A DNA stretch of 64,000 nt from Mustelus asterias (taxonomy: Eukaryota). The translations under genes and the position numbers were made by a program. This document shows positions 1-64,000 of the stretch, piece after piece (the stretch's first letter is position 1; every line of letters begins with the position of its first letter). The stretch is from NCBI RefSeq assembly GCF_964213995.1, contig NC_135830.1:1488001-1552000 (forward strand), written 5' to 3'. Below the pieces are notes generated by a model. It worked only from the letters and a program-made list of their open reading frames with translations. It was not told the DNA's origin and ran no database searches.

Positions 1-2581
1 CTGTGGGTGGAAGTTCGGAGTGGGAAGGGGTTGATCACTTTGCTGGGAGTTTTCTATAGGCCACCCAATAGTGACAGGGAGGTGGAGGAGCAGATAGAGA
101 AACAGATCCTGGGAGAGTTGCAATAATAGCAGAGTTGTTGTGATGGGAGACTTTCATTTCCCAAACATAGATTGGAATATCCCGAGGGTAAGGGGACTGG
201 ATGGGGAGGAGTTTGTTAGGTGTGTTCAGGAGGGTTTCCTGACACAGCATGTGGACAACCCTACAAGAGGAGAGGCTGTACTTGATCTGATACTGACCAA
301 TGAGCCTGGACAGGTGTCAGATCTCTCAGTGGGAGAGCATCTTGGGGATAGCGATCATAACTCTATCTCCTTTATGCTTGCATTGGAAAAAGAGAGGATC
401 AGGCAAGCTAGGAAAGCGTTTATATGGAGTAAGGGGAAATATGAAGACATAAGGCAGCAAATTAGAGGAGTAAATTGGAAGGAGGTATTCTCGGGGAAAT
501 CTACTGGAGAGGTGGCAGTTTTTCAAGGAATGTCTGTCTAGGGTTCGACAGGACAATGTTCCGAGCAGACAGGGAGGAGTTGGTAGGTTAAAGGAACCGT
601 GGTGCACGAAAGCTGTGCGGGACCTAGTCGAGAAGAAAAGGAAAGCGTACAAAAGGTTTAGAGAGCTTGGCGAAGATAGGGATCTAGATGAGTATACGGC
701 TTGTAGGAAGGGACTAAAGAAGGAAATTAGGAGAACCAGAAGGGGTCACGAGAAGGCCTTGGCAAGTAGAATTAAGGAAAACCCTAAGGCGTTCTATAAA
801 TATGTGAAGAGTAAAAGGATGAGACGTGAAGGAATAGTGCCTATAAAAGATGAAGGCGGGAAAATCTGTACGGAACCAGTAGAAATGGCAGAGGTGCTTA
901 ATGAGTATTTTGCCTCGTTTTTCATAGAGAAGAAGGACATGGGTGGATGTACTGTGGGCTTGCGGTGGACTGAAAAGATTGAGTATGTGGACTTTAACAA
1001 AGAGGTTGTGCTGGAATATTTGAATGGGATCAAGATAGATAAGTCGCCGGGTCCGGATGGGATGTACCCCAGGTTACTGTGGGAGGCGAGGGAAGAGATT
1101 GCAGAGCCTCTGGCGATGATCTTTGCACCGTCGATGGAGACGGGAGAGGTCCTGGAGGATTGCGCATGTGGTTCCTATTTTCAAGAAGGGGAATAGGGAT
1201 AGCCCAGGAAATTACCGACCGCTGAGTCTAACCTCAGTGGTTGGTAAGCTGATGGAGAAGATCCTGATGGACAAGATTTATGAGCATTTAGAGAGGTTTA
1301 GTATGCTCAAGAATACTCAGCATGGCTTTGTCAAAGGCAGATCGTGCCTTACGAGCCTGGTGGAGTTCTTCAAAAATGTGACGAAACACATTGACGAAGG
1401 GAAAGCGGTAGATGTGGTTTATATGGATTTTAGCAAGGCGTTCGATAAGGTCCCCCATGCGAGGCTTCTCGAAAAGGTGAGAGGGCATGGGATCCAAGGG
1501 TCTGCTGCCGTGTGGATCCAGAACTGGCTTGCCCAAAGGAGGCAGAGAGTGGGTATAGATGGGTCTTTTTCTAAATGGTGGTCGGTCACCAGTGGTGTGC
1601 CCCAGGGATCTGTTCTGGGACCTTTGCTGTTTGTCATTTTCATAAATGGCCTGGATGAGGAAGTGGAGGGATGGGTTGGTAAGTTTGCCGACGACACGAA
1701 GGTTGGTGGGGTTGTGGATAGTCTGGAGGGATGTCAGAAGTTATAGAGGGACATAGATAGGATGCAAGACTGGGCGGAGAAGTGGCAGATGGACTTCAAC
1801 CCAGATAAATGCGTCGTGGTCCATTTTGGCAGGTCAAATTGGATGAAGGAGTACAATATAAAGGGAAAGACTCTTTAGTACTGTAGAGGATCAGAAGGAC
1901 CTTGGGGTCCGGGTCCATAGGACTCTAAAATCAGCCCCGCAGGTGGAGGAGGTGGTTAAGAAGGCGTATGGTGCGCTGGCCTTTATCAATCGAGGGATTG
2001 AGTTTTGGAGTCCGGATATAATGATGCAGCTATATAAGACCCTCGTCAGACCCCACTTGGAGTACTGTGCTCAGTTCTGGTCGCCTCATTACAGGAAGGA
2101 TGTGGAAAAGATTGAAAGGGTGCAGAGGAGATTTACAAGGATGTTGCCTGGATTGAGTGGCATGCCTTATGAGGATAGGCTGAGGGAGCTCGGTCTTTTC
2201 TCCTTGGAGAGACGTAGGATGAGCGGAGAGCTAATAGAGGTATATAAGATGTTGAGAGGCATCGATCGGGTGGACTCTCAGAGGCTTTTTCCCAGGGTGG
2301 AAATGGCTGCTACGAGAGGACACAGGTTTCAGGTGCTGGGGGGTAGGTACAGGGGAAATGTTAGGGGGAAGTTTTTCACACAGAGGGTGGTGGGCGAGTG
2401 GAATCGGCTGCCGTCAGTGGTGGTGGAGGCAAACTCAATAGGGTCTTTTAAGAGACTCCTGGATGAGTACATGGGACTTAATAGGATGGAGGGTTATAGG
2501 TAGGCCTAAAAGGTAGGGATATGTTCGGCACAACTTGTGGGGCCGAAGGGCCTGTTTTGTGCTGTAGTTTTCTATGTTTCT
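1..2581 (+). mobile_element. CR1/HER1-type LINE, ORF2 (C-terminal endonuclease, linker, RT, C-terminus) plus 3' UTR; disrupted; runs off the left edge
   Basis: ORFs 140-541 (GDF.FP.IDW...LDLILTN...SDHN), 615-1196, 1123-1746 (PGNYRPLSLTS, QHGF, DFSKAFDKVPH, GVPQGSVLGPLLF, KFADD) and 1943-2503. Frameshifts and a TAG at 1744. Ends in the tail GGGCCGAAGGGCCTG...TTTCTATGTTTCT. Confidence 0.97.
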
Positions 2582-2969
2582 TTATATTTACTCTATCAAT
2601 GCCATTAATGGTTCTAATATGTATGTGAAAAAGGTTCTCTCGGAGCTGGAGACTGAAGTGCAGACTGAGGATTGAAAGACAGTCCGTGAAACTGGGGGAT
2701 GGAAAGAAAAAATAGGACAAGGTGACGATTGCCAAATGCTGTGGAATAGATAAAGTAAGTAACACATTGAAATCGATGAAGACTGTAAGGCGCAACGCTA
2801 TCATTCCCCGGCTTTTCCCCAGGGCGAGTTCAGTGACTGATTCTCACACACACAGCCAGTTATGTCCGGGAATAGAAGGTCATAACAAATCACATGTGCG
2901 TCATTTCTAAATGTCACCGCAGTATTATCTGTGCGACTCAGTGCTGATTCTATGGCCAGATAGAGGCCG

Positions 2970-3260
2970 ACTTGGCAGATGTTTCGACCAGGTTGTGGCC
3001 CCTGGATTTATTTTCTGCTCAGAAGTGAGACGTGCGGTTTGGAGGCAGCTGCAAAGAAACAGGAAGTTGTGTTACCTGAAAATGAAACAGCAGGCGTTAG
3101 TTACATGTTATCGCCATGAGCAGTCTTCCTGCCTGAGAGGGTGAACTCACTGTCAGTATCAGGAATCGACACACAGATTGTTTCTAGATTATTCATTGCA
3201 ATCACATCAATTATTATATTAAAGAAAATACGTTTGATTTCCTTCTGGTTTTAAATCATT
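2970..3260. promoter_or_regulatory. Candidate lymphoid enhancer block (copy A)
   Basis: E-box CAGATG 2976, RUNX TGCGGTT 3033, ETS ACAGGAAGT 3059, IRF-like GAAAATGAAA 3078, ETS CTTCCTG 3125 and ATTGCAAT 3195. All are retained in the diverged paralog at 52640-52915. Confidence 0.45.
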
Positions 3261-3934
3261 TCTTCAAGTTGAAAATGCAGAGACGCTTAGCACTGACAGA
3301 AATAAGGGGAATTTAAAGCAAATAGAACTCTCATTATTGATTTATGGAAAATATATATTATTAAGTCAGCCATGTGCTGGCATAGAAAGGGACGAACGTG
3401 GAACAAAAATGATAAGTGATCTGTGGCTGTGAGAGAGGAGTTAAATGTGTTAATTTGTGCCTGAGAGAGTTTAAGTGGCTTAACATCGTTATGTTTTTGT
3501 GACGGGAGTTAAATCGCGTTGTCTCTCGGAGGGGCAAAGCGAGTAAAGTGCTGTCTTGACGAAAGGAGAGAAGATACATGGGTCGGCTGCTGTAGGGAAT
3601 GGGGGCGAGAGGGGGGTCGACGCAAGGCATAGAGATTGAGAGAGAGAGGGTTAAAGAATACAGGTAGAAATAGGTGAAGTGAGTTCGTTGAAATCTCAGA
3701 AAAAGGATTAGTTGAGACCTGTCATAAACTTACTTGCATTGATAACGGACTGGTCAGTGTTGCATCACTTTCTGTGGTTATGGACAAATATCAAAAGTGA
3801 AAAGTGTATAATTGGAATGTAATATCATTGCCTGCCCAAAATTTAAACATTTCCAATGTTACAATATTTGTCAATAAACTTAAATTAAATGCCAAAACAT
3901 TTTGTGGAAAACTGTAAGCATTAAGAATTATATT

Positions 3935-3935
<1 letters not shown>

Positions 3936-3975
<40 letters not shown>

Positions 3976-4047
3976 CACATTCACATTCGTGCACACACAC
4001 ATACACACACACAAGCAAACACGCACGCACTGACATACACACATGCA
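3936..4047. repeat. (CA)n microsatellite / CA-rich tract
   Basis: Direct inspection; paralogous tract at ~53608-53730. Confidence 0.9.
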
Positions 4048-4146
4048 TCCATCTGACGAAGGAGCAGCGCTCTGAAAGCTAATGGCATTTGCTACCAGAT
4101 AAACCTGTTGGACTTTAACCTGGTGTTGTTAAAACTCTTACTGTGT
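4048..4146 (+). mobile_element. Short Penelope-like (pLTR-derived) insertion
   Basis: Same family as 5158-5404. 13-bp TSD ATACACACATGCA (4035-4047 / 4147-4159). Absent from duplication copy B. Confidence 0.75.
4049..4085 (+). ncRNA. Minimal type-I hammerhead ribozyme motif
   Basis: CCAT-CTGACGA-A-GGAGC-agc-GCTCT-GAAA-GC-TA-ATGG: stem I CCAT/ATGG, conserved core, stem II with one G.U pair, palindromic AGCT in place of stem III. Confidence 0.65.
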
Positions 4147-5250
4147 ATACACACATGCACACAGAGAAAATCACAAAACCTATACATATAAATACAGCAC
4201 ACTGTGTCAGTTGACTTCAATGGCACGTATTAAATAGATTAATGTTTTTTTATTCTGATCGTCATAAGGAAACAGTAGAGTCCATTCCACTGAGAAGGTG
4301 GCTGACATCTTTGTCTGGAACAAATATGGGCCAAGTCAAATATAATTTTTTAAAAATCCACGAAAACAAATCAGCAGATTAATCAGAGCATTGTGAACAA
4401 TTAACACAGTACATGATTAGAATTGAAACAACATTGGGCTTGTATTTCAATATTAAATGCGATAGGTTTGATACTGGCAATGCCAGTCACATTGTCCAGC
4501 ACAGTAATATTTGGGCAGAATATCATGCAACAATTAGATTTTAAATGCTTTTCGTATAGAAAAATGTCTGAGTCTGGGCTCGTGCAATGACTAAAGGTGC
4601 AAAGTTTGGTTAATATATACTCTAGCAAGGTCCAGGGCAATGACTGATGAGTCAATGTCTTAATTAATATAAACTGGGACAGGACTTAGTGCTGTATATT
4701 TACTGATATATAGGGACTAGATAAATACAGACCAATACAGGGTCGAGTGCAGTGATTACTGACACAGGGGCTATATTAATTTAACATGACAAAGTATCTT
4801 GTGCAATATATACTGGTACAGTCTCAAGACTAATAAATAATCTGATACAAGAATAGCGCAGCATTTACTGATACAGGCCTGAGATTAGTATAAAGGGAGA
4901 CAGTGTCTACCCCAGTATTTACTGATGCAGCACCAAGAAAAATAAATCTTCTAAAGGGTTTGTTATCTTTATTTACTGATACCGGGTCGAGGATAATACA
5001 GATTGATCCAAAATATATTGCAGAAATTTATTGGTACAGGAAGTAGATTTATATAGATTGATGCAGAATATAGTGCTGTGCTTACTTATAGAAGACATAA
5101 ATTAATATAAATTGATGCAGAATATAGTACAATACGAATTCTATGTTAATATAGATTGATGTGGAGATGCCGGCGTTGGACTGGGGTAAGCACAGTAAGA
5201 AGTCTCACAACACCAGGTTAAAGTCCAACAGGGTTATTTGGTAGCAAATA

Positions 5251-5289
5251 CCATAAGCTTTCGGAGCGTGCTGCTCCTTCATCAGATAA
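5251..5289 (-). ncRNA. Minimal type-I hammerhead ribozyme motif (left arm)
   Basis: Reverse complement: TTAT-CTGATGA-A-GGAGC-agcac-GCTCC-GAAA-GC-TT-ATGG. Confidence 0.6.
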
Positions 5290-5309
5290 GTGGTTATCAG
5301 ATAACCACT

Positions 5310-5348
5310 CCATCTGACGAAGGAGCAGCACGCTCCGAAAGCTTATGG
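5310..5348 (+). ncRNA. Minimal type-I hammerhead ribozyme motif (right arm)
   Basis: CCAT-CTGACGA-A-GGAGC-agcac-GCTCC-GAAA-GC-TT-ATGG; perfect stems I and II. Confidence 0.7.
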
Positions 5349-7259
5349 TATTTGCTACCAAATAAACCTGTTGGACTTTAACCTGGTGTTGTGAGACTTC
5401 TTACCATATAGATTGATGCAGAATGCAGCACAGTATTTACTGAAACAAGAACTAGATTAATGTAGATAAGTACAAAATATAATGCAGTATTTCCTGATAC
5501 AGGAACTTGCTTAATATCGATTGATACAGAATACATTGCATTATTTAATGATATGGATTCATATACATACAGATTGATACAGAATATTGTGTAGTGTTAA
5601 CTGATACAGGGGAATATTGATATAAACTGAGACAGGGTCTAGTGAAGTGATTACAAGATCTAGTCCAGTGATTATTGATACAGGGTCTAGATGAATATAA
5701 ACTGAAACAGGGTTTAGTGCAATATTTACTGTTACGGGGACTTTTTTAATATCACCTGACACGGAGCCCAGTGCAGTGATTACTGATATAGTTTTTAGAT
5801 TAATACTGATACAAGATAGAGTGTAGTTTTCACTGATGTACAGGCCCAAGATTAATATAAATTGGTACAGGGTCTAGTGCAATATTTACTGATACAGAGT
5901 GTAGATTAATATGTACCGATACATTACAATGCAATGTGTACTGATACAGGCCCTAGATTAATATAAACTGATACAGAGTGCAGTACTTACTGATGCAGAG
6001 TTTAGATTAATATACATTGGCATATTATAATGCAGTGATTACTGATACAGGCCCTAGATTAATTTAAACCGGGGTTGGGTCTAGTGCAGTGATTACTGGT
6101 ACAGGCCCTAGATTAATATAAACTGAGGGTGGGCCTAGGGCAGTGATTAAAGAGACAATGTTTAGTACAGTATTTAATGTTACATGGATTAGATTAATAT
6201 GAACTGGTATAGAGTCTAGTTAAATGATGCAGGGTTTAGATAAAAAGATAAGTAAAAATGATGCAGGGTCTCGTGCAGTGAATACTGAAAGGTTATAGAT
6301 TGATATAAACAGAAGCTGCAACTAATGCAATGAGTAATGACACAGAGTGTAGATGAATATACAGGGTCCAGTGTGGCATTTACTGGTGAAGGGTCTATTA
6401 GTAGAAATTGATACAGGGTAAAGTGCAGTATTTAACAATGCCGATCCTAAATTAATATAAAACGAGACAGTGCATAGTGATATAATGACTGAAGGGCACT
6501 GAGGAATACAAACTGACACACGGATGAGTGTAATGTTTAATGTTTCAGGGCCTAGATTAGTGTTAGCCTGTGACAGGATAAACTGCAATGATTAATTATA
6601 CATGGTATAAATTTCTATAAACTGAGACAGGGACTAGTGAAGTAATAGTTGATACACGACATAGATTAATAAAAACTCAGGGAAGATATAGTGCAGTTAT
6701 TACTGATGCAATGTCTAGACTAATATAAACTGATACAGGATATAGTGCAGTGATTATTGATACAGGGTCTAGATTTATATAAACTGAATAGATTTATATA
6801 AACTGCAGCGATCAATAATGCAGGGGCCGTGTTCATATAAGCTAATACAGTTTAACGTGCAGAACTATTGGTAAGGGTACAGGTTAATGTAAAATGAGAC
6901 AGAGTCTACTGCTGTGATTACTGATGGAGCATCTAGATTTATATCAGCTGAGAGAGGGTCCAGTGTACTGATTACTGATACAGGTGATGAGTAATATAAC
7001 TGAGACATTGTTTGGAGCAGTGATTACTGATTCAGGGTTTACATTTATAAGTTGATGCAGGGTCCGGAGCTCTAATTCTTGGTGGAGGACAATGATAAAT
7101 ATAAAATATTACAGATTCTAGTGCAATGAATATTGGTACCAGGACTGGATGTTTTAGTCCAGTCTTATCTGGTACTGGGCCGAGGTTGATACAAAAACAC
7201 TGTTCCTGGTGGATGGAATTACAGTTTGAGAACCTTGCTGAAAAGAAACAATGATGAAG

Positions 7260-7812
7260 CGACCAGAACTGTGCTCAGACCCCACTTGGAGTACTGTGCT
7301 CAGGTCTGGTCACCTCACTACAGGAAGGATGTGGAAAAGATTGAAAGGGTGCAGAGGAGATTTACAAGGATGTTGCCTGGATTGAGTGGCATGCCTTATG
7401 AGGATAGGCTGAGGGAGCTCGGTCTTTTCTCCTTGGAGAGACGAAGGATGAGAGGAGACCTAATAGAGGTGTATGAGATGTTGAGAGGCATAGATCGGGT
7501 GGACTCTCAGAGGCTTTTTCCCAGGGTGGAAATGTCTGCTACAAGAGGACACAGGTTTAAGGTGCTGGGGGGTAGGTACAGGGGAGATGTTAGGGGTAAG
7601 TTTTTCACACAGAGCGTGGTGGGCGCGTGGAATCGGCTGCCGTCAGTGGTGGTGGAGGCAAACTCAATAGGGTCTTTTAAGAGACTCCTGGATGAGTACA
7701 TGGAGCTTAATAGGATGGAGGGTTATAGGTAGGTCTAGAAGGTAGGGATGTGTTCGGCACAACTTGTGGGCCGAAGGGCCTGTTTGTGATGTAGTTTTTC
7801 TATGTTTCTATG
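7260..7812 (+). mobile_element. 5'-truncated CR1 LINE, same young subfamily as 1-2581, with a short 5' inversion
   Basis: ORF 7226-7732 (RPHLEYCAQVWSPHYRKD...) is nearly identical to the end of 1943-2503. Flanked by ATGAAG repeats (7254-7259 / 7810-7815). Confidence 0.95.
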
Positions 7813-10399
7813 AAGACAAGTACAGTGACTACTGGTACAAGGCTGAGATGAAAATACATTGAGGCCAGGTCAAGTGCTACGATGACTGAGTTCCCTGGAT
7901 GAAAATTAACTGAATACCCTGGAGCAGTCATTTCTGATGTATAACCTAGACTAATAGCAATTAAAAGACGCATTACCACAGAAATGGCAGATTTTCACAG
8001 AGGCCCAAAACTGGGCCTCTGTGAAACCCCAGTGTAGACCATCAGCAGCATTAGAATTGCATCAAACCACTCTAACCGAAATATCGGGCCAATGATAAGT
8101 CAAAGAGGGCACGCCAACAGCAACAACAGGCATGCCTAAAAATCTAAAGTCAACCTGGAAAGCCGACGGCACAAAACCACACGCAAAAGGCTTCAGTCAG
8201 AGCTAAGCCAAATGACAAATCAGGTCTGAGATGCAAGACCCTCTATCATGTTTCGTGAAAGGTGGTGGATAACTAAACAACGAATTATAAGATGAGGCTT
8301 CACGATGCCATTAACCACCCTGGGGGAGCAAAGCACATCATTGCAAAAGAGAAAGATGATTCTTTTGGAGCCTAACCAATAACATGCTCACTATTGCTCA
8401 GTTTTGGTTCCATCATGGCAGTTCCTGACTTATTTGCAATCTTGGCCCAGCAGGGATGCACGTGGACAAGTCAAGGGTGATGTGACAGTGAGCACTCATT
8501 GACATCAAGGCAACAATTTAAATTTTGTCATCTACAGGTTCCAGTCAACTGAAGTAATTTCAAATGGGAGAGGGAGCATCCCCTGTGTAGAGCCATAATA
8601 GACACAAACATAGATGTGGAAACTGAAGGTCAATGGTTTCAGTCCCAGGACATCACTACAAGGTTACCTCACAATAGCTTTCAAGGGCCAAAGATCATAG
8701 ATAGAGTCCGCAGAACGTCATCCATCACAGGTTCCATCAAGTTGGAACGGAAGTAACTTGTCCACCGTCTTGACGAACTTTCAAAGAAGAAACATATGGT
8801 CTGTAGATTAGTATAGTCCGAGGAAGGGTACAGTTCAGCGATAATGATAGAGGGCCTCGATTAATGTGAACTGAGGCAAGGTCTAGTGCAGCAATTACTT
8901 ATACAAGGCATCGACTGATATAAACAGAGACAGATTCGTAGCCAGTGACTACAGATGGAGGGTCTAGATTAATATAAATAGAGAGGACCAAGGGCAGTCT
9001 TTACTGATAACGTGTCCAAATTCATACCTACAGATATAGTAGCTATAGTAGTGATTAGATTCAGGGTCTGGAGTACTATCAACAGAGACAGGTTCCTGCG
9101 AATTGATGACTGATAATGTGTCTGGATTAATATGAAAATTGACAGGCTGCAGAGAATTGACTGCTAGTATAGAGTGAAGTTAATGTAAAAAGACAGGAAC
9201 TAGTGCAGTGTGTAATAATACAAACTGATAATAGGTCCAGATTAATATAAAAGGAGACAGGACGTGGTGCAGTGATTACTCATCCAGGGCCTAGATTAAT
9301 ATAAGCTGAGAGAAGATCTCACTCAGTGTATAGTGTTAAACGGCCTGGAGTAATAGCAGCAGTGCTTGTTGCTACTGTAGGTATTACTGACAACCAGCAT
9401 GGATTAATATAAATGGCGATAAGATTTATGACAGGAATTCCTGGTACAGAGAGCAGATTACTTAAATGGAGACAAGGCCTGAAGCTGTGAATGTTAACAC
9501 AACACCGAGAGAAAATTCAAATATACATTTGACGAGGAAGTTTTAAATGGATGACATTCTAAGATATTGAAGAGCCGACAAGTTGTGCAGTGAAAATTAA
9601 AGCATAAACTAGTACAATGAAATCGAGATAGGGTTTGGTGTCTTATCTCAAAACCCATCTGAGAATGCTGTTGTAATCAAAGGGTTGGTTTGTTTATTAA
9701 TATCGAATAAATATATTTTCTGGGCTCGTGATATTCCTGCCAGTGCAAAATTTTTATCTCCAATTAATCAAACACAATACCTCATACCACAGACCATTTC
9801 CGTTAACATTCTCCTCGGATTGTTGCTGGTGATGACTGCAATCCCAGTTTCCTGTTGTGCTGATGCTGCATCTCATGCCGTATAAAACTTAAGTTCCAGG
9901 CGTCTATCTACCTTGCCTGCTTCCAGGTATTTTTCATTTGCAATCTCTGATCCCTATAAGTGAACTAATCAAAAATATAGTGCAATTTTACAAAAGTGTC
10001 AGATTAATAACTGAAGTTGACAAGAGAACGCACCGCTTAAAATTAAACTGATCCATGTGGACTAGACAGTGCTCCGGAATTTTAGGGACATGGAACCAAA
10101 TGACTTAATTCCAAGCCACCAACCCTTAGATGTCGAATGTATTTTCTGAGTGACAGTCATAAATGGGCAGGAACCCATTCCTTAGGTTTTGCAGCAAGGT
10201 ATTGCTGCCAGAATTCAGATCTGACAATGGTAATGTCATCGCAACTTTAGGAAAATGAAGCATGGAAGTAAGTTAATTGGGTTTACTAATCCAGAGGCCA
10301 TTAACAACTTCCACGTATACAGTATATATAATATGGGAATATGAACTCCATTAACCAATAAAGCAGAATAGAACTATTATTGCATTAATAACCTAAACA

Positions 10400-10720
10400 C
10401 TGAATTGCCATAAAAGCTCACCGGTTTTCCTTATGCCATTCGGGGGAGGAATTTTGCGTAACTTCCAAACTACCACCTGGAGGTTCCCTCCAAGACACTC
10501 CTCTTCCTGACTTGGAAATATATCGCCGGAGCTTCACTGTCACTGGGTCAAAATACTGGAATTCCCTCCCTAACTGTGCTATGGGTGTACCAACACATAA
10601 GGGACAGAAGAGTTTCAAGAAGGTAACTCACCACCACGTCCAAAAGGGCAAATAGAGATGGTTAATAAATGCGAGCCGAGCCAGCGTCACTCATATCCCA
10701 TGAGATGATTTTAAAAAAAC
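10400..10720 (+). mobile_element. Old retroposon 3' end (LINE/SINE tail), shared with copy B (~63360-63660)
   Basis: GACTTGGAAATATATCGCC...TTCACTGTCACTGGGTCAAAATACTGGAATTCCCTCCCTAAC...TTCAAGAAGG...AATAAATG, a common elasmobranch repeat tail. Confidence 0.6.
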
Positions 10721-11979
10721 ATAATGAATACACAGAATTTGGGTTGACTCGTTGATGCCCTTAGAATGACCTAGGATATGATTCAGCTGTATCAACAGTG
10801 CGCCGGTAATAATGTGCATAACACACAGACTGCGGTGGTTCAAGATGTCAGCTTCTCATCACTTTCCCAAGGGTAATTGGAGATTGGACAATGAACTCCG
10901 GCCTTACTCGCCAAGCTCGTAACCAAACAATCAGTAATTCCATAATACAAAATTGTTCAAAATACCGCGGATGCTGTAAATTGAAACCTGACACAGAAAA
11001 TTCTGGAAACACTGAGCATTTCAGGTCGCATCAGTGCAGAAGGAAACAACATTTATTTTTCAGGTGGACTAGATGATATATTATCTCGAGTGTCACTATT
11101 TCAAATAGTAGTGGAGTTATCTCCTGTAACCTGGATAAATATTTACTCTGCAGCTAACATTACCAATGAAAAGATGAAACGATAATTTTTCGCATCTCTG
11201 TCGGAGGGAGCTATCTGTGCATTAATCGCATGTCGTTGGTGATTATTATTCAAACAAGATATTTCAATGCATGGAAATATCTTCAGATAGTCTTGAGATG
11301 GTGAACGGCCTTTAACAAATACTCGTTTTTCGGCTAAATGTGAACATTTCATAATCCAGATCATGATGTATTCAAATGTCTAAAATTAACCTGATTATAG
11401 GTCACTCCTGTAATACTATATTATAGGGTCATTTTAAAATGCTTAGTTTAAAGGGATTGATATTCAATGGGAAAACAAGCTGTCTGGGGAAACATAATTG
11501 ATATAGGTCAAAAAACTTGCAGAACTGAATTCTTAAATGTAATGGGGTGTTCTATTCAAAATCAATAACATCTTTACCAAATAAGTTTTGAATATTTGTC
11601 CTCAGAAAAGTTTTTACGCACTGTGAAGATTCTTAGAATAAACTCTTTCTGTGAGTTGAAAACAGTCATTCCGTGACATCGTTGATCTTGTTTTGCTGTC
11701 ATGAATACTTCATAGAAACCAGTGAGCTGTTTACATAAATAAACACAGAATCGGATATCTGACAATAGAACATTGAGAGACAGAAGCATAATAGATATTT
11801 CTCCAACACCAAAAAAGCAGAAATAACCAGAGACAGGAGCTGAGACATGACGTAACATCAAATGACAAAACAGATTCCAGCAATGATTGATATTTGGAAC
11901 AACTCTAACAGTTATGAGAGAATTATGTAAAGATTATGTCTGTGTTCGAAATTGGTAAACTGTGCTTTTCACTGTACAG

Positions 11980-12290
11980 TTGTCTGTGCGTGTGTGCGTT
12001 GGTGCCAGTGTGTGAATGTGTGTCAGACTGTGTGTGAAACTCTGTGTGTGTGACAGAGAGGGAGAGAGAATGTGTGTTTGTGTGTCTTTGTGCCTGTGTG
12101 CCTATCTGTGTGTATGCGTGAGTGCGTGTGTGTGTGCGTATTAGAGAGGGAGGGATAATATGGATTTGTGTATTTATGTGTCTGTGTGTCTTTCTGGCTG
12201 TGATTGCCTATGTACGTGAGCGTGTCTATGTAAGAGTGTGTATGTGTGTGTGGGTGTGTGCGTGCGTGAAAATGTGGGCACTTGTGTGTG
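11980..12290. repeat. GT-rich low-complexity tract
   Basis: Direct inspection. Confidence 0.85.
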
Positions 12291-12824
12291 TACATTGAAG
12301 GAGGGCATGGATCTTGGAGGATTATAAGCCAGAGGAAGAGTCTATATGCAAACAAATGTTGAGTATATGGATGCGGTCACTGGTGAGTAGCATGTAGATT
12401 TAACATGAAAGTGAGTCAACATGGATTCCTGGCAGCAGAAGATAAATCTTTAAATAATATTTTCTTGCTGTGTGTGTTGCACTGCCCAGTTCGACAACTG
12501 AAATTGATGTTTTGGGTTTGGGTGGAAGCGGGTGGCAGAGGCGGGTTTTGGAGGAGATATGAATTGTGTTCAACGATATGAAACGCTGTAAACAATTGGA
12601 GAAACTTGAGGATGAATTATTTCCCTCGTCACAATTGCTTAGTATCTAATTTGTGACATTCATAATCTCACTCTTATCGTTGTTCTAGTAACATACACCT
12701 TTGGGAGGGCTCAGGAAAACTTTCCGCATAGGTTGGGAATGTAGCACATCTCCATGAATATCCCTTAATGACTTTATTCACTATCTTCCTTTCGTGTGAT
12801 TATTACTTGTACTGTTTAACGACC

Positions 12825-12861
12825 GCCCCCCCCCCCCACACCCCCCCCCCCACGCACACGC

Positions 12862-12940
<79 letters not shown>
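12825..12940. repeat. Poly-C followed by (CA)n microsatellite
   Basis: Direct inspection. Confidence 0.95.
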
Positions 12941-12942
<2 letters not shown>

Positions 12943-13304
12943 GACCTCACTCATCGGGTTACTGCTCCCCTGAATGCCAATCTTATTGATTGAGCATCGA
13001 GAGGTGATTTTCACTGCTGCTGATTCAAAACGTGTCTGTGTCAATCACAGGGTTTGTGCTTTCAGGACATTCCGATCGAGATAGACAGAACATCTGCTGG
13101 AAATACCTAGGGCTTGAGCACCTCAATGGGCATGTGTCCAGGCCCTGGCAATCATCCCATGGGTTCCTGCACAGTTGTGTGTCTGAATGTGAACTCGGAT
13201 CCCGGAAATGATTACCCCAAAGTGCTTCAAAAAGGATGCAGGTTCTGGGAATGAAAAGTAAGCTATTAAGTCCTCGAAATTAACGTCCATATTAGAACAA
13301 AGAG

Positions 13305-14190
13305 CCATAGAAGTTTACAGCATGGAAACAGGCCCTTCGGCCCAACTTGTGCATGCCGCCCTTTTTTAACCACCATGCTATTCCGAATTTCCCGCGTTTG
13401 GCCCATATCTCGTTATACCCTTATTCCCGATGTAACTGTCTAAATGCCTTTAAAAGACAAAATTGTACCCGGCTCGACCAGTACCTCTGGCAGCTTGTTC
13501 CAGACAGTCACCACCCTCTGTGTGAAAAAATTGCACCTCTGGACACTTTTGTGTCTCTCCATTCCCACCTTAAAACCATTCCCTCTAGTTTTAGATTCTC
13601 TTAACTTTGGGGAAAGGTGTTGACTATCTCATAGAAATCATAGAAACCCTACAGTGCAGAAGGAGGCCATTCGGCCCATCGAGTCTGCACCGACCACAAT
13701 CCCACCCAGGCCCTACCCCCACATATTTTACCCGCTAATCCCTCTAACCTACACATCCCAGGACTCTAAGGGGCAATTTTTTAACCTGGCCAATCAACCT
13801 AACCCGCACATCTTTGGACTGTGGGAGGAAACCGGAGCACCCGGAGGAAACCCACGCAGACACGAGGAGAATGTGCAAACTCCACACAGACAGTGACCCG
13901 AGCCGGGAATCGAACCCGGGACCCTGGAGCTGTGAAGCAGCAGTGCTAACCACTGTGCTACCGTGCCGCCCAACTGATCTATGCCTCTCATATTTTATAG
14001 ACATCTCTAAGATCACCCCAAAGTCCCTTACGCTCCAGAGAAAATCGTTCCAGTCCATCCGCCTCTCTTTATAACACAATCCATCAAGTCCGGGTAGCAT
14101 CCTAGTAAATCTTTTCTGCACTCTTTCTAGTTTAATAATATCCTTTCTATAATAGGGTGAACAGAATTGTACACATTTTTCCCAAGTGTG
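13305..14190 (-). mobile_element. Old CR1 3' fragment interrupted by an HE1 SINE
   Basis: Minus ORF CVQFCSPYYRKDIIKLERVQKRFTRMLPGL; CR1 3' UTR at 13305-13620. Confidence 0.88.
13629..13971 (-). mobile_element. HE1-type tRNA-derived SINE
   Basis: Reverse complement of GGCGGCACGGTAGCACAGTGGTTAGCACTGCTGCTTCACAGCTCCAGGG...GGTTCGATTCCC (A and B boxes), V-SINE-type core and TTTCTATGA tail. Confidence 0.93.
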
Positions 14191-15410
14191 ATTGATCAAT
14201 AGAGATGCGACTGGACTGTTTAAAAAAAATGTTGCTGGGCATATCTCTGTACAAATGGCTTACTATCTCCTTGCTGCAGGCTGGAATTGGCTTGTTGATG
14301 TTATTGTACAAAATGCACAGATATTTCCAGAAAATTACAATGTGAATCATCACCTCCCCATGCTGTGACTTGCGGGGTTTCTGGCACAAGCAGTGGAGTA
14401 GAGATATCGATTCAGGAAATTGCATTTGGTGTAAGGCATGTGCATGGAAGAGAATACGTAGAACAGTACACAGAATTTGAGACTTTAATTAAGGAAGAAT
14501 ATTTTGACGGATAATTTCAATGCCCACTCTGCAATACTATTTGCCAATGGGGCACGTGTTTATTAAATGGGATGAGTTGGAAGGTCAGGTGTTTCTTGCA
14601 TGTTGGTGCAGACTCGATGGGCCGAATGTCCCCTTCCCCACTGTATGATTCTATAATTTTTTTCTCACACAAAGAGCACAATAACCGATTTGATACCAGT
14701 ATTTGATTCAATTAATAATTTTCTGCTTGACCCATGACCTACAGTCTGTAGAGTTATTATCCCATTCTAGACGCTGATTGGAAACTCAAGTTACTCACTT
14801 GGGTTTCAGTATCGTGCAAACTTCTAATTTTAGTTTCTAACACGTTCTGCTATAGCTGGGTAGAGATGTCTTGATGTCTTCTGAATTGTTGAAGACAGCT
14901 GGGTTATGTAACAGGAATTCAATGACGTCCCTTTCCTCGTAAATATTAACGATAAAATCTTCAAACTCTTGATTTCCCAAGTATCTTAGAATAATTTCTC
15001 ATTTAACATGTTCAAATTTATCTATATTGTTTGATCTCCATCGTTGAGTATTTTCCCATGAGTTGTGAGCTGTAATGATGAGAAAGGGAGACACTATGAT
15101 TTAATTATCATTGTTATCGATTATTCGTCTGGGTTGTGCAGTGTAATCCTGAAAACATTGATTTGTGGAAATACCAACGGTTTGCAATTAAAATCGTTCA
15201 ATGCGAAATAAAATAACAATCTTCACACAGTCGATGTGACCACAATTTAGTGGCCGACAGATTCATGGAGGATTCTTTTAAAGTGAAGTTCCACATTTCA
15301 CAAAGGATTACGTCTGAGATTACTTGATATCATTCCAAAATGATCAATGTCCTGAGACAAGCACCACCACTATCCCAAGATCAATTTTAGTAATACTTTT
15401 ACCCTTTATC

Positions 15411-16294
15411 GACTAAAGTCGGTGGAGTTGTAGACAGTGCGGAAGGTTGTTGCAGGTTACAGAGGGACATAGATAAGCTGCAGTGCTGGGCTGAGAGGTG
15501 GCAAATGGAGTTCAATGCGGAAAAGTGTGAGGTGATTCACTTTGGAAGGAGTAACAGTATTACAGAATACTGGGCTAATGGTAAGATACTTGGTCGTGTG
15601 GATGAACAGAGAGATCTCGGTGTCCATGTGCATAGATCCCTGAAAGTTGGCACCCAGGTTGTTCGGGTTGTTCAGAAGGCATACGGAGTGTTAGCTTTTA
15701 TTGGGAGAGGGATTGAGTTTCGGAGCCAGGAGGTCATGTTGCAGCTGTACAAAACTCTGGTGCGGCCGCACTTGGAGTATTGCGTACAGTTCTGGTCGCC
15801 GCATTATAGGAAGGATGTGGAAGCATTGGAAAGGGTGCAGAGGAGATTTACCAGGATGTTGCCTGGTATGGTGGGAAGGTCTTATGAGGAAAGGCTGAGG
15901 GACTTGAGGTTGTTTTCGTTAGAGATAAGAAGGCTACGAGGTGACTTAATAGAGGCATACAAGATGATCAGAGGATTAGATAGAGTGGATAGTGAGAGCC
16001 TTTTTCCTCAGATGGTGATAGCTAGCATGAGGGGACATAGCTTCAAATTGAGGGGTGATAGATATAGGACAGATGTCAGAGGTAGGTTCTTCACTCAGAG
16101 AGTAGTAAGGGCGTGGAATGCCCTGCCTGCAGCAGTAGTGGACTCGCCAACATTAAGGGCATTTAAATGGTCATTGGATAAACATATGGATGAAATTGGA
16201 ATAGTGTAGGTTAGATGGGCTTTAGATTGGTTTCACTGGTCGGCGCAACATCGAGGGCCGAAGGGCCTGTACTGCGCTGTAATGTTCTATGTTC
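15411..16294 (+). mobile_element. 5'-truncated CR1 LINE
   Basis: ORF 15505-16209 (MEFNAEKCEVIHFG...); TGTTCTA tail. Confidence 0.95.
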
Positions 16295-16815
16295 TTACCT
16301 TACATCCCACAAATAGAGGCCAATGGGAATGAGAACAAGTTTCAGTTACACTGTGCCTTTCACAATCTCGGGACATCTCAAAGGGTTTTGCAGACATTAA
16401 ATATTTTATTTTATATAATCACTGTTGCATTTCAGGGGGAAGCGGTCATAAATTTTCGCACAGCAAAAAACAAACTCGCTCTGGTATTCGTGATGTTGTC
16501 GGTGGGATAAATATTGTCCCCGCACTCAGGGGAGATCTCGCCTGCTCTTCGACATATTTCCACGCTCGTGTTTCTGCCCATCTGAGAGGAATTGTTCACT
16601 GAAAATATTTGGGGTTTGTTTTGGGACTGTAAACATTCACACTGACAAATCTTAAAAATACACATGCCGTGGCGACTCGCTGTCTGATTTCAAACAATAT
16701 CTTGACCCACTTCTTGGTTAAAAAGTGGGAGTGAGACAGGAAGAGAAAGGAGGAATCAGGCTACTCTGGAGGGGTTTCTCAGTCTCCAGCTCTCCGTGTC
16801 ATATTGAGCTCCAGC

Positions 16816-16837
16816 CAGTATAAATAGCAGTATAAAT
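16816..16837 (+). promoter_or_regulatory. Putative IgH V promoter TATA (duplicated CAGTATAAAT)
   Basis: TATAAA at 16819 and 16831, ~100 bp upstream of the leader; no ATGCAAAT octamer nearby. Confidence 0.55.
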
Positions 16838-16932
16838 TTCCAGCAGGAAATTTCAGTTCCAGGCTCACAGTGAGGAGGCGCTGCCCCGTCGATTTACTTT
16901 TCCAAATCAGTTATACTCAGTTATATTAAAGA

Positions 16933-16978
16933 AAGGGATATCCACTGTACCTTTGGCTTTTGCTGGCTTCTCCCACTG
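16933..16978 (+). pseudogene. IGHV: Ig heavy-chain leader exon, start codon lost (AAG where ATG is expected)
   Basis: (K)GYPLYLWLLLASPT G|GTGAGT phase-1 donor; 124-bp intron to AG at 17101-17102. Confidence 0.75.
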
Positions 16979-17102
16979 GTGAGTATTTCTGAATGTACAG
17001 TGAAAGAATAAAACAAAATACTTATCATCTGATACGTGTTGGTATTCCTATTAATTTATTTGATTTTTACCCAATGTAACTGAATTTTTTATTCACTACC
17101 AG

Positions 17103-17398
17103 ATGTGCAATCCGTTGTTGTGCTGACCCAGTCGGCTTCTGTGATGAAAAAGCCCGGAGAATCTCACAAAATCTCCTGTTCAGTAGGTGGCTTCAGTCTG
17201 GACGCTCACCATGTGCACCATGGTTTAAACAATTTCTTGTAAAAGGGCTGGAGTGGCTCCTTGTTTATAGAAATCCGTCGGATAGCAAGTATTATGCGCC
17301 TGGTGTCGAAGGTCAAATGATCCCATCAAGAACCTCGTCCATCACCTATATTGAGATAAAAAATCTGACACCGGAAGGCACGGCCATGTATTACTGGT
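17103..17398 (+). pseudogene. IGHV: Ig heavy-chain V segment pseudogene (divergent VH)
   Basis: DVQS-VVVLTQSASVMKKPGESHKISCSVGGFSLDAHHVH[+2 nt, 17219-20]WFKQFLVKGLEWLLVYRNPSDSKYYAPGVEGQMIPSRTSSITYIEIKNLTPEGTAMYYW. First Cys, FR2 Trp, GLEW and TAMYY motifs present; terminal CAR lost. Confidence 0.93.
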
Positions 17399-17436
17399 CA
17401 CGATGCTATGCATAGCGGAATCCTCAGACACAAACT
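17399..17436 (+). other. V recombination signal sequence (22-bp spacer)
   Basis: Heptamer CACGATG, 22 nt, nonamer ACACAAACT. Confidence 0.85.
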
Positions 17437-17750
17437 GCAAAGAGGGGATTTGCTCAAATCTGCAAACATTACAATAGCAAGAATCTCAAATAAATTTAAC
17501 CTTAACTGAAAAAAGGGAAATACTAATCTGTCCTTGCATAGATGCATAACATTCTTCGTTAATCTTCATTTTCATTGTCATGTTAAGGATGGTACAGATG
17601 GCTGTTAAACATTTCGATAAGATTGGTGTGTGTGTTTATATATATGTAAATGAACTTAAATATCACAGTGATTCAGTCTTCGATGAAACAGAATAAGTAA
17701 AGTGCCCTGTGGAATTTATTCCCCGTTCTTTGCAGTTGACATTCTGCCGC

Positions 17751-17819
17751 AGTATTTGACATGGTGTGTCTCACAGTGATGCAGCTGGGGGCACAACCAT
17801 TACTGCCATTGCAAAAACC
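17751..17819 (+). other. IGHD: IgH D segment (17779-17791, ATGCAGCTGGGGG) with 12/12 RSS
   Basis: AGTATTTGA-12-CACAGTG | D | CACAACC-12-GCAAAAACC; both spacers are exactly 12 nt. Confidence 0.85.
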
Positions 17820-18145
17820 GCCTCAGGACTAATTGATTGAATTTGTGTCAATACATGTTTTTTTAACAATGCAACTTCATTTGTATGAAGTCCTATTTGT
17901 GTCCGGATCTGCTAAAGTGTTATGTTTAAGATATTGATTCTTAATGCAATGTAATGATTCTTAAATTATCAGTTGCTGTTTCAATACATGATGTTGGGCT
18001 ACTCTGCAAAATATAAAGTATTGGCTTAATGAATAAATATATTTAACATATTTATTATTTTAATAAGATCCATTATGACTTTTCTTTGCCTCTCTATTTC
18101 GAACATTTAAATTAACTATGAATTTCTCCCGTTATGTGCAGAACC

Positions 18146-18232
18146 AGTTATTGCATGCCTCAGATCGGCGAATGTAAAGCTGTGACTATGTTGGCTACTG
18201 GGGACAAGGTACCATGGTGTCAGTGGCTGCTG
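18146..18232 (+). other. IGHJ: IgH J segment (18185-18232) with 23-bp RSS
   Basis: AGTTATTGC-23-AGCTGTG | YVGYWGQGTMVSVAA G|GTAAGT. Confidence 0.95.
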
Positions 18233-18335
18233 GTAAGTAACATTCCTTCCTTGTGTGCTGCTGGATTTGTAAGAATGTTGCATATTCCTATTTCTTTCAT
18301 AATTTATGCAATCTCTTGACTTGGTGGATTCAGTG

Positions 18336-18831
18336 TGTTGGAGTGAAGTCAAAGTTAAAGGACACAAAATGGTTACCTGGCACAAAATGGCCTCTGGGAA
18401 AAGACATTAAGAGGCACTGACTTTGGGCACAGACATTGCACAGAGTTAAAACCTGTAGTGTTTAAATTACTGAAGGAAATAGATCAGACCTTGAGGCACC
18501 TTAGCTTGAGATAAAAGCAGGACCCAAAACAATGAGTTTTGATAACGAGATCAGTCATTGATGGGGGACATAAATGCATAAATGTATCTACTCTATGTGT
18601 AACGATGTGCTAACTGTTAATGTCCGTACTTGTCTACTCAATGTATAATGATGTGCTAATGGCTAATGTCTGTACTGTCCATTATGTAAAATGTATAAAA
18701 GATGCTCAACTACCATTGTATAGTTGAGAAGGTGACTCCCTGTACTACGGAGTGCCAGCGCTTCTCCCAAAGCTTTGTCCGAATAAAACTGCTTGTTGAA
18801 GCTCTAAGTCTGACTCCGAAGTCCCACAACA
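18336..18831 (+). mobile_element. Solo LTR (ERV-like), 496 bp
   Basis: Termini TGTTG...CAACA, 4-bp TSD AGTG (18332-35 / 18832-35), TATAAAA 18694, AATAAA 18782, short internal U3 duplication. Confidence 0.88.
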
Positions 18832-19929
18832 AGTGTTTGCAATGATTCAATTGATTATGTTGCAAAGAGAATAGACACTGAAAATTTAGGGGTTTGTTTA
18901 GGATCTGTTTGAATGACTTGTTATTTTTATCTCTGCTGATCAGACTTTGCGCCTGGTATACTTTAGGTACGGAGTTTTGTTAAACAGTTTGGCGTTTCTA
19001 CCATATTTAACAATTGTGACATCTGATTGTTTTAAGGTTTATTACCAAAATACGTGATTCATAATAATTGAAATGAAATTGGAGGCAGATTAAGCAATGC
19101 TTCCAAAATCATTTTAAAAAACTCCGTGTTTTAAAATGAATTTGAGTTATTTTAGTTGTGCTCAAAGCATTTCAATATATTGACAAACATCTCTGATCAA
19201 TAAATTAAATGCTGTGATAAATAAGATGAACACAAGTACTAGTTTCTGCCTGCATATAATTTACATTATTGCAATTTGATATACGATAATATGGCCGAAC
19301 ATTACTAAATAAACCAAGAAAATTAGCACCAATATATTAAACATGGACTGTTTGAGTAAAATTAATTTGCCTTCATTGCATGTTTCTTTTTACTTTAATA
19401 AATTATTTGTTCAGTGACAAATGGCTTTAGTGCAATGTGTTGAGATTAATGTTACATTTGCTTTTCTTGAAGGACTTAGAGGATTTAGCAGCTGTTATAC
19501 TCAGTCTCTTGGTGTTGTAAAGTGCCGTTATTTGCTGAGGAGAGTATATACTAAGTTCACTTAGGATAACTAAAGTTTGTGAGATTGGTGATTCTCTGTC
19601 TTTTTTTAGTGGAGATCATATCGAGAGAATGTTTGCTGTGTTTTTAAACTTCTTTGTAGGAGGATTGTAGTGGGAAAAGATCACATTTTATGAATTAAAA
19701 AATATATTTATGACTATCATTTTATTTAAGTGACAATTGCAGATTAAACTACTCGTATATTGTTTATCATACTCCTACTTAATGCATGTAATATCGTAGC
19801 ACTAATTGCATAATATGAAAGACGATGGAGGGTGAAAATAATATAAATCGAAAATTATATTGCGGCAACATTTCAGAAGGTTACCAGAACATGAAACATT
19901 ATCAGCATATGTTTGTAAGATGTTACGAA

Positions 19930-20145
19930 TAAATATAGAAAATGCTGCATAAAATCAACGGGTCTGGTAGCATCTGCAGAGAGAGAAACTGAGTTAACTT
20001 TGAGTCAAAGTGACTCTTCTACAGATAATGGACTTGAAATGTTGCCTCTATTTCTCTCACCACAGATGCTGTCAGACCTGCCGAGTTTAACCAGCATTTT
20101 TTTTGGATTTATTTCAGACTTCAGGCATCCGTCATATTTTGTTGT
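19930..20145. mobile_element. Old degraded Penelope-like hairpin element
   Basis: Imperfect inverted arms (AAAATGCTG...GGGTCTGGTAGCATCTG / CAGATGCTGTCAGACCTG...CAGCATTTT), related to 23393-23790. Confidence 0.6.
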
Positions 20146-21103
20146 AATTGATTAAACAATGCTTTGCTTCCACAATTCTGTTTGACACGCAGCACGATTA
20201 ACCTAAACCAGGAAAATGCAGAGGCTCAAGAGAGTATCCAATTGTGTTTCTTGTTTTTAATACATTTTAGTTAGTATCATTGCAGTGTTAATCTTAAAAA
20301 AGGACTTTTAGATTAATGTCTTTCTCTCTGCCTTGCACAGATGGTGCGAATTAATTTTCTGTTGAATGCGTGCTAGATCTTACAGTTGGCTAATTTAGCA
20401 TAACTGACTGGTTGCTGAATCTTTATTGAGCTGCAGAACTTGTCATTGTCCCTTCGCTTGTTGTTTAGACTACATGCATTATTCAAATCTTAAACAATTT
20501 GCAAGAGGAAGATGCGCCTTTGGCTGTTATTGAATTGCTCATTAATTCTAGTTGAATTCAAAGAAATTACGTCTTGCTTAAGACTGGATGTGGACAAACA
20601 TTGTAATTGAAGCAACTTAACTATATTCAAAATGTAAGTTTTGAATTGAAGTTCGGCAGTCAATCTCGTAAAGTTGTGTTCTATGTGAGATGTTGATAAT
20701 GACACTGGGCAGCTTAAAACTGAGGGCTATATTTCACCCTTATTAAAATTGCTGCTATTTTTGCTCATTGGGTTTTAGTGTCCCAGATCATGTAGATGTA
20801 TCGATATGCCTCAGGTTGACAGTGATTATTATATATGTCTATTTCAATAAACAACATTATTATGTTCACATTTATTTGCGTGCTGTGTATGGACCACATG
20901 AGTAGTATTTAAAACGTTGCTTCAATTACTTTCTACCAGGGGACGTAATAACGGTCAGAAACTGCCAGGGCTAAGTTCAAAAAAATTTTTTAAATTGCTA
21001 TTAAAATTTGCAATAACATTTAAACTCGAAACTCCAGTTATTGTATCCGGAGGATCTGATCTCAATAATGAGCAATGTTATTGTGTCCTCCGGAGGACAT
21101 AAT

Positions 21104-21454
21104 GCGGCACGGTAGCACAGTGGTTAGCACTGCTGCTTCACAGCTCCAGGGACCTGGGTTCGATTCCTGGCTTGGGTCGCTGTCTGTGTGGAGTTTGCAC
21201 ATTCTCCTCGTGTCTGCGTGGGTTTCCTCCGGGTGCTCTGGTTTCCTTCCACAGTCCAAAGATGTGCGGGTTAGGTTAATTGTCCGTGCTAAAGTTGGCC
21301 CTTAGTGTCCTGAGATGCGTAGGTTAGAGGGATTAGCAGGTAAATGTGTAGGGATAAGGGGGTAGGGCCTGGGTGGGATTGTGGTCGGTGCAGACTCAAT
21401 GGGCCAGATGGCCTCTTTCTGCACTGTAGGGTTTCTATGATTTCTTTCTATGAT
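21104..21454 (+). mobile_element. HE1-type SINE inserted into a palindrome
   Basis: Full-length HE1 consensus; flanks form an inverted repeat (see findings). Confidence 0.93.
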
Positions 21455-23392
21455 AACATTGCTCATTATTGAGATCAGAACTCGGCCAGTGATTGAACTA
21501 TTTTAAAATTTTTGTAAATCCATCATGCGAAATGCACTTTTTGAACAGATGAGCTTTACGTCATGCCAACCTGGTCAGAAACACAAAGTGTTTACAGATG
21601 TGTAGGTAAACGAAACATAAAATATTTGGCATTATTGATCATGTTACTTCTTTAAACACAATAAAACAGATATGTCCGAACTTGCAGGCGTTATTTATTT
21701 TATTTACAGAACGGTTACATTAACTTAATAAAGATTAAATGAGTTACAAGGCGCAAAACAGAAGTGTATACAGTTATACAATGATTTGGATTAATCGGTA
21801 ACACATCACAACATTAGAAAATAGGATCCGAGATCAGTGCGAATTCATATAATATAAAGTAACCCTTTCAAATACGCTGGGTTATGTTCAGGGTTAAAAC
21901 TAAAACTCATGATTGAAGAAAATATTTTAGCAATTTGGAGTTAATGTAGAAAACAATGTATTTCTTACTCAATCTGTGCAAATCTGTCAGATAATTATTA
22001 ATCTGCATCATCTGACACATTGAAGCTCAGAGTGCAGATAGGCCGGTGATTTTGCTAAGAATTCAATGTCGCTCTCAGTTATTAGCTGCCCAATGCTTAA
22101 TTCTATCCTACAGAGATCACAACTTTGGAAGTTGTAATGCTGCTCTTAAGTTCAAAGTAACATTTATAATTAAGCGAATCTGCTTCAAACTGCAACATCT
22201 GTTCATCTTCTGTCTAACTGTCGTGATGAGGGATGTTCTGTTTCTGTGAGCGTCGTCACTGCCTGAGAATCAGGAATCCTGGTGACGGACAATGAACATA
22301 CTGGTTCACGCTCCTTTAATTCAAGGTTATTGTTCGTATTTTTTTGTTTTGTTTTCAGTGTTTGATATACGTGGGCCGGACTATCTTCATTGTCCCGTCT
22401 TAAAGATTTAACTTGCAATGCAGACTGGGGTAGAGTTTCAGAATACATTGCACAATTAACCTTACATAGCTTCACAGGACTGTGTGAAGAGAGATTTAGA
22501 AGAACTATTCGATTGTGTATTTGACCTGACAGCGATTCCACTGGCAGTGGTTAACGATATACAATCTCTATTAAGGTAATAGGGTTTGAGAGTTCTGAGG
22601 TAGATACATGAAAAGGACAAAACGTAGATTGTTCAGGTTAAGTAGCTGGCTGTTTATTTAATTTGCATTTCCATTCAAAAAAATAACAAGTTGATGCTGA
22701 TGATCGTTAAAAAATCGACATCAAGTAAATATTGAATCAGTTTGATCTGAGCCACTGCTCACTAACACGCCAACCAAAAGGAGTGACGGTCCTGCTATAT
22801 GATCAAGACTGGAAATTATTATCTTATATTTAAATATGCTGCTTTGCTGTACAGTTAATACAAACTGCGCTTGAATATTTGATGGCGAAATACAAAATGC
22901 AGCTAATATCAATTGCGAACTCAGTTCTTAACTGTCCAAAAACTATTTGATTAACGAGAGGTAGATTAAATTATTTGGTATTTACGAATGCAAACATGTA
23001 AATGGAACCGCAAATGTTAACTTTGCCTGTGCAAAATCAGAACATTCATTGAACTGTGAGTATTTGATGGAGCAATTTACACGAACCGCTTCTGTCCGTC
23101 CGCCCATTGCTTGTCTGTCTCTCTCCCCCCACACCCGTCCGTCCATCTGCCGGTCTGTCCGTCCGTCTGTCTGTCTGTTTAATGATCTATTTGTATACCT
23201 AGCTATCTATCTATCTGTCCGACTGTCTGTTGTCCATCGTTCTGTCTGACGCATTTTTCTATCTGTCTGTCTGTTTGTCTGTCTGGATGTCCATTTATTT
23301 AATTCCGAGTGAAGGACCCTAGTTGGTGGGTTTTTTTTCTTATCATTTTGCTCTAAACAGGAGATGAGTGTATCAATATCAAAACTTTGGAG

Positions 23393-23790
23393 AAAAGCAA
23401 ACTACTGCACATGCTGGAATCTGAAACCAAAAGAGAAAACGCTGGGAAGTCTCAGCAGGTCTGTAAGGAGAAAAAAGAGCTGACATTTCGAGTCCAGATG
23501 ACCCTTTGTCAAAGCTAAAAGGCACAGAAAGTGAGAGGTATTTATACTGCAGTATATTCATACTGCTTTAGTCTCTCTGTTGGACAGCTATTAGCAGTCT
23601 TTTCCCCTTGTTATTGTGGCTATGACTCATCTTTCATTCCCTCACCCTGCAGTATAAATATCTCCCACTTTCTATGCCTTTTAGCTTTGACAAAGGGACA
23701 TCTGGACTCGAAACGTCAGCTCTTTTCTCTCCCTACAGATGCTGCCAGGCCTGCTGAGATTTTCCAGGGTTTCCTCTTTTGGTTTCAGAA
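23393..23790. mobile_element. Penelope-like inverted-repeat element with variant hammerhead cores
   Basis: Arms ~23420-23552 / 23647-23789. AGCT-TTGACAA-A-GGG(T/A)C-atctg-GACTC-GAAA-(C/T)G-TC-AGCT at 23683-23721 (+) and 23478-23516 (-). Confidence 0.75.
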
Positions 23791-24027
23791 ATTTGGAAGA
23801 TACTATGTAAATTTAAATGGCCCATTTGCAATTCGATAGCCAGTTGTCCAATTTTGGGATTCCTATCTGATTAGCATTATCTATTTCAGTGAGAGAGAAA
23901 GGGTTTGAGATATGTTACATATCAAAGTTATTGGAATTTAATGATATCTTTCATCAAATTGAGACATTTTGGATTATTTCATAACACGACTAAATCCTAA
24001 CTTGTTGATTTGACTATTACTTCCCAG

Positions 24028-24314
24028 CAGCACCATCTACGTTCTGCTCTCCTTCTGTGAACAGACAGACCCTGCCGGCTCTGTGACCCACGGCTGTTTA
24101 GCGATGGATTACCTCCCCGAAATCAGCAGTGTTTCTTGGAAGAAAGATCAATAGATAACCATTACTGGATTGAAGACTTAGCCATCAGTGCTGAACAAGA
24201 AGGGAACCCACACTCTGGACAGTCCGTTAACCATCAGTGAATCAGAGGTGGGAAGCAGCACCATCTACTGCGAGGTTCGACAAGTAGGGATGTTCTGGAA
24301 GAAGGAAATGCCAG
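24028..24314 (+). pseudogene. IGHM: IgM constant exon Cmu1 (pseudogene)
   Basis: TTCCCAG| ...[89 protein letters not shown] |GTTAGT. Matches shark IgM CH1 (GCLAMDY..., [23 protein letters not shown]). Stops at 24152 and 24179, plus a frameshifting 5' deletion. Confidence 0.95.
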
Positions 24315-24399
24315 GTTAGTTTTCTGGAAATTACAGGGAGGTAGTGCCGGGGTGGGTGTACGGACAATGTGGTCAGCAATAAGCCATATTCAAATTCTG

Positions 24400-24980
24400 G
24401 ATTTATTGAATTAGAATGGAGTGAGAGCATTGTGTAGAGTTCATGTTCTCATATTGTATTTACTGCCTTGTGGCTACCTCTATTATAGACTGCTTACTTA
24501 CTGTACTGTGTGCAGTTCTTGTCTCCACATCACATGTGTTGCAATGTTTATGGATCCTATCTCCATATCACGTTGAGTATATTGTGGGTCCTCCTATTAT
24601 ACACATCACACGCGATTTAAGATGTATAGTTTGAGCTTCACACTCCACTTAGGTTACTATATTCAGTTCTGGTCTTTTCTTTAGAATCAGTGCCATGTGT
24701 ATAGCATCTCTGGTCTTAATTTCACACTTAGTATGACGGTTGCAAGTTCTGGTCTTCATATCACTTAGTGAACTGTATCCCGTTCCGGTCTGCACATCAA
24801 ACTTAATGCGCTGTATGAAATTTTGGTCTGCACGTCACAACATCGTGTGTTGTCGAGAACTCTGGTCTCCACATCAAATTAAGTGTGCTGTGCATTACAT
24901 CACATTTAGTTTAAGGTGAACATTTTTTAAATCCTCATCACACCTACAATACTATATGTAATTGTGATTCCAAGTCAGAG
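24400..24980 (+). repeat. Degenerate ~38-bp minisatellite in the Cmu1-Cmu2 intron
   Basis: Unit ~TTCTGGTCTCCACATCACACTTAGTGTGCTGTGTGCAG; phased copies at 24783, 24821 and 24860. Confidence 0.7.
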
Positions 24981-25390
24981 TAATTCTCGTAGGAGTAAAT
25001 TTAATTACCTGGGCAATGAAAAAGCTGATAGATGATCACAGCCAAGGCACTGAATAGGCTGGTGCTGCTTTCAATGCAAATAAAAGTCTGAGATGCGACT
25101 GAATAAAAGTCTTCAGACTTGTGAACCAGTTAGATAGATTCGACGAAATCTACCATTTAGGCATTTACTAAAATAAATAATAAATATGCAATCCTCAATT
25201 AATGTCTTGATCGATCATGCTCAAGGAATATGTGTTGCTCCATAAGGGAAAATAAAAATGAGATTGTTTTGATAAACTTCAGCATTGAACAATGTGGTCA
25301 ATTGGACTGTATTTTAAGCAAATAGTTTCACAGTTTTGAATTGTTTGGCTTGTAACAAAATCAATTTTTCAAATGTATATTTTCTTGAAG

Positions 25391-25702
25391 ACCGTGTGGT
25401 CCATCATCCAACTGTTCTTCTCACACTGAGTCCCAGTGAAGAAATCTCAAGCAGCAGATTTGCAACTATCATCTGTTCAATCGTTGATTCCTGTCCGAAA
25501 TCAATCAACGTGAAGTGGCTGAGGAATGGCCAAGCCTTTAACTCGGGCATCGGCACATCTCCAGCCTTCGAAGTGAATGGGAACTTTTTGGCCACCAGTC
25601 GACTGACCGTCCCTGTTGGAGAATGGTTCAGTAACACAGTCTATACCTACCAGGCCACTCACAAAGACGCAACTCAAAGTCAAAACATCACCAGACCCAT
25701 GG
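25391..25702 (+). pseudogene. IGHM: IgM constant exon Cmu2 (open frame but defective)
   Basis: TTCTTGAAG|[48 protein letters not shown]...[44 protein letters not shown]. Matches shark IgM CH2. Second Cys is Tyr; donor reads GCAAGA. Confidence 0.94.
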
Positions 25703-26362
25703 GCAAGAGATACAAGCATCGGAAATTTGAGGCCATTTGGATCTCACTTAGATAATAATGCGTGGCTATCCTCAGGAGCTCTGGTTTCCATCTACAGTCC
25801 AAAACTGTGTAGGTTAGGTGAATTTGTCATGGCAAATAAGCAGGCTTGCAGACATAGGACGGAGTGTGGTTTTGGAAAGATGCTCTTTCGAAGAGTAGGT
25901 GCAGACTCGATGGGCAGAGTAGCCTGCTTCTGCACTGTAAGGAATCTATGGGAATTATAAACAGTCCTAAATTAAGGCCTATTTGTCAATCATGCAGTTC
26001 ATGTCTACTTCCAAAGTCAAGTCAATAAATCTTATTGTATTTTAAACAGCGTCATTAAGAATACCACGTTGCCCCAAAACATTCAACAGCCAATCAATGA
26101 TTTTGAACTGGGTAAGATGCGCTTTTGGAAAATCGGTGTAGATTCGATGGGCCGAATGGCCTCTTCATGCACTGCAGGCATTCCAAGGGTTTGATTGTCT
26201 TTGCAAAATAACAAAATATTACTCGTTTCCATCAATGTGGTGCCCTGGGAAGTTCTACATCACACTGACAAAGCAGACATTCCCTGATTTTAACATCTCA
26301 AAACATGATGTTGGCATCTCCCACAATGCGGTATTCACTCATTACCTCATTGCTGATGTCAT

Positions 26363-26719
26363 CATAGAATCATAGAAATTATAGAAACCCTACAGTGCAG
26401 AAGGAGGCCATTCGGCCCATCGAGTCTGCACCGACCACAATCCCACCCAGGCCCCACCCCATATCCCTACATATTTACCCGCTAATCTCTCTAACCTACG
26501 CATCTCAGGACTCTAAGGGGAATTTTTTTTAACATGGCCAATCAACCTAACCCGCACATCTTTGGACTGTGGGAGGAAACCGGAGCACCCGGAGGAAACC
26601 CACGCAGACACGAGGAGAATATGCAAACTCCACACAGACAGTGACCCAAGCCGGGAATCGAACCCAGGTCCCTGGAGCTGTGAAGCAGCAGTGCTAACCA
26701 CTGTGCTACCGTGCCGCCC
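26363..26719 (-). mobile_element. HE1-type SINE
   Basis: Full consensus; TSD CTGATGTCAT (26353-62 / 26720-29). Confidence 0.93.
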
Positions 26720-27379
26720 CTGATGTCATTTCACACTTCTGCTAAGAAATTCGGAGACGGAATTGAACCCACATTCTTTCCGAATCAGAATTCATCAGTA
26801 TCCAAGATTCCATTATCTCACAACCTTTTGGTCAAGTATTAAGATAGTCAGTGAGGAGTCACGTATTTCAGTTTTATCCTAAATTGAATGACCACATTGG
26901 GACTGGTTGGTGTTTCCAAAATTTTACTGCACACGCATCCAATTTTAAACATGATATGCACATTATTTCTGCTTCTGCATTAAGTTTTAACAGCGTGATG
27001 GCAGGTTGAAGAGACTAGAATTGTTTGACTTAAAAAGATTAATGGGTGGTCTATGATGGCAACTGAGGTGATATTGGCAAAGATTTTTTTCACACTGTGG
27101 AAATATGTAAATTTAATCCCCCCAAAAATCACTGTTCACTAAGGAAAGAGATTGAGAAACGTTTCGGTAACACCATCGCTGGTTACACTACTCCTCATCT
27201 GCTGTAATCATTCTAAGAGCCTCCAATTGATTGATATCAGGGTGATTCAAAACAGGTGGATACAAAACTGGGTCGGTCAAAGAACACAGTAAGAAGACTC
27301 ACAACACCAGGTTAAAGTCCATCTTGAGAGCGTGGATGGCGTTGCATTGTACTTGGGTGATGTTCGGGGCTGTCTTGTG

Positions 27380-28390
27380 TGTCTTGTGAGGTCAAAGAAG
27401 ACAGAGGGTCGTAGTGGAAGGTTGTGTTTCTGAATGGAGAGCTGTGACAAGTGGCGTTCCTCAGGGATCAATGCTGGGACCTTTGCTGTTTGTAATATAT
27501 ATAAAGAAACATAGAAAAACTACAGCACAAACAGGCCCTTCGGCCCACAAGTTGTGCCGAACACATCCCTACCTTCTAGACCTACCTATAACCCTCCATC
27601 CTATTAAGCTCCATGTACTCATCCAGGAGTCTCTTAAAAGACCCTATTGAGTTCACCTCCACCACCACTGACGGCAGCCGATTCCACTCGCCCACCACCC
27701 TCTGTGTGAAAAACTTACCCCTAACATCTCTCCTGTACCTACCCCCCAGCACCTTAAACCTGTGTCCTCTCATAGCAGACATTTCCACCCTGGGAAAACG
27801 CCTCTGAGAGTCCACCCAATCTATGCCTCTCAACATCTTATACACCTCTATTAGGTCTCCTCTCATCCTTCGTCTCTCCAAGGAGAAAAGACCGAGCTCC
27901 CTCAGCCTATCCTCAGAAGGCATGCCACTCAATCCAGGCAACATCCTTGTAAATCTCCTCTGCACCCTTTCAATCTTTTCCACATCCTTCCTATGTAAAT
28001 GATTTGGAGGAAAATATAACTGGTTTGATTAGTAAGTTTGCGGACTACACAAAGGTTGGTGGATTTGTGGATAGCGATGAGGACCATCAGAGGATACAGC
28101 AGGATATAGATCAGTTGGAAACTTGGGTGGAGAGATGGCAGATGGAGTTTAATCTGTACAAATGTGAGGTAATACATTTTGGAAGGTCTAATACAGATAG
28201 GAAATATATAGTAAATGGCAGAACCCTTAGGAGTATGGATAGGCAAAGGGATCTGGGTTTACAGGTACACAGGTCACTGAAAGTGGCAATGCAGGTGGAG
28301 AAGGTAGTCAAGAAGGCATACGGCATGCTTGCCTTCATCGGCCGGGGTATTGAGTTTAAAAATTGGCAAGTCGTGTTGCCGCTTTGCAAT
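27380..28390 (+). mobile_element. CR1 RT fragment, host of a nested opposite-strand CR1
   Basis: [20 protein letters not shown]...[insert]...NDLEENITGLISKFADYTKVGG. Confidence 0.9.
27505..27991 (-). mobile_element. Young 5'-truncated CR1 nested in an older CR1
   Basis: ORF 27582-27983(-) is nearly identical to the ends of elements 1-2581 and 7260-7812. Confidence 0.95.
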
Positions 28391-28699
28391 GCTTTGGTCA
28401 TCTTGATTTGCACATTGCTCAATTTCTGGTCATGTTAACTACAGGGATAGTCACAAAGTTAAACTATCACTGTATAACCAATTGCAGCAAAATTCGTCTT
28501 CTCCTTGTATTTTCAGATCATTTCAGCTCCTGGGACTGAATAAGTTCCACATCTGAAAGGTTCTGTTTAGTTATCTATTAGCCATTGGCCAGGGCCCTGG
28601 CAGTGGAAGCATTAACTCGGAATCACTCGAAGACCCGGCCTCCACCATCACCAGTTCAATATTATCTTTTCCATCATTCCTTGTATCCGTTAATCCATC

Positions 28700-29140
28700 C
28701 TGCCTTGCTCTCTATCATACATATTACCTGTCATGATATATTTATTTCAAATATCCTATTAAAGTTCTGAATTCGAATCAAGTAAGAGGCTTCACTGTCT
28801 GTATTTATATGTTAGTTATCCGAGGGGTCCATATCCTGAAACTGGGTGTTTTAGATTTCCCGACCAGTGGACACAATTTCTCTATTCTATAGTTTTCAAT
28901 GAGATCGCCTCTGATCTTTTTTTTAGCTCCAGAAAATTTCCTTCCAATTGGCACAGCCTTTCATCCCAGGAGAACTCTCTTATTCTAGGAATCATTCTAG
29001 TGGACCTTTACTGTTCTGTATCCATTGCAAGGATATTTTTTTAATGTGGTTATCAAAACTGCACAGTACATTATGCATGCCGTCCCAACAAAACCCTGTA
29101 CTACTGTAGCAAGATTTTATTTCCATTCTTGTACTCCAGT
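28700..29140 (-). mobile_element. Highly decayed CR1 3' fragment
   Basis: AACTGCACAGTAC..., CCCTGTAC...GCAAGA..., TGAGATCGCCTCT motifs of the CR1 ORF2 end in antisense. Confidence 0.55.
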
Positions 29141-29149
29141 CTGCTTGCA

Positions 29150-29715
29150 ATGTGTGTGTGTGTGTTTGTGTGTGCGCGCGTGTGTGTGTGCCCGTGTCCC
29201 TGTATCTACGGCTGTGTCCCTGTATCTGCGGCTGTGTCCCTGTATCTGTGTATGTGACCTGGTACCTGTTTGTCTGTTACTGCGTTTTTGTGTGTCCCGC
29301 ATCATCTGTGTGTGCCCCTGTGTCAGTGTGTGTGTCCCTGTATCTGTGTGCGAGCCCCAGTACCTGTGTGCCCCTACATTTGTGCCTGTGTGCCCATGCA
29401 TCTATATTTGCCCATATACCTGTGTGCGTCCCTTTATCTGAGTGTGTGCCACTGTATCTGTGAGGTTTTCTATTTCTCTCTGTCTATTCCCCTCTGCGTG
29501 AATGTGGCCTTGTGAGTATGTATTTATAAGTTTGCGGATATATACATATATATGTTTGTCTGTGTGTGGGTGAGTGTGTTTGTATGACAGCATTTGTATG
29601 TGAGAGAGTGTGTCTGAATGCGAGAGTGTGCGTGTGTGAGCACATGTTTGCGTGTGAGTGTCTGTGTAACATTGAGACATTGTAAATGTCTGTGTGTGTG
29701 TCCCTGTAAGATTAA
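29150..29715. repeat. GT-rich / (GTGTCCCTGTATCT)-like low-complexity tract
   Basis: Direct inspection. Confidence 0.85.
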
Positions 29716-32092
29716 ACATTGAAAATGTCTGACAGCGGAATTATAGAGGTCAGAAAAGTTTACCCAGTCCCATTCTGAATGTGATTAACATCTACTAACT
29801 GCATTGAATGTACGCAGTCTGAAATAATTTCACCTTCAATCTCCCAATGGGTAATGAATAACACATTTCATGCACGGTGTCTGGTTTTAAAAAGGACGAA
29901 TGCGCCAGCCGAGCTGCAAACTCCAATCTCGGACAATATCGTTCAACATTCACACTTCTGCAACCGGTCCGCAGATGCAGCCATTGAGAGACAACTTATC
30001 TGAGAAAGACCAGTGCCTGCAGTTGCCGTGAGCCACCGGCAGATGGTGGTTATGTATCACTTCAATCAAAAGATAGTGACGCTGGTTTGAGGAGATTTTT
30101 AGGGTAAATTTATTTCCTTATTTTCCCAGGAAGGAAACAATGAGTAAAGCATCGGAATTAATATCTCTGTCAGTAATATTAACAGGGAAATCTGACCGAA
30201 GGATAGTGAATTTAATACAAGCATTGATATTCATCTCTCCGCTAATAAATGTGTCCGCTAACAGCTAATTATTTTATTACAATCTATTTTAGGGATTCTG
30301 TGGACGGAGAAAGAACGGCTACAACAGTGATTTAAGAACAATAATGGCAAAAGTGACTTTAAAATGGCTATTCTGTCTGAGAGTGAAGCATGCTGGGAAT
30401 TTTGGTCAATTATAGATTAGAACCAGATACAGGTCGTAAAGAGGCTTTTGTCTGGGAGCTGTGATCTGAAGCTTCCTGTGTTGATCAACTCAAGGAAGTT
30501 GTTTACATTGACTGAGACACCATGGCTTCGATTTATGGCTGCTATGTATGGGACACGTTAAATGAACTAAGCATCATGACGTCGTTCAAAAGTAATTTCA
30601 CTGGATGTTTGAACCGTGTGATCGATCTCTGATTGCACAGTTGGCTGGATGACAGAGAATCTTCCGTAGGCAAGTGGAGAATTGTGGATAAAAGACATGT
30701 GAGTTCCTTGTTTGGCAGTGATAACTCCAAGACTACGACCATCGCAACAAAGCTTGTACCCTGAAGAATACTTCAGAGAGAAGAAGGTAGATTCTAAATC
30801 AAGGATATTTCTTGGCCAAGGTTTTCCAAACTAGCTAGTATCTATTTGCAGTTAAATCGTTAAAGTTGATGTGTAAGTTAAAGTGCAATTTAACAGTTAA
30901 AGTTCAGTTGAATGTTGATGTTCAGTTAAAGTTGAAGTCCAGTAAAGAGTTAATGAGTAGCAACTGTTTATGTTTGAGTTGGTATTAGAAGTGTTAAATA
31001 AAGAAATAATTGAATTACTGTCCTTGTTTGTCTCATTAAACTGGAATGCTTGGGAGATGTTTAAATTAAATCTGTATAACAATTTAAAGAGTTGTCTACC
31101 TTTCTCATCCAGATTTTCTTGAATAACATTTCATTATAATTGGACACATTTCTCTTTTTCTCTGAATTTTCCATTCTTCAGCGCTCATATTTTTCCGCAG
31201 TTCCTTCACAAATCCAGCACAAGGCTGCCTATATTATGTTCTGTGTATATTTAAAACGTATTTGTTTATAATAATTTTGCACTCAGGCACATTTGTGCCG
31301 AACTCACTCTGAATTATAACACAAATTGCAAATTCCATGGGTGCCTTGGAGTGATTTACTGTGCGGTTATTTCAGTTATTAGCTCAGTATACCAATCGCA
31401 TTGTCGAATGCTGGCACAGGTCTTTCTCAGTTGTAGTCGCAAACATTCCAATTTTCTGTCCCGAGCTGCAAACTGACTCTGAATGTAACTCAATGGAAGT
31501 TTAAACTAGATTTTAATGGACACTATTGTCTCATTATCCCACCCCAACTCCCCACGCCCTCCGCATCACCAGCACCCCCTTCCCGCCCCGCGCCCAGCTC
31601 ACCCCCTCCCACACACACACACACCAACACCATTCTTTTATCCACTTTGTCAATTTACCATCACTATATTCGATAGTGTACATTCATCACTTGAGGGGGG
31701 GGGGGGTGTGGGGCGGAAACGGTGGAGATGGGGTGGGGATGGGCGAGGTTTCTGTGAGGCTTCAGGGAGGTGAGGCTTGTTGCTCTTTTTATTGTTTGAC
31801 TTGTGTTGGAGCCGATGCTAAATGGTACATTCACTAATCTCCATCCCACTTTGACTTGAGGAAACTGTACACTGGAGTTCATTTTTCCAGACCATGCTGA
31901 ATCTCATCATTTAAATAATCCAAATCCCAGAATCTTTCGGAAGAAAGTTAGTTTCCTTTTCTATTTATGCACTTGCAGTTCATGGATTTATTTGGATGAA
32001 TAAAACAAAACCGTTTTCACCATGAGTGAATGACTAAGATGAGGCCGTGTACAGAACACAAGATAAACACACCGTGATGGTGGAATATCTGA

Positions 32093-33720
32093 TCACTGTT
32101 TAATAAATTTCACAATTCCAGCAAAGGGAAATTCCACCACATTTTTCAGATCTGCTCTGAATTGTGTCTGGGTCACTGCATAAATGCATGTGTTGGTGCA
32201 GCAAATACCAGTTTCTGAACAAAAATTGATAATTAAAACCGAAATTAATTCAAATTGTACAATCGGTCATAAAGGCAATAGATTTGGAACCCTGACCACA
32301 TTTCCCGATATTGCAAACAGTCGGAATTAGATTTTCTTCACTTCTCTATCTCTGCATCACTTGCAGTCTTCTCCGGACTTTGCTCGACACAAGAATATAT
32401 TTAATTGTTAAAATATTGAACAGGAAAATCAGCAAGAAAGGAACAGGTGGGGTTAATATATAATGTAGACTTTCAACAGGTGCCCATGCTGTTGAAGAGA
32501 GGACATCAAAATCTACGTAACAGAAAGAGTGATAATTGAAAAGCATATTTCTATCCTCAAACATAAAGTACCAGAACATGTTCTTTACATTGAACAGCAC
32601 ACTCACTGTTCTGAGAACCACTGCTGTCATTTTCTCGGTGCAGTATTTTATTTTCTGTTTGTGACAAGTAATGGCCATGAATCGATCAAAGGTGAAAGTG
32701 ACAGTGAACCAGACAGAACAGTCAGTGACTACATAAAGTAGGAGGGCAGGGATCTTACATACTTTAATGTGATACATGAACATAAATTAATCGCTGAATG
32801 TAATAGGAATTTGCCTCAATATGATGTTGGTGATAACGACCAGTAGATCTGCCGCTGAAATGGAAATTCGATAATGCGAGACACATTTGGAAAGTTCACA
32901 CATTCCTCAAGACAGGATAAGAATCGTCAATAAGTTCACTGTAAGGTAGCGAGACACTACTAACTCATATTTCAGACTGAGAGCAGGAGCAGCTGTCTGT
33001 CAGGATTCTGGGGAGCAGCTGTAGAAATTGTTACAGAATCCAGCCTCAGAATAATATGGATTCACCTGTTCTGCTGACACTGGGTTCACAGTAGGAAAGC
33101 ACTGCACTGATGCAGCAAGGAATCAAATTTACCAACAGATCTGATCTCCAATTTCCTGTCTTTACCTTATTTGGGTTTAGACCAAAGGTTCCTCGTCCTG
33201 GTCACTCTGCTGTGACTGTGTGCAGAGTATGCATTTGTAGGTATTGCATAAGGTGATTTGGAATTAGGTGTGAATCACAAAACTGGAAATTATATATTTT
33301 GCACTGAGGTAGGACCCTGTAGTTACCAAGGTGGGAATAGTGAATGCGGGGGAGGTGGGGAGGGAGTGGGGGGAGCGAGGAGAGGGGTGCTGGGAATGTG
33401 GATGGGGAGTGGAGGGAGCGGGGGGAGGAGAGGGAAATAGAGAGCAACCACCAGGCAGGATTAGGGAGAATGGCTGCTGGGAGGAGAGGGAAACCTTCCC
33501 ATTGCATTAATACATAGGAACATGAAGTTTGCACATAATAATATTGTTAACTGGGTAACATTGACAAGGGCAACAAAAACAGTAAAATATGATTCACCAG
33601 TCACACCAACTGCAGCGAAGAGCGGGTAGTAAATCCTTTGGATATCGTGAAGTACCCAAACAATACAAATCTCAAGTGGAATAATCCAAAATATGGTTTA
33701 CCGACTCTGAGATTCAATGA
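32093..33720 (-). pseudogene. Two-exon rhodopsin-class GPCR pseudogene of the chondrichthyan-expanded GPR139/GPR142-like family
   Basis: Exon 1 (~33720-33598): ...WVLHDIQRIYYPLFAAVGVT G|GTGAAT. Exon 2 (32938-32093): CCTTACAG|VNLLTILILS*GMCELSKCVSHY...AADLLVV...TDCSVWFTVTFTFDRFMAI...KYCTEK...CCTNTCIYAVTQTQFRADLKNVVEFPF...*. In-frame stops at 32907-09 and 32787-89; deletions and frameshifts around TM6. Confidence 0.9.
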
Positions 33721-34264
33721 TCGCTGGCTGCACTGGAGACTATTCTCAGATTTAACATCACTGCACACAATGCAAACATTCCCTATTTACAGAGCGAGGT
33801 GTATCCCTGGTGAAACATTTAAACTATGCGCCTATTGACATGAATCACAATCACCAAAAAACCCCCAAAACAAGATGATTTCAGTTTTTCTTTTACAAAA
33901 TACATGCTTATTAAAAGTCCTTTGCACTCAGAGTAAAGGATCTGACTGTAGGCAAACACGTTAGCCCAAGAAGTTTGGTGAAAAATTGGAAGATTGTTTA
34001 ACACTATATTACTGAAATGAAATGAATTAAAACGGTTACGAATATTTCTATCACATAATCTCAGTCCACAAAATCAGAATTTCAATGAAATTATCACAGT
34101 GAATTAAGTGCAGATTCAGGGAATAATGTTGATCCTTCTGTTGATACAAGAAAGGTGCCAGAAGCAGGATGACTGGAAATATTACACTGCTGGTCTTTAG
34201 CAAGAAACAAGTTTTAATCGGATAAAACAAACATTTACCCTTACATTGTTCACAGATATTATGT

Positions 34265-34588
34265 TCATAGAATCCCTACAGTGCAGAAGGAGGCCATTCG
34301 GCCCATCGAGTCTACACCGACCACAATCCCACCCAGGCCCTACCCCCACATATTTTACCCACCAATCCACGCATCTCAGGACTCTAAGGGACAATTTTTA
34401 ACCTGGCCAATCAACCTAACCCACACATCTTTGGACTGTGGGAGGAAACCGGAGCACCCGGAGGAAACCCACGCAGACACGAGGAGAATGTGCAAACTCC
34501 ACACAGACAGTGACCCGAGCCGGGAATCGAACCTGGGACCCTGGAGCTGTGAAGCAGCAGTGCTAACCACTGTGCTACCGTGCCACCC
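34265..34588 (-). mobile_element. HE1-type SINE
   Basis: Consensus match to the other copies in the window. Confidence 0.93.
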
Positions 34589-35825
34589 GTGTTATGGAGA
34601 TTAATCCGAGGGAAGGTAAATCACGCGTTCAACCTGCTTTCCGAAACACGTGTACAATTTCCTGTATTATTGGTGATAAGTGAGGATGTGTCCTTCACTC
34701 AACCTTACATCTTCTTCCTCAAGCCTTGCTCCTTTCTGATTGTGTGGAAGCAATTCCTTCGATCACTGCGCGTTACCTTCTCGAAATATCTTGCACTTTC
34801 AATTCACTCTACTTAGTAATATTTGATTCCGTCTATTATTTTTGCTCGGAGTTAAAACAATTATCAATCCAGCCTATTTGTATACCTGACAAAAAAGGAC
34901 ATTATTTAATCTGAGTCATACCCAATATTATTGATACATACCCTTTCAGTTCCACAAAGCTCTGGTGATAAATAGACCAATAGACAAGTAACAATGAAGA
35001 AAGTGGCCATTCAGCCCATCATGTATGTTCCAGATACAACAACGACAAATTGAACTAGTGGCTCCTTCCAATCCCACATTCCAGCATCTGCCCCGAGGCC
35101 TTGTAGGCTGCAGCACTTCACACGGTGAGCCGATATGAGAAATAATGTGTATACGTTTGGGTATCAATATGTAAAGGGAAATATAAATAGCTTTGAGACA
35201 GTCCAGAGCAAGTTTACTGAACGATTTCCATGAATGAACGGGTTATCTCATGGAGATGATTAGACAAACGAGACATATCCATATTGGAAGTTAGAATAGT
35301 AAGAGCCGATTTAATGGAAGAGGTTAAGATCTTGAGAGATGTTGACGTTGTGGATGTGCACAGAATGTTTCCACTTCTGGGAGAATGCACAACCCGGTGA
35401 CAATGTTTTAAAATAAGTGGTCGCTCATTAAAGACAATGACGAGAAATGTTTTATCTCTCAGATTGTTTTATGAACAAGCGAAAGAGGAACATATATAGG
35501 CCATTCAGCCCCTTGAGCCAGCATCTCCATGTCATATCTTAATTCTAATATGAAATCTGCATTCCACCTACACCTGATCACCAATCACCTATAACTCAGC
35601 AAGAACTTATCCACATCTACCTTAAAAATAATGAAGATTCTACTACCACCGCTTATTGAGAAAGAAAGTTCCAAAGCATGAGGGCCAAAATGACCATAAA
35701 GAATAGGAACAAGGGTAGGCCTTTCATCCCTTCGAGCCTCTTCGTTTGTGAGACCATGCCGGGTATATTGTGTCCAGTTTTGGTGTCCTTATCTGTGGAA
35801 AGATTTCCTAGTCTTAGAGGGAGAA

Positions 35826-36758
35826 GATGATACAAAGATGAGTGGGAAAGCGAATTGCGTGGAGGATGCGGAAAGTCTGCAGAGAGATTTGGATAGGCTA
35901 AGTGAGTGGGCAAGGATCTGGCAGATGGAGTATAACGTTGACAAGTGTGAGGTTATCCACTTTGGAAGGAATAATAGTAAAATGGACTATTATTTAAATG
36001 GTGAAAAATTACAACATGTTACTGTGCAGAGGGACCTGGGGTTCCTTGTGCATGAATCGCAAAAACTCAGTTTGCAGGTGCAGCAGGTGATCAAGAAGGC
36101 AAATGGAATGTTGGCCTTTATCACGAAGGGGATGGAGTATAAAAGCAGGGAAGTCTTGCTGCAATTGTACAAGGTACTGGTGAGGCCACAACTGGAGTAC
36201 TGTGTGCAGTTTTGGTCCCCTTATTTGCGGAAGGATGTATTGGCCTTGGAGTGAGTACAGAGAAGGTTCACCAGATTGATACCGGAGATGAGGGGGTTAG
36301 CTTATGAGGAGAGATTGAGTAGATTGGGCCTGTACTCGTTGGAGTTTAGAAGGCTGAGGGGAGATTTTATAGAGACATATAAGATAATGAAGGGGCTAGA
36401 CAGGGTAGAGGCAGAGAGATTCTTTCCACTTAGAAAGGAAACAACAACTAGAGGACACAACCTCAAAATAAAGGGGAGTCAGTTTAGGACAGAGTTGAGG
36501 ACGAACTTCTTCCCTCAGAGGGTAGTGAACCTCTGGAATTCTCTGCCCATTGAAGCAGTGGAGGCTACCTCGTTAAATATGTTTAAGTCACAGGTCGATA
36601 GATTTCTGATCAATAAGGGAATTAAGGGCTATGGGGAGCGGGCGGGTAAGTGGAACTAAACCACTATCAGATCAGCCATGATCTTATTGAATGGCGGGGC
36701 AGGCTCGAGGGGCTAGATGGCCTACTCCTGCTCCTATTTCTTATGTTCTTATGTTCTT
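35826..36758 (+). mobile_element. 5'-truncated CR1 LINE (inside older CR1 debris from ~35130)
   Basis: DDTKMSGKANC...LEYCVQFWSPYLRKD; ORFs 35748-36254 and 36276-36659; TTATGTTC tail. Confidence 0.93.
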
Positions 36759-36836
36759 ATATTCACTCAGTCCCTACTTGCCAATTCAGAGAACCCCATG
36801 CTTGTGGGTTCAGACAGCTGCTGTGTGAATAGTCAT

Positions 36837-36961
36837 GATGTGGAGATGCCGGCGTTGGACTGCGGTGGGCACAGTAAAAGTCTCACAACACCAAGTTAAA
36901 ATCCAACAGGGTTTGTTGGTATCACAAGATTTTGGAGCACTGCGCCTGCATCAGGTAAGTG
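36837..36961. mobile_element. Penelope-like element fragment (family of 5158-5404)
   Basis: GATGTGGAGATGCCGGCGTTGGACTG...CACAACACCAAGTTAAA. Confidence 0.75.
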
Positions 36962-36976
36962 GTGTGCACTGAGGTG

Positions 36977-37270
36977 TCACGGTGGCAGAGTGATTATCAC
37001 TGCTGCTCCAGAGCACCAGGGACCCACATTTGATTCTCCGCTAGGGTCACTGCCTGTGTGGGGTTTGCAAGTTCTCCCCATGGCTGCGTGGATTATCTCT
37101 GGATGATTCAATTTCCTCCCAGTCAAACGATTTGCGGGTTAGGTGGATTGGCCACCTCGTGCCCAGCTCGTGTAAATGCATCGGGTTATGGGGATAGCGT
37201 CTGTGTTGGATTGTGGTCAGTGCAGACTCGATGGGTCGAATGGCCTCCTTCTACACTGTAGGGATTCTAT
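36977..37270 (+). mobile_element. Old diverged HE1-type SINE
   Basis: CACGGTGGCAGAGTG...CACTGCTGC...GCAGACTCGATGGGTCGAATGGCCTCCTTCT...GGGATTCTAT. Confidence 0.8.
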
Positions 37271-37838
37271 AGTATTACTCATGGTTTGTACATGTCTGCT
37301 CTCTCTCTCTTTACCGCTCTATACCTGCATCAGTTTCTTTCAGTCTTTCTTTCCGTGCATCGATCATTGTTTGCTCTTTGTTCCCTCCATTCTCTGCCTC
37401 TTTGTGTGCAACCAAAGTCCACGTGATTGATTCCTGTGATGAGGCTGTTGTCCTGGGAGGAGAGATTCAGTTGGATGAGTATGTTCTCTCTGCAGTTTAT
37501 AATGTGAGATGATCCCATTGAAAAATCTGAAATTGGGAGACAGTTTGACAGTGTACATGCTGAGTGGCTTCAATGGCTGGCTGGGGTATTTAGAACAAGA
37601 ATATTGAGTTGAAAGATGTAAGAGGAGTTTGCATTGTTTGGAAAACATGAAGTTAAGAAGTGTTAGGTGAGAATGATGTTTATTGATGATTGAGAGGAAT
37701 GCATTGTAACTTTGGGGACTCTGTAGGTTGATTCATTGTAAACTTTGCAATCAGAACAAGCTGAGACACCAGAAGGAAAAAAATATATATTTTTTGTCTC
37801 CACGAATTTTGGGAATTGGAATGCAAGCTACTCGATGT

Positions 37839-37911
37839 GACTGGCTAGCTCAGTAGGTGGTGCATGAGACTCTTAATTTCAGGGTCATGGGTTCAGGCCC
37901 TATGTTGGGCA
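37839..37911 (+). tRNA. tRNA-Lys(CTT) pseudogene
   Basis: GACTGGCTAGCTCAGTAGGTGGTGCATGAGACTCTTAATTTCAGGGTCATGGGTTCAGGCCCTATGTTGGGCA aligns end to end with vertebrate tRNA-Lys-CTT (73 nt). Stem mismatches and an altered B box. Confidence 0.85.
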
Positions 37912-38999
37912 TCATTCTCTTTAAACTTTGCCTCTTTCATGGGTGAACCTCAGCTTTCCATTCCTTGAACATTTTCACCACTCAAACTGAGTATTTCTCC
38001 ATCATGCTTTTTTGATCTCACAGTCAATGGTTTATGTATGAAAACTGCCTCCACTTCACTGGAAGGCGAGAGGTGCTTAATTCAGCGAGACATTTTCTTT
38101 CCATTTTGCGCGAGATTTGGATATATATCTGGGAGATTGTGTCAGTGGAAACTTCAATCATCTCCATTGTCACTCAATCACTCCAGCCTTACATCGTATC
38201 ACAAGACCGTTTGTTCTTTCATCCTCTCCCACTCTATTTTCCTTGACATTGCATTTGTTTGTAAACCATTAAACCTCTAAATTCTTCCAGTTTGGATAAA
38301 AGGTTGGCGATCTGAAAGATTCACTCTGTATCCCTCTCCATAGACGCTGTTTGACCTGCTGAGTGTTTCCAACATTTTCTGTTTTGAGGTGGGATTTGCA
38401 GCAAATGCGGTACCTTGTTCTTGGGTCACAGTGGATCAGTTTCCTATGACTGAACCTTACCTATTTTAATAGTTAAAGGGCGGAGGTTTTAAATAATAAG
38501 ACACCAGGATATGTCACCCAGTTTGTCATGAAATTAAACAAAATGAGAGTTAATCATTTCATGAAATATGATGAATGCGATATATATTTCATTGTCAAGG
38601 CCAGCATTTGTTGGCCATCCCGATTTACACTTGAGCTGAGTATTTTGCTGGGCCATTTCATAGCATAGTTAACAGTCAATAACATTGATGTGGACCTGGA
38701 CTCTCATGTAGGCCAGACTCGGTAAGGATGGCAGATTTCCTTCTGTAAAGAGACCAGAATGATTATTCACGACAATAAGAAAAAAGTTTCATTAGTGAGA
38801 CTAACTGTCAGTTCAATTTCAGCTCTAGGCTGGGGTGGGATCTGGATCTGTGTTCCTGGGCCTCGGGATTCATACTCCACTGATTTTACCACGACGTCAC
38901 CATCTTTCCAGAAGAATGTAAGTGTAAATCCTCCACGATGAACTCAGTGGAAATCAGTGCCAGACATTCTTGATACAGGGGAGTTAACTAGACAACATT

Positions 39000-40800
39000 A
39001 TGTAACCCCACATTCCTACCTACCACCAAATAACATTGCAACTCCTTGTTTATCGGGAACTTCTCTCGCTCTGACATAAAAGTGTTGAAAGGACCTTCTT
39101 CTGCTGCATTTAAGCAAGAGAGTTCCAGAGACTCATGACCCACTGAGAGAAAAGAGACACCTCTGTCTTAAATGAAAAAGCACTTATCTTTAAACAGTGA
39201 CCCCTAGTTCTAGATTCTCCAGCAAGAGGGACCATCCTCCCCACATCCACCCTGTCATAGAATCCTTACAGATCAGAAGGAGGCCGTTCGGCCCATCGAG
39301 CCTGCACCAACAATAAACCCACCCAGACCCCATCCCCCATAGCTCCACGTAGCCCCCTGGCACTAAGGAGCAATTTAGCATGACAAGTCAACCTCACTCG
39401 CAAATCTTTGGATTGTGGGAGGAAACCGCAGCATGAGGAGGAAACCCATACAGATACGGGCAGAACGTGCAAACTCCACAGAGACAGTAGCCCGAGGCCG
39501 GAGTTGAACCGGGATCCCTGGTGCTGTGAGGCGGTAGTGCTAAACTCTTTGTTGCCGTCATACCCTCTCAATGCCCCTCAGAATCTTAAATGTTTCAATC
39601 AAGTCGTCTCTTACTACTCTAAACTCAAGTAGCTACAAAGCCACGCTTTCCAACATTCCCTCTTTTTAGACTAGTAAGCCTTGTCTTAACTTCTTGTCAT
39701 GCATTTACGTCCCTTCGTAAATAGGGACACTAATATTGTGCAAAATAATCCAGATGTGGCCTCACAAGTGTGCTGTTCAACTAAACCACAACTTCCCTAC
39801 TTGTGTATTCAATTGCTCTCACAATAAGCAATAACAATCCTTCGCGTTCCTGTTAAATTGTATGCGTATACCGGCCTTTCCTGATTCATGCTGCAGGTCA
39901 CTGAGATTGGTCTGCACCTCAGCGCTCTGCAATCTTTCACTATTGATAAATAAAAAGCCATTTTCATCTGTAGAATTCGTTTTTCGGAAGTCGGATCAAA
40001 AACTGAAGAGAGACAGGTTTCTCCGAAAGCCTTCTTTATTGCTTCGGAGGAGAGATCGCAAGACCATGCACATCCAGCATGGGTTCGTGAGTCTCTGTCT
40101 AACTTACAAAACAGTTTTTCAGTTATACCCGACGGAGATACATTCACATACTTCTGTTAGCCAATAAGGGCATAGCTGTATTGTTACATTTTGATTAGAT
40201 TACTTTCAAGAACAAAAAAGCGATAGCCACGTAAACACATGGCTATTAAAGTTTCTGATTAGATTAATTTCAAGGACAAAAGACAATAGCCACGTAATGA
40301 CATGGCTATTAAAGTTTCTGATTAGATTACTTGCAAGAACAAAAGGCCAATTGATAAGGCCCTGCCCTCCGAAGCCAGAACCACAATTACCTATCAGCAG
40401 TTTCTTTAACGTGATCATCAGTTTCGCTTGTCACCCTTGCCTCAGGCCCTCTCCAAAACCAGTTTATCCCTCAACTAATTTCTAGTTACGCATCCCAATT
40501 TTAACCCTTTCCTCTTCTCAATCTATCTTATACACATTCTCACATCCTTCGTGCCAAAATGGACAATTTCGAATTGGCTCATGTTGTTCTCCGTTTGCTA
40601 GATTTCAGTCTACTCAGTTAACCATTCTACGTCACGTTGTAGCCTCTTTACGCCAGCTTCACTATTTACTTCCCCATATAACTTAGAGCCGTTAGAAAGC
40701 TTATCAAACGCATCGCCTTGTGTCCCTTCATCTAAGTCATTTATAGATATACATATATATATATTGATGTTGGCGCTTCAGCACTGATCCCTGTGGCACA
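39000..40800 (-). mobile_element. Very old CR1 fragment interrupted by an HE1 SINE (39255-39543) and an LTR (39969-40511)
   Basis: Antisense CR1 motifs (AGAGTTCCAGAGACTCATGACCCACTGAGAGAA; AAATAGGGACAC...TCCAGATGTGGCCTCAC; CACTGATCCCTGTGGCAC). Confidence 0.7.
39969..40511 (-). mobile_element. Probable solo ERV LTR with ~63-bp U3 tandem repeats
   Basis: On the minus strand: AATAAA (TTTATT at ~40035), TATA-like at ~40123, CCAAT at 40161, ~2.4 copies of a 63-64-bp repeat (40192-40345), 3' end CA. No clean TSD. Confidence 0.65.
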
Positions 40801-40910
40801 ACAGGAATCCTAGTACCATGCAGGATGAAAACCATCCATGTTGTCTTCAGTGTGTATTTATTACTGACATGCAAAGTCTTGCTTAACACATATTACTTGA
40901 TTAATATGTG

Positions 40911-41723
40911 AAAAATGGCAAATGGAGTTTAACCCTGAGAAATGTGAGGTGATTCATTTTGGTAGGACTAATTTAAATGTGGATTACAGGGTCAAAGGTA
41001 GGGTTCTGAAGACTGTGGAGGAACAGAGAGATCTTGGGGTTCATATCCACAGATCTCTAAAGGTTGCCACTCAAGTGGATAGAGCTGTGAAGAAGGCCTA
41101 TAGTGTGTTAGCTTTTATTAACAGGGAGTTGGAGTTTAAGAGCCGTGGGGTTATGCTGCAACTGTGCAGGACCTTGGTGAGACCACATTTGGAATATTGT
41201 GTGCAGTTCTGGTCCCCTCACTATAAGAAGGATGTGGAAGCGCTGGAAAGAGTGCAGAGGAGATTTACCAGGATGCTGCCTGGTTTGGAGGGTAGGTCTT
41301 ATGAGGAAAGGTTGAGGGAGCTAGGGCTGTTCTCTCTGGAGCGGAGGAGGCTGAGGGGAGACTTAATAGAGGTTTATAAAATGATGAAGGGGATAGATAG
41401 AGTGAACGTTCAAAGACTATTTCCTCGGGTGGATGGAGCTATTACAAGGGGGCATAACTATAGGGTTTGTGGTGGGAGATACAGGAAGGATATCAGAGGT
41501 AGGTTCTTTACGCAGAGAGTGGTTGGGGTGTGGAATGGACTGCCTGCAGTGATAGTGGAGTCAGACACTTTAGGAACATTTAAGCGGTTATTGGATAGGC
41601 ACATGGAGCACACCAGGATGATAGGGAGTGGGATAGCTTGATCTTGGTTTCAGATAAAGCTCGGCACAACATCGTGGGCCGAAGGGCCTGTTCTGTGCTG
41701 TACTGTTCTATGTTCTATGTTCT
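40911..41723 (+). mobile_element. 5'-truncated CR1 LINE
   Basis: ORF 40922-41641; (TGTTCTA)n tail. Confidence 0.95.
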
Positions 41724-42191
41724 AATTAGTACTGTTATTCGTAAATTGTTAGGTTAAGCACGCTGAGAGAAATATTGTTGGAAATTAAGATCTCGGAACT
41801 TTCATATTTTAACTGAAATATAGTTTTACAGCTCAAACAACAAACAAATTTCATAGGCTTCATTCTGTGCCACAAATGCTTTATGGTGCTACAAATATTA
41901 TCTGAAGCTGCAGCTGAAATCGAAATTTTCCCAGCATCGGCAATAACAACGTTTGTCCTGCAGATGGCAGTGAAACATAGAAACACAGGAGCAGGAGTCG
42001 GCTATTCGGCCCATGGAGTCTGCTTCACCATGTTCAGTATGATCATGGCTGATCCTCCATCTCAATGTCACACTTTAGCTTTCTCTCCCTACCCCTTGAT
42101 GCAATTACTATCGATAAAAATCTATACTTTCCTCGGACACATTCAGTGATTGGCCTGCATTACGTTTGCTGTGAAGACGCTTTCGATATCA

Positions 42192-43066
42192 AATGGGATC
42201 AAAGATTATGTGGAGAAAGCAGGATTAGACTATTGAGTTGGACGGCCAGCCATGATCTTAATGAATGGCGGAGCAGGCTCGAAGAGTCAAATGGTTTCCT
42301 CCTGCCCCTTTTTTCTATGTTCCTATGAAATTAAAGATGAACGAAAAAAACATTTCAGGAAAAACGGAAAGCTCTCACGGGAGACAGGAAAGCATCGCCT
42401 GCTCAGTGCGTTTGTATAAAGACAAATCGTTCTTTATACTTTTACTGCAATTCCTCAAATATAAATGAATTACGTTCATCGGAATATTTTAGCATCATAC
42501 TTTAATTTATTCAAATTGTAAATGCAGATCACTCAATAAAATAAAATCTTTGTAACATGTTTCATTACGCAGAATGTAATGCCTGGGCGTTTTGTTTCCT
42601 TAGATGAGAGTCTCTGTCACCAGACTCACTTAATCCCTCTCCTCTCTGCCCGATGCATCCAGAAACAATGTGAATAGATTTGCTCTGTACGTCTGCCTGT
42701 CTGTTTCTGTCTCTGTCCCTTCCTCCCCCAACCCGTCGCGATCTATCTCTCTGTCTGTTTCTTTTTTTCTCCTTATCTCCACCCTAGAGGGTGGTGGGAG
42801 TTTATATTGCTCCACTCACAACTCTCTCGAAAATACAGCAAAATCGTTAACATTTCAAATGGCCATGCTTTCCTGTCTCCCGAGAGAGCTTTCCGTTTTT
42901 TCTGAATTTTTTTTCGTTCATCTTTAATTTCATAGGAGCGTAGAAAAAAGGAGCAGGAGGAGACCATTTGGCTCTTCGAGCCTGCTCCGCCATTCATTAA
43001 GATCATGGCTGACCGTCCAACTCAATTGCATAATCCTGCTTTCTCCACATAATCTTTGATTCCATT
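42192..43066. repeat. ~205-bp inverted duplication (42192-42399 / 42861-43066)
   Basis: Each arm comprises a CR1 3' end plus ~75 bp of non-LINE flank (AAATTAAAGATGAACGAAAA...GGAAAGCTCTC.CGGGAGACAGGAAAGCAT). Confidence 0.9.
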
Positions 43067-44890
43067 CGCCCCAAGTGATATAGAACCATAGAACCATGGA
43101 AAATCACAGCTCAGAAACAGGCCTTTTGGCCCTTCTTGTCTGTGCCGAACCATTTTTTGCCTAGTCCCACTGACCTGCACTTGGACCATATCCCTCCACA
43201 CCCCTCTCATCCATGAACCCGTCCAAGTTTTTCTTAAATGTTAAAAGCATTTACCACTTTATCCGGCAGCTCATTCCACACTCCCACCAATATTCCCTTT
43301 AAACTTTTCTCCTTTCTAGATATATCTAGCCGCCTCTTGAATATAGTCAATGTTCTCGCATAAACTACTTCATGTGGTGATAGACTCCACAGGTTCATCA
43401 CTCTTTTGGTGAAGAAATATCTCCTCATCTCCGTCCTAAATTGTTTACCCCTAATCCTTAGACTGTGACCCCTGGTTCTGGACCCCCTCACCCCTCCACA
43501 CCCACCATCGGAACATCCTCCGTGCATCTACCCTGTCATCCTCCGTGCATCTACCCTGTCTAGTCCTGCTAGAATTTTATAAGTTTCTATGAGATTACCC
43601 CTCATTTGTCTGAACTCCAGCGAAAACAACCCTAACATAGTCAATCTGTCCTCATACATCAGTCCCGCCATTCCCGAAATCAGCCTACTAAAACTTCCTC
43701 GAGAACAAGAACATCATTCCTCAGAAAAGGAAAGCAAAACTGCACACAATATTCTAGTTGTGGCCTCACCAAGGCCCTGTATAATTGCAAAACCACATCC
43801 CTGTTCCTGTACTCGAAACCTCCCGCAGTGAAGGCCAATATACCATTTGCCTCCTTTACCATCTGCTGCACCTGCATGCTTACGTTCAGCGACTGGTGCA
43901 CAAGAACACACAGGTCCAGCTGCACACTCCCCTCTCCCAATTTACAACCATTCAGGTCATAATCTGCCTTCTTGTTTTTGCTTCCAATGTGAATAGCTTC
44001 ACATTTCCAAATTATACTGCATCTGCCATTGATTTGCCCACTCACCCAACCTGTCCAGATCATGCCGAAGGATCTGTGCATACTCTTCACAGTTCACCCT
44101 CCCACCCGATCTGATATCATCTGCAAACTTTGAGATGACACATGTTGTTCCCTCATCCAAATCATTGATACATATTGTGAATGTCTGTGGTCCTAACACT
44201 GATCCCTGTGGTACCCGACTAGTTAATGCCTGCCAATTTGAAAAGGACCCATTAATTCCGACACTTTGTTTCCTCTCTGCCAACCAGTTTTCAATCCATC
44301 GCAATACATTTCCCCCAATCCCATGCATTTTAATCTTGCACGATAATCTCGTATGCGGGATTTTGTCAAAATGCTTTCTGAAAGTCCAAGAATACCACAT
44401 CGGCCAGCTTCCGCTTGTCAACTCTCCTCGATGCATCACCAAAGAATTCGACAGAATTGTCAAGCATGATTTCCCCTTCATAAATCCATGCTAACTCAGG
44501 CTGACCCTGCCACTGCTTTCTAAATGCTCCGCCATAAAGTCCTTGATAATGGATTCGAGAATTTTCCCTACTAGCGATAAGGATTATTCCCAATACTACT
44601 TATTGGTCTATAATTCTGTTTTCTCTCCATCTCCCTTGTTGAATATTGAAATGACATTAGCTACCCTCCAATCTGCAGGGACTGTTCCAGAGTTTTTAGA
44701 ATCCTGGAAGATGCCCATCAATGCATCCAGTATTTCTAGAGCCACTTCCCTAAGTACTCTGGGATGTTGATTATCAGGCCCTGGGGATTTATCCGCATTC
44801 AATGCCATCAATTTTCCCAGCACCATTTCTCTACTAATATCAATCTCCAACATGTCTCCTCTCTCACGAAATCTTGCGTTCCCGAACATT
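42930..44890 (-). mobile_element. Decayed CR1 LINE (RT to 3' end), with a 3'-end fragment of another subfamily nested at ~43079-43315
   Basis: Minus ORFs KSPGPDNQHPRVLRE, VPQGSVLGPQTF...KFADD, LEYCVQF. Confidence 0.9.
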
Positions 44891-45609
44891 TCCATTGATC
44901 CTTATTGTCTATGGAGGTCACTTTTCTCTGACTATTAAGAAAAAAGAATGTCTGCCTGATGTCTCCTACGTTTGGATAAAAAATAACTTAACATGTTGCT
45001 TTGTTCATTAATGATCTTCACAAGTTACTCATTTTGCATGATACGAACTAACTAAATTTCAACTCACCCATTCATTCCCTAATATAGATTTTTGCTCGCC
45101 TTGTTCGCTGGTATGATATCTTAAATTTGCTCATCTCAAGCGAATCCCTTTTTATGGTTCAAACCATAGCGTTGAACTGGCTTCAGGTTAATTACGTCGC
45201 ACACACACACACATGCGAGTGCGCGTGCAGGCTCCTCTTTCACAGTTCAGCACGTATTCAGTGATATGTGGAATATTTGATATTCCTTTACAATATGTTT
45301 TCTGAAATCTAATCTTAAAATGAGTTAGGGCCCGCTGTAGCATAAACAGAGACCGTACATATTGCAGAAAAACAGGCATATGGGCCAGTGCAATAATAAT
45401 GAACATAGGTGCTGGTGTAATAGAAACAGAGATGAATGTGGTCCAGTTATAACAAATACTGGACCTGGTGTAATATAAATAAATGGTCTATTGCATTATA
45501 ACAGTGGCAGAACCGAATGCAAAAGTATCAGATATATTGGCTAGTGTTTTAATAAGCGAAATTGGACCTGGTGAAATGTAAACCAAGATATGGATTTTTC
45601 ATTAATGAC

Positions 45610-46075
45610 TTGATTTGAATTGATTTATTGTTGTCACATGCATTCGTATTCAGTGATATATTTCTTGCGTGCTATTCAGATAACGCATACCGCTCATAGC
45701 GAATGAAAGGAGAGGCTGCAGAATCTAATGCTACAGTCATTGCTAGCGTGAATAGAAAGATCAAATTAATATGAGTTGGGTCCATTCAAAAATCTGGTGG
45801 CAGCAGGTATCAGATTGTTGTTATATGTCCTCAGACTTTTGTATCATTTCCCGATGGAAAAAGGTGGAAGTCCGTTGGGTTCTTGATTACACTGGATGCT
45901 TTTCCGAGACAGCAGGACGTGTAGACAGAGTCAATCGATGGAGTGTGATGGACTGGGCTTCGTTCACGACCATTTGTAGTGTCTTGCGGTCTTGGGCAGA
46001 GCAAAAGTCATACCAAGCTGTGATACAACCAGAAAGGAAACTTTCTATGGTACGTGTATAAAATTAATAGGAGAG
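45610..46075 (-). mobile_element. Rex1/Babar-like LINE 3' fragment
   Basis: Minus translation TIESFLSGCITAWYDFCSAQDRKTLQMVVNEAQSIT (typical Rex1 C-terminal motif); AATAAATCAA-type tail. Confidence 0.75.
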
Positions 46076-46090
46076 ACCAGGCCTGAAGTA

Positions 46091-46787
46091 CATAAGAACA
46101 TATGAACATAAGAAATAGGAGCAGGAGTAGGCCATCTAGCCCCTCGAGCCTGCCCCGCCATTCAATAAGATCATGGCTGATCTGAAGTGGATCAATTCCA
46201 CTTACCCGCCTGATCCCTATAAACCCTAATTCCCTTACCGATCAGGAATCCATCTATCCGTGATTTAAACATATTCAACGAGGTAGCCTCCACCACTTCA
46301 GTGGGCAGAGAATTCCAGAGATTCACCACCCTCTGAGAGAAGAAGTTCCTCCTCAACTCTGTCCTAAACTGACCCCCCTTTATTTTGAGGCTGTGCCCTC
46401 TAGTTCTAGCTTCCTTTCTAAGTGGAAAGAATCTCTCCACCTCTACTCTATCCAGCCCCTTCATTATCTTATAGGTCTCTATAAGATCCCCCCTCAGCCC
46501 TCTAAATTCCAACGAATACAAACCCAATCTGCTCAGTCTCTCCTCATAATCAACACCTCTCATCTCTGGTATCAACCTGGTGAACCTTCTCTGCACTCCC
46601 TCCAAGGCCAATATATCCTTCCGCAAATAAGGGGACCAATACTGCACACAGTATTCCAGCTGCGGCCTCAGCAATGCCCTGTACAGATGTAGCAAGGTAT
46701 CTCTGCTTTTATATTCTATCCCCCTTGCGATATAGACCAACATCCCATTTGCCTTCTTGATCACCTGTTGCACCTGCAGACTGGGTG
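46091..46787 (-). mobile_element. 5'-truncated CR1 LINE
   Basis: ORF 46192-46773(-); closely related to 35826-36758. Confidence 0.95.
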
Positions 46788-46807
46788 TAAAAATAGAAGA
46801 AAATAGA

Positions 46808-48963
46808 TGAAATGAGAAGGGATCTGGGAAGTGTGGATTGGCACAGGCTGTTCTCTGGTAAGGATGTAGATGGAAAGTGGGAGGCCTTCAAAGGAGAAAT
46901 TTTGAGAGTGCAGAGTTTGTATGTTCCTGTGAGGATTAAAGGCAAAGTAAATAGGAATAAGGAACCTTGGTTCTCGAGGGAGATTGCAACACTGATTAAG
47001 AGGAAGAGAGAGTTGTATGAAATGTACAGGCAGCAAGGAACACATCAGATGCTCGAGGAGTATAACAAGTGCAAGAAGCTACTTAAGAGGGAAATCAGGA
47101 GGGCTAAAAGAAGACATGAGGTTGCTTTGGCAGACAGAGTGAAGAAAAATCCAAAGAGCTTCTATCGGTATGTTAGGAGCAAAAGGATAGTGAGGGATAA
47201 AATTGGTCCTCTTGAAGACCAGAGTGGTACAATGTGTATGGAACCAAAAGAGATGGGGGAGATACTAAATGTTTTTTTTGCATCCGTATTTACTGAGGAA
47301 ACGAGCATGGAGTCTATGGAAATAGGGCAAACTGGTAGGGAGGCCATGGAAACTTTACAGGGTAAAGGGGAGGAGGTGCTCGCTGTCTTGAGGCAAATCA
47401 GAGTGGATAAATCCCCAGGACCGGAAGCTAGTGTTGAACTTGCAGGGGCCCTGGCAGACATATTTAAAATGTCAGTATTCAGGGGGGAGGTGCCGGATGA
47501 TTGGAGGGTGGCTCATGTTGTTCCGTTGTTTAAAAAAGGTTCCAAAAGAAATCCGGGAAATTATCGGCCAGTAAGTTTGACGTCGGTGGTGGGCAAGTTA
47601 TTGGAAGGTGTGATAAGGGATAGGATCTACAAATATTTGGATAGACAGGGACTTATTAGGGAGAGTCAACATGGCTTTGTGCGTGGTAGGTCATGTTTGA
47701 GCAATCTATTCGAGTTTTTCGAGGAGGTTACCAGGAAAGTGGATGAAGGGAAGGCGGTGGATGTTGTCTACCTGGATTTCAGCAAGGCCTTTGACAAGGT
47801 CCCTCATGGGAGGTTAGTTAGGAAGGTTCAGTCGCTAGGTATACATGGGGAGGTAGTAAATTGGATAAGACACTGGCTCAATGGAAGAAGCCAGAGAGTG
47901 GTTGTGGAGGATTGCTTCTCTGAGTGAAGGCCTGTGACTAGTGGTGTACCGCAGGGATCGGTGTTGGGTCCATTGTTGTTTGTCATCTATATCAATGATC
48001 TGGATGATAATGTGGTAAATTGGATCAGCAAATTTGCTGATGATACAAAGATTGGAGGTGTAGTGGACAGTGAGGAAGGTTTTCAAAGCTTGCAGAGGGA
48101 TTTGGACCAACTAGAAAAATGGGCTGAAAAATGGCAAATGGAATTTAACGCGGACAAGTGTGAGATATTGCACTTTGGAAGGACAAACCAAAGAAGAACG
48201 TACTCGGTAAATGGTAGGACTCTGAAGAGTGCAGTTGAACAGAGGGATCTGGGAATTCAGGTACAGAATTCCCTAAAAGTGATGTCACAGGTGGATAGGG
48301 TCGTAAAGAGTGCCTTTGGTACATTGGGCTTTATAAATCGGAGTATCGAGTATAAAAGTTGGAGTGTTATGGTAAGGTTATATAAGGCATTGGTGAGGCC
48401 GAATTTGGAGTATTGTGTACAGTTTTGGTCACCTAGTTACAGGAAGGATGTAAATAAGATTGAAAGAGTGCAGAGAAGGTTCACAAGGATGTTGCCGGGA
48501 CTTGAGAAGCTGAGTTACAGAGAGAGATTGAATAGGTTGGGACTTTATTCCCTGGAGCGTAGAAGATTGAGGAGAGATTTGATAGAGGTGTATAAGATTT
48601 TGATGGGTATAGATAGAGTGAATGCAAGCAGGCTTTTTCCGCTGAGGCTCGGGGAGAAAAAAAACAGAGGGCATGGGTTAAGGGTGAAAGGAGAAAAGTT
48701 TAAAGGGAATATTAGTGGGACCTTCTTCACGCAGAGAGTGGTGGGAGTGTGGAATGAGCTGCCGGATAAAGTGGTAAATGCGGGGTCACTTCTAACATTT
48801 AAGAAAAACTTGGACGGGTTCATGGATGAGAGGGGTGTGGAGGGATATGGTCCAAGTGCAGGTCAGTGGGACTAGGCATAAAATGGTTCAGCACAGACAA
48901 GAAGGGCCAAAAGGCCTGTTTCTGAGCTGTAATTTTCTATGGTTCTATGGCTCTATGGTTCTA
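46808..48963 (+). mobile_element. CR1 LINE ORF2 (linker, RT, C-terminus), one stop and a small deletion
   Basis: ORFs 46812-47927 and 47934-48875 in the same frame; (TCTATGG)n-type tail. Confidence 0.97.
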
Positions 48964-50173
48964 AATATGTATATGTTAAATAAATGACAATGCAAATAAT
49001 TGTTAGTGCAGTAGCATCTGAAATACACAGCTGTGTATTACAAATGACCAGTGTTAAATTGTTTCGTGCTAGAAACATGTTCCGACTGAGAACAGACAGG
49101 GACAATTGTCCATACCGATAACAGCATTAGAATTAGAATGAGAGGCAGGATATTTTCCAACATGCTCAGAGGAAACAATGAAATGCAACATTAACGGAAT
49201 CAGTGACCATTACTAAACGAATTGATACATGGTCCAAATCAATAACAGCAAACCCATGGTGTATTATAGTGGAAGGAATATCAAATAATATTAGGGACAG
49301 TTTGTAAAATCTTACTGAACATATCATTGAACCTACTGTGATGATAACACAGGCCGTATCCGGTGCACTGAAAACAATGACAGAGTGAGTGCGAGTCTGA
49401 GCCGATTGACATCTTTCCAAACTATTTTCCTAATAAACGAGTCAAGGACCATTGGATGCTGAATGGAATAAGGTTTGTTCAACAACACAGGCAAGGCTTA
49501 ATATAATGCGAATTGTGAAGTGATCAAATCAGTAAGTAACAACTGGCCGCACTCTCATTCCTGAGTCTGAAGTTGTGTCGACAAGCATCACTCTAGTGAC
49601 TCGACCACGTCAAATCTACCCAGGGTAAAATTCAGAAAAAATGAACATTCACGGAGTTGGTGATTTTCCGATCAGAGCTTCATCCAATGACATTGTCTTC
49701 AATGCAGCACTTTAAAAAACACGATGGACTCCGGAAATGTACTTGACAATTATCAGCATGTACATAGTGGCACGATCAGATTCAGGATTGGCCCAAGGGG
49801 TAAACTGTATGATCATCATTGTTTTAGGGCTATTAAAGGACAGATGCAGGTATTCAAAAGATACTGAAACAAAAAGATATATAAATACAGATGGAGAAAG
49901 AGAGGGGGGGGGGGGGCGGAGAGAGAGAGAGAGAATCATTAAAAACAGATCGTTTGCCCCAAAATGGCAGTGCCAGTTATATTGAAATTCCGTCCAATTA
50001 ATTTAATTTCCTCTTATTCTGCAAACTTACTTGTTCATTTATTTGTTATTTATTTATTTATTCTATCTGGGAAGAAATATTTTGCAAATTATAGGAATAA
50101 GTCCGAGGAATGTGGTTCGGGTGTATGAGCTTTCAGCGAGGCTGCACCAATCCAGTTGGCTGCACCAATCCAG

Positions 50174-52007
50174 CGGATAGGGTTAAAGAGAATCCTAAGG
50201 CGTTCTATAGGTATGTCAAGAACAGAAGGTTGGTTAGGGCAAGTTTAGGGCCAGTTATAGATGGCAGAGGGAAGTTATGTGTGGAACCGGAGGAGATTGG
50301 TGAAGCATTGAACCAATATTTCTCTTCGGTGTTCACGCAAGGGGACATGAATATAGCTGAGGAGGACACTGGGTTGCAAGGGAGTAGAATAGACAGTATT
50401 ACAGTTGATAAGGAGGATGTGCAGGATATTCTGGAGGGTCTGAAAATAGATAAATCCCCTGGTCCGGATGGGATTTATCCAAGGATTCTCTGGGAGGCAA
50501 GAGAAGTGATTGCAGAGCCTCTGGCTCTGATCTTCAGGTCGTCGTTGGCCTCTGGTATAGTACCAGAAGATTGGAGGTTAGCGAATGTTGTCCCATTGTT
50601 TAAGAAGGGGAACAGAGACTTCCCCGGGAATTATAGACCGGTGAGTCTCACTTCTGTTGTCGGCAAGATGTTGGAAAAAATTATAAGGGATAGGATTTAT
50701 AGTTATTTGGAGAGTAATGAATTGATAGGTGATAGTCAGCATGGTTTTGTGGCAGGTAGGTCGTGCCTTACTAACCTTATTGAGTTTTTTGAGAAAGTGA
50801 CCAAGGAGGTGGATGGGGGCAAGGCAGTGGACGTGGTATATATGGATTTTAGTAAGGCGTTTGATAAGGTTCACCATGGTAGGCTTCTGCAGAAAATGCA
50901 GATGTATGGGATTGGGGGTGATCTAGGAAATTGGATCAGGAATTGGCTAGCGGATAGGAAACAGAGGGTGGTGGTTGATAGTAAATATTCATCATGGAGT
51001 GCGGTTACAAGTGGTGTACCTCAGGGATCTGTTTTGGGGCCACTGCTGTTTGTAATATTTATTAATGATCTGGATGAGGGTATAGTTGGGTGGATTAGCA
51101 AATTTGCTGATGACACCAAAGTCGGTGGTGTGGTAGACAGTGAGGAAGGGTGTCGTAGTTTGCAGGAAGACTTAGACAGGTTGCAAAGTTGGGCCGAGAG
51201 GTGGCGGATGGAGTTTAATGCGGAGAAGTGTGAGGTAATTCACTTTGGTAGGAATAACAGATGTGTTGAGTATAGGGCTAACGGGAGGACTTTGAATAGT
51301 GTGGAGGAGCAGAGGGATCGAGGTGTATGTGTGCATAGATCCCTGAAAGTTGGGAATCAAGTAGATAAGGTTGTTAAGAAGGCATATGGTGTCTTGGCGT
51401 TTATTGGTAGGGGGATTGAATTTAGGAGTCGTAGCGTTATGTTGCAACTGTACACAACTCTGGTGCGGCCGCACTTGGAGTACCGTGTGCAGTTCTGGTC
51501 CCCACATTACAGGAAGGATGTGGAGGCTTTGGAGAGGGTGCAGAGGAGGTTTACCAGGATGTTGCCTGGTATGGAGGGGAGATCCTATGAGGAGAGGCTG
51601 AGGGATTTGGGATTGTTTTCGCTGGAAAGGCGGCGGCTAAGAGGGGATCTTATTGAAACATATAAGATGATTAGAGGTTTAGATAGGGTGGATAGTGATA
51701 GCCTTTTTCCTCTGATGGAGAAATCCAGCACGAGGGGGCATGGCTTTAAATTGAGGGGGGGTAGTTATAGAACCGATGTCAGGGGTAGGTTCTTTACCCA
51801 GAGGGTGGTGAGGGATTGGAATGCCCTGCCAGCATCAGTAGTAAATGCGCCTAGTTTGGGGGCGTTTAAGAGATCCGTAGATAGGTTCATGGACGAAAAG
51901 AAATTGGTTTAGGTTGGAGGGTCACAGTTTTTTTTTTTAACTGGTCGGTGCAACATCGTGGGCCGAAGGGCCTGTTCTGCGCTGTAATGTTCTATGTTCT
52001 ATGTTCT
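50174..52007 (+). mobile_element. Young 5'-truncated CR1 LINE with an uninterrupted ~580-codon ORF2 portion (complete RT, no endonuclease), inserted in an old HE1 remnant
   Basis: ORF 50110-51912 from DRVKENPKAFY onward, with all RT motifs (KFADD). Flanks continue an HE1 3' region. Confidence 0.97.
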
Positions 52008-52639
52008 AGTGGTCGAATGGCCTCCTTCTGTACTTTGAAGATTTTATGATTCTGTTTCTGTGATTTTAAGCCCTGAAGTATCTGTCTAATTTCCCTACGC
52101 AAAACTGGATTTGCTTCGACTAGCCTTTCAGGACGTGAATTCCGACTCATAATAACCCACTGTGCAAAAGGAAAATAGATTTCCTCATCTCACCATCCAG
52201 TTCAATTAATTTGAATTTTCTGCTCCTGTTACTGATTTTTCTTCCAGTTGAATCGGGCTTTCTTCATTTTCTCCATTAATATCCTTAATGATTTGGAAGA
52301 CGTATGCAAAAAAAAGTACTCTCAGAGCTGAAGACTGACTGACAGACAGGGGATTGAAAGACATATCATAAACGGATGCAAATAGAAAGTAGGAAGAGCT
52401 GGTGAGGGACAAAAACTGTGAAATACATGAAACAAGTAACTCAGAGAAATGTGAAAACTGTAAAGGTGGCAAACTATCATTTCCCGGTTTTAGACAACAG
52501 GGGAAATTCAATGGCTGATCTACAGACATATCCAGTTATGCCCGGGAATGGAAGCTCCAGCAGATCACATTTGGGTCATTTATAAATGTCACCTCAATGT
52601 GTGACTCTGCGCTGTCACTGTGGCCAGATATAGGTCGCT

Positions 52640-52915
52640 TTGACAGATGGTTCCACCAGATTGTGGCCCCTGGATTTATTTTCTGCTCAGAAGTAAAATA
52701 TGCGGTTTGGTGGAACTGCAGTGAAACAGGAAGTTGTGCTACCCGAAAATGAAACAGCAGGCGTGAGTTGCGTGTTATCGCCGTGAACAGTCTTCCTGCC
52801 TGAACTCACACGGTCAATATCAGGAACCGACACACAGATTGTTTTTAGATTATACATTGCAATCACATCAATTATTGTACTGAAGAACAAGTTTGACTTC
52901 CTTCTGGTTTTAAAT
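52640..52915. promoter_or_regulatory. Candidate lymphoid enhancer block (copy B)
   Basis: CAGATG 52644, TGCGGTT 52701, ACAGGAAGT 52726, GAAAATGAAA 52745, CTTCCTG 52792, ATTGCAAT 52856. Confidence 0.45.
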
Positions 52916-55512
52916 CATACATTAACGTTGAAAATATAGAGATGCTTCACATTTCAAGAACCAATAAGAAATTAAATAAAATGAAACTCTCATGATTGAT
53001 CACTGGAAATTTTTTTTTTTAAGTCAGCCACGTGCTGGCTGAGAAAGCGACGAACGTGGATAAAATTGTTAAGTGATCTCTGACTGTGAGAGAGGGTTGA
53101 AAGAGTTAAGTTGTGCCTGAGAGAAGTTAAGTGACTTAGATGGTATCAGAATGTGTTTGTGACGGAGGTTAAATAAATCAGCTTGCGTCTCGGAGTGCCA
53201 AAGTGAGTAAGGTGTTGTCTTGAAGAGAGCAGAGAGGATTCGTGGGTCAGCTGCTGAAGGGGGTGGGCGGCGGGGGCTGATGAACTGAGGGATGGAGATT
53301 CATAGAGAGAGAGGGAAAGAATACAGACAGAAACATGCAAAGTGAGTTTGGTGAAATCTCAGAGAAAGGGTGAATTAAGTTCTGTCGTGAACCTGCTTCC
53401 AGTGACCATGGATTGTTCAGTGTTACATCGCTTTCTGAACAAAAAAATGTGGTATGGATAAATATCAAAGGTAGAAAGTGCATAATTGGAATGCAATACC
53501 ATCACCTGCCCAAAATTCAAACATTTGCACTATTATTATGTTTGTTAATGAAAGTAAATTAAATGCTAAAAAAAATCGTGGAGAATTGTATACATTAAGA
53601 ATGATTTGCACACACACACACAAACGCACACATACATACAAACACATTCACATTTACATTCACCCATGCACACACACACAGGCATCACATACACACACAT
53701 GCGCACTCACATGCACATATGTACACAGAGAATCTCACAAAACCTATACATATAGAGACAACATTCTGTGTGAGCTGTTTTCAATAGCACATCTTGAAAA
53801 GTTTAAAGTTTATATTCTGATCGTCATAAGGAAACTATAGGAGTCAATTCTACTAAGAAGATGGCTGATATTTAAATCTGGAACAAGCATGGGCACAACA
53901 AATATAATCCAAAAAATCATGCAGTGAGGGAGAGAAAAAAATCAGCTGACTATTCGTAGCATTGTGAACAATTAACACGGTACATGATTAGAATTGAAAC
54001 AGTATTGGACTTGCATTTCAATATTAAATTTGATAGGTTTGACACCAGCAATGCCGGTCACATATTCCGGCACAGCAAAATGTGGGCAGAATATCGTGCA
54101 ACAATTAAGTTTTCAATGTCTTGCGTGAAGAAATGTGCCTGTGACTGCGCCCGTGGAGTGATTAAAGGTGCAAGGTTTGATTAATATAAATCGAAGCAAG
54201 GTCCAGGGCAATGACTGATGAGTCAAGATGAAAATTAATATAAACTGGGACAAGATCTCCTCGTGCTGTGTTTACTGATGCAGGGTCTAGGTTAATACAG
54301 ACCGATACAGGGTCGAGTGCAGTGATAACTCACACAGAGTCGAGATTAATTTAATATTATTGTGCAATATTTACTGCTACAATGCCAAGACTATTTTAAA
54401 AATCTGATACGAAAACAATATAGTATTTGCTCATAAAGGCCCTAGATTAGTATAAACGTTGATCGTGTCTAGTTCAGGGTTTACTGATACAGGGCCTTGA
54501 TTAATTAAATCCTATAGAAAGCCTGTTGTCTGCATTTACTCATACGAAGTATAGATTAATACAGCTTGATCCGAAATATCGTGCAGCGTTTGTTGAGATA
54601 GGAACTAGATTAATGAAGTTTGATACAGAATATAGTGCATTATTTGCTGATACAGGAACTTGAGTAATATAGATTGATTTAGAATGCAGTGAAGTGCTTA
54701 GTGATACTGGGGAGCTAGATGAAAATAAATTGTTACAGAATATATAGCAGCATGTACTGATAAAGGGTCCAGGTTAAAAAAGATTGATACAGAATTAGTG
54801 CAGCATTTATTTATACAGGATCAAAATAAATAGATTGATACAGAATACAGTGCAGTATTTACATATAGAGGAATAAGATTCATGTAGATTGATGCAGAAT
54901 ACAGTGGAATTTTACTAATCAGCAGTCTTTGTTAATATGACCTGATACAGAATATGATGAAATATTTACTGATAGAGGAATTATATTAATATCGATAGAT
55001 ACAGAATACAGTGGAATATATTTACTGATACGGTGTTCATATTAAGATGGATTGATGCATAATACAGTGAAGAATTGACTAATACAGGAACTAGATTAAT
55101 GTAGATTCGTACAGAACACACTGCAGTATTTACTGACATGGGTGTTAGATTAATATAGATTGATACAGAATATCCTGCAGTATTTACTGTTACAGGAACA
55201 AGATTAATGTAAATTGATACAGAATACAGTGCTGCATTTACTGATAAGTGGTGTATATTAATATAGTTTGATACAGAATATAATGTAATGATAACTGATA
55301 AAGGGGGAGATTAACATAAACCTAGACAGATTCTAGTGAATTGATCACAGAGTTTGGTTTAATATAATCTGAAGCAGGATCTCGTCCAGTGATAACTGAT
55401 CCAGAGCCGAGATTAATATTAATTGATTCAGGATTTAGTGCATTATTTACTGTTGTGCAGTCTTTTCTTATTTTAACCTGGTACAGAGTTCTGTGCAATG
55501 ATTACTGATATA

Positions 55513-57455
55513 AAGAACAAAGAACAAAGAAGATTGCAGCACAGGAACAGGCCCTTCGGCCCTCCAAGCCTGCACCGACCATGCTACCTAACATAACTAA
55601 AACCTCCTACCCTTCCGGGGACCATATCCCTCTATTCCCATCCTATTCATATATTTGTCAAGACCGTATGTCCTGACCGTATCTGCTTCCGCAACCTCCC
55701 CCGGCAGCGAATTCCAGGCACCCACCAACTTCTGTGTAAAAAATCTGCGACGTACATCTCCTTTAAACCTTGTCCCTCGCACCTTGGGTAGACTGGGGTT
55801 GTTCTCCTTGGAAAGACGGAGAATGAGGGGAGATCTAATAGAGGTATACAAGATTATGAAGGGTATAGATAGGGTGAACAGTGGGAAGCTTTTTCCCAGG
55901 TCGGAGGTGATGATCACGAGGGGTCACGGGCTCAAGCTGAGAGGGGCGAAGTATAACTCAGACATCAGAGGGACGTTTTTTACACAGAGGGTGGTGGGGG
56001 CCTGGAATGCGCTGCCAAGTAGGGTGGTGGAGGCAGGCACGCTGACATCATTTAAGACTTACCTGGATAGTCACATGAGCAGCCTGGGAATGGAGGGATA
56101 CAAACGATTGGTCTAGTTGGACCAAGGAGCGGCACAGGCTTGGAGGGCCGAAGGGCCTGTTTCCTGTGCTGTACTGTTCTTTGTTCTTGTTCTTAAACCT
56201 GTGCCCCCTAGTAATTGACTCGTCCATCCTGGGAAAAAGCTTCTGACTATCCACTCTGTCCATGCCTCTCATAATCTTGTAGACTTCTATCATGTCACCC
56301 CTCAACCTCCGTCATTCCAGTGAGAACAAACCAAGTTTCTCCAACCTCTCCCCATAGCTGATGCCCTCCATAGCAGGCAACATCCTGATAAATCTTTTCT
56401 GTACCCTCTCCAAAGCCTCCACCTCCATGTGATAGTGCGGCGACCAGAATTGAACACTATATTCTAAATGCGGCCTAACTAAGGTTCTATAAAGTTGCAA
56501 CAGGGCTTGCCAATTTTTAAACTCAATGCCCTGGCTGATGAAGGCAAGCATGCCGTATGCCTTCTTGACTACCTTCTCCACCTGCGTTGGCACTTTCAGT
56601 GACCTGTGTACCTGTACACCCATGTCCCTTTGCCTATCAATATCTTAAGGGTTTCTGCCATTTATTGTACATTTCCTATTTGTAGATCTTCTAAAATGCA
56701 TTCCCTCACATTTGTCTGGATTAAACTTCATCTGCCACCTCTCTGCCCAAGTCTCCAACTGATCCATGTCCTGTTGTATCCTCTGATGGTCCTCATTGCT
56801 ATCCGCAAATCCACCAACCTTTGTGTCGTCCGCAAACTTACCAATCAATCCAGTTACATTTTCCTCCAAATTATGTATATATATTACAAACAGCAAAGGT
56901 CCTAGCACTGATCCCTGAGGAACGCCACTTGTCACAGCCCTTCATTCAGAAATGCACCCTTCCACTTCTACCCTCAGTCTTCTTTGGCCGAGCCAGTTTT
57001 GTTGCCAGCTCACCTCTGATCCCATGCGACCTCACCTTCTGCACCAGTCTGCCATGAGGGAACTTGTGAAAGGCCTTACTGAAGTCCATGTAGACAACAT
57101 CCATTGCCCTACCCTCATCAATCATCCTCGTCACTTCCTCAAAAAACTCGATCGAATTAATGAGACACGAAAAACCATGTTGCCTCTCACTGATGCGTCC
57201 ACTTATTTCCAAGTGGGAATAAATCCTGTCTCGAAGAATCCTCCCCAATAATTTCCCTACCACTGATCTAAGGCTCACCGTCCTGTAATTACCTGGATTA
57301 TTCTTGCCACCCTTCTTAAACAAAGGAACAACATTGGCTATTCTCCAATCCTCTGGGACCTCCCCTGTAGCCAGTGAGGATACAAAGATTTCTCTCAAGG
57401 CCCCAGCAATTTCCTCCCTTGCCTCGCTCAGTATTCTGGGTTATATCCCATCAGG
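55513..57455 (-). mobile_element. CR1 LINE (RT to 3' end) containing a nested opposite-strand CR1
   Basis: Minus ORFs 56946-57398, 56645-56935 and 56312-56623; sequence resumes seamlessly across 55785-56192. Confidence 0.93.
55785..56192 (+). mobile_element. Nested 5'-truncated CR1
   Basis: GRLGLFSLERRRMRGDLIEVYK...; TTGTTC tail. Confidence 0.92.
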
Positions 57456-60400
57456 GATATAGTTTCCTGATTAATAGAGAGTAATACAAACTAGAGTGTC
57501 CCCTTTACTGATATACAGCCCAAGATTCATATAAATGGATACAGGGTCTAATGTAATATTTACTAATACAGGGTTTAGATTAATATGAACTGACAGATTA
57601 TAATGCACTGTTTCCTAATACAGGCCCTAGGTGAATTTAAATTGAGGTTTGGTCTAGTGTAGTGATTAATGATACAGGTCCGAGATTAATGTAAATTGAG
57701 GCTGGGTCTAGTGCAGTGATTAATGATACAGGGTTTAAATTAATATGGACTGATATAGAGTCCAGTGCATTATTTACTGATACATGGTTTGGATTGATAT
57801 CAAAGAGACAGGTTCTATTGCAGTGAAAACTGGTACAGGTTTTGGAGCAATGTAACTTCAAACTGCTTCTAGTGCAGTGATTAATGATGCTGGGTGTAGA
57901 TGAATATAAACTGTTACAGGGTCTAGAGTGGCATTTACTGGTAAAGGTCTAGATTAAGAGGGAATGATGCAGGGTATAGGGTAGTATTTACCGATGCAGG
58001 CCCTAGATTAATATAAACAGATTCAGCAACTAGTCCAGTGTTTAATGATACAGGGGCTAGATAAATATATATTCACACAGCGCACATTGAAAGATTGAAG
58101 GAGTAAGGGCATGAATGAACATAAACTGAAACAGCATCTATAAGAGTGGTTGCTGATTCAGAGTCGAGATTAATGCAAACTTAGTCAGAGTCTTGTACAG
58201 TGATTACCGATATGGGGTTTCGATCAATATTAACTGAGACTGTGTGGAAGCAGTGATTTTTGATCTCGGGTCCAGATTAATATAATCTGACACAGGATCC
58301 AGTGCAGCGTTTCCTGATACAGGGCCAAGATTAATTAACCAAATGAACGATATAGTGCAGTGATTGCTGATACAGGCGCTATATTAATCTAAACTGATAC
58401 AGGGTCTAGTGCAGCATTTACTGATGCAGCGTCCAGATAAATATAAATGAGACTGGGCATAGCCTAATGGTTGCTCAGACAGTCTTTGAGTCATGGAATA
58501 CAGCACAGATACAGCGCAACACATCTGCAATTTTCAAACAGAACTACCTAAGAATTTCTCGATAAATATGAGCTCAGACAGGGTTTTGTGCAATAATTAA
58601 TGATATGGGGCCTAGATTAATATAGAATGATTCTGAATATAATGCAGAATTTACTGATTCCGAACTATATTAATATAGATTGATACAGAGTATGGTGCAG
58701 TATTTACTGATATAAGAACTAAATTATGGTAGATTGATACAGAATACAGTGCAGTATTTCTTGATATGGGACCTCGCTTAATAAAGATTGATACAGAATA
58801 TCGTGCAGTATTTACTGCACAGGGTTAAGATTGATTAAACCAATACAGGGTGTAGTGCAGTGATTACTGGTACAGGCGCTATATTAATCTGAAGTGATAC
58901 AGCATCTAGTCTAGAATTTGCTGATACAGGTTCCAAATCAATATATATATATAAATTAGACAGGGCCTAGTCTAATGACTGCTCAACAGTCGTTGAGTCA
59001 TGGATGAATACAGCACAGGTAAATTCCCTTTAGCGCAACGCATTTGCAATTGTCAACCACCTAAGAATTTCTAGATAAATATGAGTTCATAAGGGGTCTA
59101 GTGCAATATTTACTGAGACAGGCACTAGTTGAATATAAACAGACACAGGATGAGTGCAATGTTTATTGTTCCAGGGTCTTGGTCGATATAAACTGAGATA
59201 GGATGTTGTGCAATGATGTGTAAAAAGTATAGATTTATATACACTGAGACGGGAATAATGAAGTGATAGGTGATACAGGACCTAAATTAATAAAATCTGA
59301 GACAGGAAGCGTGCAATGTTATCAATGATACAATGATACAATGTCTAGATTAATATGAACTGAATCAGTGCAGTGATTATAGATTTATAGTAACTGAGAC
59401 AATGTACACAGCAGTGATTACAGATACAGGGTTCGGATTAATCTAAAAAGATACAGCACACACTGCAGTGATTACTGATGCAAGGGTTATATTCATATTA
59501 ACTCATGCAGTGTAAAGTGCAGAATTACTGACATAGGGTACAGGTTAGTATAAACTGAGACAGGGTCTACTGCATTGATTACTGATGGAGCATCTAGATT
59601 TATATAAACTGTGGTAGGCTCTAGTGTAGTGATTACTGATGTAGGGTCATGAGTAATATAATCGGAGACAATGTCTGGAGCACTGATTACTGATTCAATG
59701 TCAATGTTTATAAATTGATGCAGGGCCCGGAGCACTGATTCCTGGAGTAGGGTTATGAAAATATAAAATATTACAGTTTCTCATACAATGAATGTTGGTA
59801 CCAGTCCTGGATCTAAAAAACATGTGAACTGTTTTAGGTTGGTACAAAAATACAGTGACTAGTGGATGGATTACCGATTAAGAGCCTTGATGAAAAGAAA
59901 CAAGGATGAGAACAAGTGCAATGACTGCTGGTACAAAGCCGAAATGAAAATACACTGAAGCCGGGTCAAGTGCTGCGATTATTGTGAATCAACTGAACAG
60001 CATGGACATCATTTCTGATATAGAACCTACATTAATATGAATTAAAAGAGGCCTTAGCGCAGAGATTGATGATTAGTAAATGTACAGAATTATGAAACTC
60101 AAAACTGGGCTTCTGTGAGACGCCAGTGTAGGCCAGCAGCATCATTAAAACTGCATCAAATAACAAACTGTAACTGCATGGCTAGGGAATCCAACATTTT
60201 ACCCCGACTATCGGGCCAATGATAAGTCAAAGAGGGCACGCCAACAACAACAGCCTAAAAACCAAATGTCGGCTGGAAAGCCCATAAAGTCAGCCCACAG
60301 CCACACAGAGAAGCTTTAGTAAGAGCTAAGTCATTCCACAAACGGCGAATTGGATTAAAGCTGCGAAAATCTGTGACATGCTTTTGTAAAAGGTGATGGA

Positions 60401-60517
60401 TAATTAAACAATTAATTACAATATGAGGCTGCACAATTCCATCTATCCATCCCCAGGGGAGCGCATCCCAACATTGCAAAAGAGAAAGATGAATCTTTTG
60501 TAACTGAAGTAATAGCA

Positions 60518-61215
60518 TTTTTATTCATTCTTGGGACATCGGAAACGCAGGATGGCCAACATTTATGGACCATTCCTAGTTGCCCATAGGGGGCAATTGA
60601 GAGTCAACTACATTCATAGAGAATCATAGAATCGCTACAGTACAGAAAGAGGCCATTTGGCCCATCAAGTCTGCACCGACCACAATCCCACCCAGGCCCT
60701 ACCCCCATATCCCTTCATATTTTACCCGCTAATCCCTCTAATCTACGCATCCCAGGACACTAAGGGGCAATTTTAGCATAGCCAATCAACCTAACCCGCA
60801 CATCTTTGGACTGTGGGAGGAAACCGGAGCACCCGGAGGAAACCCACGCAGACACGAGGAGAATGTGCAAACTCCACACAGACAGTGACCCAAGCCGGGA
60901 TTCGAACCCAGGTCCCTGGAGCTGTGAAGCAGCAGTGCTAACCACTGTGCTACCATGCCGCTGTGGCTCTGCAATCAGATGTAGCCCAGACCATGTAAGG
61001 ATGGCAGATTTCCTTCCCGAACGGACTTCAGTGAACCATATGTGTTTTCCCGACAAACCACAATGGTTTCATGATCATCAGAAGAGTCTTATTTCCAGTT
61101 TTTGTGATTGAATTCAAATCCAACAGCCTGCCGTGGAGGGATTCGAACCAGGGTCTCCAAAACATTATCTAGATTAATAGTGTAACAGCAATTCAAGTAT
61201 GCCACCGTCTCCCCT
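60518..61215 (-). mobile_element. Older SINE (copy-B-specific) hosting an HE1 SINE; related remnant at ~38590-38910
   Basis: TTTATTCATTC...AGAGTCAACTACATT[HE1]GCTGTGG...CCAGACCATGTAAGGATGGCAGATTTCCTTC...GGATTCGAACC. Confidence 0.7.
60614..60960 (-). mobile_element. HE1-type SINE
   Basis: Consensus match. Confidence 0.93.
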
Positions 61216-61720
61216 GCTCACTGTCCCTCATGGTAGTTTCTGACTTAATTTCAATCTTTGCCCAGCAGGGATGCAAATATAAGAGTCACGAGGTGATGCA
61301 ACAGTGAGCACTCATTGACATCCCGGCAGCTATTTATGTTTTGTCATCTATATTTTCCAGTAAACTGATGTAATTTCAAATGTGAGAGGGATCATCTCCT
61401 CTGTGGAGTCATAGTGGACCCAAACGCTGCTAGTTGTGGTAGCTGAAAGTCAATGGTCTCAGTCCTAGGACATCCCTACAAGAGTTTCTCACAATAATTC
61501 CCAGGTCCAAAGATCGAGTCCGCAGAACGTCATCCATCTCAGGCCCCATCAATTTGGAATGGAAACAAGTTGCCCTCCATATTGAGAAATTTTCTAAGAA
61601 GAAACATGCGGTCTGTGGATAAATAAAACCTGAGAAAGCTCAGCTACAGGGCCTTGATTAATGTGAACTGAGAGAAGGTCAAGCGCCGTTATTACTTATA
61701 CAATGCATAGACTGATATAA

Positions 61721-61802
61721 TGTGGAGATGCCGGCGTTGGACTGGGGTAAACGCAGTAAGAAGTTTAACAACACCAGGTTAATGTTGGACTTTAACCTGG
61801 TC
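61721..61802. mobile_element. Internally deleted Penelope-like element
   Basis: Family head plus ACCAGGTTAA...TTAACCTGGT; 13-bp TSD TAGACTGATATAA (61708-20 / 61803-15). Confidence 0.8.
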
Positions 61803-64000
61803 TAGACTGATATAAACAGAGACGGATTCTTAGCCAGTGATTGCGGACGGAGGGCCTAGGTTAATATAAACAGAGAGAGCGCTAAGGGGAGTCTTTACTG
61901 ATAATGTATCCAAATTACTATCTACAGATATCGTGGCTATAGCAGTGATTAGATTCAGGGTCTGGAGTACCATAAACAGAGACAGGCTCCAGCGAATTTA
62001 TTACTGATAAAGGCCTAGATTAATATAAATAGTGACGGGCTATAGATATTTGATTGCTAGTATAGTATTTGAAGATAACGTAAAAAGTCAAGAAGTAGTG
62101 CAATAAGTACTAATACAAGTTGAATCTGGGCCTAATTAATATGTTACTGATAATGCGTCCAGATTAATACAAGAAAGACAGGACGTGGTGCAGTGATTAC
62201 TCATTCAGGGCCTAGATTAATATCACCTGAGACAGGATCTCGCACGGTGTATAATCAGAAAGGGTCTAGATTAATAGAAGCAGTGCTTGCTTCAACGATT
62301 GATATTACTAACACACGACCCAGCTTAAAAGGAATGGCGACAAGATTTGTGACTGGAATACCCCTAGTACAGGGGCCAGCTTTATCTAAAACGGAGACAA
62401 GGTCAAAAGCTGTACTTGTTGACAGAGCATGGAGAGAACATGAATCAAAGATAAATTTAGTGAGGAAGATTTTGATGAATTGCATTCTGAAATATTGAAG
62501 AGACAACAAGTCGTACAGCGCTCACTGAGGCACAAACTCGTGCAATAAAATCGAGATGGGGTTTGGTGTTTCATTTTCAAAACCATCTAAGTCTGCAATA
62601 TAATCAAATGAATGGTTTAGTTATGAATATCTAACAATTCTATGTTCGGGTTGTTGATACTACTGCCAGTGTAATAGGTTTATCTTAAATTTTTCAAACA
62701 CAATCCCTCATACCATAGACCAGTCCTGATAACGTTCCTCTAAGATTATTGCTGTTGATGAGAGTAATCCCAGTTTCCTGTTGTGCTGATGATACACCTC
62801 ACGGTGTGTAAAGCTCAAGTTCCAGAAATCCATCTAACTTCTCTGTTTCCAGTTGGTCATTCGGAATCACTGATCCCTACATACGACCCAGTTTAAATTA
62901 CAAAGCAATTTTTCAAACGTGTCAGCGTAATAACACAAGCTGGCAAGAGAACTCGCCACTTACAATTAAACTGATCCTTGGAGCCAAGATTGTTCTCCGA
63001 AATTTTAGGGAATGGAACCAAATGATTGAATTACAATGTCAACTCTCAGATGTTGAATGTACTTTCTGAGTGACTTTCCTAAATGGCCAATACCCCCATT
63101 CCTTAGGTTGTGCAGCAAGGTCATTGCTACCAGGATTCAGATGTGACAATGGTAATGTTAGCTCAGCATGAGGAAAATGTAGGAAGGAGGTAAGTTAACT
63201 GGGTTTAGTTATCCAGAGACGCTTAAAAAATTACTCCAGATGCATTATTTAAAACTCTGCTACAGCAAGCAGGGGAAGTTAATTTCCATTAATCCATAAA
63301 AATCGAATAAAAATACTCATCAAATTAACAACTAAAATAAAAGAGAATTACCATAAAACTCCATTAGGTTTATTCATGCCATTCAGGGGAAGGGTTCTGC
63401 AGTAACTTCCAGCTCACTTCCAGGAAGCTCACCTCCAAGTCACTCTTCACCTTGTCTTGGAAATATAACATCGTTTCTTCACTGTCGCTGAGACAAAATA
63501 TTATAATTCTCTCCATAACAGCACTGTGGGTGTACCTACACCTCAGGAATTGAAGCAGTTCAAGAAAGCAGATCACCAGCATCTCCTCCATGGCAACCAG
63601 AGATGCCAAATAAATGCTGGCCTAGTCAGCAACATCCTCATCCCGTGAGATGCTATTTCTTTAAAAAAAAGATCAACATGAAACTCCAGACCCACAGCAT
63701 TGTTTATTGACTTGTTGCTACCACTAGAATGACCCAGAACGAGATTCCACTGTCGCAACAGCGCTCCCCGGAAGTGTAATAAGAAATATATCCCGCAGAC
63801 TGCAGCTGTTCAAGATGCCAGCTCCCCTTCACTTTGTGGAAGGTTATTGGGAATTGGGCAATTACTTGCAGACTTACTTGCAAAACTCACAACCAGTAAA
63901 CTGAATTGGAGGGGAAGGGGTTGGTTCAGTTGGAGGGGAAAATAGAAAACCCAAATTAAAGGAAGAGGTAAAAGTGCAGTTTAGTGATGTGGTAGATGTT

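Follow-up and report, generated by a model that had tools for sequence, protein, structure and literature searches.

A conserved element upstream of V in the IgM clusters of the shark Mustelus asterias as a candidate lymphoid enhancer

The heavy-chain enhancers E-mu and E-mu-3' occupy the J-C intron or the DNA 3' of Cmu. Only a few of the many independent IgH miniloci of a shark become active in any one B cell, which raises the question of how they are selected. Malecek 2008 (PMC2435157), as far as its text was available to us, makes the case that promoter-enhancer holocomplexes are limiting for each cluster, and treats shark IgH as lacking the octamer; the passages covered contain no mapped enhancer. 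The word "enhancer" was not found in the accessible part of PMC12227049 or, by term search, in that of PMC5192425, and the sections covered of PMC9936319 give no enhancer for cartilaginous fish. In mouse Igh, according to the part of PMC10390877 considered here, the PAIR elements bind Pax5, CTCF and YY1 within one translocon. Our literature searches, with subscription papers and supplements outside their scope, returned no mapped shark IgH enhancer and no description of the element analyzed below, and the layout of the probable enhancer, upstream of V, did not come up in them either.

The window, that is, the whole stretch of 64,000 nucleotides that was analyzed, belongs to Mustelus asterias NC_135830.1 and lies on contig C71 in the naming of our genome search. 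Comparison of the window with itself shows a duplicated block, positions 2586–10925 and 52266–63895, both on the plus strand, which forms the upstream blocks of two IgM clusters, A and B, at about 79% identity; the block of cluster A contains 54-bp tandem arrays. The conserved core of the element occupies 2860–3155 in copy A (family profile 2821–3212) and 52536–52810 in copy B (profile span 52499–52873), on the plus strand in both cases. Copy A is situated 14 kb upstream of the V of cluster A, as the earlier sequence-only reading had it, and copy B is 23 kb upstream of an intact V outside the window (G000:C71:1563838). Degenerate 27/54-bp tandem arrays are found in the upstream blocks at 4600–7000, 8800–9300 and 54200–59700, and the V genes of main IgM and IgW are preceded by similar arrays.

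Both window clusters belong to one old IgM lineage. Cluster A consists of a frameshifted VH pseudogene (17104–17410, plus strand), D-type heptamers at 17664 and 17772, a J-like segment near 18190, Cmu1 with stop codons (24032–24283, plus strand), and Cmu2 (25393–25692, plus strand), whose amino acid identity is 65% to main IgM and 82% to cluster B; Cmu3/4 of this cluster were not found. Cluster B looks intact, with the intact VH just outside the window followed by Cmu1–4, and since cluster A is a pseudogene, copy B is likely the working copy of the element. Cmu2 of cluster B shares 85% identity with a Scyliorhinus torazame protein (P0036) and 65% with the main IgM of the same genome, indicating that the split between the window lineage and main IgM is old. 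The V of cluster B is 56–60% identical to IgW V domains and 44% identical to main IgM V, and in both window clusters (17104–25692; G000:C71:1563838–1582000) an IgW-like VH is germline-joined to Cmu exons. Between the two clusters, an ORF fragment at 32346–32786 (minus strand), which we take to be GPR139-like, resembles a seven-transmembrane receptor pseudogene, and Rfam gave a marginal tRNA-like match at 37839–37911 (31.8 bits), which is probably SINE-derived. In many main-group IgM clusters (G000:C109:1080163, C112:1059345, C110:844668 and others), a broken partial V is found 11–29 kb upstream of the full V.

The sequence-only reading proposed that the stretch 2970–3260 is better conserved than its flanks, and the sliding-window comparison of the two copies agrees with this: identity is 247/280 (88%) in the stretch versus 4633/5879 (79%) in the remainder of the aligned block, and the stretch ranks first among 462 overlapping 290-bp windows of the duplication, with the runners-up at 85.6% and 85.4%. 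Because the probability of a maximum window of at least 0.882 is 0.016 under an iid model, which ignores rate variation, the A/B pair alone gives modest support. The core conserved throughout the family (approximately 2860–3155) lies to the left of the interval originally proposed. The flank 3300–3930 was matched in the genome search only by the two window copies, and a search pattern specific to the window-type element likewise matched A and B only.

The genome contains about 260 candidate copies (255–262, with 40 scored in each search), and a 26-mer that does not vary matches exactly at 143 places. Of these, the 100 exact matches listed are all on C71 or C87–C160, and many contigs bearing them also bear IgH V genes; the matches listed are confined to contigs with Ig or zinc-finger genes and are thus not scattered over the genome. 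A pattern match on C69 was a chance match, with no profile match there. The copies fall into three groups: the two window copies, a main IgM group, in which 36/40 copies precede V on the same strand by 31–59 kb, and a third group adjoining C2H2 zinc-finger (ZNF) genes, in which 0/38 copies do so. For the third group, a ZNF gene stands beside the copy in all 4 contexts read over 40 kb, and one is within 1.5 kb at 9/28 loci. A first view from the top BLAST matches, in which the element was purely a ZNF feature, is ruled out by the V-linked main group.

With a pattern demanding the RUNX site described below (70 copies; limits of 65 kb for V and 80 kb for Cmu2), 59/70 copies were upstream of V or Cmu2 on the same strand, whereas 2000 shuffles gave 10.5 on average and never more than 23. 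In an enlarged set of 98 RUNX-intact copies, composed of the first pattern, a second pattern and one profile match, 75 were upstream, one was on the opposite strand, and just one was downstream of V on the same strand; on these grounds we reject the suggestion that the element is the 3' enhancer of a preceding cluster. Counted by cluster, the co-location with Ig genes expected from the sequence-only reading is clear: 62 of the 77 clusters with both V and Cmu2 have a copy upstream of V on the same strand, at a distance of 3.8–59 kb, although the independent cases amount to about ten lineages rather than 62, since most or many clusters are recent duplicates. The element descends together with the rest of the IgM cluster unit, in a fixed orientation and at distances of 4–59 kb.

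Several of the 15 V+Cmu2 clusters without a copy are near contig ends. A profile search upstream of nine IgM clusters missed by the first patterns recovered the element in six (C87, C108, C160 and three on C71), and all six recovered copies have the RUNX site; the profile search did not find the element within 56–60 kb upstream of three IgM clusters with an open V (C104, C158 and C143). Clusters with an open V frame and no element are at G000:C104:1170130, C110:183482, C110:859834, C773:29933, C158:551905 and C143:781148, three of which were checked by profile. The element was also not found in the 30–49 kb that precede each of three V genes on C185, an IgW contig, in the 40 kb before one V that lacks Cmu2, in 60 kb around an IgNAR-like cluster, or in 90 kb of light-chain-like clusters, so the idea of such an element in every Ig class does not hold for those sampled. 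The IgNAR-like cluster, presumably so classified, as are the light-chain-like ones, is at G000:C71:704001–764000 on the contig of the window, about 750 kb from it. A clade of five RUNX-intact copies (G000:C91:2291811, C115:756497, C127:332094, C127:589720 and C183:514600) has Ig-type flanks and no V, Cmu or ZNF nearby; these are apparently orphaned fragments, and no homology to the Ig upstream block was found over 60 kb downstream of the copy at C127:332k.

Co-duplication by itself predicts co-location, and the approximately 260 candidate copies could also be those of a short transposon or of DNA carried along neutrally by segmental duplications. The degree of conservation speaks against both. 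Between copy A and main IgM, identity is 238/292 (81.5%) in the element, 394/546 (72%) in Cmu DNA and 110/182 (60%) at third codon positions; for copy B, the corresponding values are 229/279 (82%), 932/1182 (79%) and 68.5%. An element more conserved than the Cmu exons implies purifying selection. When the window lineage is compared with a fully read main IgM cluster, matching outside repeats is restricted to the element, the D-J region, the exons and the 3' flank of Cmu4, while the other upstream DNA has become unalignable, repeats excepted; in the other IgM lineages, the core retains about 79–86% identity, with separately aligned flanks mostly at 66–80%. A transposon is further opposed by the absence of the 100 listed exact copies from C1–C70 and C72–C86 and by the element having moved together with its flanks; neither convincing terminal repeats nor a tail nor dispersal across the genome could be made out, and no terminal inverted repeats or target duplications were seen. 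The passenger or transposon reading is thus largely refuted, and we regard it as very improbable.

Conservation extends beyond this genome: when 1.8 kb of a main-group locus was compared with contigs from three other organisms, only the element and a repeat were covered. The underlying sequencing runs, RNA by guess in 22/24 (shares 0.04–0.08), show conservation across species and not transcription; the contigs pass unbroken through the element and reveal neither transcript starts nor strand. A single flank was informative, and it resembles those of the ZNF type. Taken together, these data make it very probable that the element is a selected cis-element of shark IgM clusters. Elsewhere in the locus, a 50-bp stretch of the J-C intron (18975–19024) is 82% identical to G000:C71:5802688–5802737 in the main IgM cluster (E about 1e-5) and is possibly, judging by this match, a second, intronic element.

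The most invariant block of the element, at 3003–3042 (plus strand), consists of a T-rich tract and TGCTCAG and was not among the motifs of the sequence-only reading; 30/40 of its columns are invariant across 20 representatives, and it matches no named factor. It can also be read as a 3' splice site, a polypyrimidine tract followed by CAG, and copy A contains an ORF of 46 codons, so that the element might be a conserved non-coding exon, a splice signal or a short coding exon of a co-duplicated gene. An ORF 46 codons long is, however, present in only 9/82 copies and is broken in most; a six-frame test gave no coding signal, with a synonymous share of 0.32 versus 0.16–0.34 in other frames, and the RNA-guessed contigs pass the putative acceptor unspliced. 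Folding of the single strand or of the alignment gave no signal (z 0.54 and −0.93; 2/72 pairs compensatory), and Rfam, run on the window and nine loci, had no match at the element, neither of which supports a structured RNA. We consider an exon or splice signal improbable.

Motif labels denote matches to consensus strings, not to matrices, and were scored in 15 deep lineages, with variability taken by column among the observed copies. The ordered set of six motifs was found complete in both copies. The E-box CAGATG (2976–2981, copy B 52644) and the RUNX site TGYGGTT (TGCGGTT in the window; 3033–3039, copy B 52701) are exact in 13/15 deep lineages each, the ETS site ACAGGAAGT (3059–3067, copy B 52726) in 11/15, all on the plus strand, and a second ETS site on the minus strand (CTTCCTG on the plus strand; 3125–3131, copy B 52792) is present in 12/15. 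The ISRE-like GAAAATGAAA (3078–3087, copy B 52745, plus strand) is exact among these lineages in A and B only, and over the groups in 2/2 window, 0/30 main-IgM and 1/28 ZNF copies. Likewise, the C/EBP-like ATTGCAAT (3195–3202, copy B 52856, plus strand) is outside the family core and was found in A and B only (2/2, 0/30 and 0/28, respectively). Of the lymphoid motif grammar that was proposed, the E-box, RUNX and ETS sites are kept in 11–13 of the 15 lineages, whereas the IRF/ISRE and C/EBP components are nearly private to the window copies and are not supported.

An ETS-IRF composite-like site is found in the left part of the core. GGAAnnGAAA, which we take to be the ETS-IRF composite consensus, has one mismatch in both A and B at 2869–2878 (plus strand) and matches without mismatch in 30/30 main-IgM copies, in 8/15 of the remaining IgM-linked copies and in 9/28 ZNF copies. 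An exact octamer was found in 0/82 copies, with one mismatch in 9/82; neither MEF2 nor NF-kB consensus matched in the 82 copies, nor did the core consensus of CTCF (0/82). All five motif classes occurred together in 1/219 window tiles, 1/1821 other tiles and 0/1000 shuffles, a density comparison that is circular because the motif set was picked after the sequence had been seen. In conservation, the named motifs do not stand out from the remainder of the element (six motifs, p = 0.22; four motifs, p = 0.11).

In trees of 82 and 30 copies, with a midpoint root only, every deep branch is IgM-linked, and the copies linked to ZNF genes group in a single nested clade (96/93). This nesting indicates an IgM origin and a single capture by the ZNF arrays, and the capture carried some left flank together with the element. 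According to the trees, one copy would have been carried once into neighbouring C2H2 zinc-finger arrays and amplified there, with the RUNX site mostly lost. That site is present in every IgM-linked copy scored, whereas in the main ZNF clades all 26 copies scored have lost it, with 2 more not parsed; one small ZNF sub-clade retains it (3/3). ZNF-linked branches do not exceed Ig-linked ones in length and are in part shorter, so these copies seem to be constrained too, and 66 of the 100 exact copies listed have no V within 65 kb, those inspected sitting in ZNF arrays. The element is thus not Ig-specific, at variance with an exclusive tie to Ig genes, and its ZNF-array copies, to go by the trees, probably serve zinc-finger genes.

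These ZNF copies suggest that the element might be a general regulatory element of the chromosome (a broad enhancer, boundary or chromatin opener) serving IgM and zinc-finger genes alike, with no special lymphoid role. The majority of listed copies away from V, the strong conservation of the ZNF-linked copies, the ZNF-type flank in the RNA-guessed contigs of the other organisms and an invariant block that matches no named lymphoid motif would all fit. The IgM linkage of all deep lineages, with the ZNF copies nested on a tree with a midpoint root only, the loss of the RUNX site in the main ZNF clades and the lack of a match to the CTCF core consensus weigh against it, and we judge a general role unlikely, if worth keeping in view.

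An upstream lymphoid enhancer, one per IgM cluster, is in our opinion the most likely function, at about even odds. A core V promoter is excluded, since the distance to V varies. RUNX, ETS (PU.1/Spi-type) and E proteins would bind the element in developing B cells, with the ETS site of the main group adjoining an IRF half-site; the bound element would contact the octamer-less VH promoter and open the V-D-D-J minilocus to germline transcription and RAG access, and perhaps later to hypermutation. The minilocus might instead be primed by transcription and not by looping, the element being the upstream promoter of a non-coding transcript, as in mouse PAIR, where, in the sections available of PMC10390877, V-associated 470-bp repeats carry a lncRNA promoter. 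A TATA-less make-up of ETS, RUNX and E-box sites, the fixed orientation to V and the presence of the element in RNA-guessed contigs are consistent with such a promoter; but descent alone suffices for the fixed orientation, contigs that cross the element without a joint cannot show starts, and no downstream exon is common to the window lineage and the main IgM group. We hold this to be rather unlikely.

If the element is an enhancer, it is a defined 300-bp candidate for the enhancer of the proposed limiting promoter-enhancer complex. We tentatively extend this to a possibility that we ourselves doubt: the element may be an ancestral activation switch of shark IgM, one per cluster and 5' of V, whose infrequent occupation by limiting RUNX, ETS and E factors would decide which few of about 100 clusters rearrange per B cell and so lead to heavy-chain exclusion, with a single capture having brought this switch to a large array of zinc-finger genes elsewhere on that chromosome. 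Natural controls are at hand in the element-less clusters, the RUNX-less ZNF-linked copies and the copies linked to pseudogenes.

Among known systems, the element shares with Ig enhancers that it is non-coding, conserved and physically linked to Ig. The mouse Igh PAIR elements and V8E enhancers (PMC10390877, in the part seen) are similar in being a conserved repeat of a few hundred base pairs that is co-duplicated with VH on the V side of the locus, has an E-protein site and promotes local V recombination; in layout and make-up, the shark element, also a V-associated conserved repeat, differs from PAIRs in its single copy per autonomous V-D-D-J-C cluster, its distance of 4–59 kb, its RUNX/ETS make-up and its lack of a CTCF-core match. 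With mammalian E-mu and catfish E-mu-3' (PMC1800861 and PMC3972084, as far as covered), it has in common clustered E-box and ETS sites and a compact, non-coding, IgM-tied nature; those enhancers carry octamers, while the shark element is 5' of V, in neither the J-C intron nor a position 3' of Cmu, and has no exact octamer. The Ig lambda enhancers and DIVAC hypermutation activators (the passages used of PMC3972084) resemble it in combining an E-box with a composite site of the PU.1-IRF4 type, exact in all main-IgM copies, and differ from it in the NF-kB and MEF2 consensus sites that the shark copies lack. With an enhancer 5' of V that has no octamer, the regulation of cluster-type IgM would depart from that by the translocon enhancers of bony vertebrates, and also from that of the IgW, IgNAR and light-chain clusters of the shark itself.
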